This document shows, in pieces, positions 1 through 64,000 of a DNA stretch of 64,000 nt (position 1 is its first letter; each line of letters starts with the position of its first letter). Origin of the DNA: Amazonocrinis nigriterrae CENA67 (GTDB taxonomy: Bacteria > Cyanobacteriota > Cyanobacteriia > Cyanobacteriales > Nostocaceae); contig NZ_JAECZC010000086.1 in the NCBI RefSeq assembly GCF_016056305.1, positions 66,945-130,944 on the forward strand, read 5' to 3'. Made by a program: the position numbers and the translations under genes. The notes below the pieces were generated by a model. It had not been told where the DNA came from. It was given only the letters and a program-made list of their open reading frames with translations, and did no database searches.

Positions 1-136
1 ATCTGCCGCTGTTGTGCTGGCCAGTAAGGGAAAATAGAAGTTGATTTCACCTAAAAACTGCATTTGTTTTGCGAAAATTCTTCTCTTTAATTTTTACTCC
101 TTTGGGGAAAGCAACTATTTAGAGATTTCCTTTAAT

Positions 137-550
137 TTAATTTGTGCCACTTGTCAAATCGCTCAGACGTTGCCAGTAAAAGTCAGATACTGGAACTACA
201 GAAAGCCTGGGGAGTCGCAGCAAGTCAAAGTCTGTGAATTTGCCGTCCTGCTTAATTTGGGCTAGGGTGATGGGCAAAGAGACTCTTCGTAATGCTCGCA
301 CATCCACAACTACCAGTTTAGCGTCATTGAATTTAGGATCGGCATAAGGTTGACTGGTGACTTCTGCCACACCTACAATTTGTCGTTCTTTACCAGTGTG
401 ATAAATAAATGCCAAGTCGCCAGGGAGCATTGTACGTAGGTGTTTAAGAGCTAAGGCATTATTCACTCCATCCCATACTGTACTACCATCCCGTTCTAAA
501 TCAAAATATGAATAATCTTCTGGTTCAGTTTTCAGCAGCCAATACGCCAT
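137..550 (-). CDS. EVE (PUA-like) domain protein
   Basis: 137 aa; N-terminus MAYWLLKTEPEDYSYFDL..., later DGVNN...IYHTGKERQIVGVAEV, typical EVE/thymocyte-nuclear-protein fold proteins. Confidence 0.7.
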   Translation of the reverse strand: MAYWLLKTEPEDYSYFDLERDGSTVWDGVNNALALKHLRTMLPGDLAFIYHTGKERQIVGVAEVTSQPYADPKFNDAKLVVVDVRALRRVSLPITLAQIKQDGKFTDFDLLRLPRLSVVPVSDFYWQRLSDLTSGTN

Positions 551-888
551 AACAAAATTTCTTTAAGGGGCTGACAAGTAAAAAAATATCCCATTGTTTA
601 CAGTCAACAGTCAATAGTCAATAGTCATCAGTCATCAGCCAGAATAATTGCTTTATTAAAGTTTCCCAAGTCTTGATGCAATTTTTTAGTTTCCAAAAAT
701 GTAACCATTGCCACTTTTGACTATGGAAATGCCAAAGTAGGAACATACAAATCGTATCTATCAATTGCATTTGAGTGCTGCAAATCTTGTGGTGGTTGTT
801 GACTGTTAACAGTTGACAGTTAACTAAGGATTGCTAGATACGTTTTATTAAAAGCATCTGTAGATATTTTCAGAGGAGTGTAAATTTT

Positions 889-1635
889 ATGTATAGAGCC
901 GCTTTATCTGGTTCTCGGTTTCATGCTGGGAATTTGTGGAAAACTTTACCCTTAGCTTTGCTACTATTTGTCACTTTTGGTCAGCCTGGATTCGCTGAGG
1001 AAAAAGCACAATTGTGGCGTACCCTTACTGTTAGCGGTCGTGGAACAGAATCAATTCCTACAACTTTATCGGAAGTTAGTTTAGGAGTTGAAGTGCAGGC
1101 TAAAACGGCACAGGAAGCACAGCAAGAAGCAGCCCGTAGGTCATCGGCTGTGGTAGCTTTACTCAAAAGTCGAAATGTGGAGAAATTACAAACTACAGGC
1201 ATCCGCCTCAACCCAGTTTATAGCTATACCAATAATGTGCAGCGAATTACTGGCTATACTGCTAGCAACACTGTGAGTTTTCGGATTGTTACAGAGAAAG
1301 CTGGCACTTTGTTAGATGAAGCGGTGAAAGCGGGTGCAACACAAATTAACAGCGTTAATTTTATCGCTACTGATGAGGCGATCGCAAAAGCTCGCCAACA
1401 AGCGCTCAAAGAAGCTACCCAAGACGCCCGACAACAAGCTGATGCTGTTTTTAGTGCCCTCGGTTTCCAACCCAAAGAAGTGGTCAGTATTAAAGTTGAT
1501 AATGCCAATGCGCCTCCACCACCTGTTTTGTATCGGGCTGAAGCTGCCAAATTAGCTAATCAAGATGCTTCCACCCCTGTGGTTGGTGGTGAACAACAGG
1601 TAGAAGCATCGGTGACGTTGCAAATTAGTTATTAG
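889..1635 (+). CDS. SIMPL domain (DUF541) periplasmic protein with signal peptide
   Basis: 248 aa; hydrophobic N-terminal signal region, pattern ...VSFRIV...ATQINSVNF...ARQQALKEATQDARQQAD... matches 26 kDa periplasmic immunogenic protein / SIMPL family. Confidence 0.65.
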   Translation: MYRAALSGSRFHAGNLWKTLPLALLLFVTFGQPGFAEEKAQLWRTLTVSGRGTESIPTTLSEVSLGVEVQAKTAQEAQQEAARRSSAVVALLKSRNVEKLQTTGIRLNPVYSYTNNVQRITGYTASNTVSFRIVTEKAGTLLDEAVKAGATQINSVNFIATDEAIAKARQQALKEATQDARQQADAVFSALGFQPKEVVSIKVDNANAPPPPVLYRAEAAKLANQDASTPVVGGEQQVEASVTLQISY

Positions 1636-1725
1636 TTATTAGTCAGTAGTTAGTGGTCAGTGGTCAGCAGCAAAAAAACAACTAACAACTGACAACTAAC
1701 AACTGACTACTGACAACCAACCAAT
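1631..1725. repeat. STRR-like heptamer arrays (TAGTCAG / CAACTGA)
   Basis: TTAGTCAGTAGTTAGTGGTCAGTGGTCAG ... CAACTAACAACTGACAACTAACAACTGACTACTGACAACC between the convergent SIMPL and ssb genes. Confidence 0.8.
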
Positions 1726-2084
1726 TAAAAATTGTCTGGGGAGAAATCTCCGCCGCCTTCTCCATCACGCTTGGAACCTAATAACTCTAGCTGATCTACT
1801 CTAATAATTGGGGTAGATCGGTTTGCTCCTGTTTGGCGATCGCTCCATGTGTCAAACTTTAAGGAACCTTTAACTCCAATTAGGCTGCCTTTTCGCACGT
1901 AATTGCCTGCCACCTCTGCTGTCTTGTCCCATAGTTCTAAAGTGAACCAGTCAGGTTCATCACTGTTACGTGTTCTTCTTTTAACAGCTAGTGTTAATCT
2001 ACACTTGACACTACCAGACTCAAAATATTTAATATCCGGGTCGCCGCCTACACGACCAACGAGAGTGACTATATTAATGCTCAT
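1725..2084 (-). CDS. ssb: single-stranded DNA-binding protein
   Basis: 119 aa; MSINIVTLVGRVGGDPDIKYFESG...WFTLELWDKTAE...RKGSLIGVKGSLKFDTW OB-fold SSB signature with acidic C-terminal tail. Confidence 0.8.
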   Translation of the reverse strand: MSINIVTLVGRVGGDPDIKYFESGSVKCRLTLAVKRRTRNSDEPDWFTLELWDKTAEVAGNYVRKGSLIGVKGSLKFDTWSDRQTGANRSTPIIRVDQLELLGSKRDGEGGGDFSPDNF

Positions 2085-2416
2085 GGGCGTTACCTTTTAG
2101 TACTTACGTACTCATTAATGCTGATTTTCATCATAGCGAATTGTGAAGATATTGAAAATGTGTTAAAAACTTAACAACCTGATTGAGTATATAAATGTTA
2201 AAGATTACTTGACAAAATTATAAAACTATACGGATATACTGAATTAGTTAAAAAATATCAAAAACATAGATGCTTAGTATCTAGCAAGAATTACCAAAAG
2301 TTCAATAAAATAGCCTAGTTGGCTGGACTGAACATAAAAAACGTAATAAAATCCAGCACGATCAACACCAACAGTTGTAGTCAAAAAGTTATCACAAGTA
2401 GGGAGCGTAGAGACGC

Positions 2417-3460
2417 GTGGGTCTTTTCAGGAACTTTCGCTCATCGTGGGATATGGGTATCGACCTCGGTACTGCCAATACCCTCGTTTATGTATCTGGT
2501 AAGGGTATTGTACTTCAAGAGCCTTCTGTAGTTGCTATCGATCAAAACGAAAAGGTAGCACTAGCAGTGGGAGAAGATGCCAAAAAAATGCTCGGTCGCA
2601 CACCTGGTAATGTGATTGCCCTACGCCCTTTGCGTGATGGTGTAATCGCTGACTTTGATACAGCTGAACTAATGCTGAAAAGCTTTATTCAGCGAGTCAA
2701 TGAGGGCAGATCCCTAATTTTACCAAGGATTGTGATTGGTATCCCCAGCGGTGTCACTGGTGTAGAAAGGCGGGCTGTGATGGATGCAGCAGCTCAAGCT
2801 GGGGCAAGAGAAGTGTATTTAATCGATGAACCAGTAGCAGCAGCAATTGGTGCAGGGCTACCAGTTGCCGAACCCACTGGTAACATGATTATCGATATTG
2901 GTGGCGGTACAACAGAAGTTGCTGTGCTGAGTCTCCAGGGTACAGTAATTAGTGAATCAGTACGTATTGCTGGAGATGAACTGACTGAATCAATCATCAT
3001 GTATATGAAAAAAGTTCATAATTTGGTGATTGGAGAACGTACTGCCGAGGAAATCAAAATTCGCATTGGTTCTGCTTATCCCACTAACGATGATGGTGAA
3101 GCCATGATGGAAGTACGAGGCTTACACCTGCTTTCTGGTCTACCACGTACTGTCACTCTCAAAGGGCCAGAAATTCGTGAAAGTATGTTGGAACCGCTAT
3201 CAGTAATCATTGAAGCTGTGAAGCGGACACTGGAACGCACGCCTCCAGAGTTGGCAGCAGATATTATTGACAGGGGCATCATGCTGGCTGGTGGTGGTGC
3301 TTTGCTCAAAGGCATAGATACCTTAATTAGCCATGAAACAGGCATTGTTACCCACATAGCCGCCGATCCCCTCAGTTGTGTTGTGCTGGGAACAGGTCGT
3401 GTGTTGGAAAACTTCAAACAGCTGGAACGGGTTTTCAGCGGGCGTTCTCGCAACATGTAG
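2417..3460 (+). CDS. mreB: rod shape-determining protein MreB
   Basis: 347 aa; IDLGTANTLVYV...DIGGGTTEVAVLSL... actin-like ATPase motifs, colinear with E. coli MreB; followed by mreC and mreD. Confidence 0.95.
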   Translation: MGLFRNFRSSWDMGIDLGTANTLVYVSGKGIVLQEPSVVAIDQNEKVALAVGEDAKKMLGRTPGNVIALRPLRDGVIADFDTAELMLKSFIQRVNEGRSLILPRIVIGIPSGVTGVERRAVMDAAAQAGAREVYLIDEPVAAAIGAGLPVAEPTGNMIIDIGGGTTEVAVLSLQGTVISESVRIAGDELTESIIMYMKKVHNLVIGERTAEEIKIRIGSAYPTNDDGEAMMEVRGLHLLSGLPRTVTLKGPEIRESMLEPLSVIIEAVKRTLERTPPELAADIIDRGIMLAGGGALLKGIDTLISHETGIVTHIAADPLSCVVLGTGRVLENFKQLERVFSGRSRNM

Positions 3461-3556
3461 AAAAAAATATCAGATATTGGGTTCTATTTGGTTTTAATTT
3501 GGGTTCTATATAAGTAGAATCCAATATCTTCATGAAGTTATAAAAAATAGGTATAG

Positions 3557-4351
3557 ATGGTTACTCTTCGTCGTTGGTGGGATCGGAAAGCTTTACAAGT
3601 CGGCTTGCTAGCTTTATTAGTAGGTGGTGCATGGATGCTGCGGCAGACCCAAGGTAAGTTACTGCTGGAAGTTTACCAAGTGATTACCAGTCCTTTGCAA
3701 ATGTTGCAGACAGGCCCAAGTCCAGAAGAACGTCTCAAAGATGCTCGGTTCTTGGAGTTGCAAACGCGCATAGCAGACCTGGAAAGTCAAAATCAAAAAC
3801 TCAAAGATTTATTAGGCTACGTTGAGAAACAGCCACTTGCATCACGCCCAATTCTAGCGCGGGTGGTGGGACGCAGTGCTGACCACTGGTGGCAGCAAGT
3901 CACTCTCAATCGTGGTTCCAACGCAGGAATTCAAGAAGGCTTTGTTGTCAAGGCTGAGGGCGGATTAGTGGGTTTGGTTGAAAGTGTAACTTCCAATACC
4001 AGCCGCGTGTTGTTAATCAGTGACCTCAAAAGTCAAGTGGGCGTAACCATTAGCCGAACTTCAGCCAAAGGAGTTTTGCGGGGAGATTCTTCTGCGGAAG
4101 CTGTATTGGAGTTTTATGAAAAAGTTCCAAATGTGAAAGTAGGAGATTTAGTTTCCACATCTACCTATAGTCAGAAATTTCCTGCGGGCTTGGCAGTCGG
4201 ACGGATCAAGTCCTTAGATTTAAAGAAACTGCCAGCATCAGTAGCAAAAGTAGAGTTGTTCCCGCCGATTAGATCGCTTGATTGGGTAGCTGTATATCCA
4301 AAGCCAACAAACCAGGAACAAGCAAGCGAAGATCCGCAAAAGTCTAATTAA
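3557..4351 (+). CDS. mreC: rod shape-determining protein MreC
   Basis: 264 aa; N-terminal TM segment, coiled-coil, C-terminal beta-rich domain; position between mreB and mreD. Confidence 0.8.
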   Translation: MVTLRRWWDRKALQVGLLALLVGGAWMLRQTQGKLLLEVYQVITSPLQMLQTGPSPEERLKDARFLELQTRIADLESQNQKLKDLLGYVEKQPLASRPILARVVGRSADHWWQQVTLNRGSNAGIQEGFVVKAEGGLVGLVESVTSNTSRVLLISDLKSQVGVTISRTSAKGVLRGDSSAEAVLEFYEKVPNVKVGDLVSTSTYSQKFPAGLAVGRIKSLDLKKLPASVAKVELFPPIRSLDWVAVYPKPTNQEQASEDPQKSN

Positions 4352-4374
4352 ATTCTCTCAAATCTCTCAAAACA

Positions 4375-4989
4375 ATGAAGATGCCTTCATTTGGTGGTAG
4401 TAGGTCAAAAAAGCCAAAATCGTCACAGCGAAAATCCCAAATTACAAATCAGCCTCTTGCTCTTTGGCATCCTCGTATACGTCAGTTGCTAGATTGGGCA
4501 GTAACAGTTGGCTCAGTACTGTTATGTTTAATGCTGTTGCCAACACGCTTTCCAGGTATGGAATTATTGGGAATAGGCCCTAATTGGCTGTTAATTTGGG
4601 TAGTAGCTTGGAGTGTCAAGCGCACAGTTTGGGAAGGATTATTAGCAGGTGTTGTGCTGGGGCTACTTCAAGATGCCATGACATCACCTAACCCCACTCA
4701 TGCTGTAACTCTAGGGCTGGTGGGAGTTTTAACAGCATTAACTCAAAAGCAGCGTTTTATCCAAGAAGATTTTATTTCCATTGCTTTAATTGCCTTTGTG
4801 ATGGCAATTTTGGCAGAAACGATCTTTGGCTTGCAATTGACTTTAATGGGCGATCGCAAAGTAGAAGACATCTGGGCATATTATCAACGAGTAGCCCTTG
4901 CTTCTGCCATTCTTAGTAGTCTTTGGGCACCTGTAGTGTATTATCCCTTGAATCGCTGGTGGCAAAAGATGAAACTGTTAGAGCAGTAG
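4375..4989 (+). CDS. mreD: rod shape-determining protein MreD (polytopic membrane protein)
   Basis: 204 aa hydrophobic multi-TM protein immediately after mreC; start codon uncertain, first roughly 30 aa are basic and non-hydrophobic. Confidence 0.6.
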   Translation: MKMPSFGGSRSKKPKSSQRKSQITNQPLALWHPRIRQLLDWAVTVGSVLLCLMLLPTRFPGMELLGIGPNWLLIWVVAWSVKRTVWEGLLAGVVLGLLQDAMTSPNPTHAVTLGLVGVLTALTQKQRFIQEDFISIALIAFVMAILAETIFGLQLTLMGDRKVEDIWAYYQRVALASAILSSLWAPVVYYPLNRWWQKMKLLEQ

Positions 4990-5017
4990 TTGTGGTGTTG
5001 GAGTATGGGGACTGGCG

Positions 5018-5160
5018 ACTGAGGAACTCGGGGCCCCCACGACCTATGGGAGGAGCCACTGCGTTGGACGGGTTTCCCGGCTTGTACCGCTAAAGCGGAA
5101 CCCGCAGGGTAGCAAGTGGCGTTGGGGATTAGGGGCAATGGGGATTAGGAAAATTTGCCC
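5018..5160. repeat. MITE-like repeat (same superfamily) plus GGGGATT heptamers downstream of mreD
   Basis: Shares GGACTGGCGA, CACTGCGTTGG, GGGTTTCCCGGCTTG, CAAGTGGCGTTG blocks with the other copies. Confidence 0.5.
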
Positions 5161-5707
5161 TCTTCGGTTCTATTTCTCTGTCCGTTTCCTTTTTCCCAGT
5201 CTCCGTGCGGAGTGTGGATAGTGTGTGTGAATAATTTGAAAATATCAACCTTACGGAATAGGTGAGGGGTTGCAGGCACAGCCTTTGACCCTCACTGTTA
5301 AATTTTTTGGGAATTTAGATAATTCTGGGCAATATTGATTCAAGCTAGAGTTTATTAACAGTTCTACGCTAAAAATGGGATGGAATTTTTAGTCTCAGAC
5401 TATGTTTTGAGATTAATTTTACTTGCGTGTTACACGTCGCATTGTATCTTTACAGATGCCTTTCCTAGCTTTAATTCACGCTTATCTGATAATATCGACT
5501 CGATATCATAATACCATTAATAAAAATTAAAGTTTTTTCTTGGCAATTTCACACCAAATATAAAACATACTACAAAATAATTTTGAGCTACTAGCTCTCA
5601 TGCTTCCCGTAATTTTTTCTCTGTTAGCCTATAACCAACAATAGCACCTGAATATTACTGTTTAACTATCACGATAAAAATAGCTAGCGTGCAAAATATT
5701 TACAGTA

Positions 5708-6928
5708 TTGCCCAAAATTATGGATAATTTCCCAGTGGTTGCTCAATCAGATGCAGACCTACCCAATTACACTCACAAACATAAGCTCTTAGTGCAGTCG
5801 GCAGTTGAATCTGATTCACAAGCGAAGGCTAGGGTAGGAAGTGACTTTGACGTTCGCATGATGCGGCGGTGTTTAGAACTTGCCCGCTGTGCTTTGGGAC
5901 GTACTTCACCTAATCCGCTGGTGGGGGCGGTAGTTGTCAAAGATGGGGAGATTGTGGGGGAAGGGTTTCATCCCCGTGCAGGAGAGCCTCATGCAGAAGT
6001 TTTTGCTTTGAGAGCAGCAGGCGATCGCGCTCGTGGTGCTACAGTCTATGTCAGTCTAGAACCCTGCAATCATTACGGACGCACTCCCCCTTGTTCAGAA
6101 GGTTTGATAGCCGCTGGTGTGGCTAAGGTGGTAGTGGGCATGGTTGACCCTAATCCCCTGGTAGCCGGAGGTGGCATTGCCCGTTTACGGGCGGCTGGGA
6201 TAGAAGTTGTAGTGGGTGTGGAAACTGAGGCCTGCCAACAACTAAACGAAGGTTTTGTCCATCGTATTCTCTACAAACGACCTTTGGGCATTTTGAAATA
6301 TGCCATGACTTTAGATGGCAAAATTGCTACTACATCTGGTCATAGTGCTTGGGTGACAAACCAAGATGCCCGTGGTGAAGTTCATCAACTACGGGCAGCT
6401 TGTGATGCTGTAATTGTAGGTGGTAATACTGTCAGGCTGGATAATCCTCATTTAACCAGTCATCAAATGGAAGCGCATAATCCTTTGCGGGTAGTGATGA
6501 GCCGCCATCTCAACTTACCTGAGGATGCTCGTCTTTGGCAAACTGCACAAGCCCCTACTTTGGTGTTGACAGAGGTGGGAGCTAACCCTGATTTTCAAAA
6601 ATTCTTGCTCAAACAGGGAGTAGAAGTAGTGGAATTAACATCACTCACTCCAGATCAGGCAATGGCTCACTTATACGAGCGGGGTTTTTGTAGTGTGCTG
6701 TGGGAGTGTGGTGGTACATTAACTGCTAGTGCGATCGCTCAGGGAGCAGTACAAAAAATCCTTGCCTTTATTGCTCCAAAAATCATTGGTGGTAGTCATG
6801 CTCCCACACCTGTGGGTGACTTAGGTTTTACCAATATGACCGAGGCCATCGCCCTAGAACGTGTCCGTTGGCGTGTGGTAGGTTCTGATTGCTTAGTTGA
6901 AGGTTATTTACCCCAAATCAAGCAATAG
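5708..6928 (+). CDS. ribD: bifunctional riboflavin biosynthesis protein RibD (deaminase/reductase)
   Basis: 406 aa; CMP/dCMP deaminase zinc motif HAE...PCNHYGRTPPC, then RibG reductase C-terminal domain; true start may be the internal Met pair near 5858. Confidence 0.9.
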   Translation: MPKIMDNFPVVAQSDADLPNYTHKHKLLVQSAVESDSQAKARVGSDFDVRMMRRCLELARCALGRTSPNPLVGAVVVKDGEIVGEGFHPRAGEPHAEVFALRAAGDRARGATVYVSLEPCNHYGRTPPCSEGLIAAGVAKVVVGMVDPNPLVAGGGIARLRAAGIEVVVGVETEACQQLNEGFVHRILYKRPLGILKYAMTLDGKIATTSGHSAWVTNQDARGEVHQLRAACDAVIVGGNTVRLDNPHLTSHQMEAHNPLRVVMSRHLNLPEDARLWQTAQAPTLVLTEVGANPDFQKFLLKQGVEVVELTSLTPDQAMAHLYERGFCSVLWECGGTLTASAIAQGAVQKILAFIAPKIIGGSHAPTPVGDLGFTNMTEAIALERVRWRVVGSDCLVEGYLPQIKQ

Positions 6929-6977
6929 GCAATAGTCAATAGGCTGTTACACATAAAAGATTGCATATCTAATTAGC

Positions 6978-7100
6978 GTTGAACGCCAGTTGCTACAACG
7001 GAGAGAACCTCAACGGACAGTTCGCTCAAGTCGGGAAACCCGCCCACGCGACTGTCCTCCGCAACGCACTGGCTCCTGATGACTGATAACTGATGACTGT
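6978..7100 (+). repeat. MITE-like dispersed repeat (GGGAAACCCGCC family) followed by a heptamer array
   Basis: Core ...GAACGCCAGTTGC..CAACGGACAGTTCGCTCAAGTCGGGAAACCCGCCCACGCGACTGTCCTCCGCAACGCACTGGCTC. A near-identical inverted copy lies at 42588-42714 and a truncated copy at 16055-16105. Confidence 0.8.
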
Positions 7101-7203
7101 TATCTGTTATCGGTCATCGACCTTTACGAGTGATTATGCAATTTAGATGTGCTTGAGCTTAGCTATTATTGTTGGCTATTTTTCTGCTGAAACTTTGTTT
7201 TAA

Positions 7204-7419
7204 TTAACACTGGCGTTCATAAGCAAGCTCACGTATGAGGGTTAGCCGAGATTGAATATAGTCGCTGAGAAAATCGGTGTCAGTGGGATCTAACAACGCT
7301 TGGTTTGTAGTTTGTTTGACCAACCATTGCACCAAGCAAGCGTCGTCCATCTGCAAGAGGGTCTTGGTTTGGGAATTTTCAACCACTGACCAAAGCTGAC
7401 GCAGAATTTTAGGAGTCAT
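7204..7419 (-). CDS. hypothetical small protein
   Basis: 71-aa ORF only, no recognisable motif; lies next to a MITE copy. Confidence 0.25.
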   Translation of the reverse strand: MTPKILRQLWSVVENSQTKTLLQMDDACLVQWLVKQTTNQALLDPTDTDFLSDYIQSRLTLIRELAYERQC

Positions 7420-7666
7420 CAGACCTCAAATTAATCATTAGTTAGCTTAGCTGTTTTCAGATTACACAATTCCAGCAGCAGCTTACGATCTAAATGTACA
7501 AGCTGAGACAAGTATTATCAAAAACTTAATATCGTGATTTATAACTTTATGAAGATTAAGAATTGAGCCACTCATCAAAAAGTTAATAAAACTTACCTAA
7601 TACAAATTGTATAGTAGTTTTTGATACTGCTTTTCAATATAAATTATATCTGCATTATTATTAATT

Positions 7667-7868
7667 TTAAGCAAATTGAAGCGTATTAGATTCAGGAGAC
7701 TCACCTTCTGCTTGCCAAGCTTTCAAATACATTTCAATCACTTCGTCAGCGTTACGAATAGCTGCTTCACGAGTTCTGCTGTCAGTGCAAGGCATGACAG
7801 GTGCGATCGGCAAACTCTGGAATGGTAACTAGAAAAAGTTGCTCTTCATCAGACCATTGAATAATCAT
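7667..7868 (-). pseudogene. HicB-family (UPF0150) antitoxin, frameshifted
   Basis: Two overlapping minus-strand frames. 7868..7782 encodes MIIQWSDEEQLFLVTIPEFADRTCHALH*. 7795..7667 encodes MPCTDSRTREAAIRNADEVIEMYLKAWQAEGESPESNTLQFA*. Joined they give the canonical about 68-aa HicB-like fold (IQWSDE...IPEF...THG-like...EEA...NA.EV.E.YLE). A 1-nt frame change lies near the GATCGC at about 7800-7810. Confidence 0.5.
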
Positions 7869-8133
7869 GCTGTATCGATTCATGATTCTGATAAAGAGAG
7901 ATGAGTTTCCTGAACCACTTCCAGAAGATGCATTTGTATTTTTGATGCATCAAGGTTATATGTTTTGGTTTTTGATAACTTCTGAGGGGGACGATCCACC
8001 CGTTTATGGTTACGAGGAAGGGGCAGCACCAATCCCATATACTTCAGTTCCTTTCAAAAAACTCTCTTCTAGCTTTAGTAAATTTTTAGTTGAATTATTA
8101 GAACAAGAAGCAGAAGTTGCCAAAACATTGTAA
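7867..8133 (+). CDS. hypothetical protein
   Basis: 88-aa ORF whose ATG overlaps the divergent hicB-like ATG within TCATGC at 7866-7869; no recognisable domain. Confidence 0.25.
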   Translation: MLYRFMILIKRDEFPEPLPEDAFVFLMHQGYMFWFLITSEGDDPPVYGYEEGAAPIPYTSVPFKKLSSSFSKFLVELLEQEAEVAKTL

Positions 8134-8245
8134 GAATAAACCTCAATAAATACTGTTTTTTAGCACAGGATTGAGAATAAATTTTTAATCAAGCTTTTTT
8201 GGGTTATTGACTATTAATAGCCTCAACTAGAAATTTATAACACTT

Positions 8246-8368
8246 GTAGGACTTACGCACTCGTGACGAAAAACTAAGCTTTTGAGATTACTTCGCTCTC
8301 CTGCGGGAACGCAGGAGAGCGAACGCTCGCTCCGGACGTAAAATCGTAGTCCGTGCGTAAGTCCTGAC
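8246..8368. mobile_element. MITE-like element with perfect 13-bp terminal inverted repeats (AGGACTTACGCAC ... GTGCGTAAGTCCT)
   Basis: About 123 bp, non-coding, with an internal hairpin CTCTCCTGCGGGAACGCAGGAGAG; a second copy at 12362-12502 shares the inverted repeats and an internal CACGAAAAAGCTTAA segment. Confidence 0.7.
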
Positions 8369-8385
8369 TTGGATAATTTCTGTGG

Positions 8386-9654
8386 TTATTCATATTCTTG
8401 CAACGATCCCAACTTGGCAATTCCCGGCCAAATTATAGCCGTCGCAATTACTACCAAAATCGTACCAATTCCACCACCAACTACAGAAATTACTGGGCCA
8501 AACAAAGCAGCAGTTAAGCCAGACTCAAAACCCCCCAATTCATTGGAAGCACTGATAAAGACACTGTTAATAGCGGCAACTCTTCCGCGTAAATCATCCG
8601 GCGTTCTGATTTGCACTAATGTGTGGCGAATAACAACGCTAATAGTATCCAGTGCGCCACTAAGCGCCAGCATTAGCAGTGATAGCCAAAACCAACGAGA
8701 AAGCCCAAAGATAATTGTGACAACGCCAAAGCCAACAACTGACCACAGTAGAGCTGGGCCCGCTTTGCGTAAAGGTGGCAAATACGCCAAGGTGACAGCC
8801 ATGATTAACGAGCCAATGGAGGGGGCTGCTTGTAGGTATCCTAACTCTACTGGGCCTACGTGCAAAATATCCTTAGCAAAAATGGGTAGTAGGGCGATCG
8901 CACCCCCCAACAATACAGCAAACATATCTAAGCTGATGGCTGCTAAAATCAATTGATTTTGCCAGACAAATCTCGCGCCAGCCCAAAGTACTTTTAATGA
9001 AAGTGGTTCGCTGGAACGGGTAATTTTTTCCTCTTTGATTGCCACCGTTAAACTAAAACATAGCAACGCCGCGATCGCTGCTAACATATACACTCCAGTA
9101 GCACTTCCCAATAAAGCTATGCCGAATCCCCCCAACGCTGGGCCAATCACAGCAGCTAGCTGAAAACTACTACTATTCCAAGTGGCTGCATTGGTGAAAA
9201 CATTCACAGGTATCAACTGCCACATCAAGGCATCGCTGGCAGGTTTCAAAAATGCCCTAGCTACACCTGTAAACGCCAAGCAAGCATAAATCAAAAAAAC
9301 TGATCCTTGGGTATAAGAAAGTACCGCCAAAGTAGTAGAGCATAGTGATAGCAATATGACAGAGAGTAACATAATCAATTTGCGATCGCGGCGATCGGCT
9401 ACATCTCCCGCAATCAAAGTCAAAGCAATCATCGGCAAGACTTGCGCCAGGCCTACACCACCTAAAGCCATAGCAGAACCTGTACGCTCGTAGAGTTCCC
9501 AACCGATGGCTACAGTCTGCATTTGTGAGCCGATGAACAGCAACACGCGTCCAATAATAAAGAGTCGATAGTCACGAAATCTCAGCGCTGCTAAGGGGTC
9601 GTGTTGTGTAGCCTCATTGTTTTTGCGAGTTGAATTCTGTTTGCTCGAAGACAT
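8386..9654 (-). CDS. MFS transporter
   Basis: 422 aa, about 12 predicted TM helices, MFS motif-A-like G..ADR.DRK between TM2 and TM3; downstream of a MarR regulator. Confidence 0.85.
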   Translation of the reverse strand: MSSSKQNSTRKNNEATQHDPLAALRFRDYRLFIIGRVLLFIGSQMQTVAIGWELYERTGSAMALGGVGLAQVLPMIALTLIAGDVADRRDRKLIMLLSVILLSLCSTTLAVLSYTQGSVFLIYACLAFTGVARAFLKPASDALMWQLIPVNVFTNAATWNSSSFQLAAVIGPALGGFGIALLGSATGVYMLAAIAALLCFSLTVAIKEEKITRSSEPLSLKVLWAGARFVWQNQLILAAISLDMFAVLLGGAIALLPIFAKDILHVGPVELGYLQAAPSIGSLIMAVTLAYLPPLRKAGPALLWSVVGFGVVTIIFGLSRWFWLSLLMLALSGALDTISVVIRHTLVQIRTPDDLRGRVAAINSVFISASNELGGFESGLTAALFGPVISVVGGGIGTILVVIATAIIWPGIAKLGSLQEYE

Positions 9655-10093
9655 TTTTTAATAGCACTAAACTTTCTTCAATGTGGGAAAGTTCTTCATC
9701 TGTCATTCCCTGAAGCAACTCAGCGATTTGAGCGCGGGTATGGGCTTGTGATTGTTGCAGATGGTACTTCCCTTCATCAGTGAGATTAAGGACGATGCGC
9801 CGTCGTTCTTGAGGATGGTGATAGCGTTCCACCAAGCTGCGTTGTACTAGCCGTTCTATGGTTGCTGATGCTGTAGCAGATGTTACACCGAGATGGTCTG
9901 CTAAGTCAGATAATGAAGCACCAGGATTACGATTGAGAAATGCTAGCGATCGCAACTGAGGTATGGAAAGAAAAGCAGCATTGTGGGCCCGCATCTCAGA
10001 TCGGATAAACCGCATTACTAATGGAACTGTTTCCATTACTCTGGCAGCACATTCTTCGGAATTTGTACCTTGAGCGGGTTTATCCAAGGTCAT
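9614..10093 (-). CDS. MarR family transcriptional regulator
   Basis: 159 aa; winged-helix motif LS.PQLR.LAFLNRNPGASLSDLADHLGVTSATASATIERLV; overlaps the MFS gene, consistent with a typical MarR-efflux operon. Confidence 0.85.
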   Translation of the reverse strand: MTLDKPAQGTNSEECAARVMETVPLVMRFIRSEMRAHNAAFLSIPQLRSLAFLNRNPGASLSDLADHLGVTSATASATIERLVQRSLVERYHHPQERRRIVLNLTDEGKYHLQQSQAHTRAQIAELLQGMTDEELSHIEESLVLLKNVFEQTEFNSQKQ

Positions 10094-10458
10094 AGGATGT
10101 TGTTCTCCTGATTACATTGACACCTGTGGATCAAGTTGTCCACAGATAAGGGTTCAGTCTATTAATGCTAGCAAGAGAATTGTACAATCCAGACCAGAGC
10201 TTTAGATGTTAGTACCACTACGCAAAAGCCAAATCTGAAAGTCAACAGCTATGGTTTTGTGGAATTTTTGGTCTTTTTTTAGTGAATACGCGTATCTAGC
10301 GCACGCTATCTTAGTGGCATTCCTGATTAACGTGAGTTCGATGAACCTGTACCCAACTCCTCAAAGGACGCAGATATTGGCTCTAAATATCCTTAGTTAT
10401 CAACGAAAAAATCAAACTTTGGAGAGGAGTGTTTTTAATCTGTCGAACTCACGTCTAA

Positions 10459-11313
10459 TTACATTGCCACTCGTGGATAAAGTCGTCCACCAATGATGGC
10501 TAAGACTGTTAATGTAAATGCAAGAATCATCAAGTCAAAACCAAAGCCGTAGACACTGGAGCCATTCAATAGCATCGTGCCACGCAAAGCGTCAACCTGG
10601 TAAGTTAAGGGGTTCAAGTGGGAAATGAACTTTAACCAGCCGGGCATAATAGCAACGGGATAGATCGCATTACTGGCAAAAAATAACGGCATGGTTAACA
10701 TTTGCCCAATTCCTGTCATCCGTTCTCGTGTTTTCGCCAAACAACCAATGATTAGCGAAAAAATGCAAAAACAACCTGCGCCCAACATTACTAGTAGTAA
10801 CACTTGGAAAATAGCTATAGGATGAAAATTAAGTTTGACACCTAAAAACGTTGCTATTGCGTAAATGACCAATACTTGTGATAGACAACGCACTCCACAC
10901 GCAAGAGCTTTGCCCAAGACCATAGCTACGCGCGGTGTAGGACTGGCTAGAAATTTATGCACAATTCCTAAATCTCGCTCCCAGATTAGTGTCATCCCAC
11001 CAGTGAAAATTGCTATATACAACACACTCTGAGCAAGAATACCAGCAGCCATGAAGTCTAAATAGGGTAAGCTTCCTGTAGGAATCTCCCGAAGGCGGGC
11101 AAATACTTGCCCAAAAATGAGTAGCCACAATGATGGTTGTACAGAACGGACTACTAAATCAGTGGGGTCGTGGCGCAGTTTACGCACTTCCAATTCAGCA
11201 ATCACGAAGGTTTTTGTAACTAGCTCTTTAATTGCAGAGATGATATTACCTCGCCTAGCAGTTGGTGCTTTAACCCAACCGCTGGGCAGTACGTCTGGTT
11301 CTTGCTGTATCAC
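10459..11313 (-). CDS. ABC-2 type transporter permease
   Basis: 284 aa, six TM helices, ABC-2 family architecture; overlaps the upstream ATPase gene. Confidence 0.8.
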   Translation of the reverse strand: MIQQEPDVLPSGWVKAPTARRGNIISAIKELVTKTFVIAELEVRKLRHDPTDLVVRSVQPSLWLLIFGQVFARLREIPTGSLPYLDFMAAGILAQSVLYIAIFTGGMTLIWERDLGIVHKFLASPTPRVAMVLGKALACGVRCLSQVLVIYAIATFLGVKLNFHPIAIFQVLLLVMLGAGCFCIFSLIIGCLAKTRERMTGIGQMLTMPLFFASNAIYPVAIMPGWLKFISHLNPLTYQVDALRGTMLLNGSSVYGFGFDLMILAFTLTVLAIIGGRLYPRVAM

Positions 11314-12124
11314 GGTAGCTGACTCCTGATGTTAATTGGTCACCTGTGTAGTGAATAAACACATCATCCAAAGTTGCGTTAGGTTTATCCAAGGAGGCTT
11401 TTAAGTCACTTGGTGCGCCTATGGTTGCGACTGCGCCCTGCTGCATAATCGCTACTCGATTACACAAATTGTCGGCTTCTTCTAAAAAGTGGGTTGTTAA
11501 AAATATGGTTGTGCCGTAATCAACACAAAGTTGTTTTACGAGCTGCCATACTTGAGTACGAGCGATGGGATCTAGTCCGACTGTCGGCTCATCAAGAAAC
11601 AAAATTTGCGGTTGATGCAGTACTGATATGGCAATTTCTAATTTACGAATCATGCCACCAGAGTAGTTTCGTACCAAGCGATTTGCAGCATCTTGCAAAC
11701 CCATGAATGCCAAAATATCACGGATGTGCTGACGCCGACGGGAAAAGGGAATTTCATACAGTTTGGCAAAGATTAACAGATTTTCGTAACCTGTGAGGCT
11801 ACCATCAGCAGAGAGAGCCTGTGGCACGTAGCCAATAACTCGCCTAACAGCATTAGGTTGATGGGTTACGTCGTAGCCAGCTAAAATTGCCTTCCCAGTA
11901 CTAAGAGGTAGTAATGTCGTTAACATTTTAATAGCTGTACTCTTACCTGCGCCATTTGGGCCGAGTAAGCCAAACACTTCACCCTGTTCCACAGATATGT
12001 TCAGGTTATCAACGGCGGTAAATTTACCAAAGCGGCGTGTGAGTTTCTGGGTTTCTAGAATAATCGGTTTCGGTTGGCTGGCAGGTGTTTCCGACCGATC
12101 TGTTTTTCCTGTCAGTGTTGTCAC
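11270..12124 (-). CDS. ABC transporter ATP-binding protein (DrrA-like exporter ATPase)
   Basis: 284 aa; Walker A GPNGAGKST, signature YSGGMIRKLEIA, Walker B ILFLDEPTVGLD, H-loop TTH. Confidence 0.9.
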   Translation of the reverse strand: MTTLTGKTDRSETPASQPKPIILETQKLTRRFGKFTAVDNLNISVEQGEVFGLLGPNGAGKSTAIKMLTTLLPLSTGKAILAGYDVTHQPNAVRRVIGYVPQALSADGSLTGYENLLIFAKLYEIPFSRRRQHIRDILAFMGLQDAANRLVRNYSGGMIRKLEIAISVLHQPQILFLDEPTVGLDPIARTQVWQLVKQLCVDYGTTIFLTTHFLEEADNLCNRVAIMQQGAVATIGAPSDLKASLDKPNATLDDVFIHYTGDQLTSGVSYRDTARTRRTAQRLG

Positions 12125-12361
12125 AAGTTTGATGCACTTCCTTAGTTAGAAAAACTAACTATTAGTTTGACAATATATTGTGAGTAAGTCAATAGTTTTT
12201 TGGGGAATGGGGCATGGGGCACTTGTGCCGACTTGGGCTGAGCTTGCCCTGAGCGTAGCCGAAGCAGCGAAGTCGAGGTGAGCCGAAGTATTGGGCATGG
12301 GGAATGATACAAAATAATTAGTAATTTTTAATACCTAGTGCGCTATGTTCTATTCCCATAG

Positions 12362-12502
12362 CGGGACTTACGCAAAAATCACGAAAAAGCTTAATTTATT
12401 ATAGACGCGAAGCGGCTTGCCGAAGGCTACCGCCAAGGCGCTAAGAACGCCAAGAATTTGTAGAGTGTGCGTAAGTCCTAAAAACGCTGTAAGTCCTGAC
12501 TC
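12362..12502. mobile_element. second copy of the GGACTTACGCA-terminated MITE-like element
   Basis: GGGACTTACGCAA at 12363 and GTGCGTAAGTCCT at 12467, plus an extra GTAAGTCCTGAC at 12490; an isolated terminal fragment TGCGTAAGTCC also occurs at about 20319. Confidence 0.6.
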
Positions 12503-12589
12503 AATGCCCAATTTCCCATGCCCAATGACGCCATTTGCTCCACTTGGGGAGACCCCAAGACCGCAATGGCTCCCCAATGCCCAAATTTC

Positions 12590-15235
12590 TTATCTTTGAA
12601 CAGTCATGATTCGTTGATTTTGAAGGACTTCTGTGGCTTTTTCAGCAGAAAGCGGTTTGTAGAACAGAAAACCCTGTACATCTTCACAATTGATAGATTT
12701 GAGAAAATCTAGTTCTTCTGGCTTTTCTACCCCTTCGGCGGTCAGCCTCAATCCTAGACTCCTTGCCAAGGTAACGATCGCTTTGACAATATGAGCCACT
12801 CTGACATCTGTTGTCAACTGTTGAATGAAAGACTTGTCAATTTTGAGATTGTGGATTGGTAATAGTTGCAGACGTGAGAGGGAAGAATGACCTGTACCAA
12901 AGTCATCGATTGAAAGATGAACACCCATCTTTTCGAGATTTCGCAATACTGTTCTAGTGAACTCTAAATCTTCGATCGCAGTGGATTCAGTAATTTCTAA
13001 TTCTAAAAAATGAGGCTCTAACCTCGTCTGTTCTAAGATTTCAGCTACAGTTTCTACTAGTTTAGGTTGGCGGAACTGTTTAGGAGAGAGATTAACAGCA
13101 ATCTTCAAAGGAGGCAATCCTGCTTGTTGCCAGACTTGATTTTGAATACAGGCTGCCCGTAAAACCCATTCGCCAATAGGTATAATTAATCCACTTTCCT
13201 CGGCGATAGGAATAAAAACACTAGGCCCTACTAGTCCCATTTCCGGGTGCTTCCAGCGTAACAGCGCCTCCATACCAGTAATTTTATTTGTAGCAATGTT
13301 TACTCTTGGCTGGTAGTACACCGTTAATTCATTTCTTTCTAAGGCATAGCGCAGACTCTTCTCTAAAGTCAAAAATTCAGGATTTTTGGTACTTAGGCTA
13401 GTGGTATAGAACTGATAGTTATTTCTTCCTTCGTCTTTGGCATAATACAAAGCTGTATCTGCGTGCTTGATCAAAGTTTCAGCATCAGGACTATGTTCAT
13501 CTAGCAGGGAAATGCCGAGGCTAGCACTGACGTAAAGTTCGTGACCATCAAGATTGAAGGCATTCTCCAAAGCGTTGAGGATTCTCCAGGCTACTTGAGT
13601 AACTTCTTCCAGACAATTGACTCGTGGTAGTAGGATAGTAAATTCATCTCCTCCCCAACGAGCAACACTATCACCGCTTCTGAGAGAATCTTTCAATCTT
13701 TGAGCCACCTGTTGTAACAGTCGGTCTCCTAAACTGTGCCCTAGGGTGTCATTGATGATTTTGAAACGATCCAAATCAAGGAACATTACAGCTAAACTTT
13801 CGTGATTACGAAGCGCGTTAGGTAAGGCTTTGGAAAGTAGCTCATTAAATAGTAGGCGATTTGGTAATCCAGTCAGCAGATCGTGAAGAGCTTGGTAACG
13901 AATCTTTTGCTCTACTTGTTGACGTTGCCTAGCACCACTGATACTAGCCGCCATCGTCAACAGCGTAGATTCTTCATGTCTTGACCAGTGACGTTCTTTT
14001 GAACAGTCGGCTAAGCCGAGGCATCCCCAGAAATCATCTTCTAAGCGCAGGGGCACTAATAGAAGAGATTGAATACCATCTTGGGTAAGCAATTCTTGTT
14101 CGACTGGAGGAAATTCTCTGGTAATGCTGCTAATGGATTGTCCCTGAGAAAGAGTAGTGTACCAACGTGTTAGTTGAGAGGAGTGATAGAGCTGATTCTG
14201 CCAGTGATCTTTAGAATACTCAAGACCAAAGCGTATCCATTCAAATTGGAGGCTGAGTGCCATCTCTCCTGTAACTGGGTGAGGATGGTTGTTGAAGAGA
14301 TAGACGCGATCTGCCTTGGCAGCTTCGCCCAGCACAGCTAAAGCTTTGTCAATTCCTGTTTCATAATTCATTTCCACTAGCAAATAATTAGCCGCTTCTG
14401 CAACTGCTTGGAGTAAGCGATCGCGTTGGCGCAGTTCGGCTTCGGCTTGCTTTTGTTCAGTAATATCACGGACAATAAAAGTCCTAATTAAATCACTTTC
14501 AGGCAGACAATGGACGGATTGTTCAAAAACTTCTTGACCAACTTCCACCTCCCGCACAAAAGGGTTTATTTTTCGATTCTGTACTGCGCTTAATAGTCCC
14601 ATCAGAAGGGGATGCTGCTTTCCAGTTTCTCTGAGCTTGGGAAACTTGAGAGCTGCGGCAGGATTAAGATATGTTACTGTTCCTTGTAAATCCGTCTCGA
14701 TAATTGGATTAGGAACAAGTTCAGGAAAAGATGCTAGGCGAGCCAGTAGAGTTTCACTAGCTCCTTGCCAGCTTGGATCGACAGCTAAGGTTTGAAAACT
14801 ACTAACTGGATTTACTGGTTCCGACAGTAAACTAGACAAGTCTTGAGCTTGGGAAGATTCAGAAAAAGCATTTTCTGAAAGGTTGGTAATAGCGTAATAT
14901 CTAGCCTGAGCTTGATTGTTGCCAAAAAAAATTACATCACCATGTTTGAGGTTATGAGAGGAACACTTATTACCATTGACTATTAAGCCATTAGTGCTAC
15001 TTTTACCCTTGAAGTTACCATCAATAATCAAAAAGCCATATTGGTCAGTCTCTGGAAGAGTTACCCGTAATAAAATGGCGTGTTGCCTGGATACTGATCG
15101 AGAACGGAGAACAATAGAGTTCTCAGGATGCCGCCCAAGAGAATAAGTGGTTTCTTGAAGGGGGATCGTTCGCTGCCCTTGCATGTCTTGGACAATCAAT
15201 AGATGGCGTATTTTTTCCCGCTCATTTCCTGCCAT
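12590..15235 (-). CDS. FHA-PAS-GAF-GGDEF-EAL multidomain c-di-GMP signalling protein
   Basis: 881 aa; N-terminal FHA (TYSLGRHPENSIVL....SRQHAIL), central PAS/GAF-like region, GGDEF motif (RWGGDEF), EAL motif (EALLRW) and downstream EAL-domain residues (DDFGTG). Confidence 0.9.
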   Translation of the reverse strand: MAGNEREKIRHLLIVQDMQGQRTIPLQETTYSLGRHPENSIVLRSRSVSRQHAILLRVTLPETDQYGFLIIDGNFKGKSSTNGLIVNGNKCSSHNLKHGDVIFFGNNQAQARYYAITNLSENAFSESSQAQDLSSLLSEPVNPVSSFQTLAVDPSWQGASETLLARLASFPELVPNPIIETDLQGTVTYLNPAAALKFPKLRETGKQHPLLMGLLSAVQNRKINPFVREVEVGQEVFEQSVHCLPESDLIRTFIVRDITEQKQAEAELRQRDRLLQAVAEAANYLLVEMNYETGIDKALAVLGEAAKADRVYLFNNHPHPVTGEMALSLQFEWIRFGLEYSKDHWQNQLYHSSQLTRWYTTLSQGQSISSITREFPPVEQELLTQDGIQSLLLVPLRLEDDFWGCLGLADCSKERHWSRHEESTLLTMAASISGARQRQQVEQKIRYQALHDLLTGLPNRLLFNELLSKALPNALRNHESLAVMFLDLDRFKIINDTLGHSLGDRLLQQVAQRLKDSLRSGDSVARWGGDEFTILLPRVNCLEEVTQVAWRILNALENAFNLDGHELYVSASLGISLLDEHSPDAETLIKHADTALYYAKDEGRNNYQFYTTSLSTKNPEFLTLEKSLRYALERNELTVYYQPRVNIATNKITGMEALLRWKHPEMGLVGPSVFIPIAEESGLIIPIGEWVLRAACIQNQVWQQAGLPPLKIAVNLSPKQFRQPKLVETVAEILEQTRLEPHFLELEITESTAIEDLEFTRTVLRNLEKMGVHLSIDDFGTGHSSLSRLQLLPIHNLKIDKSFIQQLTTDVRVAHIVKAIVTLARSLGLRLTAEGVEKPEELDFLKSINCEDVQGFLFYKPLSAEKATEVLQNQRIMTVQR

Positions 15236-15954
15236 CGTTCTTCCTCAAGTATTCATGTCTTTAGATATTCGTTGAAAAATACTGCTGTGGTTGAGTTATA
15301 ACCTTTAGTCTCCATTTTCTAAAAAAGCTAGTCACTTTTATTAATGAAGTAGACCTGACGCGATCGCCAAGCTAATGAAATATGCTTAGTTGCGACCTAG
15401 TTTTATCAGTGGAAGTCTTGCTCTTTGTGTTACCTGATGTTAACAACTTGAAAAACCTAGGACTTTCAGTCACTGTCTTTTGCTTCCATTCTTTCTTAAA
15501 TAACTACAATAATTTCAAATGATTAATATTATACATGGTATAATTGCGGATTTTTTCTGAGATGGCTGGCAAGTATCAGTGAAATACATTATTAAGTTAA
15601 TCAAGATAGTATTTTGAAAAATTACTTGGTATTTCTACTGGTAAAGTAATTATCTTTACAAAATTTTATTATTTGAAATTAGTATTAATATAATACCAAT
15701 TTTTGATGAAGATGCGCCTATAAGAATGACGCGAAACAACTCCCCATAGAAGGAATTATGAATTGCTCCTGCGTGAATAAAATTAAACCATAGATAGAAT
15801 TGATATCAGGTATTTATGAACAGTGGAAAGCAAAATCAAAAAAATTTGCATACCTGACTAACCCAGATACAACTTGTTAAGCAGAAGTGCCGCGATCGCC
15901 CATAGACTTTTTGGATGAGAAGCAAATACCATTGGGGTTCGTATCCTTAGTTCG

Positions 15955-16132
15955 AGCGATCGCAAATTATAGAAAATATCGGGTATTAGCAGTCGAAGCA
16001 TACTTTAGGACAGTGCTGATTGCTACTAGCTTTGAAATAACTTGGTTTTTAACGCCAGGTGCTTCAAGTCGGGAAACCCGCCCAACGCACTGGCTCCTCA
16101 GCACTCAGCACTCAGCACTTTGCTATATTAGC
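15955..16132. repeat. about 140-bp dispersed non-coding repeat ending in (CTCAGCA)3-4 CTTTGCTATAT, copy 1 (with a nested truncated MITE)
   Basis: AGCAGTCGAAGCATA.TT.AGGACA.TG.TGATTGCTACTAGC.TTGAAATAACTTG...CTCAGCACTCAGCACTTTGCTATAT is shared with 60559-60696. Confidence 0.75.
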
Positions 16133-16711
16133 AGCACTTAAGCAGGCTGATATGTAGCTATTAATGGGTTTTATTCCTCTTCAATAAACCTGCGCTATGG
16201 GCAATATGTTTCTGTGCTATAGCAATTTTTGCAAGGAGGCTTGTGCAGATTGGTAGCAACCACATAACTCACGATAATTTTTCAACTTGTTGCTGACTGC
16301 TAAAAGTAAAGTTTAGTTTCAAAAAATATTCATCCTCATACATATAGTGTTAACTTATTAATTGAAGCGTAAAGGCTTCCCTGGCAGATCCAACAGCCAA
16401 AGTAAACAAGTTAAATTCAATTAAGAGGTAAAAACGCTGTTTCAAAATCTGTCTCGTTCAATCAAAGCAACACCCAACTTAAACGCTGATATTTCCTCAA
16501 ACTATTAGTGAAAGGGGGCAATACAACTGGTTATCTAACACAATGGAAGTGTTTATCAACTCAGTGTAACCCTGTGGTTTAGTTTGATAATGAGAGGAAA
16601 TAAATTAGGCGGATAGAAAGTTGGGTGTTGCTGTTTTAAGAAGGTAACATCCATAAATCAAAACAGGATTCAAGAACTGAAAAAGCCAAATTTAAGGCTT
16701 TCTTCAAGGCT

Positions 16712-18511
16712 TTAAAAGGGATTGTAAACTAAAGAAAAATACACCCCATCTTCCTGCAATGATTTTCCCTCAGATTCCGCAGATATTAAAGGAATGCCCC
16801 AGTCAAGACGAGCGCTGAAGCGATCGCCTTGTGTCCAACGCAAACCAAGACCAACGGAAGCTAGGGTGTTAGGGTCTGGATTTGGGGCTGAATTATTCCA
16901 GGCAACACCGAAATCTACGAATGGTGCTAGTTTGACAATACTATTTGTTTCGGACAAGCGGAGAATTGGTATTTGCACTTCAGCAGAAGCAAAAGTGCCA
17001 TTATCCGTCAATAATAAATCTTGACGATAGCCCCGAACACTGTCCAAACCACCTAAGCCGAATTGCTCTAAAGGTAACAGCGAAGTAGATGATATTTGGG
17101 TATTTAGGCGTAAAAGTAATAAAGTATCAGGAGCTAAAAGACGCGCCCACTGTGCTTGCCCTTGCCATGCAAAAAACCGGCCATCAGGACGGACTGAATT
17201 AATTGTGGCATTAAATGCACCTGTGCCTAAATTGAATTGAGAACGCAGGGCAATGACTTCACGGCTGTTACGAGATGTCCATTCTTGAAAAAAACGCAAC
17301 GCAGATATACGCGTGCGTCCCTCGTCGTCAGCACCCAAGGAAGGAAAAGCTATGCGATCGCCTTCGATATAAGAGGCTTCACTTTCCCGTCGAGAAGCTG
17401 TGACGCCAAGGGCAAATTCTTGCCTAGGAGTTTGAACAATTGGCTGGCGGAATGTCAGTTCGTAGTAGCGAGAAGAAGATTCAATGTCTAGAACGTTAAA
17501 AGGACGTTCGATCACATTGCTCCATGAAGTACCAAAGTAAAACGAGAGCGTCCCGTTATAAGGATTGATGGGTAACGTATAGCTAGTATCCAAAGCGTTG
17601 CTACCATCAGTGTTAGTGTAGCTGAGACTCAAACCATCTCCTAGTCCTAACAAGTTGGCTTCATTGACTTGTAGCCGCCGTCGAAAGCTACCAACACTAG
17701 GCGATCGCCCGTTATCAAGAACTACTTGGGTACTGAAGGATTTTGCTTCTGCAATCTTGACTTCTAGCACACTTGCACCAGGGCGTGAACCAGCCGACAA
17801 TTCAGCATTCACAGTTTCAATCAAAGGATTAAGTTGCAACAATTGCAGCGCTTCTAAAAGACGGTCTCGATTGAGAGGCGCTGAAGTAGCAATTTTAAGG
17901 CGACTGCGTACATAATTAGGATTTAGTCGCCTAGTGCCAGTGATTTGGATATCTTCCAATTTACCTTCAACCACCTGAATTGTAATCACACCAGACTTAA
18001 TGATTTGAGGTGGGATATAAGCACCAGAAGTAATGTAGCCCTTTTGAATGTATAAATTGGTAATTTGCGATCGCGCTTGAAAAAGTTCGGTTAGAGAGAT
18101 GGGTCTTTTGGTAAATTGCTCAGTAACTTTAGCTAACTCTTCGGGACTAAATACTGTACTGCCAAAAACTTCAAACCGTTCCACAGTGATAGTTTGAGGA
18201 GTTTTGTCAGATGATGGCGGCTCATCAGGTGTGGGAGTTGAAGTTGAGGGTGGAAGTAGTTCTGTTGGTGGGGGAAGTTGTTGTGGTAGTTCGGGTGAGG
18301 GTTGAGGAGAAGGTAAAGCTGGTTGAATATCTTGCGGTGGCACATCTGACGGTGATGGAACTTGCTGCGACAAGATAAAATTGTTGCTAGCTAATTGCGT
18401 AGTATTAAGTGCTTGGGCTTGTAAGGCTCCAGTAGTGACACTGCTAAGGAACACAAATATACTCAGCGGAAAGCAGGACACTGCAAAGGTCTGAGAGTAT
18501 TTTTCAATCAT
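16712..18511 (-). CDS. ShlB/FhaC/HecB-family two-partner-secretion outer-membrane transporter (TpsB)
   Basis: 599 aa; signal peptide, Pro-rich linker (PSPQPSPELPQQLPPP...), POTRA-like region (FEVFGSTVFSPEEL...), C-terminal beta-barrel ending in aromatic residue (VYNPF). Confidence 0.8.
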   Translation of the reverse strand: MIEKYSQTFAVSCFPLSIFVFLSSVTTGALQAQALNTTQLASNNFILSQQVPSPSDVPPQDIQPALPSPQPSPELPQQLPPPTELLPPSTSTPTPDEPPSSDKTPQTITVERFEVFGSTVFSPEELAKVTEQFTKRPISLTELFQARSQITNLYIQKGYITSGAYIPPQIIKSGVITIQVVEGKLEDIQITGTRRLNPNYVRSRLKIATSAPLNRDRLLEALQLLQLNPLIETVNAELSAGSRPGASVLEVKIAEAKSFSTQVVLDNGRSPSVGSFRRRLQVNEANLLGLGDGLSLSYTNTDGSNALDTSYTLPINPYNGTLSFYFGTSWSNVIERPFNVLDIESSSRYYELTFRQPIVQTPRQEFALGVTASRRESEASYIEGDRIAFPSLGADDEGRTRISALRFFQEWTSRNSREVIALRSQFNLGTGAFNATINSVRPDGRFFAWQGQAQWARLLAPDTLLLLRLNTQISSTSLLPLEQFGLGGLDSVRGYRQDLLLTDNGTFASAEVQIPILRLSETNSIVKLAPFVDFGVAWNNSAPNPDPNTLASVGLGLRWTQGDRFSARLDWGIPLISAESEGKSLQEDGVYFSLVYNPF

Positions 18512-19101
18512 GGCACTAGATTAGTTTCAATGAGAAACTAGGCGATATACGGTAACTGCTTCAGATGTAAATACTACTTGATCCTTTGATAGTAAAGTTG
18601 ATATTTTCCACAAATAAGTAGGTAGATATAAAAACTTTATCTCATTTTTGGGTATGGGGAAGAACTGGACTTAGGGGTAGCACACAATACTACTCGCTTT
18701 GTGCATTTTGAACTCAGAATTTGGTTTGGGAAAAGGTTACTGGGGTTGGGTTAAAGGTTTTTTCTTTCCCTTTTCCCCTTCCCCTTTTCCCCTTAACCGA
18801 CAAGTATTGGGGTAGCACATATTTTTCTTTCCCCTATACCCTACACGCTGCACTCTAATTTTAGTCACTCGTCCATTAGGTAGATTACTAGATTGAAGAT
18901 GTCGCCTCGTTAGTCAGAGGACACATGATAAATGGCTTTCTATGATTGGTTCATAAACTAAAAGACAGCACTAAGAACTTATTAGACCTCTTGCAAAAGT
19001 CGTTCTTAGCGTTCTTTTCTTTGCGACTTTGCGACTTTGCGTGAAACAAAAAAAGATTTATGCAAGAAGTCTATTGACTAGCATCAGCAACCATAAAAAG
19101 C

Positions 19102-19536
19102 TTGCGGGGTGACAAATCTGGAGGGAAAATGCAACACGATGAGTTTATTGGACAGGTACAAAATCGTGCCCACCTCAGTTCACGGGGTGATGCAGAAGTT
19201 GCAACCCGTGCTACTTTAGAAACTTTGGCTGAACGGTTAGCTGGAGGTGAGCCTTTCAATGCGGCTGCCCAACTTCCTAAAGGGATTGCAAATTATTTAC
19301 AACACGAATACGCAGGTATGGGAACGCGCTTCTCATTAGATGAATTTTTTCAGCGAGTCAGTCAACGGGAAGGTGTAGAATTGCCAGATGCGGTTTATCA
19401 CGCCCGCGTAGTAATTGAGGTGCTGAGGGAGGCTATTAGCCCAGGCGAAATCAATGATATTCGCTCTCAACTGCCATCAGAATATAATGCATTATTTGAT
19501 GCAGGAAGCCGAGGAGAAATGCGTGCTAATGCGTAA
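19102..19536 (+). CDS. DUF2267 domain protein
   Basis: 144 aa; MQHDEFIGQVQNRAHLSSRGDAEVATRATLETLAERL... matches the conserved cyanobacterial/actinobacterial DUF2267 pattern. Confidence 0.6.
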   Translation: MRGDKSGGKMQHDEFIGQVQNRAHLSSRGDAEVATRATLETLAERLAGGEPFNAAAQLPKGIANYLQHEYAGMGTRFSLDEFFQRVSQREGVELPDAVYHARVVIEVLREAISPGEINDIRSQLPSEYNALFDAGSRGEMRANA

Positions 19537-19574
19537 AGACTGTTTTCTGAAATAACTAGCAGGAGCTGAACACC

Positions 19575-20267
19575 ATGCTATTTCAAGACCGAACAGCGGC
19601 AGGTCAATTTTTGGCTGGAGAGTTAGCAAATTATGCCAACCTTCCAGATGTGGTGGTGTTAGCTTTGCCTAGAGGTGGTGTACCCGTTGCCTTTGAAGTT
19701 GCTAAAGCATTAAATGCTACCTTAGATGTGCTTGTGGTTCGCAAATTGGGCGTACCTAACGATCAAGAATTAGCAATGGGAGCGATCGCGCCATTGGGTG
19801 TACTAGTACTCAATCAAGATATTGTAAATCAACTCAATATCTCCGATGAAGTAATCACGCGAGTTGCAGAGCGAGAACGACAGGAACTAGAGCGACGGGA
19901 ACGACTTTATCGAGGCGATCGCCCCATTTTGGAGTTGCGGGGACGGACAGTCATCTTGGTAGATGATGGTTTAGCAACAGGTGCAACCATGTGGGCTGCT
20001 GTGGTGGCGTTACGTAAACAAGAACCTGCTTCTATTGTTGTGGCTGTCCCAGTGGCTGCGACTGAAACCTACGAAGATTTGCAAGGTAAGGTAGAAAAAG
20101 TTATCTGCTGTGCCACACCCAAGCCTTTTTATAGTGTAGGTGGTTGGTACGAAAAATTTCCACAAACCACAGATGAAGAAGTTTGTAATCTACTAGAAAA
20201 AGCAACAAAGATTTACGAGTTACACATGGTAGAGAAATCAAAACTTGGGGCTGGGTATGGGGCATAG
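19575..20267 (+). CDS. phosphoribosyltransferase family protein
   Basis: 230 aa; PRPP-binding loop VILVDDGLATGATM preceded by hydrophobic beta-strand; N-terminus LALPRGGVPVA. Confidence 0.75.
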   Translation: MLFQDRTAAGQFLAGELANYANLPDVVVLALPRGGVPVAFEVAKALNATLDVLVVRKLGVPNDQELAMGAIAPLGVLVLNQDIVNQLNISDEVITRVAERERQELERRERLYRGDRPILELRGRTVILVDDGLATGATMWAAVVALRKQEPASIVVAVPVAATETYEDLQGKVEKVICCATPKPFYSVGGWYEKFPQTTDEEVCNLLEKATKIYELHMVEKSKLGAGYGA

Positions 20268-20502
20268 GGGAGTGAAAAATCAATACCTCATGCCCTCGAA
20301 CTCAACAAAAATTTAGCTGCGTAAGTCCAGAGATTGATTAGCCATTCTTGACTTCTAATACCAATTTTAAAAATGATTGTGACAGATTTATTGATAAAAC
20401 CCGGATACATAAGGTGATTCACAATCTAAAATCTAAAATTTAAAATCCAAAATCCAAAATAGTATAGGTTCTGTACTTTAACCTGTTGAGCAAATAATAA
20501 CT

Positions 20503-20721
20503 ATGAATCTGCAAATTTATGAATTGAAACAAACCGCATCCCAATTGTTAGCAGCTATGCTATCTAATCCTCATATTTATTCACAGGTGAGTGATGAGGG
20601 AGGCTATGGAAAAATGGAACAGCAATTGATTTTGATTGCTGTTGAAATGGCCGAAAGTTTAATTCAGCATATTGAAAATGCACACCCTCAAGGTGAACCT
20701 GAATTAAACCAAAAGAACTAA
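20503..20721 (+). CDS. hypothetical small protein
   Basis: 72-aa ORF, no motif recognised. Confidence 0.3.
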   Translation: MNLQIYELKQTASQLLAAMLSNPHIYSQVSDEGGYGKMEQQLILIAVEMAESLIQHIENAHPQGEPELNQKN

Positions 20722-20963
20722 TTTGATTATTTGGCGATCGCTGTTGGGAACATTAATATAAGTACGACTGTAAAAGACGACGAAATTTACTGAATATACG
20801 CGATCGCTCTTATCAGAAAACAATTAATATAGAAGCATAACATTTCTGAAAACACCAAGTTGGAAGCATCAGCTTGGCGTAAGATATTGTTAATTTTTAT
20901 AAAAACTATTTAACTACCATACTAGAATTTAGAAAGCAGCAAACTTCCCTAAAATCATCTCTA

Positions 20964-21368
20964 ATGCGACAGTTAAGCATTGAAATCTCAGACGAGCTTG
21001 CCCAACGTCTAGAGCCGTTTCAAAATCAACTTTCTGAACTGGTAACTCGCTTAATAACTACAAACTTGCTTGGTGATACTGCTTCTAATGTTGTCGTTAA
21101 TTCAACACAGCCACCGCCTATTTATTTAGAGGTTTTAGATTTTTTAGTCACTCGCCCCACCTATGAGCAAATTTTAGCATTCAAGGTTTCTGAGCGATCG
21201 CAGGCTCAGTTACAAACATTACTTGAGAAAAACCGCGAGGGTAATCTCAGTTCCTTCGAGACTGCTGAATTAAACTTGTATGAACAACTTGATGCTTTGA
21301 TGACTATGCTGAAAGCCAGAGCCTATTCCGCCATCAAAGCTACCTCGGATAGTTTAAACTTGGCATGA
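20964..21368 (+). CDS. hypothetical protein preceding HNH-endonuclease remnant
   Basis: 134 aa, predicted all-helical; its 3' end overlaps the upstream end of the HNH remnant frame. Confidence 0.4.
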   Translation: MRQLSIEISDELAQRLEPFQNQLSELVTRLITTNLLGDTASNVVVNSTQPPPIYLEVLDFLVTRPTYEQILAFKVSERSQAQLQTLLEKNREGNLSSFETAELNLYEQLDALMTMLKARAYSAIKATSDSLNLA

Positions 21369-21606
21369 CTCCCTATATTGTGAACGAAAAAATTACACCT
21401 TGTTTAATCCGCGATCGCAAAGCTGGACTGATCATTTTAAGCTAGAAGACGGTTATATTGTGGGGTTAACAGCAATCGGACGAACAACTATCTTTTTGTT
21501 AAAGTTGAATGATTTAACTCGCGTTCAAATCCGGCAAGCTTTAATCATGCAAAACCTTTACCCACAAAATATTCTACACTTAGGGGTCTTTGACGAAATT
21601 TACTGA
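21358..21606 (+). pseudogene. HNH endonuclease, C-terminal remnant lacking the catalytic HNH half
   Basis: Frame open from 21358 with no ATG; TTG at 21400. Encodes ...LFNPRSQSWTDHFKLEDGYIVGLTAIGRTTIFLLKLNDLTRVQIRQ.... This matches the conserved C-terminal half of a cyanobacterial HNH-endonuclease family (FNPR..W..HF....G.I.G.T.IGR.T...L.LN......R). The N-terminal Cys/His HNH motif is absent. Confidence 0.45.
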
Positions 21607-23588
21607 CTATCCGCGATCGCTCTTTTTTTCAACCTCCAAGCGTTATATGATTCGTTAAAGCGAGATTCATAGGGTAAAAGTTCCATCGCTTTACTGTAAG
21701 CTTGAAGAATTTCTGTTTCAGGTGCTCTTAACCAATTTAATACTTTTGCAAGATCAAACCAGCACCAAGCATTTCTCACTGGATCATCTGATAACTGAAT
21801 AGCACGACGCAATAATTCTACTGCTTCTCTGTTTAATCGCTTCTTCGTATGTATTTCTTTACTTTTTAATGAGTATGCCAAATTAATTTTAGTTTGAGCA
21901 TATTCTTGAAGTGATTTAGGATCATCTTTTATGAGTTCATAATTTGCAGTAAAAATCTGATGAGCTTCCTGGAAACGTTTAGCACGTTTATACAGGACAG
22001 CTAACTCTACTATGTCATCAATTTGTATGGGTGATGGTGCTTGTTCTAGTATTTCTGAAGCTCGTTTTGGCTGTCCTCTATCTAACAGAATCTTTGCAAT
22101 TGCAATAAAAGGCAGATGACGATCCATGATCGTCGGATCAATCTCAGTATCCCTAAAAAGTTTTTCTGCTGTAGAAAACTCTCCTAATGATGTTCTATAC
22201 TCAATAATTTGAGCGATAAGTGCTCCAGATTTTGGAACTCTATTAAGTGCTGACTCTAGATTAGAAATTGCTCTTTGACGCTCACCTACAGCCCATAAAT
22301 GAGCACTTTCCCTAATAGCATGAATAACCACATATTGAGGGTGGGCTGGTAATATAACTTGGAAATAACTGCGTGCATCATCAAAATTAAAACTTGGATC
22401 TGGTGAACCGTTTTCCCTCATTTTTCTACGTATCTTAGGAATACCGGTTCCACGAGTTTCGGCTAGGGCTAAATCTTTTAAAAAATCACCAATTCTTCGA
22501 TTTCGGTAAGGGACAGGTGGTATTGTCGCTCCTGGCTGCAAATGTTTTCTTTCAATCCCTTGTACTGGCCCAGGGTAACTTATGATTTCCAATCTGTCTG
22601 GATACAAATACACCTTGACTGGTTCTTGAACGCCTTCGTAGCTACGATGATAAACAGCATTAACTAATGCTTCCTCCATTGCTTCATATGGATATGCAAC
22701 TGTTCTATAGGAGGTAGCTTGATTTGGAACTTTCCGAATCATTGTTGTACTGAATGTATTAAGATAATCCAGAGCTTGACGAAGCTGTAAATGTAAAGGC
22801 CCTCGGAAAATTTTCTCCTCTATTAAGTCTCCACCTGCATCATCGCCAAATTGTACAATCTCAATTCTCGCACCAGGAAAATATTCTTCTGGATTATGAA
22901 CAAAGAATAATAGAGCTATATTTTTGGGAACTTCATGGCTATTAATTGGTGCTGTAATACGTAGATGGCGATATAGTTCATGATCTGATATTACAACATT
23001 TTGTGAAACTAAGTCACTTTTTATATCTGACAAAAATTCTCTAACTAGTCCTGGTGATATTTTGTCAATAGAAATAGACAAGTTGCGACGATCATCAAAT
23101 GGAACTTTGGCTGCCATTTGCATCAATTGAGTTAAAATGTCATCTTTTGCTTTTACAGATTCACTTCCTTGTCTAACATAATAAAATTTTTCGCTATTGT
23201 TCGTAGTTTCAGGAGCTTGATATGGACGAACATCACCAGCAGGTATCCAAATTACTAAGATTTGCTTTTCTTGATATATTTCAGGAGATAATACTGGCTG
23301 ATATTCAGGAGAAATTCGTTTACAATTTCCACGAATCCATTTCTGAATATCATCTAGATTTTGTCCGTCTAGTCCGTGTGGAGGAAGAATAGGCTGACCA
23401 TCTCGGTCTTCAATTCCGATAATTATATAACCACCATTTAGATTAAAAAAATCATTAGCAAAGGCACAAATACTGCGTAGTGTGCTGTCACTTATTTGCG
23501 GTGTCCAAGTTTTCTTGAATTCTCTACGGACGGATTCGACTGACCGAGCGTGAATAAGATCGTCAAGGTTGATAGGCAGTACATTCAT
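21600..23588 (-). CDS. AlbA_2 (Schlafen-like) + HATPase_c_4 + C-terminal TPR-like protein
   Basis: 662 aa. N-terminal E..EFK...ICAFAN....GGYIIIGIED.DG is the AlbA_2 (divergent AAA) signature. Central EEALVNAVYHRSY......VYLYPDRLEIISYPGP is HATPase_c_4 (RecG-C-terminal-like). The C-terminal about 250 aa has TPR-like helical repeats. AT-rich codon usage relative to neighbours. Confidence 0.75.
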   Translation of the reverse strand: MNVLPINLDDLIHARSVESVRREFKKTWTPQISDSTLRSICAFANDFFNLNGGYIIIGIEDRDGQPILPPHGLDGQNLDDIQKWIRGNCKRISPEYQPVLSPEIYQEKQILVIWIPAGDVRPYQAPETTNNSEKFYYVRQGSESVKAKDDILTQLMQMAAKVPFDDRRNLSISIDKISPGLVREFLSDIKSDLVSQNVVISDHELYRHLRITAPINSHEVPKNIALLFFVHNPEEYFPGARIEIVQFGDDAGGDLIEEKIFRGPLHLQLRQALDYLNTFSTTMIRKVPNQATSYRTVAYPYEAMEEALVNAVYHRSYEGVQEPVKVYLYPDRLEIISYPGPVQGIERKHLQPGATIPPVPYRNRRIGDFLKDLALAETRGTGIPKIRRKMRENGSPDPSFNFDDARSYFQVILPAHPQYVVIHAIRESAHLWAVGERQRAISNLESALNRVPKSGALIAQIIEYRTSLGEFSTAEKLFRDTEIDPTIMDRHLPFIAIAKILLDRGQPKRASEILEQAPSPIQIDDIVELAVLYKRAKRFQEAHQIFTANYELIKDDPKSLQEYAQTKINLAYSLKSKEIHTKKRLNREAVELLRRAIQLSDDPVRNAWCWFDLAKVLNWLRAPETEILQAYSKAMELLPYESRFNESYNAWRLKKRAIADSQ

Positions 23589-23797
23589 AATCAGTCCATA
23601 TTCACTCTAGTTTGATGTGATGTCACAGCCTGAATTTAAGTTATGGTGTTATGTGCTACAACTTATAACTTCCTCCTTCGCTGATTACCTCAGCTTTGAA
23701 GATTAAGCTGGCTTTTCACAGCATCTGGAAAAAGTAATTTTGCTAGCTAAGCAATCACATCATTTTAGTTGTTTGCCAAACTTTTACTTTAAAGAAA

Positions 23798-23870
23798 TGG
23801 AGCTAAGCGGATTCGAACCGCTGACCCCCTCAATGCCATTGAGGTGCTCTACCAACTGAGCTATAACCCC
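23798..23870 (-). tRNA. tRNA-Ala (anticodon GGC)
   Basis: Reverse complement folds as a canonical cloverleaf. Acceptor GGGGUUA/UAGCUCC has the G3:U70 Ala identity pair and discriminator A73. D-arm GCUC-AGUUGGUA-GAGC. Anticodon stem CCUCA/UGAGG with loop AUGGCAU (GGC). T-arm AGCGG-UUCGAAU-CCGCU. CCA is not encoded. Confidence 0.9.
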
Positions 23871-23963
23871 GCATAGTGCATTATTTATGTTGCCCCAATT
23901 TTAGTATTTTGTCAACTTTGACGCTGCTGAATGTCACCAATCGCATTTACTACTCAGCACCAA

Positions 23964-24155
23964 TTAAGAAACCTGCAACAAATAGCTCATGCAATGCCCC
24001 ATGAGAAAGTAAACTACTAACATGGCAGCTGCGGCAAGAGCAACCAATGTACCAGCCAGCATTAAAGAAAATTCTTTATTGGCGTATGCTTTTTCCATCA
24101 GGTGCAGCGACCACGCCACCAAAGCAACATCAAATAATAATATAGGTATCAACAT
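23964..24155 (-). CDS. hypothetical small two-TM membrane protein
   Basis: 63-aa hydrophobic ORF. Confidence 0.3.
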   Translation of the reverse strand: MLIPILLFDVALVAWSLHLMEKAYANKEFSLMLAGTLVALAAAAMLVVYFLMGHCMSYLLQVS

Positions 24156-24260
24156 ATTTCTTAATATATATTAATAGTTGTACATTAATGTTAACATCCT
24201 TTCTTGCAACTGTATCTAACTTTGGGTAGATGTGGTTATTTTTCAATAATGTTTATCAAG

Positions 24261-25034
24261 TTAAGATAATAACCTTACTGGCACTGAGCGATCGCGCAAA
24301 TACTCTTTAATTTCTGCCACGCTTAACTGGCCATAATGCAGCAATGATGCTAGTAATGCAGCTTCGGCTTTGCCTTCGGTGAGTGCAGTGTAAATGTGTT
24401 CACAATTGCCTGCGCCACCAGAAGCAATTACTGGAATTTGTACAGATTCTGCGATCGCTCTCGTCAACCCTAAGTCGTACCCGGCTTGAGTGCCGTCAGC
24501 GTCCATACTTGTAACTAATAATTCACCTGCTCCTCGTTTTTCAACTTCTTGGGCCCAAAGTAAAGCATCTAAACCAGTGTTTTCTCGACCACCACGTACG
24601 TAAACATCCCACCCTGGATTAATAGGGTCAGTTCTGCGCCTGGCATCAATAGCAACAACTATGCACTGATTACCAAAGCGATCGCTTGCCCGATTAATCA
24701 AGTCTGGTTCGCGTACTGCCGCAGAATTAATACTAACCTTGTCTGCCCCAGCGCGTAACAAAGCTTTAACATTTTCTAAGGATTGAATCCCACCACCTAC
24801 AGTCAGTGGAATAAAGACCTGTTCAGCAGTGCGGTAAACCACATCAAGAATTATATCTCGGTCTTCATGAGTGGCTGTAATATCCAGAAATACTAACTCA
24901 TCAGCCCCAGCTTCGTTGTAAACCTTTGCCAGTTCCACAGGATCGCCTGCGTCTTTGAGATTAACAAAGTTAACTCCTTTGACAACTCGTCCCGCCTTCA
25001 CATCTAAGCAGGGTAAAATTCTTTTAGATAACAT
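24261..25034 (-). CDS. hisF: imidazole glycerol phosphate synthase cyclase subunit HisF
   Basis: 257 aa; RI.PCLDV..GRVVKGV.F....[10 protein letters not shown]...GADEL.FLDI...GGG...TSMD. canonical HisF. Confidence 0.95.
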
Positions 25035-25187
25035 AATAAGTTTTTAGCTCTTGGGTAATTGTCCGGAAATTAAATTTTAAATTGACGCGTGTATTTCCCA
25101 ACGAAAAATCTTCGCAACCGTATTGAGTCGCAATTGCGGCGCAAACGGCGCTCAAATAGTCCTAAAGTGGAAGTCAATAGCTGAATT

Positions 25188-26285
25188 ATGGCGATTATCT
25201 CCTCGAAAAAACAGCCTCCAGAACCCAATGGAGAACCAAAGCAGCGCCGGGAGTCGGCGAAAGCACCGTCCAACGAAAATATTTTGCAACCTGAAGCAGC
25301 TATTGATGAAGGTAAGCAAGAAGAGAGTATACGACCACAGCGATTTGCCGATTACATTGGGCAAAAAGACCTCAAGGATGTGCTGGATATTGCCATCAAA
25401 GCAGCCAAGTCTCGCGGTGAAGTCCTGGATCATTTACTGCTGTATGGCCCGCCAGGTTTGGGTAAAACCACAATGGCGATGATATTAGCATCGGAGATGG
25501 GGGTAAATTATAAAATTACCAGTGCGCCAGCCTTAGAACGTCCCAGAGATATTGCCGGGCTACTAGTGAACCTCAAACCTGGTGATATTCTGTTTGTGGA
25601 TGAAATTCATCGCTTGTCACGGATGACAGAAGAAATTCTCTATCCAGCAATGGAAGATTATCGCTTAGATATAACCATCGGCAAGGGTACAAGCAGCCGT
25701 ATCAGAAGTGTACCTTTGTCTAAATTTACACTAGTAGGAGCGACAACTCGTGTCGGTGCCTTGACTTCACCACTACGCGATCGCTTTGGCTTAGTGCAAA
25801 AACTGCGCTTTTATGAAGTTGACGAACTCAGCTTAATTGTATTGCGAAGCGCTCAATTATTGCAAACCCCAGTTACAGAGGATGGTGCCACAGAAATTGC
25901 CCGTCGTTCACGAGGCACACCACGTATTGCTAATAGGTTACTCAAGCGAGTACGTGATTATGCGGAAGTAAAATCATCTGGAGAAATTACTGGAAGCGTT
26001 GCAGCCGAAGCATTGCAACTATTTCAAGTAGACCCTTGTGGCTTGGATTGGACAGACCGCAAGATGTTGAGTGTAATTATTGAACAATTTAACGGCGGCC
26101 CTGTGGGATTGGAAACAATAGCAGCGGCGACTGGTGAAGATAGCCAAACTATCGAAGAAGTTTATGAACCTTATTTGATGCAAATTGGGTATTTAAGCCG
26201 GACTCCCCGTGGTAGGGTAGCGACAAAGGCAGCATACAAGCATTTGGATTTTAAGCCGCCTAATGAACAGTTATCGCTGATGTAG
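25188..26285 (+). CDS. ruvB: Holliday junction branch migration helicase RuvB
   Basis: 365 aa; Walker [10 protein letters not shown], Walker B FVDEIHRL, sensor and arginine finger region, winged helix C-terminus. Confidence 0.95.
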
Positions 26286-26299
26286 TGGAGGATGATTAG

Positions 26300-26465
26300 C
26301 TCGTGCAGGGGTGCAGACGAGATAAGGGGATGGGGTGATGGGGAGATAGGGAGATGAGGGGATGGGGAGATGGGGAGAAGTAACTAAATTCCCAATTACC
26401 AATTCCCAATTCCCCATGCCCCATGCCCCATGCCCAATGCCCTATTCCCAATTCCCTATTTTGAC
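26300..26465. repeat. STRR palindrome (GGGGATG/GGGAGAT arrays then CCCCATG/CCCAATT arrays)
   Basis: Direct reading of tandem heptamers in inverted orientation upstream of the TPR gene. Confidence 0.8.
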
Positions 26466-26477
26466 AGGTAAATCCAG

Positions 26478-27284
26478 ATGATTAAGTTGATTGGTATTGT
26501 TCTGAGTCTGTTAGTTGTGTTTGGCTGGGGTACACCAGTCATGGCACAATCTCCACAATCCGGTTTCACTCAAGAGCAATTAGAACAGGGGAATGAGTGG
26601 GCAAATGAGGCGTTTGCAGCCACGAATCAGGGTGATTTTGTCACGGCTGAACAGTACTGGACAAAGATTATTGAGCAATTTCCCACTAATGCCGGAGCAT
26701 GGAGTAACCGAGGAAATTCGCGGGTGAGTCAGAATAAGTTGCAAGCAGCACTGACTGATTACAACAAAGCCATAGAACTAGCGCCAGATGTCACCGATCC
26801 ATATTTGAATCGCGGTACAGCTTTGGAAGGATTGGGGAAATGGGAAGATGCGATCGCAGATTATAATCGCGTCTTAGAACTCGATCCTAATGATGCGATG
26901 GGATACAACAATCGCGGTAATGCGAAAGCAGGTTTGGGAAAATGGGAAGATGCGATCGCTGATTACAAAAAATCAGTAGAAATCGCCCCGAATTTTGCTT
27001 TTGCTCGCGCCAATTATGCCCTTGCCCTTTATGAAACTGGTCAAATCGAGCCAGCCATCCGGGAAATGCGGAATATCGTCCGCAAATATCCCAAGTTTGC
27101 TGACATGCGTGCTGCACTGACAGCTGCTTACTGGGTAACAGGACAAAAAGGCGAAGCCGAGAGTAATTGGGTAGCAGCTTATGGACTTGACACCCGCTAC
27201 AAAGATATCAACTGGGTGCAAAATATCCGCCGTTGGCCTCCTAGTATGGTGGCTGCTTTGGATAAGTTCTTGAAACTTCAGTGA
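26478..27284 (+). CDS. TPR repeat protein (signal peptide)
   Basis: 268 aa; repeated W.NRGN....GKWEDAIADY..(A/V)LEL.P TPR units. Confidence 0.8.
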   Translation: MIKLIGIVLSLLVVFGWGTPVMAQSPQSGFTQEQLEQGNEWANEAFAATNQGDFVTAEQYWTKIIEQFPTNAGAWSNRGNSRVSQNKLQAALTDYNKAIELAPDVTDPYLNRGTALEGLGKWEDAIADYNRVLELDPNDAMGYNNRGNAKAGLGKWEDAIADYKKSVEIAPNFAFARANYALALYETGQIEPAIREMRNIVRKYPKFADMRAALTAAYWVTGQKGEAESNWVAAYGLDTRYKDINWVQNIRRWPPSMVAALDKFLKLQ

Positions 27285-27355
27285 TAGTTCTTTGAGCAGG
27301 GGTGCAGGGGAGCAGGGGAGCAGGGGTGCAGGGGAGAATGACAAATGACAACTGA

Positions 27356-28144
27356 CTACTGACTACTAACTATTTCTTCAATCTTGACAGAATTTAGTTG
27401 TTGAACATTACTCAAAACTACTGCTGCTCCTGCTGTCAATAGTGATTCGCCATAAGTGTGACTACGTACTGGTGTTTCTTGGACATGAGGCGGTAAAACT
27501 CCTACACCTATCCAAGTGCGGTGAGGATTTATCTCTCGTGCCTTGCTTACCGTGTACATATCAGCTACCGTATCTCCCACATAAATGATTGCTGGCGTTT
27601 CATTCAACCCATTTTCTAATTGCTCAACAGTGGCAAAAAGTCCGGTGGGGTCTGGTTTACCTGGTGCATCTTCCATTGCAATCAATACAGGAGACTGCAA
27701 GCCTAGACGTTTTACTAAAACATAGTTAGCAGAACCACGGGTAGCACCGCTGAAAAATCCCCAACCAATGCTAGCTTGTGTTAATTCCTCCAGGTAGGAA
27801 GGCTGTAATAATAACGGTTCATCACAGATATATCCTGTCCAATTATCAGGGTCAGTTCCTCGGTAACGTGATTGAAAGAAAGCAACAATAGAGTTGTAGT
27901 CTAGTTGCAATTGCTCGCGGGACTGTCCTTGAGCATTAAAGTAGCGGTAAATTAATTCTTGGGATGCTTCCCAATCATTATTCCAGACACCTTCGGACTT
28001 TAACTGGTCAATGTCTAACGAGCTAGGACGATATGCTTGATTGGTAAAATACTCTACAGTATCTGCGATCGCTCGGCGATATGAACCGCTGACATCGCGT
28101 ACAACTCCATCAATATCGAAAATAACGATTGCTTTTTGATTCAT
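27356..28144 (-). CDS. HAD-superfamily hydrolase
   Basis: 262 aa; motif I FDIDGVVRDV (DxDG), later YVGDTV.D motif. Confidence 0.7.
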   Translation of the reverse strand: MNQKAIVIFDIDGVVRDVSGSYRRAIADTVEYFTNQAYRPSSLDIDQLKSEGVWNNDWEASQELIYRYFNAQGQSREQLQLDYNSIVAFFQSRYRGTDPDNWTGYICDEPLLLQPSYLEELTQASIGWGFFSGATRGSANYVLVKRLGLQSPVLIAMEDAPGKPDPTGLFATVEQLENGLNETPAIIYVGDTVADMYTVSKAREINPHRTWIGVGVLPPHVQETPVRSHTYGESLLTAGAAVVLSNVQQLNSVKIEEIVSSQ

Positions 28145-28180
28145 GGGAATTGGGAATTGGGAATTGAGAATTGAAAATTT

Positions 28181-28570
28181 TTATTTATTCCTATTGCCTA
28201 TGGATTTGAGATAAGCATTGAGCTTGGGTAATAGTTCATCAAGGATTGGTTTGAATTTGCTTACCTGGTCGTTTGTTAATAATTGTCTGGTGTAGGCTAA
28301 TCTCAACCAACTTATTGTCTCGTACAAAGAACCTCTTGCAATCTTGACAAAACGCCAATTTTCTTGGTCACTACACCGACCTCTGCCTTCGGCTATGTTG
28401 ACACAAATACTATCAGCAGACCGCACAATTTGCTTACCCACCGTATCCCTAGTGAAATTATCCCATTCCTTGACAATGCTCCAAATGCCATTAGCTAGCC
28501 TCTCAGCAAGCTGATAAACTTCCAACTCCTCAAAATCAGGTCTCCTCACAAAACTCCTTACAATCCACAA
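28181..28570 (-). CDS. four-helix-bundle protein (rRNA-IVS-type, TIGR02436-like)
   Basis: 129 aa; ...EVYQLAERLANGIWSIVKEWDNF....GKQIVRSADSI..NIAEG.GR.......F..IARGSL.E. typical of this family. Confidence 0.75.
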   Translation of the reverse strand: MWIVRSFVRRPDFEELEVYQLAERLANGIWSIVKEWDNFTRDTVGKQIVRSADSICVNIAEGRGRCSDQENWRFVKIARGSLYETISWLRLAYTRQLLTNDQVSKFKPILDELLPKLNAYLKSIGNRNK

Positions 28571-28740
28571 ACCCCATACCTAATAATGCCCATTCCCCAT
28601 TCCCAATTCCCCATTCCCCATTCCCCATGCCCCATGCCTCATGACCCATGCCCCATTCCCAACTGCTAAGGTATTGCGTTAAAATAAGCGATCGCAAACA
28701 AACTTAGTAAGTAGTACCCGGATATTTCCCGGAGGTGTGA

Positions 28741-29040
28741 TTGACCAAGTTCATTTTGAAAATTCTCTGGTTAGACGAGAACGTTGCCCTAGCAGTGGAT
28801 CAAGTTGTAGGCAAAGGCACTAGTCCTTTGACTAAGTACTTTTTCTGGCCCAGAAATGATGCCTGGGAAGAGTTAAAAAAAGAACTAGAGTCCAAACACT
28901 GGATTACTGATATAGACCGTGTGGAGTTGCTGAATAAAGCAACCGAAGTAATTAACTACTGGCAAGAAGAAGGCAGAAACCGCCCGATGGCAGAAGCTCA
29001 ATTGAAATTTCCAGAAGTTGCCTTCACTGGTAGCGCTTGA
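28741..29040 (+). CDS. plastid-specific 30S ribosomal protein 3 homologue (PSRP-3/Ycf65)
   Basis: 99 aa; [21 protein letters not shown]...[27 protein letters not shown]...[16 protein letters not shown] matches the Ycf65/PSRP-3 family. Confidence 0.75.
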
Positions 29041-29050
29041 TATTTTACAA

Positions 29051-30790
29051 TTAGCTTTCCTGCTGTTCTACAGATTGCCAAAGTTTAATGGTCTTGTCCT
29101 TGCTACCACTAGCAATCAGTTGTGCAACTTGGCTGACAGCAACGGTAGTTACTGAGTCTACATGACCGGAGAGAGTAACAATCTCTTCTGCTGTGTTTAC
29201 TCTCCAAAGCTTAACTGTTTTGTCCCAGCTTGCACTAATTAGCGTCTGGCCATCAGCAGTGAAAGCCACTGCCATCACTGACCAGGAATGGCTGGAAAGT
29301 GTGCTGATTAGCTGACCAGTGTTAACGTCCCACAATTTAATGGTGTTATCATCGCTACCCGTTGCCAGAATTTTTCCATCTGGACTAAAAGCGACTGTCA
29401 AAACCGCCCGTGTATGACCTGAAAGGATGCCTAACAAGGCATAGCATGGGCGGTTTTGTATTTCTCTCAACTGCCACAGATGAATCGTTCTATCAAAACT
29501 AGCGCTGGCTAAAAGCTGTCCATCTGGACTAAAAGCTATTGAACTTACCTGCAATTTGTGTCCTGTTAAAGTGCAAATTTCAGCACCAGTATTTACATCC
29601 CAGAGTTTGATTTTTTTATCCCAACTACCACTAGCCAGAATTTCATCATTTGGACTAAAAGCAACTGACTTGACAACATGTGAATGTCCACATAAGGTAA
29701 AAATTTCTGCCAATGTATCAACATGCCATAATTTGATAGTTTTATCATCGCTAGCTGTTGCCAGAATTTCCCCATTTGGACTAAAAGCAACTGATGTGAC
29801 TGCTTGAGAATGTGCTGAGAAGCTAGCTAGCAATTTTTTAGTATTTAAATTCCATAATCTGATGATTTTGTCATCACTAACACTGGCTAATATATTACCA
29901 TCAGGGCTGATGGACAAGGCATTGACACTACCTAAACTATTAGAATGTCCTGTGAAAGTATGCAAGCATTGCCATGGATTATTTTGGATTTTTAATTTCG
30001 TATTTTTAATTTTAAATTCTATGCCCATTGCTTCCATAACTTCATCAGCTGATTGAAAGCGCTGGTTAACTGGATTCTGTATAAGTTTGTCTAAGATTTG
30101 CGCTAAGCGATCGCTTATTTTCTTGCTAACATATTCTCGCCAAACCCAGCAATTATTAGCAACATTAAATAAATCAAACGGAGGAATCTGAGTTAGTAGA
30201 TAAATGCAAGTTACACCCAAGCTATAGAGGTCACTTGCAAAAATCGCTTTTCCCTTTGCTTGTTCTGGAGCGGCATATTCTGGACTACCAATGCTGTTTT
30301 CATCTGTTAATTCTTCAAGTCCGATGACAAGTTTTGCAACACCAAAATCTACTAAAACGACATTTTTATCAGCATTCCTATAGATAATATTTACAGGTTT
30401 AATATCGCGGTGAATGATGTTGCGATCGCTAATATATTTGAGAACTGGTAATAACTCTTTTAAAAGTTGCCAAATTTGAGTTTCATTGAAAGCACCTTTA
30501 TTCTCAATTACTTGAGCTAAATTGTTGCCTTCGATAAATTCCTGCACTAAATAAAAGTACTGATTATTTTGAAAATACGCCAGCAAAGCAGGAATTTGAG
30601 GGTGCTTACCTAATTCCTTTAATTGCTTTGCCTTTTGCTCAAACAATTGAGGGGTTTCGTTTGGTAACGATAATTCTTGAACTATACAATAAACTGGGGG
30701 AGATTGCCCTTCATCTACAGCCAAGAAGGTTTTGCAGAATCCCCCTTTACTAATCAATTTGAGTAAACGATAACGTTCTTGTAACAGCAA
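29051..30790 (-). CDS. Ser/Thr protein kinase with C-terminal WD40 repeats
   Basis: 579 aa; kinase subdomains HRDIKPVNI, DFG, APE, then 7 WD40 units (GHS..V.SVAFSPDG..LASGS.D.TIKLW). Confidence 0.9.
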   Translation of the reverse strand: MLLQERYRLLKLISKGGFCKTFLAVDEGQSPPVYCIVQELSLPNETPQLFEQKAKQLKELGKHPQIPALLAYFQNNQYFYLVQEFIEGNNLAQVIENKGAFNETQIWQLLKELLPVLKYISDRNIIHRDIKPVNIIYRNADKNVVLVDFGVAKLVIGLEELTDENSIGSPEYAAPEQAKGKAIFASDLYSLGVTCIYLLTQIPPFDLFNVANNCWVWREYVSKKISDRLAQILDKLIQNPVNQRFQSADEVMEAMGIEFKIKNTKLKIQNNPWQCLHTFTGHSNSLGSVNALSISPDGNILASVSDDKIIRLWNLNTKKLLASFSAHSQAVTSVAFSPNGEILATASDDKTIKLWHVDTLAEIFTLCGHSHVVKSVAFSPNDEILASGSWDKKIKLWDVNTGAEICTLTGHKLQVSSIAFSPDGQLLASASFDRTIHLWQLREIQNRPCYALLGILSGHTRAVLTVAFSPDGKILATGSDDNTIKLWDVNTGQLISTLSSHSWSVMAVAFTADGQTLISASWDKTVKLWRVNTAEEIVTLSGHVDSVTTVAVSQVAQLIASGSKDKTIKLWQSVEQQES

Positions 30791-30947
30791 AGTTTTCCTC
30801 AGTAAAAAGCATAAGACAGTACTTTATGTCTTAGTACCTTAGTGGTAAAAAATTTTAACCACAAAAGACACAAAGGCACAAAGAGAAAAACAGATTCCAA
30901 CTTGGAAAGCCAGATGAAATCTGATGCTTCTTAATTACGAATTAGTA

Positions 30948-33074
30948 TCACTTATCCGTAGGAAATTCTACAACTAGCGGAGTATTACCGTTGGGCTGCG
31001 CTGGTGGCGTTTTTATCGGTTGTGGATATAAAGGCGTTGGTGGCGCTTCACCTGGCTTGGCTGTTTGGTTCCATAAAATCATTGACAGTAAGCCATCTAC
31101 TAGACCGTTGGTGCTGCCGTTACTGCCACCAACTAGCACATCTGGAATCAAGCGGACATTGCGATCGCCTATAATCTGCATGATTTGCATTGCTGTGTAA
31201 CCAGATGCTCCCAAAGCTTCCACACCTGCACGGTAGGTTTCAGCTTTCGCATTACCTGTAGCACGAATACCCTCTGCTTCAGCAATTGCCCGGAGTTTTG
31301 TCCCTTCTGCTTCACCACTAGCTTGCTTGATTTGCGCTTGCGCTTTCAAGTCGGCGATATGCACACTTTGCTCTGATTTCACCATTTCTTGTTGAATATC
31401 TGCCAAGGCTGTCTCCCGCACCAGTTGTTGGCGTTGGGTTTGCGCCATCTGCTGAACTTCATAAGTCTTGCGTTGTTCTTCGGCTATTTTGCGGTCTGTT
31501 TGTGTCTGCATGAGCGATGCAGGCGGCTGAATATCACCAATGAGAGTGTCGATCGCTTGCACGTCATAAGCCCGTAGTGCTGCTTTAATATACTCAGATG
31601 CTTCTGTTTGACGCTCACTGCGAGCATTCAAAAAGTCTAGTACTGTGTAATCTTGGGCAGAGTTGCGGAAATAATTGCCGATGCTTGGCTCTAGCACATT
31701 ATCAACCAAATTCTGCATCGAGCCAACGCGAGAAATGACCTTGGGAGCATCCAAAGCACCAACGTGGATAATTTGCGAAACTTCCAAATCGAAGGCAAAA
31801 CCATCTTTAGAACGTACTGTCAAAGCTTCTAATTCCGCATCATATTTATGTCGCTCAGTCCAATCAGCCCAGTTGAGAACTATATTAATAGTCGGGACTA
31901 ATTCTATTTTCATGACGCGTGTGTTCAAAGGGTGTTTTCCAGGATACAAAGGTTCAATCCACACCCCCTTATGACCAGCATTCACTAAATTACCATGAGT
32001 GAAAGCCGCACCACTGACATCTTCTTGAGCTTTCCCTACAAAGGAAATCACCACACCCACATAGCCAATGGGTATTTCTGTCATTGGCACTTGTTCAACG
32101 TTAACGAACCAGGGATTAAGGTTCCAAGAACCAGACAGCAGAATTTGCTCTTGTAAGCCCCTCCGCCCACGTCCATCTAGAAATCTCTGACCATTTTGAA
32201 AGTTATCGTGTCCTTCAATTACAGGCCCAGCGATTTCACCGCCAGTAATTGGTAGACCATCTAAAGTAGTGACGATACCAACTTTATCAGAAGCAACGCT
32301 GTACACCCGCAGTTGCTCTGGACTCATACCGTGAGCTGAGGCATTAGCTGCCACAATCACTTTAAACAGAGCAGTGTTAATTCTGTAAGTACCAGCTGTG
32401 AGAAAACCCATCTGGCGACCTTTTTCACCGCCTTGGGTAAGGAATTTTCGTGCATCTTGGAAGTTGTCACAATCAATGATTTTTCCGAGAATGCGTTCTG
32501 GTGGAATTGATGCACCATCTGCGGCGACAATCAAGGCAATTTCACCTTGGGGGACAACAACTACTGACTCTTTACGCACTGAGTATTGCCAAGGCCAGTA
32601 GCCCCAGTGCCAACCAGGAGCAAGAGTATCTGCTTGTAAGCCAGCTTCACCATTGAGGGCAATCAGCCTGCCTGCTGATAGTCCGCGCCCGGAAAGGGTA
32701 AATTTTCTCACCACAATCCCGACTTCACGTTCACCAATAACTACCAATCCCCCAAAGAACAGGGGGACAAATATCACCAAGCCACCTACTACCACAACGG
32801 GGATGAGTCCCCAAGGTGACAGTTGCATTGCTTGATATTGAATCGTATTAGTTGATAGCTTAGTTGTGCTTGGTTGTATCTGACTTAGTTGAATCGATGC
32901 GGAATTAATTTCTTTTGCAGCAGGCGTTTTTACAGTAGTTGCATTGGCAGAATTAACAGCGCCAGTCAATGCCAATGTAGCTATTAAAGATGTTGCAAAA
33001 CGAGCTAATTTATTTTGTTTACGCTTACCAACGGAAGATGAAAAAGTTCTCATAATTTGTGCCCTTCTGGGCAA
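30948..33074 (-). CDS. SPFH/band-7 (flotillin-like) membrane protein
   Basis: 708 aa; N-terminal extension with TM helix, SPFH domain, long Ala/Gln-rich coiled-coil (flotillin-type), Pro-rich C-terminus. Confidence 0.75.
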   Translation of the reverse strand: MPRRAQIMRTFSSSVGKRKQNKLARFATSLIATLALTGAVNSANATTVKTPAAKEINSASIQLSQIQPSTTKLSTNTIQYQAMQLSPWGLIPVVVVGGLVIFVPLFFGGLVVIGEREVGIVVRKFTLSGRGLSAGRLIALNGEAGLQADTLAPGWHWGYWPWQYSVRKESVVVVPQGEIALIVAADGASIPPERILGKIIDCDNFQDARKFLTQGGEKGRQMGFLTAGTYRINTALFKVIVAANASAHGMSPEQLRVYSVASDKVGIVTTLDGLPITGGEIAGPVIEGHDNFQNGQRFLDGRGRRGLQEQILLSGSWNLNPWFVNVEQVPMTEIPIGYVGVVISFVGKAQEDVSGAAFTHGNLVNAGHKGVWIEPLYPGKHPLNTRVMKIELVPTINIVLNWADWTERHKYDAELEALTVRSKDGFAFDLEVSQIIHVGALDAPKVISRVGSMQNLVDNVLEPSIGNYFRNSAQDYTVLDFLNARSERQTEASEYIKAALRAYDVQAIDTLIGDIQPPASLMQTQTDRKIAEEQRKTYEVQQMAQTQRQQLVRETALADIQQEMVKSEQSVHIADLKAQAQIKQASGEAEGTKLRAIAEAEGIRATGNAKAETYRAGVEALGASGYTAMQIMQIIGDRNVRLIPDVLVGGSNGSTNGLVDGLLSMILWNQTAKPGEAPPTPLYPQPIKTPPAQPNGNTPLVVEFPTDK

Positions 33075-33129
33075 CTAATTATCCAAATTAACACTTCACT
33101 TTGGCTATGCCAGATTTCTTAAACTTGGT

Positions 33130-33245
33130 GTAATTTTCATCAAGGGAATTGGGAATTGGGAATGGGGCATGGGGCATTGGTTATTCTCCCTCATCTTTCC
33201 ATCTCTCCATCTCCCCATCTCCCTTGCTCCCCTGCTCCCCTGCTC
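33130..33245. repeat. STRR-like heptamer arrays (GGGAATT, CATCTCC, CCCCTGCT)
   Basis: Direct reading; the same CCCCTGCTCC motif recurs at 27296-27340 and 56390-56450. Confidence 0.75.
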
Positions 33246-33313
33246 CTAAACACGCTGTGGGGTGGACAAATAGCCATTGCCCACCCCACGAAGCATCAGT
33301 GAGAAGTGAAATT

Positions 33314-33727
33314 TTAGATCAAACCGCCAGCAGCTTGAAAGCGGGCGCGGGCGCGTTTGAAAGCTTGGGTTGCCTGGATTTGTGCTTGGCGATCGCCTGC
33401 TGGCACCTGATTCAGACGTGTTTCTGCTTGATTGTAAGCAGCACGGGCTTCTTCAAGGTTGATTGTATCGCCGCGTTCAGCACCATTCACCAGAATTGTG
33501 ACTTCATCTTCTTCGACTTCGGCAAAGCCACCTAAAAGAGCGATCGCTTGCCAAGGCTGATTTTTGCTGCCACGCACTCGCATGACACCAGTATCTAAAG
33601 CTGTTAACAGCGGTGCGTGTCCGCTCAGAATACCTAGCTGACCGGTTGTGCTGGGCAAAATCACTTCGTCAGCTGGCGCATCCCAAATTGTTTTATCTGG
33701 GGAAATTACACGAACGGTTAATGTCAT
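33314..33727 (-). CDS. atpC: F0F1 ATP synthase subunit epsilon
   Basis: 137 aa; [48 protein letters not shown] canonical. Confidence 0.95.
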
Positions 33728-33732
33728 TTGTT

Positions 33733-33815
33733 CTTTGTCAGTTGTGCTTTGTCAGTTGTCAGTTGTCAGTTGTCAGTTGTTCTTTACTACTGACTACTGA
33801 CTACTAACCACTAAC
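33733..33815. repeat. STRR-like heptamer arrays (TCAGTTG x4; ACTGACT) between atpC and atpD
   Basis: GTCAGTTGTCAGTTGTCAGTTGTCAGTTG...TACTGACTACTGACTACTAACCACTAACTAA. Confidence 0.8.
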
Positions 33816-33818
33816 TAA

Positions 33819-35294
<1,476 letters not shown>

Positions 35295-35868
35295 TCAGAT
35301 AGGGTCGTAGAAGACATAAGATTAAGCAATGTCATCTTTCACTCTAGCACTGGAGGGGGACACAACTCCCTTAGTAATTCCTTAAAAAGGAGCTAGATAG
35401 CTCTGGCTGCAATCCCATTCTTCACCAGTTTAGCTGCATGAGCGCCTACTTTTTCTTGATCCAGGTAAAGGGACTGCGGACTGGAGACTGAGGAAAGGTT
35501 TTCCGCTCTACCCAATACTCCTCTCAGGAAGCTACAACTCCTAAGGCTTTGTACAATCAGCCTCATCAGAGGTAATGCTTAGTAGATTATAGGACTTAAG
35601 CATTGTAAAAATAGACTATGAAAACAGTTTGCTTTTAATTGCGGACTTTTGATCACGCTGAAGAAGTCTTGCGAAAAATTTATGACAAATTCCTTATAAG
35701 TTCCTTATTTTTTACACATATTCTCAATATGTGCTTTTTTAATAGCCAAAAGTACGAGAAAATTGGGATTAACAGATGACAAAGCAATTTATCCTCATAC
35801 AACTCAAACAATTTAATTGCATATTACTATATATTTGTCAATTCATCATTAAGTTCTAATAATCTTGT

Positions 35869-36096
35869 TTGATAAACTTTTTACCCATTACGAGGATTTA
35901 TTGGATGATTATTACACCGACCATGATTGGATTAGTACTTGCAATAATTGGCGTGTTAGCCTGGATTGCGGGTAATTTCAAAATTGCCAATTTGGAAATA
36001 AATTTTGAAACAACAAAAGGAATTTTTGTATTTATCTTTGCTGTATTGCATATAGTGGTGGGTCTGCTGCTTATTGTCATTGACTTAATTTTCTAA
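35869..36096 (+). CDS. hypothetical small membrane protein
   Basis: 75-aa ORF with two hydrophobic segments in an AT-rich spacer. Confidence 0.3.
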   Translation: MINFLPITRIYWMIITPTMIGLVLAIIGVLAWIAGNFKIANLEINFETTKGIFVFIFAVLHIVVGLLLIVIDLIF

Positions 36097-36311
36097 AATT
36101 TTTGCAGCTAGTCCAGTTCTTGTCCAAAAATGTTTGTGAGTACTAGTTGTTTAGCAAGCTGTCTTTATCATCTGCATTCATTGGCGGACATGTTAACACT
36201 AGCTTTTGCTAAAGCTCACAATTATTCATGAGAGTTAAACCTTAAATAATTTTTACCAAAAGTCGCTCATTGCGCTATCTTGAAAAGTAAGCTTTCAGGA
36301 GTGCATCTTTC

Positions 36312-37007
36312 ATGAAAGGCAAGCAAGTTTTACTCACAGGTGGTACTGGTGGACTTGGTTTAGGTGTGACACCGGCAGTTCTCGCCCAAGATGCGGAAGT
36401 GACAATTTCTTATCGTAATCCCAAAGAAGTCGAACGCCTTAAGCATACTCTTTTGCCCGCAGATTTTGAGAGACTTCACTTTATTCCCGCTAATCTAGAG
36501 GAGGAAGCCTCAGTAGAAAATCTCATCAACCGCATAGGACGGGTAGATGTGTTAATTCATCTAGTAGGTGGCTTTTCAATGGGAAAAATTCACGAATACA
36601 GTTTTTTCGATTGGAAACACGAATTTGAGATTAACCTAAATACAACTTTTTTGACTTGCAAGCATAGCCTAAAAAGTATGTGGGAACATGGCTATGGGCG
36701 CATTGTTACGGTGGCTTCCAAAGCAGCTAATGAACCAGCTGGGCAATTGGGTGCATATTCTGCTGCTAAAGCTGGTGTAGTAGCTTTGACAAAAGCGATC
36801 GCAGATGAAACTAAAGGTACTGATATCACTGCTAATGTTGTCCTTCCTAGCGTGATTGATACCCCTGCAAACCGCGAAGCAATGGGTGCAGAAAATGCTG
36901 ATAGTTGGGTCAAACCGGAATCCTTAGCACAATTAATTTGCTTTTTAGCCTCTCAAGCTGCTAAAGATATTCGCGGCGCTGCAATCCCAATATATGGCAA
37001 TCTTTAG
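36312..37007 (+). CDS. SDR family oxidoreductase
   Basis: 231 aa; TGGTGGLG Rossmann motif, catalytic YSAAK. Confidence 0.85.
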   Translation: MKGKQVLLTGGTGGLGLGVTPAVLAQDAEVTISYRNPKEVERLKHTLLPADFERLHFIPANLEEEASVENLINRIGRVDVLIHLVGGFSMGKIHEYSFFDWKHEFEINLNTTFLTCKHSLKSMWEHGYGRIVTVASKAANEPAGQLGAYSAAKAGVVALTKAIADETKGTDITANVVLPSVIDTPANREAMGAENADSWVKPESLAQLICFLASQAAKDIRGAAIPIYGNL

Positions 37008-37048
37008 GTAAATTTCAGTACCTAAAATCAAGGTTATGGTTGTCAATA

Positions 37049-37090
37049 GTCAATGGTCAATAGTTTAAAACTTGACTATTGACCATTGAC
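37049..37090 (+). terminator. 16-bp-stem hairpin built from inverted heptamers (GTCAATGGTCAATAGT / ACTATTGACCATTGAC) 40 bp after the SDR gene stop
   Basis: Perfect 16-bp inverted repeat with a 10-nt loop; no U-run follows, so it may be an RNA stability element or bidirectional terminator rather than a classic intrinsic terminator. Confidence 0.3.
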
Positions 37091-37581
37091 TTCTTCAGAG
37101 TGAGGGTACAAGCTTCACCTAAAAGATGGTTAAAAAATTTACTTGTTAACCACGAAGCCACTAAGACAGAAAGGTAAAAAAAATCAAATTTGGTAAATTC
37201 TTGGAGGATTTTTTACCCACTTGAAAAGGGCTAGTATCTAAAATTTATATAAAAATATACAACTATTTAAGCATTAATGTCATAAAAATACCATAATTAA
37301 TTATTTATTTTGAAGTAACTAATTTTATAGAAGATATTGTACAAACAGATAATCTTAACGTCTGATCATATGATGACTAAGTGTAAAATTTAAACATTCT
37401 TGACGAAAGCTTTAAAAAGTACTTAGAAAATAGTAAGGACGCGAAACAGTAAATCTAGATAAATGAATTGAGGTTATATGAGACATCACCGAATTTCTCG
37501 CAATCTAATTGTCAAGTAGTTAGCTTGTTATGTATAACTAGTTGGCTTTATAACAATGCAATCCAATTGAGTGCGAAATAA

Positions 37582-39267
37582 ATGGGACAAGGTTTTTTAC
37601 AAATTGGCTTGACGCTGTGTATCGTGATAGCAATCACTCCTGTTTTGGGAAGATACATAGCGCGTGTGTTCCTGGGAGAGAGAACTTTGCTTGATCCTTT
37701 GATGAACCCTATAGAGCGGAGTTTGTTCGTACTAGCAGGTATCCGCAGGAAAGATAATATGAATGGTTGGCAGTATGCTTTAGCAATACTGTACACCAAC
37801 TTCTTGATGGGTATTTTAGTATATTCTCTGATATATTTTCAAAAATTCTTACCGTGGAATCCTAACAGCTTCGCTGCACCTACCTGGGATATATTGTTGC
37901 ATACTGTTGTTTCATTTGTGACTAATACAGACCAGCAACACTACAGTGGTGAAACAACCTTAAGTTATTTTAGTCAAGTAGCGGCTTTAGGCTTTTTGAT
38001 GTTCACCTCAGCAGCTACAGGCTTAGCGGTAGGTATTGCTTTTATTCGTGGATTAACGGGCAAAAAACTAGGCAACTATTACGTTGATCTCACCCTTGCT
38101 ATTACCAGGATATTACTGCCTATATCGGTGATTGGCGCGATCGCTTTAGTAGCAACAGGTGTACCGCAAACATTGCGCGAGACACTGGTAGTAGAAACAT
38201 TGGAGGGTTCAACACAATATATACCTAGAGGCCCAGTGGCATCATTTGAAATGATCAAAATGTTGGGTGAAAACGGCGGTGGTTTTTTTGGCGTGAACTC
38301 TGCCCATCCTTTTGAAAATCCCAATGCCATCTCTAATTTAATAGAAATCATTGCCATGATTTCTATTCCAGCATCCTTAATTTATACCTACGGCGTATTT
38401 ACAAAAAACATCAAACAAGCCTGGCTATTGTTCTGGATGGTGTTTATAGTCTTTGTAATTCTAGTTTGGGTAGCAGCAGGTGGAGAACAACAAGGAAATC
38501 CCCTGGTCAACAATACCTTAAGATTAGAACTGCCCAATTTAGAGGGCAAAGAAGTCCGATTTGGCTGGGTGCAAACAGCACTGTGGGCAGTTACGACCAC
38601 CGCTACCATGTGCGGTGCTGTCAATGGGATGCACGATTCCTTAATGCCACAAGGATTATTTGCCACTTTATTCAACTTATTTCTCCAGATTATTTGGGGA
38701 GGTCAGGGAACTGGCACAGCTTACCTATTTATTTATTTAATTCTCACCGTCTTTGTAACTGGGTTGATGGTGGGACGCACCCCAGAATTTTTAGGACGCA
38801 AAATTGAAAAGCGAGAAATCGTCCTCGCCAGTGTAGTGTTGCTAATTCACCCAATCGTAGTTTTAATTCCCAGTGCCATTGCCTTGGCTTATCCTTTTTC
38901 CTTATCTGGAATTACTAACCCCGACTATCACGGGATTTCCCAAGTAGTTTATGAGTATGCCTCAGCCAGTGCAAACAATGGTTCCGGCTTAGAGGGATTA
39001 AGAGATAACACCTTATGGTGGAACTTAACAACCTGTATCAGTATGTTGGCAGGACGCTACATTCCCATTGTTGCCATCCTACTATTAGCAGATAGCATGT
39101 CTGGTAAAACCACAGTACCAGAAACCCCTGGCACTCTGAAAACTGATTCTTTGCTATTTACCACTGTTACAGCCGGAGTAGTTTTGATTTTGGGCGTATT
39201 GACCTTCTTTCCCGTTTTGGCATTAGGCCCAATCGCCGAAGGTTTGAAACTAACCTCTGGTAGCTAA
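37582..39267 (+). CDS. kdpA: potassium-transporting ATPase subunit A
   Basis: 561 aa polytopic membrane protein colinear with KdpA; first gene of kdp cluster. Confidence 0.95.
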
Positions 39268-39488
39268 GAAAAGTTAGGAGTTAGGAATTAGAAGTTAGGA
39301 GTTATAAGTTAGGAGTTATGAGTTAGGAGTTTTAAGTTAAAAATAATTCCTAATTCTTAATTTTTAACTTCTCACTCCTAATTCTTAACTCTTAACTGCT
39401 AACTCCTGTGCGGGTGCAAAGATTTGCGCCCCCACTAACTCCTAATTCCTAACTCCTAACTCCTAACTCCTAACTCCTAACTATATAT
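39268..39488. repeat. about 220-bp STRR palindrome (AGGAGTT arrays / AACTCCT arrays) between kdpA and kdpB
   Basis: Left arm (AGGAGTT/AGGAATT/AAGTTAGG)n, centre GTGCGGGTGCAAAGATTTGCGCCCCCAC, right arm (AACTCCT/AATTCCT)n; the whole gap is one large inverted repeat. Confidence 0.85.
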
Positions 39489-41603
39489 ATGAATCCTGTT
39501 GCACCTACCCCCAAATCAAAACCATCCCGTTCTCGTTCTAATCGTCCTAGCGATCGCCGCCAAGCACGTAAAAAGGCTAGGGTAAATACTAGGGGACTCT
39601 ATCTCAGAGCCATTAGAGATGCTTTTATTAAGCTTAATCCCCTGAATGCAATCAAAAATCCGGTGATGTTTTTGGTTTGGGTGGGAACACTCATTACTTT
39701 ATCAGTAACGATTAAACCTGATTTATTTGGCCCAACTACTCAAAAGAACCCGCAACTATTCAACGGCTTGTTAACAGGGATTTTGTTTTTTACCGTTTGG
39801 TTTGCCAATTTTGCGGAAGCTGTGGCTGAAGGACGGGGAAAAGCACAAGCTGCTGCCTTGCGGTCAACCAAGTCAGAAACAACAGCCAAAAAACTCGCCC
39901 CCGATGGCACAATTACAGAAGTTTCTTCTAGTAGCCTCAGACAAGGTGATAATATCTACGTGGTAGCAGGGGATATCATTCCCGCTGATGGAGAAGTCAT
40001 CATGGGTGTGGCTTCAGTAGATGAATCAGCAATTACTGGGGAATCTGCACCAGTCCTCAAAGAATCAGGTTCAGATATTGCCAGTTCTATTACTGGTGGT
40101 ACGCGCATCATTTCAGATGAACTAATTATCCGTATTACTGCTGACCCAGGTAAAGGTTTTATTGACCGGATGATTGCCTTGGTAGAAGGGGCAGAACGCA
40201 CCAAAACACCCAATGAAATTGCTTTAACGGTGTTACTTACAGTTTTGAGCTTGGTATTTCTATTTGTTGTCGCCACCTTACCAGCATTCGCCTACTATGT
40301 CAAAAGTCCAGTCAGCGTACCAATTTTAATTGCTTTGTTGGTAGCGTTGATTCCCACAACTATTGCCGGGTTACTCAGTGCCATTGGCATTGCTGGTATG
40401 GATCGAGTTGCCCAATTTAATGTAATTGCGACTTCAGGAAGAGCAGTAGAAGCCTGTGGTGATGTTAACACCTTAGTGCTTGATAAAACAGGCACAATTA
40501 CCCTCGGCAACCGTTTAGCAGAAGAATTTATCCCTATCAACGGTCATTCAATGGAAGAAGTGGCTACCATTGCTTTGGCTGCTAGTGTATTCGATGAGAC
40601 ACCGGAAGGAAAATCCATTGTGCGGCTGGCACAAAGGTTAGGCGCAAGATTTGACATTGACCCCAACCAAGCGCAAGGAGTGGAATTTTCTGCCAAAACG
40701 CGCATGAGTGGTACAAACTTGCCTGGTGGGCGGGAAGTTCGCAAAGGTGCAGTGCAAGCAATTAAAGGATTTGTACGTTCCCGCAACGGTAACGATACCC
40801 CAGAACTGGATGCCGCCTATGAGAGAGTTTCTCACCAAGGAGGCACACCTTTAGCCGTTTGCTTGGATAACGAAATTTATGGTGTGATCTATCTCAAAGA
40901 TATTGTGAAATCTGGTATCCGCGATCGCTTTGACCAATTAGGAAGAATGGGAATACGCACCATCATGCTAACCGGGGACAACCGCATCACTGCATCTGTC
41001 ATTGCCAACGAAGCCGGAGTTGATGACTTCATCGCCGAAGCCACACCAGAAGACAAAATTAACGTCATTCAACGAGAACAAGCAGCAGGTAAACTGGTAG
41101 CCATGACAGGAGACGGTACTAACGATGCACCCGCACTAGCACAGGCGAATGTTGGCTTAGCCATGAATACAGGTACTCAAGCAGCCAAAGAAGCAGCCAA
41201 TATGGTGGATTTAGATTCTGACCCGACAAAACTGATCGATATTGTCAGTATTGGTAAACAATTGTTGATTACCCGCGGGGCATTGACGACATTTTCTATT
41301 GCTAATGATATCGCTAAATATTTTGCAATTATTCCAGTTATCTTCGCCGCTGCTCATTTGCAAAGCTTGAATATTATGAATTTGACTAGCCCTAACTCTG
41401 CTATACTCTCAGCCCTGATTTATAATGCTTTGATTATTCCGGCTTTAATTCCCTTAGCTTTGAAGGGTGTGAAATTTAGACCATTGACAGCTAATCAGCT
41501 GTTACAACGCAACATCTTAATTTATGGCTTTGGTGGAGTGGTCGCACCATTTATTGCCATTAAGTTGATAGATTTGTTAATTACCGCAGTGGGGTTGGCT
41601 TAA
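39489..41603 (+). CDS. kdpB: potassium-transporting P-type ATPase subunit B
   Basis: 704 aa; P-type ATPase phosphorylation motif [21 protein letters not shown] hinge. Confidence 0.97.
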
Positions 41604-41805
41604 ACAATTAAAAATTCAAAATTCACTGCCAAGTTGGCACACAAATACGTAAAAAAATCAAGAAAATTATGAAACGAGTAGATTTATCAGTTAAATAGCA
41701 GTTCCTTAAAAATACTTTGTGTCTTTGTGTCTTTGTGTTAAATTTTTTTAATTACAAAGGCACTAAGGCACAAAGATTAAAAATTAACTTTATAGAGTAA
41801 GTAGA

Positions 41806-42426
41806 ATGTTGTTTCTATCTTTTATTAAAGAAACTTTCAGAGTAATTCGCATTACTTTGGTGCTGTGGTTGATCACGGCACTTATTTATCCTCTGGCGAT
41901 TCTTGTAGTGGGTCAAGGTTTATTTCCATTAAAAGCTGATGGCAGTGTTATACAGGCATCGGAAGGTATAGAACGAAAACCAATTGGTTCAGCTTTGATT
42001 GGTCAAGTGTTCAGTTCTGAGCGATATTTTCAAGGTCGTCCTAGTGTGGTGAGATATAGCCAAGGCAGAAAAGCCAAGCCAACTGGTATATCTGGTGCTA
42101 GTAATCTTGCACCTAGCAATCCAGAGTTACTAAACCGCATTATTGAACAAGCAAATGAATTCGGAGAAGAAAGTATTGAACCCACTGCTGATTTAATTTA
42201 TACTTCTGGTTCTGGCTTAGATCCACATATTTCTTTGAAAGCAGCAAGGCAGCAAATAGGACGTGTTGCTCGCGCTCGTGGTATTAAAGAAGATGATATT
42301 TTACCTTTACTGAATAGATTTACTGATGGCAGATTTTTAGGAATTTTTGGTGAACCAGGAGTCAATATTCTGCGATTGAATTATGCTCTTGATCTGGCAG
42401 ACACCCTCCGTAAACCAAATCAGTAA
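41806..42426 (+). CDS. kdpC: potassium-transporting ATPase subunit C
   Basis: 206 aa; single N-terminal TM, ...SGSGLDPHIS... conserved KdpC motif. Confidence 0.9.
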   Translation: MLFLSFIKETFRVIRITLVLWLITALIYPLAILVVGQGLFPLKADGSVIQASEGIERKPIGSALIGQVFSSERYFQGRPSVVRYSQGRKAKPTGISGASNLAPSNPELLNRIIEQANEFGEESIEPTADLIYTSGSGLDPHISLKAARQQIGRVARARGIKEDDILPLLNRFTDGRFLGIFGEPGVNILRLNYALDLADTLRKPNQ

Positions 42427-42440
42427 AATTGGTAATTGGT

Positions 42441-42563
42441 GAGCCAGCGCGGTCATGGGGGAAACCCCCATGAGCAACTGGCGATCTTCGCAGCGTTAGC
42501 GACGTTCGCGTAGCGTCTCCCCTTGGGAGAAGGAGCGTCACCCGAAGGAGAATTGGGCATAGC
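42441..42563. repeat. MITE-like dispersed repeat (CATGGGGGAAACCCCCATGAG / GCAGCGTTAGCGACG variant)
   Basis: Related copies at 60395-60490, 5018-5138 and 49100-49225 share CAACTGGCG, GCGTTAGCGAC/CGCTAACGC and GGGTTTCCCG blocks. Confidence 0.6.
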
Positions 42564-42587
42564 AAACAATAATTGACAGTCATCAAG

Positions 42588-42714
42588 AGCCAGTGCGTTG
42601 CGGAGGACAGTCGCGTGGGCGGGTTTCCCGACTTGAGCGAACTGTCCGTTGAGGTTCCCTCGTTGAGTGCAACTGGCGTTCATCAGTTATCAGTCATCAG
42701 TCATCAGTCATCAC
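42588..42714 (-). repeat. inverted copy of the 6978-7100 repeat plus CATCAGT heptamers, overlapping the 5' end of the kdpD longest ORF
   Basis: Reverse-complement alignment with 6978-7100 is near-perfect over about 95 bp. Confidence 0.8.
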
Positions 42715-42723
42715 TTAACTTCT

Positions 42724-43830
42724 GTGAATTCTTATATTTATCCGGTACGACGGGGCAAACACAAAATCTTTATTGGCATGGCTCCTGGTGTAGGCAAAAC
42801 CTTCCGTATGCTAGAAGAAGGGCACGCACTCAAACATGAAGGATTTGATGTTGTTATAGGGCTTTTAGAAACCCACGGACGCAAGGAGACGGAAGAAAAG
42901 GCGGAGGGTTTGGAAATTGTACCCCGTAAGCAAGTTTTGCGGGGTGGGTTGACGCTAACAGAAATGGATACCGATGCTATTTTAAAGCGATCGCCCCAAT
43001 TGGTGTTAATCGATGAACTAGCCCACACCAATATCCCTGGTTCGCCACGAGAAAAACGTTACGAAGATGTGGAAATCGTTTTAACAGCAGGTATTGATGT
43101 CTATTCCACAATGAATGTGCAGCATTTGGAAAGTCTTAATGACTTGGTAGCACGAATTACTGGTGTAGTCGTGCGAGAACGTGTACCTGACCGCATTCTA
43201 GAGGAAGCAGATGAAGTGGTGGTGATAGATGTCACACCGGAAACGCTGCAAGAACGGTTATTAGAAGGGAAAATTTACGCCCCAGAAAAAATCCAACAAG
43301 CCCTCGATAACTTTTTCCAACGCCGCAACCTGATAGCATTACGAGAATTGGCTTTACGGGAAGTTGCAGACAACATAGAAGAAAATGCGATCGCTACAAC
43401 TCTCAATGGGCAATACTGTAATATTCACGAACGGGTGTTGGTATGCGTATCAACTTATCCCAATTCATTACAGCTTTTACGTAGGGGTGCGCGACTAGCT
43501 AACTATATGAATGCCCCGCTTTATACTTTATTTGTTGCCAATCCTGAACGCTTCCTCACCAAAGAAGAAAGCCTACATATACATACTTGTGAAAAATTGT
43601 GTAAGGAATTTGACGGTACATTTCTGCGAGTTACCACCCATGATATAGCCCAAGCGATCGCCGAAACAGCAGAGAAATACCGGATTACTCAAATTGTAAT
43701 TGGAGAGAGTCAGCGATCGCGCTGGCAAATCCTCCTCAAGGGTTCCTTAACTCAAAAATTGGTGCGCTTGCTGAAAAACATCGATATACATATCATTGCC
43801 AGCGAGAAAACATCATCATCCAAGCGTTGA
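42724..43830 (+). CDS. kdpD: truncated KdpD (N-terminal KdpD sensor domain + Usp domain, no histidine kinase)
   Basis: RGKHKIFIGMAPGVGKT (KdpD N-terminal P-loop) then Usp-like domain; the protein ends after about 370 aa with no HisKA/HATPase domains. Start set at in-frame GTG 42724 (alternative ATG 42778); the longest ORF begins inside an upstream repeat at 42667. Confidence 0.8.
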   Translation: MNSYIYPVRRGKHKIFIGMAPGVGKTFRMLEEGHALKHEGFDVVIGLLETHGRKETEEKAEGLEIVPRKQVLRGGLTLTEMDTDAILKRSPQLVLIDELAHTNIPGSPREKRYEDVEIVLTAGIDVYSTMNVQHLESLNDLVARITGVVVRERVPDRILEEADEVVVIDVTPETLQERLLEGKIYAPEKIQQALDNFFQRRNLIALRELALREVADNIEENAIATTLNGQYCNIHERVLVCVSTYPNSLQLLRRGARLANYMNAPLYTLFVANPERFLTKEESLHIHTCEKLCKEFDGTFLRVTTHDIAQAIAETAEKYRITQIVIGESQRSRWQILLKGSLTQKLVRLLKNIDIHIIASEKTSSSKR

Positions 43831-44199
43831 TGATTGTAGAGGCTATTCTTTGCCCATTGGTCTCAACAAGAATAGCTCAATTTGTTAAAAAATAAACCCA
43901 GCAGGGGCCGCATCACAAGACCACCTGCTAGGAAAGTATCGTAGATGATCGCCATGTTTGATCTGGGTAGGGCTTATTTGTAATAAATAATGCCTATCCA
44001 TAGATAAGATAGCTAAAGTCGGCGTAAAAGATAGTTAAGAAAAGCCAATAAATAAGTTAAGTTGCTGTTAAAGCTAGTAATTCTGGGGGGATGAGGGGGA
44101 TGAGGGAGATGAGGGAGAAATAACAACTGACAACTGACAACTGACTAATAATATAAGAGAACGCTTCACATTTCTTAAATAATCAGCTTTACTAAAACA

Positions 44200-45708
44200 A
44201 TGGCGAGAGACTTACGCGGATTCATCAAGATTCTTGAAGAAAAAGGGCAATTAAAGCGGATTTCAGCTATGGTTGACCCAGATTTAGAAATTGCTGAGAT
44301 TTCCAACCGGATGCTGCAAAAAGGTGGGCCGGGGTTGCTATTTGAAAACGTCAAAGGTGCATCTTTCCCGGTGGCGGTGAATTTGATGGGAACCGTGGAA
44401 AGGATATGTTGGGCAATGAATATGCAGCATCCAGAGGAATTGGAAACTCTGGGAAAAAAGCTGAGTATGCTGCAACAACCAAAACCGCCGAAGAAGATTT
44501 CCCAGGCGATAGATTTTGGGAAAGTGCTGTTTGACGTGGTGAAAGCTAAGCCAGGACGTGACTTTTTTCCTGCTTGTCAGCAAGTTGTGGTTCAAGGCGA
44601 TGATTTGGATTTAAACAAGTTACCTTTGATACGCCCTTATCCAGGTGATGCTGGTAAGATTATTACGCTAGGATTAGTAATTACCAAAGATTGTGAGACA
44701 GGTACGCCAAATGTAGGTGTGTATCGTTTGCAACTGCAATCTAAAAATACCATGACGGTTCACTGGTTATCAGTGCGGGGTGGGGCAAGGCATTTGCGGA
44801 AAGCAGCTGAACGTGGGAAGAAATTAGAAGTAGCGATCGCACTTGGTGTAGATCCTTTAATTATCATGGCAGCTGCCACACCCATTCCTGTAGATTTATC
44901 AGAATGGCTGTTCGCTGGACTTTATGGTGGTTCTGGCGTGCAGTTAGCAAAGTGTAAAACTGTAGATTTAGAAGTTCCAGCAGATTCAGAATTTGTTCTA
45001 GAAGGAACCATTACGCCAGGGGAAGTTTTGCCAGATGGGCCTTTTGGTGACCACATGGGTTATTACGGCGGTGTGGAAGATTCGCCCTTGATACGCTTTG
45101 AGTGCATGACACACCGCAAAAATCCAATTTACTTAACAACATTTAGCGGTCGTCCACCCAAAGAAGAAGCAATGATGGCGATCGCGCTTAATCGCATTTA
45201 TACTCCTATTCTGCGACAACAAGTGACAGAAATTGTCGATTTCTTCTTACCGATGGAAGCTTTGAGTTACAAAGCGGCGATTATTTCCATTGATAAAGCA
45301 TACCCAGGACAAGCGCGCAGGGCTGCTTTAGCATTTTGGAGTGCATTACCCCAATTTACCTACACCAAGTTTGTGATTGTCGTGGATAAAAACATAAATA
45401 TTCGCGATCCGCGTCAGGTAGTTTGGGCAATTAGTTCTAAAGTTGACCCGACACGAGATGTGTTTATTTTGCCAAACACACCCTTTGATACTTTGGATTT
45501 TGCCAGTGAGAAGATTGGTTTAGGTGGACGTATGGGAATTGATGCTACCACAAAGATTCCGCCGGAAACAGACCATGAATGGGGCGCGTCTTTGGAATCA
45601 GATCCTGATGTAGCGGCGATGGTAGAAAGACGATGGACAGAGTATGGTTTAGCAGATTTGCAATTAGGAGAAGTTGACCCAAATCTGTTTGGTTATGATG
45701 TGAGGTAA
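44200..45708 (+). CDS. UbiD-family (de)carboxylase
   Basis: 502 aa; MARDLRGFIKILEEKGQLKRI...VDPDLEIAEI canonical UbiD N-terminus, colinear throughout. Confidence 0.9.
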   Translation: MARDLRGFIKILEEKGQLKRISAMVDPDLEIAEISNRMLQKGGPGLLFENVKGASFPVAVNLMGTVERICWAMNMQHPEELETLGKKLSMLQQPKPPKKISQAIDFGKVLFDVVKAKPGRDFFPACQQVVVQGDDLDLNKLPLIRPYPGDAGKIITLGLVITKDCETGTPNVGVYRLQLQSKNTMTVHWLSVRGGARHLRKAAERGKKLEVAIALGVDPLIIMAAATPIPVDLSEWLFAGLYGGSGVQLAKCKTVDLEVPADSEFVLEGTITPGEVLPDGPFGDHMGYYGGVEDSPLIRFECMTHRKNPIYLTTFSGRPPKEEAMMAIALNRIYTPILRQQVTEIVDFFLPMEALSYKAAIISIDKAYPGQARRAALAFWSALPQFTYTKFVIVVDKNINIRDPRQVVWAISSKVDPTRDVFILPNTPFDTLDFASEKIGLGGRMGIDATTKIPPETDHEWGASLESDPDVAAMVERRWTEYGLADLQLGEVDPNLFGYDVR

Positions 45709-45830
45709 TATTTTATATTGCGGTGCGTTAAGTTATCACTAACAACGCACCTTTTTAGAGACTTCCAAAAAAAATCCTACTGTTTACAGTCATCAGCCAT
45801 CAGCCATCAGTTGAAGGTGTGGAATGTGAG

Positions 45831-46532
45831 TTAAATTGTATCTGGGTCGATATTTAACTCACGCAATTTTGCAGCCAAACGTTCTGCTTTTTCAGCTTCT
45901 TGTTGCGCCCTTTGTTCTGCTTGTTCTGCTGTTTCTTCTGGTGTTGGTACTAATTCACCACCTGGGGTAAAAAACCGCAATAGCCCCTCATGAATTCCCA
46001 AATATAACCCTAGCTGATGACTCCACAAATGCCCTTGTCCCGAAGCTTGTAAAGGTTGATATTCTCCATCTACTAAATGATATCCTGCAAACTCTAGTGT
46101 ATAAGGGTCGAACCAAAAATAATCCGGTGTGCGAAAGATATCTTGATAAATTTGTTTTTTTAAACCTCTGTCTGTATTCGCTGTTGATTGCGAAATAATT
46201 TCTACAATTACATTGGGATATTTACCATTTTCCTCCCAGACTACCCAACTTTTACGAGTTTTGCGTTCACATCCTAGGACTACAAAAAAGTCTGGGCCTC
46301 GGAAGTCTTTTGATTTTCGTTGATGCGGACTGTAGTAGATAGTCAAGTTTCCCGCTGCATAAAAATCATTTCTATCTCGCCACAACCATTCCAAACATGT
46401 GAGAAGTAGGATTATTTGTCGTAGATGTAATTCTGTTTCCAAGGGAGGCTCATCACTATATAAATCACTAGGGGGAAAAATCACATCTTGGGAGATGCCT
46501 TGTTGAGATTCTAATTCTTGAGTTATGGTCAT
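45831..46532 (-). CDS. Uma2-family (DUF820, PD-(D/E)XK) endonuclease
   Basis: 233 aa; pattern typical of cyanobacterial Uma2 proteins including the C-terminal Glu/Ala-rich tail (TPEETAEQAEQRAQQEAEKAERLAAKLRELNIDPD). Confidence 0.7.
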   Translation of the reverse strand: MTITQELESQQGISQDVIFPPSDLYSDEPPLETELHLRQIILLLTCLEWLWRDRNDFYAAGNLTIYYSPHQRKSKDFRGPDFFVVLGCERKTRKSWVVWEENGKYPNVIVEIISQSTANTDRGLKKQIYQDIFRTPDYFWFDPYTLEFAGYHLVDGEYQPLQASGQGHLWSHQLGLYLGIHEGLLRFFTPGGELVPTPEETAEQAEQRAQQEAEKAERLAAKLRELNIDPDTI

Positions 46533-46956
46533 AGAATGGATATGGCATCAAGTAGTTATGGATTTATTTTAGCAACGTGGTAGTCAGCGATCGAACTCTT
46601 AGCTAAGTAATTTAATTTCAAGTCTTTAGCTAGCTTGAAACTACAGTATCTCTTAACATTAAGAAACTTTAGCGATCGCTATTTTTGCGAAATACCTTTA
46701 TGCTACACTGTAGTCAACATCAAACCTCACCCGCTAGCGAGATAGCTGCAATGAAGTAGTACCAAACCCACAAATGTCAAAGCCAAATAAACACGATACG
46801 TTTGACAAGGTACTTCACAATAGTCATGAGCTAAATATATCTTCATAATTCATCTCTACATCAAGCCGCTTGAGAGTTGCTGCGGCCGACTTTTTCATAT
46901 GCCTAATCTACCCGTAATTGTTGTTTATTCGCGGGTGGAAATTTGCTCATTGAGGT

Positions 46957-48591
46957 TTGACAGTCATGCAGAAAAAATCAATATTATTAGCTGAGAATTT
47001 AGCCTATGAACTCAGCTTAGAGAGAATTTTATTTCAAGAAATTCAGGTGAGTATTGGCATGGGCGATCGCATCGCTTTAGTAGGTAAAAATGGAATAGGT
47101 AAATCAACTTTATTAAAGATACTTGCAGGACAAATTAGCCCCACTCAAGGCACTGTTTGGCAGAATGGCGTTGTCTACTATTTGCCACAAATTAGTACCA
47201 TTAAACAAGAAATTAATACTGATACAGTGCTGAATTTTTTAATTTCTGTCTCTGATGAATGGTGGAAAATTGAGGAGATTTTACAAGCACAATTTCACAC
47301 AACCCTTGACCTATCTTTATCTATAGCTAATTTAAGTGGTGGTGAACTAACGAAATTATTCCTAGCAATTGGTTTATCTCAAGAACCAAATGTGCTATTG
47401 CTGGATGAACCAACCAACCACATGGATTTGCTAGCTTTGGAAAGCTTAAGGCAGTTTCTTGAAAATTTCGCTGGTGCGTTTGTGATAGTCTCCCACAAGC
47501 CTTTTTTTCTCGCTCAAGTAACAAAAGTTACCTGGGAACTTACGCCTGGGGGTGTCAAGGTGTATGGAGGCAATTTTTCTGAGTATCGCCAACAAAAACA
47601 AATTGAGCAAGAGGTAGCATGGCGATCGCACGAAGTCGCCAGAAAGGAACTTAAACGTGTTCAAGCTTCAGCGATGCAAGAACAGCAACGTGCAGCCCAA
47701 TCTCAGCGCAATGGAAGAGCAAAGTTTCTCAGTGGTAGTATTGACAGAGCAGCAGCCGGAGCGATGAAAACTAAAGCTCAAGTGTCAGCTGGGACTGCGA
47801 AAAAGAAACATGAAGCGGCTGTAGCAAAGGCTACTCAAAAGGTGGCAGAGACAAAAGTCAATACTACAAAGGTGACAAGTATCCAACTCGAAGAAAAAAG
47901 TCAAAAGCGCCGAAATTTAATTGATATTCAAGGTGCAAATCTCTGGGTGTCGGAACGTCTTTTGATTGAAAATATTCAGTTGCATGTATCCTCTGGCGAT
48001 CGCCTTGCCATTGTAGGTGCAAATGGTGCAGGTAAATCAACCTTGGCTAAGGCAATCTTGGAAATGGACAAGCAAACAGCAATTTTACAGTCGGGTGAGG
48101 TAATACTTGCATCGGCGATGAAAGCTGTATATCTCGACCAAACCTATGAACTAGTGAATCGCCAGCAAACAATTCTCGCAAATATGCAAGCTGCTAATCC
48201 CAGCCTCAGCTATCAATTGTTACGCCAACAGCTAGGACACTTTTTGTTTAAATACGATGACGTTCACAAAAGCGCGTCTATATTGAGTGGAGGTGAATTA
48301 GCAAGGTTAGCGATCGCAATTATCAGTATCTCTGAAATTGATTTATTGATTCTTGACGAACCAACTAATAACCTAGATATTGAAACAGTTGAACAAATAG
48401 TGACAGGTATTAATGAATACCAAGGCGCTATTTGGGTGATTTCCCACGATATCGATTTCCTCAGCCGAATCAACATTACCCAAGGTTTCAAATTGAAAGA
48501 GCAAACTTTGCAAATGACGACCTATTTACCGAGTACACCAGAGCAATACTATCAAGAGTTACTGGAATGTCATCAACCAAGCGATGTCTGA
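46957..48591 (+). CDS. ABC-F family ATPase (tandem ABC domains, no TMD)
   Basis: 544 aa; two Walker A (GKNGIGKST, GANGAGKST), two signatures (LSGGELTKL, LSGGELARL), charged inter-domain linker. Confidence 0.9.
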   Translation: MTVMQKKSILLAENLAYELSLERILFQEIQVSIGMGDRIALVGKNGIGKSTLLKILAGQISPTQGTVWQNGVVYYLPQISTIKQEINTDTVLNFLISVSDEWWKIEEILQAQFHTTLDLSLSIANLSGGELTKLFLAIGLSQEPNVLLLDEPTNHMDLLALESLRQFLENFAGAFVIVSHKPFFLAQVTKVTWELTPGGVKVYGGNFSEYRQQKQIEQEVAWRSHEVARKELKRVQASAMQEQQRAAQSQRNGRAKFLSGSIDRAAAGAMKTKAQVSAGTAKKKHEAAVAKATQKVAETKVNTTKVTSIQLEEKSQKRRNLIDIQGANLWVSERLLIENIQLHVSSGDRLAIVGANGAGKSTLAKAILEMDKQTAILQSGEVILASAMKAVYLDQTYELVNRQQTILANMQAANPSLSYQLLRQQLGHFLFKYDDVHKSASILSGGELARLAIAIISISEIDLLILDEPTNNLDIETVEQIVTGINEYQGAIWVISHDIDFLSRINITQGFKLKEQTLQMTTYLPSTPEQYYQELLECHQPSDV

Positions 48592-48725
48592 CGACAAGCT
48601 GCTTTGCGTCTACGCACTCTTGACTAACTAGCCATCTCAAATCTTAAATCTCTAACTCTCCAGTAGAAGCCGCAAAGCATACAGGCAGGTTATAATTCTT
48701 TTGCGGACGCACGTAACAAAAATTT

Positions 48726-49049
48726 ATGAGTAACCCCCTTGTACAAGCCTTTTTTGTAGGCAGAGCAGTAGCCGAAGTAATTAATGAACGCTTAGAGGTC
48801 GCCTTGACCGATGCTTTGAGTGAACTGGGCAAATTTGATGCTGAGGCCAGAGAGCAATTACGCCAGTTTACAGACGAAGTTCTAGAACGGGCAAATCGAG
48901 CAGCTTCAGCTGCTAATGCTGGTCAAACTAGCCCAAGCAGTGGGTCAAGCGGTTCACAATCTGACTTACAAGCAGAAATTGATGAATTGCGAGCAGAAAT
49001 TGCCCTGCTACGTACAGAATTGCAGCATTATCGCAGAACTTCTGCATAA
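48726..49049 (+). CDS. conserved hypothetical protein with C-terminal coiled-coil
   Basis: 107 aa; N-terminal helical region, Ser/Gly linker, LQAEIDELRAEIALLRTELQ heptad. Confidence 0.4.
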   Translation: MSNPLVQAFFVGRAVAEVINERLEVALTDALSELGKFDAEAREQLRQFTDEVLERANRAASAANAGQTSPSSGSSGSQSDLQAEIDELRAEIALLRTELQHYRRTSA

Positions 49050-49054
49050 ATTTT

Positions 49055-49275
49055 GTTAATAGTCAATAGTCATTGGTCATTGGTCAGTGGTCAGTAGCAA
49101 CTGACCTTTACGGGTGAATCCTTCTCCTGTGGTCGCCGCTTCGCGAACAAATACGCTGACGCTCGAAGACTCGCGCAACGCTTGCGCAAACGCGAACGCC
49201 AGTTACTCATAGGAAAAACCCAAAGCTTTACTGGCTCAAAAATAACAACTGACAACTGACAACTAACACCTGACA
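49055..49275. repeat. heptamer (STRR-like) array - MITE-like copy - heptamer array
   Basis: CATTGGTCATTGGTCAGTGGTCAG, then ...GCGAACGCCAGTTACTCATAGG...TACTGGCTC, then CAACTGACAACTGACAACTAAC. Confidence 0.55.
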
Positions 49276-49300
49276 TATCAAAAACAGTTTAGGAATCAGA

Positions 49301-51037
49301 GTGTCTTCTCTTTCAGGTTATTCGGTTACAAACCAGCGGTACGCAAAGCATATGGAAACAGGTTATTCAGATAAAGCATACCGTTGGAATCGTGAGAACT
49401 ACTCAAGTAAACGGCGCTTTGTGGACATTTGGTCTTTTGTCTTGACTTTAATGTTCAAGCTTTGGCGCTACAACAAATCTTGGAGTTACCCTGGTGGTGT
49501 AACTGAAGCCAAGCAAGCTGCAAGACGCAAAGCTCAAGCGGTCTGGATTCGTAATACCCTACTGGATTTAGGCCCAACTTTTATCAAAGTTGGGCAATTG
49601 TTTTCTACTCGTGCTGATATATTCCCCGGTGAATATGTAGAAGAGTTGGCAAAGCTACAAGACAAAGTGCCAGCATTTAGCTATGAGCAAGTAGAAACAA
49701 TTATTGAGCAAGAATTGGGTAAAAAAATTCCTGAACTATTTCAGAGTTTTGAACCTATTCCCTTAGCAGCTGCTAGCTTGGGACAAGTACATAAAGCTGT
49801 GTTACACACCGGGGAAGCAGTTGTCGTCAAAGTGCAGCGTCCTGGACTGAAAAAGCTATTTGAAATAGATTTACAAATTCTCAAAGGAATTGCCTACTAC
49901 TTCCAAAATCATCCAAAATGGGGTAAGGGACGAGATTGGATTGGGATTTATGAAGAATGTTGTCGCATTCTTTGGGAAGAAATTGACTATCTTAATGAAG
50001 GTCGTAACGCTGATACTTTCCGGCGGAACTTTCGTGGTCACGACTGGGTAAAAGTTCCCAGAATTTACTGGCGTTACACTTCGTCTCGTGTACTGACTTT
50101 GGAATATCTTCCCGGAATTAAAATTAGTCAGTATGAAGCTATAGAAGCAGCGGGTTTAGATCGTAAAGTGATTGCACGTCAAGGCGCTCAAGCTTATCTG
50201 ATGCAATTGCTCAATAACGGCTTTTTCCACGCCGATCCTCATCCAGGTAACATTGCCGTTAACCCCGATGGTGCTTTGATATTTTACGATTTTGGCATGA
50301 TGGGGCGAATCAAGTCCAACATTCGAGAAGGACTGATGGAAACGCTGTTTGGCATTGCCCAAAAAGATGGCGATCGCGTCGTTCAGTCTCTCATCGATTT
50401 GGGAGCGATCACACCTGTGGATGACATGGGCCCAGTACGGCGTTCTGTCCAGTATATGCTGGATAATTTCATGGATAAGCCCTTTGAAAATCAATCTGTG
50501 GCAGCAATCAGTGACGACCTATACGAAATAGCATATAATCAGCCATTTAGATTTCCTGCAACCTTCACTTTTGTGATGCGAGCCTTTTCCACCCTAGAGG
50601 GGGTAGGCAAAGGCTTAGATCCAGAATTTAACTTTATGGAAGTTGCCCAACCATATGCAATGCAGCTTATGACTAATATGAATGGTTCTGAAACTAATAG
50701 CTTCCTTAATGAATTAAGTCGTCAAGCAGTCCAGGTGAGTACAACTGCTTTTGGATTACCACGGAGATTAGAGGACACCCTAGAAAAATTAGAACGCGGA
50801 GATATGCGCGTGCGCGTTCGTTCAATAGAGACGGAGCGCCTGCTGCGGCGACAGAGTAACATTCAACTAGGAATGAGCTACGCTGTGATAATCAGTGGAT
50901 TTACTCTTTCAGCTACCCTTTTATTAGTTAATCATTATGGATGGTTAGCCCTGGTGGCTGGTTTAATCGCCGCAGTAGTCTCAGTAATACTGATCCGCTT
51001 GCTTCTACGCCTCGACCGTTATGACCGCATGTATTAA
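49301..51037 (+). CDS. ABC1/UbiB-family atypical kinase
   Basis: 578 aa; AASLGQVHKA, HADPHPGN, FYDFGMMG ABC1 motifs; C-terminal TM helices. Confidence 0.9.
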   Translation: MSSLSGYSVTNQRYAKHMETGYSDKAYRWNRENYSSKRRFVDIWSFVLTLMFKLWRYNKSWSYPGGVTEAKQAARRKAQAVWIRNTLLDLGPTFIKVGQLFSTRADIFPGEYVEELAKLQDKVPAFSYEQVETIIEQELGKKIPELFQSFEPIPLAAASLGQVHKAVLHTGEAVVVKVQRPGLKKLFEIDLQILKGIAYYFQNHPKWGKGRDWIGIYEECCRILWEEIDYLNEGRNADTFRRNFRGHDWVKVPRIYWRYTSSRVLTLEYLPGIKISQYEAIEAAGLDRKVIARQGAQAYLMQLLNNGFFHADPHPGNIAVNPDGALIFYDFGMMGRIKSNIREGLMETLFGIAQKDGDRVVQSLIDLGAITPVDDMGPVRRSVQYMLDNFMDKPFENQSVAAISDDLYEIAYNQPFRFPATFTFVMRAFSTLEGVGKGLDPEFNFMEVAQPYAMQLMTNMNGSETNSFLNELSRQAVQVSTTAFGLPRRLEDTLEKLERGDMRVRVRSIETERLLRRQSNIQLGMSYAVIISGFTLSATLLLVNHYGWLALVAGLIAAVVSVILIRLLLRLDRYDRMY

Positions 51038-51055
51038 TTGTTGTAGTAAAAATTT

Positions 51056-51790
51056 ATGAAACTTAATTTCACGGGTTTCAGCGATCCGGGACTTATTCGT
51101 TCTAGTAACCAAGATGCTTATTATATCGACCCTGAAGGGCGATTTTTCATTGTCGCTGATGGTATGGGTGGTCATGCGGGAGGTGAAGAGGCGAGTCGTA
51201 TTGCCACGCGGGAAATTCAGGCGTATTTGGTAGCAAATTGGGATTCATCTGAGCCTACAGAAAAATTGCTAGAGAAAGCTTTGTGGCGAGCAAATGAAGG
51301 CATTTTGCAAGACCAGCAAAATCATCCCGAACGCGCTGACATGGGTACAACTGTTGTCGCAGTCATTTTTCGCTCGCCAGATGCACCTTGGTGTGGTCAT
51401 GTTGGAGACTCCAGGCTTTACCGCTTACGAGGAACGCAATTAGAGCAAGTCACTGAAGATCACACTTGGGTAGCAAGAGCAATTAAAGTTGGTGACATCA
51501 CCTCAGAAGAAGCAAGAGTTCACCCCTTCCGTCATGTTTTGTCGCGTTGTTTGGGACGTGAAGATTTACACCAGGTTGATGTGCAACCGTTGGATGTGAA
51601 AGCAGGCGATCGCTTGCTATTATGCAGTGATGGTCTAACTGAAGAACTTGTCGATCACAAGATTGCTAGTTACCTACATGACACCCCATTACTAGACAAA
51701 GCTGCCCTCTCTTTAATTGAAGCTGCTAAAGAGCAAGGTGGACACGACAACATCACAGTCATCATCGTCGCACTCGAAAATAGTCAATAG
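51056..51790 (+). CDS. PP2C-family Ser/Thr phosphatase
   Basis: 244 aa; FIVADGMGGHAGGEEAS, GTTVV, CSDGL, DNITVI PPM motifs. Confidence 0.9.
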   Translation: MKLNFTGFSDPGLIRSSNQDAYYIDPEGRFFIVADGMGGHAGGEEASRIATREIQAYLVANWDSSEPTEKLLEKALWRANEGILQDQQNHPERADMGTTVVAVIFRSPDAPWCGHVGDSRLYRLRGTQLEQVTEDHTWVARAIKVGDITSEEARVHPFRHVLSRCLGREDLHQVDVQPLDVKAGDRLLLCSDGLTEELVDHKIASYLHDTPLLDKAALSLIEAAKEQGGHDNITVIIVALENSQ

Positions 51791-51955
51791 TCAGTGGTCA
51801 GTGGTCAGTAGTCAGTAGTTACAACCAATGACAACGGACAAATGACCCTCCGGGTGAGTTAGTGCGGTCTTAAAAGGTTTCCCCATAACAGCACTGACTC
51901 ACAACTGACAACTAACAACTGACAACTGACAACTGACAACTGACAACTGTCAAGC
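51780..51955. repeat. STRR-like heptamer arrays (CAGTGGT/CAGTAGT, CAACTGA x6)
   Basis: Direct reading downstream of the PP2C gene. Confidence 0.8.
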
Positions 51956-52461
51956 GCCGTAAATGTACTCAGCAATTTGTTCAGCCTGAGCATTTTTCTA
52001 ATTTACTACTTGATACAAATACTCTTAGCCTCCAAATTTACCTGCTGGCGGCTATCTTTCCATAATTTAGGTAATTGACATCTTGCACATAATGATATAT
52101 AGCGGATATAATTCACGCTTAATACCTTTCATATTTTCCTCACTCTCCTAACATCTCTTTTAGGGAGAAGTTTTAACGAGTAGGAAGATAAACAAAGGTA
52201 TTACAACTTACCCGGACACCCACAAACTGTGATTTTTTCCGGAATCTGTTTTAGCAGACTTGAGTTGTATATCAGTAGGTTTAGGTGCAAGCTACCAAAA
52301 ACCAAAAATTTAACCTTAAGGATATGGTCAATTTGTCACACAGTTGTTATCTTTCTTAATACAGATGTACACCTGTGAGAACATATCCCACTCCAGACAC
52401 GATCTTTATGGTCAAGTCTTACCAACATGACTTTTACGCGTTGTTTTCTTTGGAGATTATT

Positions 52462-52659
52462 ATGAGTAAACCAATTGAATTATCTTTGGAACAGCAATTC
52501 AGCATCCGCTCGTTCGCCACTCAAGTACAGCACATGAGTCACGAACAAGCTCAGGACTTTTTAGTCAAGCTCTATGAGCAAATGGTTGTACGGGAGGCAA
52601 CTTACCAGGAATTACTCAAGCACCAGTGGGGCATAGATTCAGGTTCCGCTTTGGCATAA
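52462..52659 (+). CDS. nblA: phycobilisome degradation protein NblA
   Basis: 65 aa from ATG 52462, with GGAG 6 nt upstream. MSKPIELSLEQQFSIRSFATQVQHMSHEQAQDFLVKLYEQMVVREATYQELLKHQWG is the canonical NblA helix-loop-helix. The longer 94-aa ORF from 52375 is probably an artefact. Confidence 0.85.
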   Translation: MSKPIELSLEQQFSIRSFATQVQHMSHEQAQDFLVKLYEQMVVREATYQELLKHQWGIDSGSALA

Positions 52660-53100
52660 TTTAATTCTTGTGTCGCAGTGGGCGACCTCCTTCTCTTGCT
52701 CGGTTCCAGGGAGGAAAGGGGCTGGGGATGCTGGGGCGTCAACTTCAAATCAGAAACCATAACTGATAATTTATAACCCAAAACTTTGCTACGAAAATTT
52801 TTCGTTTGCATGTATTTTTTAATACTACTGTAGCTTTGGGATCAAATTGATTATTTGCACTAGTTAAGTCTAATCTAAAATTCCGCCGACTGTACATCTA
52901 TAGTACACTTACTTTTCTGCTGTAATGCTTACAGAGGAAAATCTGCGTAAATTTAACTAAGCTTATCTAACACTGCCATTCATTATATTTTTTATAAATG
53001 TAGGTTACAAGCAGATATATACTTTTTTAATAAAAGTTAACAGATATCTCAATACCTGTTTATGGGTAGGCGTATTATGTTTGGCTTGTTGAGATTGTCT

Positions 53101-54723
53101 CTAGCCAGAAACATCAAAATGGGAATCTGTCTGGATTGCTTCCAATTTCGCCATAATTTGGGGCTTGATTTTTTCGTACTCGTTTTTCAGTAAACTTTTA
53201 CTAAGTTGGGGGTCAGCGGCTGATACGAGAGTTTTGCCCGCTACTACCCATTGTTGCAGGCGTTGACGTTGGGCAGGGGCGATAGTAGCAACTAGGATAT
53301 GAGAACACTTATTTGGTGTCTCACGGGCAAAGAACAGAAGACGATAATAGCCTGTTTGCCCCAGTAAGTACGTGATTTCTTGACCGAGATGAGTTTTGAG
53401 ATCAAGGTAGTAAGGCAGCCATTTAGCACCGTGTTTGCGATTGTAGATCACAGTAATCCAAAGCACCATGGGGTGGGGAACCGTGATGAACAGAAATTGA
53501 TTGTAACGCTGACAAAGTATGCGCTTGAGAATTTCTCTTTCTGGTAGCATCACCCATAGAGCAGGTAAAGTTTCTCCATTGGCATGAATGGACTGGGGAA
53601 AAACAATATTGGCAATAGGTTTATTTTCAGGCCAGGAAATCGAACGAATTATTTCATCGTTTGACAGGGTTACTTGCAAGTCGGCTTTGATCTTCGGCTG
53701 TGAATCGGTTTGAAGTGTAATGGTATGACTAGGCGCATTATTAATAATTTGAATTGTATGCGTATTGTAGTCAGATATATTATTACTATCTGAAATAGCG
53801 TGTGTACGGTAGTGCTGTTCTACAGATTCTAATATACGCAGGATTTCGCTGATACTTTGGGGGCGATCGCGTGGTGCTTTGGCTAGGCAACTCATCACCA
53901 AATTTTCTACTTCCTTGGGAATTTGTAGTCCAGGAGCAACCTCAGCAAAAGTACTTGGTTCTTGGCTATGATGTGTTTTATACCATGCGCCAAATGAGTG
54001 GCTTGGTGCAAGCAGTGGCATCTTGCCTGTAAGCATCTCAAACATCATCACGCCTAGACTATAAATATCAGAGCGATTGTCTAATTCTTTACCTTCCATC
54101 TGTTCGGGAGAAGAATAAGCCAGCGTTCCCAAATAGTATTTTGTATGGTCGCTATTAGCTTGTAGTAACTTAGCAATACCAAAATCCAGAACCTTTACCA
54201 ACTCTCCAAAACTGGCATCTTGAATCACCAGCATATTGCTGGGCTTAATATCACGATGAATAATTGGATAGATTTTGCCATCAACCGGGATGCCATCATG
54301 AGCGCACTTTAACCCCAAGCTGATTTGACGTGTCATACTCAGGAATCTGGGCAAAGATAAATTTTGCTGGCGAATAATTTGGTTTAGGCTATCCCCTTGC
54401 AAATATTCCATCACATAGAACGGCGTGTTATTCTCGTCTACGCCATAGTCCATCACTCGAACAATGTGAATGCTTTTTTGCCCAAGTAAAGCACAGGTTT
54501 TTGCTTCTCGCTCAAAGCGTTCTTGTAACCGTATCTTTTCGTTTTGTATGGATAGCGCGAGAAACTTCACAGCAACGGGCACGCCTCCCAACAAAATATC
54601 CTTAGCACGATAAACCCTACCCATTGCTCCAGTACCGATTAACTCCTGAAGCTGGTAGCGTTTGGCGAGTAAGTGCCCAATGTTGGGGTCTGACATAGAA
54701 CATTCGACTCCAATATTTAACAA
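53101..54723 (-). CDS. Ser/Thr protein kinase with C-terminal domain of unknown function
   Basis: 540 aa; kinase motifs GTGAMGRVYRA, HRDIKPSNML, DFGIAK, SPEQ; C-terminal about 200 aa uncharacterised. Confidence 0.85.
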   Translation of the reverse strand: MLNIGVECSMSDPNIGHLLAKRYQLQELIGTGAMGRVYRAKDILLGGVPVAVKFLALSIQNEKIRLQERFEREAKTCALLGQKSIHIVRVMDYGVDENNTPFYVMEYLQGDSLNQIIRQQNLSLPRFLSMTRQISLGLKCAHDGIPVDGKIYPIIHRDIKPSNMLVIQDASFGELVKVLDFGIAKLLQANSDHTKYYLGTLAYSSPEQMEGKELDNRSDIYSLGVMMFEMLTGKMPLLAPSHSFGAWYKTHHSQEPSTFAEVAPGLQIPKEVENLVMSCLAKAPRDRPQSISEILRILESVEQHYRTHAISDSNNISDYNTHTIQIINNAPSHTITLQTDSQPKIKADLQVTLSNDEIIRSISWPENKPIANIVFPQSIHANGETLPALWVMLPEREILKRILCQRYNQFLFITVPHPMVLWITVIYNRKHGAKWLPYYLDLKTHLGQEITYLLGQTGYYRLLFFARETPNKCSHILVATIAPAQRQRLQQWVVAGKTLVSAADPQLSKSLLKNEYEKIKPQIMAKLEAIQTDSHFDVSG

Positions 54724-54890
54724 TTGTGGATAAAACCTATCTAGGAGGCAGTTTGTAAGTATTTGAATAAAAAAAGTGCGCTGAAATATAATAAGTATAT
54801 TTGCTTAAAAAAATAGTACTATTTTGCACTTTGATTGTAATTTCTTATTTAGTTTGCCCAATTTTGGCAAAATAGTTACTTAGGAGTTAA

Positions 54891-55340
54891 CTATTGTTTT
54901 GCCTGACGCACCATGCTAGCTTCCATTGTACTGATGAGAAAATGACCTGACATCATACCACTACTTAAGTAATATGTATCATCTGACATTCGATGCATAG
55001 TTTCAAAGCCACTACGACGTTCGCGATCGCTTAATACCCAATAACGCTGTACAATAGTATCCGGGCCAATCCAACCCTCGCCTTCAGATTGCCCCAAAAT
55101 ATTATTTTGGAGTAAAAAAGTATACTGGCGTTCTTGCTCATGGAAACGCCCTTTGTATTGCAAAGAGATTTCCGAGCGATCGCTGCCTGGAAATATAAGT
55201 TTTGTTGCCATAGTGAACCAGTTATCTCGATTCCAAGCGACCAGGGTCATACCCTTGACGCTGATTGGCAAGCCATTACGCTCCAGCCAACTTCCTTGCA
55301 TTGTCCAGCGTCCTGGTTCCAATAAAAAAGTGTGAGCCAC
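54891..55340 (-). CDS. hypothetical protein
   Basis: 149-aa ORF, beta-rich composition, no motif recognised. Confidence 0.4.
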   Translation of the reverse strand: MAHTFLLEPGRWTMQGSWLERNGLPISVKGMTLVAWNRDNWFTMATKLIFPGSDRSEISLQYKGRFHEQERQYTFLLQNNILGQSEGEGWIGPDTIVQRYWVLSDRERRSGFETMHRMSDDTYYLSSGMMSGHFLISTMEASMVRQAKQ

Positions 55341-55414
55341 CTTATATATACCTTGCCTTGATCGAGTACCGCTCAGATTTAAAGATATCTATGAAACAAG
55401 GAAATGTCAGGTGG

Positions 55415-55510
55415 CAGATATAGTAAAGTGCTGAGTGCTGAGTGCTGAGTGCTGAGTTAGAAGTGAAAAATTATCCCCCTCATCCCCCTCATCTCCCTCA
55501 TCCCCCTCAT
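55415..55510. repeat. composite repeat (GTGCTGA)4 - TAGAAGTGAAAAATTATC - (CCCTCAT)4, copy A, downstream of anmK
   Basis: Near-identical direct copy at 56790-56890 on the other side of anmK. Confidence 0.85.
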
Positions 55511-56757
55511 CTCAAAATACCGTGAATTTCTCCCAAAAGTACTTCAATAGGTGCGCCAGTGGCGGCGGGTAAGTTGCCAGGAATACCTAGCTGGCGCCAA
55601 TAGGCTAAAACTGCAAAAGCGATCGCTTCTTTAAAATCCGCATTCAAGCCGACTTCATCTGTAGTGCATACTGGCACTGATGGTAACAATGTCTGTAATC
55701 TTTGTTTTAAGTAAAGATTGCGACTACCGCCACCGCATAATAGTATGCGCTGTGGCATTTGCGGTAAAAAAGTTTGGTAACTATGAACAATGGAAGCAAC
55801 TGTGAGTTCTGTAAGGGTTGCTAGTATATCAGCGGGACTGAGTTGATATGCTTCGGCGTCTTTTAAACACTCATGCAGGTAAGCCACACCGAATAGTTCG
55901 CGACCAGTAGACTTAGGCGGTGGTAGATGAAAGTAATCTTGGCTGAGCCATTGTTCTACTAGTGGATAACACGGTGTACCACTTGCTGCCCATGTGCCAT
56001 TTTCATCATAAGTTTTAGCGCCAGCAGTTAAATGTTGCACTGCCAAATCCAACAAACTATTTGCTGGACCAGTATCCCAGCCGCGAATTTTAGCAAGCCA
56101 GTCATCACGCCGAGGCGGTATATAGGCAACATTACCAATACCACCTAGATTCTGAACACAACGTCCTTCTTCAGGGTGACTAAGCAAAAAAGCATCGACT
56201 CTAGGCACAAGAGGCGCACCGTGACCACCAATAGCTATATCAGCAACACGAAAATTGCTCACCGTAGTAATACCCGTCAGATGAGCAATCAAAGCACCAC
56301 GACCGAGTTGCAAACTATAACCTAATGGAGAGTGAGGAGTTAGGAGTGAGGAGTGAAAAGTTTTTCTACCTTCTGTATTTTTGCCTACTCCCCTGCTCCC
56401 CTGCTCCCCTGCTCCCCCTGCTCCCTCTGCTCCCCCTGCTTTTTCCGGCGGTCGATGATACACTGTCTGACCGTGGGAACCTATCAAAGTTGCTGGTTGG
56501 TGGTTAGCTTGAATATTTTGGGCAGCTTCAGCAAAAGCAAAAGCGATCGCATCATCTATTTGTGCCAATTCTGCCATTGAAATAGCTTCCCCAGCGCAGA
56601 CTGCCAAGATTTTCTCTTTGAGTCCAGCCGCGTAAGGATATGTTTCTCCAGCTAACAACTCAACTTTGAGATCCAATTCTCTACCATAAATGTCTACCAA
56701 AGCAGCGTCTATGCCATCTACAGACGTGCCACTTATTAAACCAATAACGCGAGTCAT
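55507..56757 (-). CDS. anmK: anhydro-N-acetylmuramic acid kinase, carrying an in-frame repeat-encoded insertion
   Basis: 416 aa. [15 protein letters not shown]...[11 protein letters not shown]...LQLG....[23 protein letters not shown] colinear with AnmK. About 44 extra Gly/Ala-rich residues between HRP and LQLG are encoded by heptamer repeats. Confidence 0.85.
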
Positions 56758-56900
56758 AAATAATATTGTCAGTTGTCAGTTGTCAGTGGTCAAAAGTGCT
56801 GAGTGCTGAGTGCTGAGTGCTGAGTGAGGAGTTAGGAGTTAGGAGTGAAAAATTATCTCCCTCATCCCCCTCATCCCCCTCATCTTCCCCTGCTCCGAAA
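56758..56900. repeat. composite repeat copy B, upstream of anmK: (CAGTTGT)n - (GTGCTGA)4 - (AGGAGTT)2 - GTGAAAAATTATC - (CCCTCAT)3 - CCCCTGCTCC
   Basis: Direct repeat of 55415-55510 with an additional AGGAGTT insertion. Confidence 0.85.
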
Positions 56901-56917
56901 GCTCCCCTGCTACAATT

Positions 56918-59900
56918 TCACTCCGATTCTCCAATCAGGGTAAACGCCGCCCAGTGTAAGGGAGACTGATATTTTTCCTTTGTCGCTAGCATTGCCATGC
57001 GTAAAGCTGTAGCTTTGTCAAGGTTTTTTTGTAAATTTTGATAAAATTCGGTCATTAAAAATGCTGTGGATTGATCGTCTACAGACCACAAAGACACTAA
57101 CACACTCTCTGCACCTGCGCTAATCAAAGAACGGGACAATCCAATTACCCCATCACCAGAAATACTACCGCCTCCTGTATCACAGGCACTCAATACCACT
57201 AAATTAGCGGATAGTTGCAAGTCGAGGATTTCGCCAGCGGTGAGCAAACCATCACCATTGTCATCATTGCTGGGTGGGGTATCTGGTGCAAGAGCGATCG
57301 CACCTGGTACACCTAAACCGAGAAAATCATCGAGTAAGCCGTGAGTTGCTAAATGAATTAATTTAGCTTGTGGTAACTTTTGTGTAATGGCTCTTTCTGT
57401 GGCATTTTTGCCGATGATAGCTTGGGTTTTGAATAATTGAGCGATCGCTTTTGCTTCTCGTTCTGCGCCTGGTAAAGCTTTTAACGTCCGCTGCTGAGGA
57501 TCTACGGTGATGGGAAGCTTGGGCATTGTGGGATTACCGACAATCAGCATTTCATCGGGGGATTGGGGAAATTGCCGCTGTTGTTTATGGGTTAAATCTA
57601 ATACTTGAATTGCCGGAGCAGTGAGGATAGTATGTTTTTCAATTAAATATTTACCGTTTTGGTCTTGCAGTGCCGCAAAGGGAACTTGAAAAAGGGAATC
57701 TTGGGGAATGAAAATTACCCGTTGGTTGGGGTCTAGTGGTAATTGGTCAGCAATGGGTTGTATTAATAGTTCATGCAGTTTTTTTAATTGGTGTTGCTGA
57801 TTATCTGGATTAAATTTTATGTCAAAAATACCGCGACCTCTGACACCGACAGATTGACGACTGGTGGTAACTAATTCGGCGAGAGTTGTATTATCTTTTT
57901 GCCACAGTGGTGTAATATCTTTGATGTGAAATGTGACTTCCCCTGTGGGCTTGATGACCCAAATATAGAGTTTTGATTCATGCCATTCTGATTTTTTTTG
58001 AGTTTTGAATTTTTCACGAATAATTGAATATTCAACAAAGGTTGCTTTTTGTTCTTTGGCAATTTGTTTGAGTTGGTTAATAGTGGGTGGGTTACTGTTT
58101 ACTTTGGTGTTGCTTTTGAATTTAGACGCTAATAACTCTACAAATGCACGCGCACGACTGCGTTCAGAAATTTCTAAAGCTGCTTCCGGTTGCTTTTGGG
58201 CAATGAGTGCTTGTTGTAAAAATTTGTATGAATCAAGTTGTGTATCAATGAGAGATATTTTATCGGTGTCTTTTAAATCTATTCGTAGAGATTCTGAAAC
58301 TTTAATTCCAGCGCGTAAAGTTTCTGTGGCTTGTTGAAGTTTGCCTGTTTGCCAAAAAGCGTAACCTATATTGCTGAGAGTTGTACCCTCGCCTGCTGTA
58401 TCGCCGATTTGTTTGGCAATGACTAAAGCTTGCTGATAGTAATCTATAGCTTTGGCGTACTGCCCCTGGTTGTCGTAAACTCCCCCAAGATTGTTGAAAG
58501 TTGTACCCTCGCCTGCTGTATCGCCGATTTGTTTAAAAATAGCTAAAGCTTGCTGAAAATACTCTATAGCTTTGGCGTACTGTCCTTGGCTGCGGTAAAC
58601 TTCCCCAAGGTTGCTGAGAGTTGTACCCTCGCCTGCTGTATCGCCGATTTGTTTGGCAATGACTAAAGCTTGCTGATAGTAATCTATAGCTTTGGCGTAC
58701 TGCCCCTGGTTGTCGTAAACTAACCCAAGATTGTTGAGAGTTGTAGCTTCGCCTGCTGTATCGCCGATTTGTTTTCTAATGACTAAAGCTTGCTGATAGT
58801 ACTCCATAGCTTTGGCATACTGTCCCTGGTTATCGTAAACTGCCCCAAGATTATTGAGAATTGTACCAACGCCTGCTGTATCGACGATTTGTTTAAAAAT
58901 AGCTAAAGCTTGCTGATAGTACTCAATGGCTTTGGCGTACTGCCCCTGGTTTTTGTAAACTCCTCCAAGATTGTTGAGAGTTGTACTTTCGCCTGCTGTA
59001 TCGCCGATTTGTTTTCTAATGACTAAAGCTTGCTGATAGTAATCTATAGCTTTGGCGTACTGCCCCTGGTTATCGTAAACTACTCCAAGATTGTTGAGAG
59101 TTGCACCAACGCCTGCTGTATCGCCGATTTGTTTAACAATAGCTAAAGCTTGCTGATAGTACTCAATGGCTTTAGCGTACTGCCCCTGGTTGTCGTAAAC
59201 TAACCCAAGATTATTGAGAATTGTACCAACGCCTGCTGTACCGCCGATTTGTTTAAAAATAGCTAAAGCTTGCTGATAGTAGTCTATAGCTTTGGCGTAC
59301 TGCCCCTGGTTGTCGTAAACTAACCCAAGATTGTTAAGAGTTGTAGCTTCGCCTGCTGTATCGCCAATTTGTTTTCTAATGACTAAAGCTTGCTGATAGT
59401 ACTCTATGGCTTTAGCGTACTGTCCCTGGTTTTTGTAAACTGCTCCAAGATTATTGAGAATTTTACCTTCTACTGGTGTACCGCCGATTTGTTTAATAAT
59501 GGCTAAAGCTTGCTGATAGTACTCTATAGCTTTGGCGTACTGCCCCTGGTTGTCGTAAACTAACCCAAGATTATTGAGAATTGTACCAACGCCTGCTGTA
59601 TCGCCGATTTGTTTAAAAATGGCTAAAGCTTGCTGATAGTAGTCAATGGCTTTGGCGTACTGTCCCTGGCTGTCGTAAACTGCTCCAAGATTGTTGAGAG
59701 TTCTACCAACGCCTGCTGTATCGCCGATTTGTTTAAAAATAGCTAAAGCTTGCTGATAGTAATCTATAGCTTTGGCGTACTGTCCCAAGCTGCGGTAAAC
59801 TACCCCAAGATTGTTGAGAGTCGTTCCTTCACCTGCTTTGTCGCCGATTTCTCTACGAATCAGCAAAACTTTCTCAAATGTTTCTAACGCTTCTCGAAGC

Positions 59901-60085
59901 TTTCCTTGGCGATACTGTTGAATACCCAGTTGGTTGAGTCTATCGGCTTGTGCTTTGCGGTTTTGATTGCTTGGTGTCTGTGCTTGGGCTATTGTTGGGG
60001 TGATTGCAGCTAGTTGTAGAGGATGACTCAGGTATAAGAGTAAGCTTGCTGCTATCAGGCTGAGAGGGTAGAAGGTCTTTTGCAT
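56918..60085 (-). CDS. CHAT-domain protease with about 13 tandem 40-residue TPR-like repeats
   Basis: 1055 aa. Signal peptide; repeats LNNLG.VY..QGQYAKAI.YYQQAL.I.KQIGD.AG; C-terminal CHAT domain with the caspase-like His...Cys dyad (LATHG..., VVLSACDTG). Confidence 0.85.
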   Translation of the reverse strand: MQKTFYPLSLIAASLLLYLSHPLQLAAITPTIAQAQTPSNQNRKAQADRLNQLGIQQYRQGKLREALETFEKVLLIRREIGDKAGEGTTLNNLGVVYRSLGQYAKAIDYYQQALAIFKQIGDTAGVGRTLNNLGAVYDSQGQYAKAIDYYQQALAIFKQIGDTAGVGTILNNLGLVYDNQGQYAKAIEYYQQALAIIKQIGGTPVEGKILNNLGAVYKNQGQYAKAIEYYQQALVIRKQIGDTAGEATTLNNLGLVYDNQGQYAKAIDYYQQALAIFKQIGGTAGVGTILNNLGLVYDNQGQYAKAIEYYQQALAIVKQIGDTAGVGATLNNLGVVYDNQGQYAKAIDYYQQALVIRKQIGDTAGESTTLNNLGGVYKNQGQYAKAIEYYQQALAIFKQIVDTAGVGTILNNLGAVYDNQGQYAKAMEYYQQALVIRKQIGDTAGEATTLNNLGLVYDNQGQYAKAIDYYQQALVIAKQIGDTAGEGTTLSNLGEVYRSQGQYAKAIEYFQQALAIFKQIGDTAGEGTTFNNLGGVYDNQGQYAKAIDYYQQALVIAKQIGDTAGEGTTLSNIGYAFWQTGKLQQATETLRAGIKVSESLRIDLKDTDKISLIDTQLDSYKFLQQALIAQKQPEAALEISERSRARAFVELLASKFKSNTKVNSNPPTINQLKQIAKEQKATFVEYSIIREKFKTQKKSEWHESKLYIWVIKPTGEVTFHIKDITPLWQKDNTTLAELVTTSRQSVGVRGRGIFDIKFNPDNQQHQLKKLHELLIQPIADQLPLDPNQRVIFIPQDSLFQVPFAALQDQNGKYLIEKHTILTAPAIQVLDLTHKQQRQFPQSPDEMLIVGNPTMPKLPITVDPQQRTLKALPGAEREAKAIAQLFKTQAIIGKNATERAITQKLPQAKLIHLATHGLLDDFLGLGVPGAIALAPDTPPSNDDNGDGLLTAGEILDLQLSANLVVLSACDTGGGSISGDGVIGLSRSLISAGAESVLVSLWSVDDQSTAFLMTEFYQNLQKNLDKATALRMAMLATKEKYQSPLHWAAFTLIGESE
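58380..59900 (-). repeat. about 13 near-identical tandem 120-bp coding repeats (40-residue TPR-like units) inside the CHAT gene
   Basis: Recurring ...GTTGTACC(A/C)(A/T)CGCCTGCTGTATCGCCGATTTGTTT...GCTAAAGCTTGCTGATAGTA(A/C)TC(T/A)ATAGCTTTGGCGTACTG(C/T)CCCTGG... every 120 bp. Confidence 0.9.
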
Positions 60086-60394
60086 GGGAGGTTGCGAAAT
60101 CAGGAGATGATTACGTTATGTAGCTATATCTCTCATGTTTCTGGGGTTATGTAATTTGCAATATATATTTTTATCTCACGCAGAGGCGCAAAGGCGCAAA
60201 GAACAGAGGCGCTAAGAAGAATGTTAAGGGTGTCTTAACGAGAATAAGTATATTCTGCAAGGATTGTTAAAAGTCATCAGTCATCAGTTATCGCTCATCG
60301 GTCAACCAATTTCTCTAATTATGATTGATTATTGATTGATTCTGTCTGTAATTGTTGTATTTCCTCAACAGTACAGCACCGCCACTTGCTTTAA

Positions 60395-60490
60395 GCTGGG
60401 AAACCCTTTCGGCAATCGCTCATGGGGGAACCCCCGCCTTTTGCGCGCAGCGTTAGCGACGCTGCGCTAACACCAACGCAGTGGCTCCTC
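60395..60490. repeat. MITE-like repeat copy
   Basis: CTCATGGGGGAACCCCCGCC...GCAGCGTTAGCGACGCTGCGCTAAC...CGCAGTGGCTCC. Confidence 0.55.
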
Positions 60491-60558
60491 TACCAGACTC
60501 AAATCTTTTGTGGTAATGGTTTTTTCGACTTGTGTGTACACTGTAGAACCCAAGGAGG

Positions 60559-60696
60559 GAGCGATCGCACAAGCACATACTCAATATATAGCAGTCGAAG
60601 CATAGTTGAGGACAATGTTGATTGCTACTAGCCTTGAAATAACTTGCTTTCTACTCAGCACTCAGCACTCAGCACTCAGCACTTTGCTATATTTCA
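60559..60696. repeat. about 140-bp dispersed non-coding repeat, copy 2
   Basis: Aligns with 15955-16132 apart from the nested insertion present in copy 1; both copies begin right after a GAGCGATCGCA HIP1 site. Confidence 0.75.
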
Positions 60697-61204
60697 AAAT
60701 TACTGTTAGTAATGTTCCAACTACGTATTGAGTATTTTTTTCAGTTTGATATTACTTAATTTTTTATGCAATTTTACGGCATTCTAACAGTGAAACGTAT
60801 AAAATTATTACAAGCATGTCAGCAGTTTAAAGTAATGGGATAATCAAATGACAATTTCAGCCTAGTGAATATATTATTTACATTTGAACTCGTTAGATGA
60901 TGCCAACAAATAGATGTATTGTTAATTGCTTGATTTGAAATTGATGAAATTACTTTAGCATATTTCTCTAACTTTTAAGAGAAACAATTGCTTTCAGCAC
61001 AAACATCCGATAATACTAATATTGATGCAAAAATCTACTAATCAATACAACTGTTTAGCAACTAATGAATGCTAGCCTGCACTTTACACACCTATGATCA
61101 GTCCGTATTGGCTTCACGAATATTTTGTTGAGTCAATATTTATTGCACACGTTTTTTAGAGGATGTTTTAAAAGTCCTATTATTAGTAGCCAAATATTTT
61201 AGAT

Positions 61205-61278
61205 CCCCCTAAATCCCCCTTAAAAAGGGGGACTTTGAGCAGTTATTCCCCCCCCTTAAAAAGGGGGGCTAGGGGGGA
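61205..61278 (+). promoter_or_regulatory. paired GC-stem hairpins (C5-TTAAAAA-G5 and C8-TTAAAAA-G6) flanked by C5 and G7 runs, about 50 nt upstream of the pstB-like ATG
   Basis: CCCCCTAAATCCCCCTTAAAAAGGGGGACTTTGAGCAGTTATTCCCCCCCCTTAAAAAGGGGGGCTAGGGGGGA, embedded in about 600 bp of AT-rich sequence. Confidence 0.35.
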
Positions 61279-61329
61279 TCGGCAAGTGCTTAAAGTCACC
61301 TCTAAAAACTTTTTAAACAACCTCTTAGC

Positions 61330-62115
61330 ATGAATAAACTAATTCCAGCCATCAGAGTCAAAAATCTCAACTTTTATTACAATACCCAAAAGGTACTCGA
61401 AGGAGTATCAATGGATATTTACCAAAGCAAAGTCACAGCAATTATTGGCCCTAGTGGTTGTGGAAAATCCACTTTTCTCAAATGCTTAAATCGCATGATT
61501 GAATTAGAAGGAGAAGTCAAAATTGAAGGTAAAGTAGAATTTTTTAATCAAAATATTTATGAGCGTCGAATCAACTTAAATCGCCTACGCCGCCAAGTTA
61601 GTATGATTCTCTCCAAGCCAAATCTTTTTCCCATGAGCATTTATGATAATGTTGCCTATGGAGTGAAAATAGTAGGATGGCGTCCGAAAGTAGAATTAGA
61701 CGAAATTGTAGAATTTGCAATTAAAGATGCTGACCTCTGGGATGAGGTGAAAAATAAATTACATAAATCGGCTTTAGAACTTTCTGGTGGACAACAACAA
61801 CGACTCTGTATTGCCCGTGCATTAGCAGTCAAACCAAAAGTTCTACTCATGGATGAGCCTTGTTTTGGTCTTGATGCCATTGCTAGCATGAAAGTTGAAA
61901 CTTTGATTCAAAGTTTACGTTTGCGTTCTGAATTGACAATGGTGATTATCAGCCACAATTTACAGCAAGTTACTCGTGTATCTGATTTCACGGCTTTCTT
62001 TTACAGCAATGAAAATCGTGTTGGTCAAATGGTTGAATTTGGTGTTACAAAGAAAATATTTACCAACCCTCTTGATTCCCGCACCCGCGACTATGTTTTA
62101 GCTCGTCGTAGTTAA
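61330..62115 (+). CDS. orphan PstB-family ABC ATPase with degenerate Q-loop
   Basis: 261 aa colinear with phosphate-import ATPase PstB. Walker A GPSGCGKST, signature LSGGQQQRLCIARA, Walker B LLMDEPCFGLD, H-loop ISHNLQQ. The Q-loop Gln is replaced (VSMILSKP versus PstB VGMVFQKP). No pstS/C/A genes nearby; low GC. Confidence 0.8.
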   Translation: MNKLIPAIRVKNLNFYYNTQKVLEGVSMDIYQSKVTAIIGPSGCGKSTFLKCLNRMIELEGEVKIEGKVEFFNQNIYERRINLNRLRRQVSMILSKPNLFPMSIYDNVAYGVKIVGWRPKVELDEIVEFAIKDADLWDEVKNKLHKSALELSGGQQQRLCIARALAVKPKVLLMDEPCFGLDAIASMKVETLIQSLRLRSELTMVIISHNLQQVTRVSDFTAFFYSNENRVGQMVEFGVTKKIFTNPLDSRTRDYVLARRS

Positions 62116-62312
62116 AATATTTGATGAGTGTAAGAGCAAAATTGGCATTTCCTACTAAAAATCACTTTCCCTCATCTTCTTAATCTTTTCCTGCTTTTGA
62201 TAGGTAGGCAGTTTCACGGTTCTCAGATACTTTCTTACCCTGATATAACATAGTTAAATTAACATCTTTAATGATGCTAAGAACCGGGTTGCCCTACTTC
62301 AATGTGTAAGTT

Positions 62313-63722
62313 ATGCCAAAAGACGAGCGGTTGCTGACTGTTTATGATACCGCACAATTAAAACAAATTAGCTCCTATTTATGCCAAGCAATTATTAATA
62401 TTCAAGAACATCAGCCAGAATTACTATTGGAAAAGTATAGGAATGTTGAGTGGCTGAGTTCTGCTAATCAATCAGCTATAACTGCGAAATTTACCGAAAT
62501 TCTTAGTCAAGCTCAAGACTGGGATGCACTACCTCAAAGATTACAAGGTTATCTAAAAGCTTTGCTAATTCCTGAATCTATCAATTCACCAATTTTAAAA
62601 GAATTAATAGAAAAAATTTACCAATTAAATTATATCAAAACAGATTTAAATGGGTGTGCTAATCTCACAAAGATTAAGTCACCTGAAACAGTTGGACTTA
62701 TAATCAATTCACTATCTATTGAAAATAAAGGTATAGCAGTTTTACTTTTAGATGCCGAAAATTTACAAATCAACAGCGATACAGAAAAGTTTTTAACAAG
62801 AGTTTGTAATTTTCCTCTTCAAGTCAAGATTGCCTTTGCCAATTGGTGCAGTATGGGTAGGTTAGATGTAGAGTTGCATGGACGTGGCTATGACTTGATT
62901 CATGTCCCTGTTGGTAGGGATAATGCTGACGGTAAAATGATTGTATTTGGCTCGTCAATTCACGATCGCTATCCCAATGCTCAAGAAGTTTTAGTCTGTT
63001 CGTCAGATAAAGTGATGACTAACCTTTGCAATCATCTTCAGCAAAATGGATTAATAGTATATAGAGTAACTAAGCAAGAACAAGGTATTACCATATTCAA
63101 TAGTTATACAGGTAATATTACACATTTTCCCGCTCCAGCACCTGAAATTCCCACAGTTGAGCAGTTTATTCAGCAAATCAAAGAGTTAATCAAAGCAGAA
63201 CAAAAGCAACATAAAAGCTGTTGGATTAAACTAGCCACTATTTCGGAAGCATTTAAAAATAAATATAATTTAACTATTACTCAAGTTGTTGCTAAGCATC
63301 TTCCTGGTAAAAACGCTAGAGATATTTTGATGAATTTTCCTGGTGATTTGGTTGTTCACCAAGTTGATGCAGCCTCGGAATTATATGTCACAATATTTGA
63401 AATTAATGAATCTCAGCCAGCAGCTAGTAAAGATGATGCTCTACTCAGCAGTGCAAAATCACAGTTTTTATCTACTATTAATTCCAAAGCCGATTTAGAA
63501 CAAGTACTCAACAATATTCTTAATCAGCTAACTCAACAATCTCCTGGAAGCTACATTAATATTAGCAATTTAGGCAGCATCTTTAATCAGCAGTATGGCA
63601 AACCAATTACTGAGCAAATGAAATCTTTGCAGATAAATGGTACTTTTCTAAAATTTTTGCAGTCATGTAGTTCTTTGAAACTGAAGGAAGTAGCGAAAGG
63701 ATGGGAAGTCGCTACAATCTAA
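62313..63722 (+). CDS. NYN-domain protein with two C-terminal OST-HTH/LOTUS-like domains
   Basis: 469 aa. An N-terminal region of unknown function. NYN core (IAVLLLDAENL ... IHVPVGRDNADGKMIVFG ... VLVCSSDKVM). Then two about 70-aa repeats with OST-HTH character (WIKLATISEAFKNKYNLTI..., YINISNLGSIFNQQYGKPI...). Confidence 0.7.
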   Translation: MPKDERLLTVYDTAQLKQISSYLCQAIINIQEHQPELLLEKYRNVEWLSSANQSAITAKFTEILSQAQDWDALPQRLQGYLKALLIPESINSPILKELIEKIYQLNYIKTDLNGCANLTKIKSPETVGLIINSLSIENKGIAVLLLDAENLQINSDTEKFLTRVCNFPLQVKIAFANWCSMGRLDVELHGRGYDLIHVPVGRDNADGKMIVFGSSIHDRYPNAQEVLVCSSDKVMTNLCNHLQQNGLIVYRVTKQEQGITIFNSYTGNITHFPAPAPEIPTVEQFIQQIKELIKAEQKQHKSCWIKLATISEAFKNKYNLTITQVVAKHLPGKNARDILMNFPGDLVVHQVDAASELYVTIFEINESQPAASKDDALLSSAKSQFLSTINSKADLEQVLNNILNQLTQQSPGSYINISNLGSIFNQQYGKPITEQMKSLQINGTFLKFLQSCSSLKLKEVAKGWEVATI

Positions 63723-63797
63723 ACCGCAACTTGTCTTTTACTTTACTTGTACGAGTATATTATTAATATACTCTGTAAAGAAATGTAAAGAAAAACA

Positions 63798-64000
63798 ATG
63801 CAGGATAAAGTCGTTGTTGTTGTTGGTGCTACTGGTGGCATTGGTTCAGCCTTAACTCGCAAACTTGCATCTACAGGGGCGAGTTTGGTACTGGCGGCGA
63901 GAGACTCGACTCGTTTGGCAACCCTAGCAGGGGAACTACCGCTTAAAGTTTTGACTGTTCCCACAGATATTACTGACAGCCAACAGGTAGACACTTTAAT
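63798..64000 (+). CDS. SDR family oxidoreductase (5' partial; runs off window)
   Basis: MQDKVVVVVGATGGIGSALTRKLASTGASLVLAARD... Rossmann TGxxxGIG motif. Confidence 0.75.
   Translation, partial: MQDKVVVVVGATGGIGSALTRKLASTGASLVLAARDSTRLATLAGELPLKVLTVPTDITDSQQVDTL

What the first reader, a model, noticed from the sequence alone, without database searches (positions are those of the whole stretch)
20280..23880. AT-rich accessory islet next to the tRNA-Ala(GGC) 3' end: AlbA_2(Schlafen-like)-HATPase_c_4-TPR protein plus small protein and HNH-endonuclease remnant
Downstream of the 3' end of tRNA-Ala (23798), a classic integration hotspot, lies a block whose codon usage is visibly more AT-rich than the flanking hisF/ruvB and phosphoribosyltransferase genes. 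It encodes:
- a 662-aa protein fusing an AlbA_2 (Schlafen-type) nucleic-acid-binding domain and an HATPase_c_4 domain to an unusual C-terminal extension of about 250 residues of TPR-like repeats;
- a 134-aa helical protein;
- the C-terminal half of an HNH endonuclease that has lost its catalytic half.

The islet is bordered by heptamer arrays and a MITE terminal fragment (about 20319). AlbA_2/HATPase_c_4 proteins are widespread and usually called regulators. The TPR fusion and the tRNA-proximal, nuclease-remnant-containing context suggest a mobile defence or abortive-infection-type locus rather than a housekeeping regulator. I found no duplicated tRNA 3' segment (no att repeat), so the mobility is inferred from composition and context only.
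Basis: partly seen in the sequence, partly recalled or inferred. Interest (0 to 1): 0.6.

Follow-up and report, generated by a model that had tools for sequence, protein, structure and literature searches.

The report
Strain-specific Schlafen–ATPase–TPR gene beside tRNA-Ala
A 2.15-kb single gene for a Schlafen-type predicted tRNA nuclease, fused to an ATPase and a TPR domain, sits in this Nostoc-like cyanobacterium exactly where one sister strain has a restriction-enzyme gene and another has almost nothing, so it is an ordinary but clean example of swappable, probably antiviral, cargo at a tRNA-flanking hotspot.

Summary
The sequence features are real. The 662-aa ORF (21600-23588, minus strand) contains SLFN_AlbA_2, the GHKL ATPase domain HATPase_c_4, and seven TPR hairpins. 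It keeps the Schlafen nuclease motif (E18-x4-E23-x-K25), the CAFAN box and the GHKL E306/N310 pair.

Two sister genomes settle the island question:
- Nostoc sp. NIES-4103 has the same PRTase-o72-o134-HNH-tRNA-Ala-hisF synteny. Its HNH gene is intact, and 96 bp lie where this gene sits.
- Nostoc sp. UHCC 0702 has the type I restriction gene hsdR in that slot.

Only about 21627-23780 (the gene plus 192 bp upstream) is strain-specific. It has the lowest GC3 in the window, and no integrase or att repeat. The o72, o134 and HNH genes are residents of this sub-clade and are not part of the same mobile unit.

The protein belongs to the recently described prokaryotic Schlafen / "Schlatpase" class of antiphage tRNases. 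TPR-tailed members have been catalogued but never tested. Defence is therefore inferred, not shown.

One observation counts against a fast-evolving phage sensor. The family is 57-83% identical across bacteria and archaea, and in one other lineage it is inherited vertically at the same pace as its housekeeping neighbours.

The MITE claim and the plural "heptamer arrays" were not confirmed. Verdict: a new member of a known kind, of moderate interest.

The parts
23798..23870 (-). tRNA-Ala(GGC). Its 3' end (23798) plus about 12-17 bp of flank is the right-hand conserved border of the variable slot.
   Evidence: ARAGORN; Rfam RF00005, 65.8 bits. Homology to the relatives ends at 23781-23797.
21627..23780 (.). 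Strain-specific insert of about 2.15 kb: the Schlafen-GHKL-TPR gene (codons 1 to about 654) plus 192 bp upstream. It replaces 96 bp in NIES-4103 and the 3.1-kb hsdR segment in UHCC 0702. The left junction is uncertain within 21606-21634 and the right junction within 23780-23788.
   Evidence: blastn against L095/L096; junction alignments. GC 0.371 against 0.421 for the window, and no HIP1 site inside.
21600..23588 (-). 662-aa prokaryotic Schlafen ("Schlatpase"-TPR) gene, 210 nt downstream of tRNA-Ala and in the same orientation. The last 8 or so codons and the stop codon come from resident DNA (repeat copy 2).
23148..23537 (-). SLFN_AlbA_2 nuclease domain (aa 18-147). It carries the motif E18-x4-E23-x-K25 (nt 23514-23537) and the CAFAN box (aa 41-45).
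22344..22688 (-). GHKL-type ATPase core (aa 301-415; Pfam HATPase_c_4 covers aa 323-413) with N-box E306-x3-N310 and the RGTG lid.
21606..22340 (-). C-terminal TPR domain (aa 417-661, 14 helices), the putative sensor. It is the least conserved domain.
   Evidence: TPR_19 39.3 bits and TPR_14 34 bits, both above cut-off. AF2 pLDDT above 90. TPR structural hits. Column conservation 0.64. The tail alone finds only 203 clusters at 50% identity among 1.84 billion representatives. Nine of the ten shorter hits scanned with Pfam matched a family, and eight of those carry HATPase_c_4.
21400..21606 (+). HNH endonuclease remnant (homology 21381-21605). It matches residues 82-136 of the intact 136-aa orthologue. 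A 208-bp deletion removed the HNH motif, and the stop codon mutated from TAA to CAA, which adds 13 codons.
20964..21368 (+). o134, a conserved cyanobacterial helical protein of unknown function. In the sister strains its stop codon overlaps the HNH start codon, so the two form a two-gene cassette.
   Evidence: 528 homologue clusters. Gene pair in L095/L096/L097. Not paired with HNH in Pseudanabaena. AF2 model all-helical, pLDDT 64.6.
20779..20811 (+). Copy 1 of a 33-nt direct repeat with a HIP1 (GCGATCGC) core.
   Evidence: 31 of 33 bases identical to copy 2; 0 expected by chance. Also present in UHCC 0702.
21592..21624 (+). Copy 2 of the 33-nt repeat. It spans the converging stop codons of the HNH remnant and the Schlafen gene, and its right edge coincides with the left junction of the insert.
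20503..20721 (+). o72, a small ORF conserved at this position in both sister strains (72 aa and 66 aa). It is resident, not part of the insert.
20423..20460 (+). A single heptamer tandem array (AATCTAA x5.4) of the cyanobacterial STRR type.
   Evidence: TRF, score 55.

Best explanation
The window comes from Amazonocrinis nigriterrae (Nostoc sp.) CENA67.

Between a resident o134-HNH cassette and the 3' flank of tRNA-Ala(GGC) lies a variable cargo slot. In this strain the slot holds a horizontally acquired 2.15-kb single-gene insert. The insert encodes a prokaryotic Schlafen of the "Schlatpase" type: an AlbA_2 nuclease and a GHKL ATPase, with a C-terminal TPR domain in place of the usual HTH.

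The most likely mechanism is inferred by homology to RzAgo and RorSlfn5:
1. The TPR domain acts as a sensor for a trigger, either a protein or peptide or a nucleic-acid end, that appears on infection or stress.
2. [quoted passage not shown]
3. The Ex4ExK site cleaves tRNA, which shuts down translation (abortive-infection type).

Shown here: the domain architecture, conservation of the catalytic residues, the presence/absence polymorphism, the exact junctions, the foreign composition, and the absence of a conserved partner gene.

Inferred: tRNase activity, ATP-driven assembly, the sensor role of the TPR domain, and antiphage function.

The insertion probably arose by recombination within the conserved flanks of a hotspot, not through an integrase.
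For: Architecture and motifs.

Slot polymorphism:
- NIES-4103 has o134-HNH(136 aa)-tRNA-Ala with 96 bp in the slot, and UHCC 0702 has hsdM-hsdS-orf326-o134-HNH-hsdR-tRNA-Ala.
- None of 80 other cyanobacterial species with the conserved ruvB-hisF-o63 block, most of them also carrying tRNA-Ala(GGC), has the gene within 10 kb, and homology ends at the tRNA 3' end.
- Elsewhere in Nostocales the same tRNA flank carries TniQ pairs (Tn7-like), an AIPR protein, AAA_16/WD40 proteins and PADLOC candidates.

Foreign composition: GC3 is 0.222, the lowest of 25 ORFs, and there is no internal HIP1 site.

Single-gene unit:
- Eight different genomic contexts share no neighbour.
- Nucleotide homology between homologues stops at the ORF ends.

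Patchy distribution: the family is 57-83% identical across Nostocales, Methanoperedens, Methanosarcinales, Desulfobacterales, Anaerolineae and Gammaproteobacteria.

Literature:
- Prokaryotic Schlafens are antiphage tRNases with the Ex4(E/D)xK motif, and 69.6% lie near defence genes (PMC13056530).
- The Schlatpase module, its ATP-driven tetramerisation, tRNA cleavage and catalogued TPR tails are described in bioRxiv 10.64898/2026.05.29.728809.
Against: - There is no functional test of any TPR-tailed member.
- In the published E. coli phage panel only the DUF262 and Ig-like Schlafen fusions protected, so the SLFN-HisKinase (GHKL) fusions tested there did not.
- Most sampled contexts are housekeeping neighbourhoods with few or no recognised defence genes.
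- In L005 against L008 the gene is syntenic and 76% identical, while its flanks are 79% and 74% identical. That indicates vertical inheritance at housekeeping pace, with the TPR domain at 68%. This is atypical for an arms-race sensor.
- No full-length copy was found on plasmids or phages in the collections searched.
- No sigma-70-like promoter was found in the 192-bp upstream region.
Confidence: 0.6

Rival explanations
1. This is a non-immune Schlafen-ATPase. It would be a stress-responsive or regulatory tRNA/RNA-binding enzyme, for example one that controls translation. Its TPR domain would sense a conserved cellular ligand, and the gene happens to have been transferred into this strain.
For: - Conservation is very high across phyla and domains, and the TPR domain is included.
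- It is inherited vertically at housekeeping pace between the UbiD and MqnE-like genes in two organisms.
- Most contexts are housekeeping.
- 30.4% of prokaryotic Schlafens are not near defence genes, and the authors allow non-immune roles.
- The SLFN-HisKinase fusions gave no defence in the published panel.
Against: - In CENA67 it is a strain-specific insert in a slot that holds hsdR in a sister strain.
- Its distribution is patchy, as expected from horizontal transfer.
- Some contexts include an AAA_15/AAA_21 gene, N6_N4 methyltransferases, a MalT-type STAND protein, or a transposase fragment.
- Every experimentally characterised prokaryotic Schlafen so far acts in immunity.
Confidence: 0.25
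2. The whole block 20280-23880 (o72, o134, HNH remnant and Schlafen gene) is one mobile defence island. It integrated into tRNA-Ala by a site-specific recombinase, and its genes work together.
For: - The block is AT-rich overall.
- It lies next to a tRNA 3' end.
- In other Nostocales this tRNA flank is used by Tn7-like elements.
Against: - o72, o134 and HNH are present without the Schlafen gene in NIES-4103 and UHCC 0702, at 87-95% nucleotide identity.
- Schlafen homologues elsewhere never have o134 or HNH as neighbours.
- There is no integrase or transposase and no att duplication.
Confidence: 0.04
3. The Schlafen gene is a decaying, non-functional relic in a degenerating locus. Its C-terminal end is replaced by resident DNA, its neighbour HNH is disrupted, and no promoter is evident.
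For: - The last 8 or so codons and the stop codon derive from native sequence.
- The adjacent HNH gene carries a deletion and has lost its stop codon.
- No consensus promoter was found upstream.
Against: - The ORF is intact over 662 codons with every conserved catalytic and structural residue.
- The replaced tail lies after the near-invariant W651, in a region that is variable and basic in all homologues and of normal length here.
- The gene lies downstream of the tRNA gene in the same orientation, so read-through transcription is possible.
Confidence: 0.08

Closest known systems
Prokaryotic Schlafen nucleases (pSlfn; Perez Taboada et al., Nat Microbiol 2026, PMC13056530), in particular the Slfn-HisKinase class
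   Same: - It has a PF04326 domain with the Ex4(E/D)xK motif.
- It is fused to a histidine-kinase-like (GHKL) domain and a further putative sensor domain.
- It is a single-gene system.
- Its distribution is patchy, as expected from horizontal transfer.
   Different: - The characterised members (RorSlfn5 with an Ig-like sensor, EcoSlfn7 with DUF262) have other sensors and no GHKL domain.
- A TPR tail is not discussed in the main text.
- The tested HisKinase fusions did not protect in E. coli.
- Nothing is known about the trigger here.
Schlatpase supradomain of SLFN-pAgo (RzAgo; bioRxiv 10.64898/2026.05.29.728809)
   Same: - The SLFN_AlbA_2 + PF13749 GHKL module is homologous (PADLOC pAgo model, E 1.6e-20, aa 29-404).
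- The equivalent residues are conserved: RzAgo D32, E314 and N318 correspond to E23, E306 and N310 here.
- It has the Schlafen box.
- The preprint lists TPR-tailed Schlatpases as a class.
   Different: - There is no PAZ/MID/PIWI core, so there is no guide-dependent sensing.
- The C-terminal sensor is a 7-repeat TPR.
- Filament or tetramer behaviour is unknown.
DIP2311 of Corynebacterium diphtheriae (PDB 3lmm) and COG2865-type 'RecG-like/putative transcriptional regulator' proteins
   Different: According to the preprint, more than 90% of Schlatpase C-terminal tails are an HTH. Here that tail is a TPR domain. The function of 3lmm is unknown.
Chromosomal defence hotspots with swappable cargo between conserved flanks (my own recollection of E. 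coli, Vibrio and Pseudomonas pan-genome studies; not checked in the paper library)
   Same: - The flanks are conserved: o134-HNH or the 33-nt repeat on one side, and tRNA-Ala-o63-hisF on the other.
- Three alternative fillers occur in three strains: 96 bp, hsdR, and the Schlafen gene.
- No mobility genes are present.
   Different: - Only three genomes share this exact slot.
- The wider Nostocales show different content starting right at the tRNA, including Tn7-like elements.
- No statistical enrichment for defence genes was computed.

Membership tests
Prokaryotic Schlafen nuclease (pSlfn) | Full-length PF04326 SLFN_AlbA_2 domain (more than 100 aa) | tested here: met
   aa 18-147, E 2.4e-17, 64 bits against a cut-off of 25.3. 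Structural matches to 2kyy and the SAMD9 DNA-binding domain.
Prokaryotic Schlafen nuclease (pSlfn) | Catalytic Ex4(E/D)xK motif | tested here: met
   VESVRREFKK contains E18, E23 and K25. E18 is invariant, and E23 and K25 are at least 90% conserved in 43 homologues.
Prokaryotic Schlafen nuclease (pSlfn) | Trigger-activated tRNA cleavage and phage protection | not testable with these tools
   This needs biochemistry and phage assays.
Prokaryotic Schlafen nuclease (pSlfn) | Neighbourhood of defence genes (69.6% of pSlfn lie within 10 kb of one) | tested here: inconclusive
   In the window the only defence-like neighbour is a disrupted PtuB-like HNH gene. The same slot holds type I R-M in UHCC 0702. 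The other family contexts are mostly housekeeping, with occasional methyltransferase, AAA_15 or STAND genes.
Schlatpase supradomain (SLFN + GHKL ATPase) | PF04326 followed by PF13749 in one polypeptide | tested here: met
   PADLOC PDLC02394 aligns across both domains.
Schlatpase supradomain (SLFN + GHKL ATPase) | GHKL N-box Glu and Asn (RzAgo E314/N318) and the Schlafen box (SAFAN) | tested here: met
   E306 and N310 are invariant. In CAFAN (aa 41-45), A44 and N45 are invariant.
Schlatpase supradomain (SLFN + GHKL ATPase) | ATP-dependent tetramerisation that activates the nuclease | not testable with these tools
   Only a monomer model was built.
SLFN-pAgo | PAZ/MID/PIWI Argonaute core C-terminal to the Schlatpase module | tested here: not met
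   The PADLOC pAgo profile (1121 positions) is matched only at positions 50-427. The C-terminus is TPR.
TPR repeat domain | Profile match above the curated cut-off and a helical-hairpin solenoid | tested here: met
Integrase-mediated tRNA genomic island | Integrase or recombinase gene, and a direct repeat of the tRNA 3' end (attL/attR) | tested here: not met
   No such ORF lies between 20280 and 23880. The tRNA 3' 22-mer is unique even with up to 3 mismatches allowed. No tRNA-derived repeat was found.
Integrase-mediated tRNA genomic island | Presence/absence polymorphism at the tRNA flank | tested here: met
HNH endonuclease (PF01844), for the 68-aa ORF | HNH catalytic motif | tested here: not met
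   The window keeps only residues 82-136. The motif (residues about 22-64 in the orthologues) is deleted. No Pfam hit.

The most novel reading that the evidence does not exclude
The TPR-tailed Schlatpases are a distinct, autonomous single-gene sensor-effector family. Their unusually conserved TPR domain would recognise a universal, non-variable cue rather than a phage-specific protein. Candidates are a conserved translation or tRNA-associated component, or a nucleic-acid end as in the IFIT proteins. That would explain how the same gene works after transfer between cyanobacteria, sulfate reducers, Chloroflexi and methanotrophic archaea. In CENA67 the gene may be expressed by read-through from the tRNA-Ala gene it sits behind.
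Probability: 0.15. Interest if true: 0.6.

Novelty: new member of a known kind. Interest (0 to 1): 0.4.

Why it matters
The three strains form a natural isogenic-like series at one chromosomal slot: empty, hsdR, and Schlafen-TPR. The insertion junctions are defined to within a few bases. That makes a convenient entry point for testing the uncharacterised TPR-tailed branch of the largest prokaryotic Schlafen class (SLFN+GHKL), which has not yet shown a phenotype in the one published screen that included SLFN-HisKinase fusions. It also marks the 3' flank of tRNA-Ala(GGC) as a recurrent landing and exchange site in Nostocales, used by Tn7-like elements, Abi-like genes, R-M genes and the Schlafen gene. 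If the TPR domain turns out to sense a conserved cue, the family would differ from the phage-protein sensors described so far.

Tried and rejected
- **MITE at about 20319:** the 20-mer is single-copy even with up to 3 mismatches allowed, and blastn against all fetched loci finds only the orthologous site. Rejected.
- **att site or duplicated tRNA 3' end:** none found.
- **Conserved partner gene for the Schlafen-TPR protein:** eight independent contexts share none.
- **Plasmid or phage carriers:** the Schlatpase module occurs on 91 plasmid and 27 phage records, but none covers at least 80% of the query.
- **TPR tail fused to other effectors:** the tail-only search gave 203 clusters. Of ten shorter hits scanned with Pfam, eight carry HATPase_c_4, one shows only TPR_14 and one has no hit. 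The shorter ones look like truncated gene calls or versions lacking the SLFN domain.
- **Exact-protein look-up of the 662-aa product:** returned nothing, although the 100% identical NCBI entry exists.
- **o134 function:** no significant Pfam, NCBIfam or PADLOC hit. The AF2 model (pLDDT 64.6) was too weak to justify a fold search.
- **Promoter, terminator and Rfam scans of the locus:** nothing beyond the tRNA.
- **HIP1-free gap as a foreignness signal:** a gap of 2.7 kb is not unusual at about one site per kb, so I use it only as a weak supporting note.
- **Supplementary tables of PMC13056530:** not held, so I could not check whether a TPR class is among the 55 architectures.

Full report
**1. 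Observation**

- PRTase, 19575-20267 (+)
- a 72-aa ORF, 20503-20721 (+)
- a 134-aa ORF, 20964-21368 (+)
- a 68-aa ORF, 21400-21606 (+)
- a 662-aa ORF, 21600-23588 (-)
- tRNA-Ala(GGC), 23798-23870 (-)
- a 63-aa ORF, then hisF and ruvB

GC falls to 0.35-0.40 between about 20250 and 23750, against 0.44-0.47 in the flanks. The 662-aa gene has GC3 0.222, the lowest of the 25 ORFs of at least 250 aa in the window.

Two border claims failed. There is only one heptamer array, at 20423-20460. The supposed MITE end at about 20319 is single-copy. No tRNA-derived repeat exists.

**2. The organism and the island question**

The protein is 100% identical to an entry from Nostoc sp. CENA67. The taxonomy dump lists CENA67 as a strain of Amazonocrinis nigriterrae.

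A hisF-anchored scan returned 80 cyanobacterial species. The block ruvB-hisF-o63 is conserved in most of them, and a match to the tRNA-Ala(GGC) gene follows it in most. None has the Schlafen gene, o134, the HNH gene or the PRTase within 10 kb. Nucleotide homology to the nearest Nostoc genomes stops at 23796-23797, which is the tRNA 3' end. The DNA beyond the tRNA also differs among those relatives.

The decisive comparison came from close orthologues of o134:
- Nostoc sp. NIES-4103 (L096) has omp-DUF2267-PRTase-o66-o134-HNH(136 aa)-o63-hisF-ruvB. The tRNA-Ala gene lies between HNH and o63.
- Nostoc sp. UHCC 0702 (L095) has PRTase-o72-hsdM-hsdS-orf326-o134-HNH(136 aa)-hsdR-o63-hisF. The tRNA-Ala gene again lies just before o63.

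blastn maps the window onto NIES-4103 as follows:
- Window 16126-21379 aligns colinearly at 88-93% identity.
- Window 21381-21605 aligns after a 208-bp gap, at 91% identity.
- Window 23781-27500 aligns at 94% identity.
- Window 21606-23780 has no counterpart there and stands in for 96 bp.

Against UHCC 0702, homology runs on to 21626, and the interval replaces the 3.1-kb hsdR segment.

The strain-specific DNA is therefore about 21627-23780. That is the Schlafen gene plus 192 bp upstream. It lies 210 nt behind the tRNA gene and in the same orientation.

The last 8 or so codons (KRAIADSQ) and the stop codon are read from resident DNA. They fall after the near-invariant W651, in a tail that is variable and basic in all homologues, so the protein is complete.

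**3. The neighbours**

The 68-aa ORF is 96% identical to residues 82-136 of the intact HNH orthologue. The 208-bp deletion removed the CxxC...HxxxH...N half. The stop codon changed from TAA to CAA, which adds 13 codons. The intact protein matches PtuB-type HNH models at E 4e-12.

o134 belongs to a cyanobacterial family of 528 clusters with no annotated domain. It is all-helical in a weak model. It overlaps the HNH start in the three Nostoc loci, but in Pseudanabaena it stands alone.

A 33-nt direct repeat with 31 of 33 bases identical and a HIP1 core lies at 20779-20811 and 21592-21624, flanking o134 and the HNH remnant. Both copies also occur in UHCC 0702, where they bracket hsdM through HNH. 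The left cargo junction in CENA67 lies at the right edge of copy 2. In NIES-4103 it lies inside copy 2. I do not know what this repeat does.

**4. The protein family**

More than 120 clusters at 90% identity have the same full-length architecture at 57-83% identity. Their named sources include Methanosarcinales, Ca. Methanoperedens, Desulfobacterales, Anaerolinea and Gammaproteobacteria.

In an alignment of 43 members, E18, A44, N45, D46, E306 and N310 are invariant. E23 and K25 are at least 90% conserved. This gives:
- the Schlafen nuclease motif Ex4ExK
- the Schlafen box (CAFAN)
- the GHKL E-x3-N N-box

Mean column conservation is 0.77 for SLFN, 0.74 for the middle region, 0.85 for GHKL and 0.64 for TPR.

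The TPR tail alone finds only 203 clusters at 50% identity among 1.84 billion representatives. Of ten shorter hits scanned with Pfam, eight carry HATPase_c_4. The tail therefore appears specific to this clade.

Eight independent genomic contexts share no neighbour. Nucleotide homology between homologues stops at the ORF ends. No copy covering at least 80% of the protein was found on plasmids or phages.

**5. What is known**

Perez Taboada et al. (PMC13056530) showed that prokaryotic Schlafens are antiphage tRNases with an Ex4(E/D)xK site fused to diverse sensors. Slfn-HisKinase (34%) and HisKinase-HTH (19%) are the commonest architectures. In their E. coli panel only the DUF262 and Ig-like fusions protected.

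The SLFN-pAgo preprint (10.64898/2026.05.29.728809) names the SLFN+PF13749 pair "Schlatpase". It shows ATP-driven tetramerisation that assembles the nuclease, and tRNA cleavage on target recognition. [quoted passage not shown]

The protein in this window aligns to the PADLOC SLFN-pAgo model over aa 29-404 (E 1.6e-20) but lacks the Argonaute core. It is therefore a member of an already catalogued but uncharacterised TPR-tailed Schlatpase class.

**6. Mechanism**

[quoted passage not shown] The architecture and the residue conservation are shown. The remaining steps are inferred by homology.

The slot behaves like a hotspot:
- A sister strain has type I R-M cargo in it.
- Three other Nostocales species have TniQ pairs about 200 bp from the same tRNA (TniQ_IB, E 2.6e-68).
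- Anabaena azotica has an AIPR protein there.
- Other species have AAA_16/WD40 proteins and several PADLOC candidates.

**7. Caveats**

In L005 and L008 the gene sits between UbiD and an MqnE-like gene in two different organisms. It is 76% identical there, and the flanking proteins are 79% and 74% identical. The TPR domain is 68% identical against 79-85% for the rest of the protein. In that lineage the gene is inherited vertically at housekeeping pace.

Together with the cross-domain conservation, this suggests one of two things. Either the cue is conserved, or the role is not immune. I give the trigger-activated tRNase/defence reading 0.6 and the non-immune reading 0.25. A classical integrase island and a single four-gene system are effectively excluded.

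**8. Verdict**

The Schlafen gene is accessory and of a defence type. The islet, however, is composite, the TPR fusion is not unusual, and the function is untested. This is a new member of a known kind, interest 0.4.

Noticed in passing
L027:11425-14496 (Nostoc carneum NIES-2107), L033:11428-14636, L035:11426-14489: Two tandem TniQ-family genes begin about 200 bp downstream of tRNA-Ala(GGC) in three Nostocales species (Pfam TniQ about 1e-17; PADLOC TniQ_IB 2.6e-68). This looks like a Tn7-like or CRISPR-associated transposon that homes to this tRNA flank.
   Followed up: partly
L023:11684-13357 (Anabaena azotica FACHB-119); L010:11286-14236: Other cargo lies directly behind the same tRNA: an AIPR (abortive-infection-type) protein in A. 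azotica, and an AAA_16 NTPase plus a WD40 protein in Nostoc sp. S13 and its relatives. Uma2, PDC-S03, MkoA and PD-T4-6 hits occur in further species.
   Followed up: partly
window 20779-20811 and 21592-21624; L095 about 4868-4903 and about 10836-10871: A 33-nt direct repeat (about 45 nt in UHCC 0702) with a HIP1 GCGATCGC core brackets o134-HNH in CENA67 and hsdM through HNH in UHCC 0702. The left cargo junction lies at the right edge of copy 2 in CENA67 and inside it in NIES-4103. Its role as a recombination site, regulatory element or scar is unknown.
   Followed up: partly
L095:5489-13894 (Nostoc sp. UHCC 0702): A type I R-M operon is split by the o134-HNH cassette, giving hsdM-hsdS-orf326 | o134-HNH | hsdR. 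orf326 has no PADLOC hit. The small HNH pair may be an accessory of the R-M locus.
   Followed up: no
window 23964-24155 (-): A 63-aa predicted membrane protein between tRNA-Ala and hisF is conserved at that position in 77 of the 80 cyanobacterial loci (55-97% identity), so it is a real core small gene. It has no Pfam family.
   Followed up: partly
window 21565-21567 versus L095/L096: The stop codon of the HNH gene (TAA in both sister strains) is CAA in CENA67. This extends the remnant ORF by 13 codons, so it overlaps the stop codon of the converging Schlafen gene.
   Followed up: yes
L005:8001-9989 and L008:8001-9998: In two different organisms the Schlafen-TPR gene sits between UbiD and an MqnE-like radical-SAM gene of the futalosine/menaquinone pathway, with an N6_N4 methyltransferase two genes downstream. 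It has diverged as much as its neighbours (76% against 79% and 74%).
   Followed up: partly
plasmid NZ_CP143861.1 (Synechococcus elongatus IITB7), 2560-3669: A Schlatpase-like match lies under features annotated as a Fic family protein and a restriction endonuclease subunit S. This echoes the Schlatpase-HsdS fusions mentioned in the SLFN-pAgo preprint.
   Followed up: no
window 36001-38000 and 60001-64000: These are further low-GC stretches (0.357-0.377) comparable to the one studied. They were not examined.
   Followed up: no
window, whole: There are 63 HIP1 (GCGATCGC) sites in 64 kb against 0.35 expected. None lies inside the 2.15-kb insert, although gaps of this size also occur elsewhere in the window.
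   Followed up: partly
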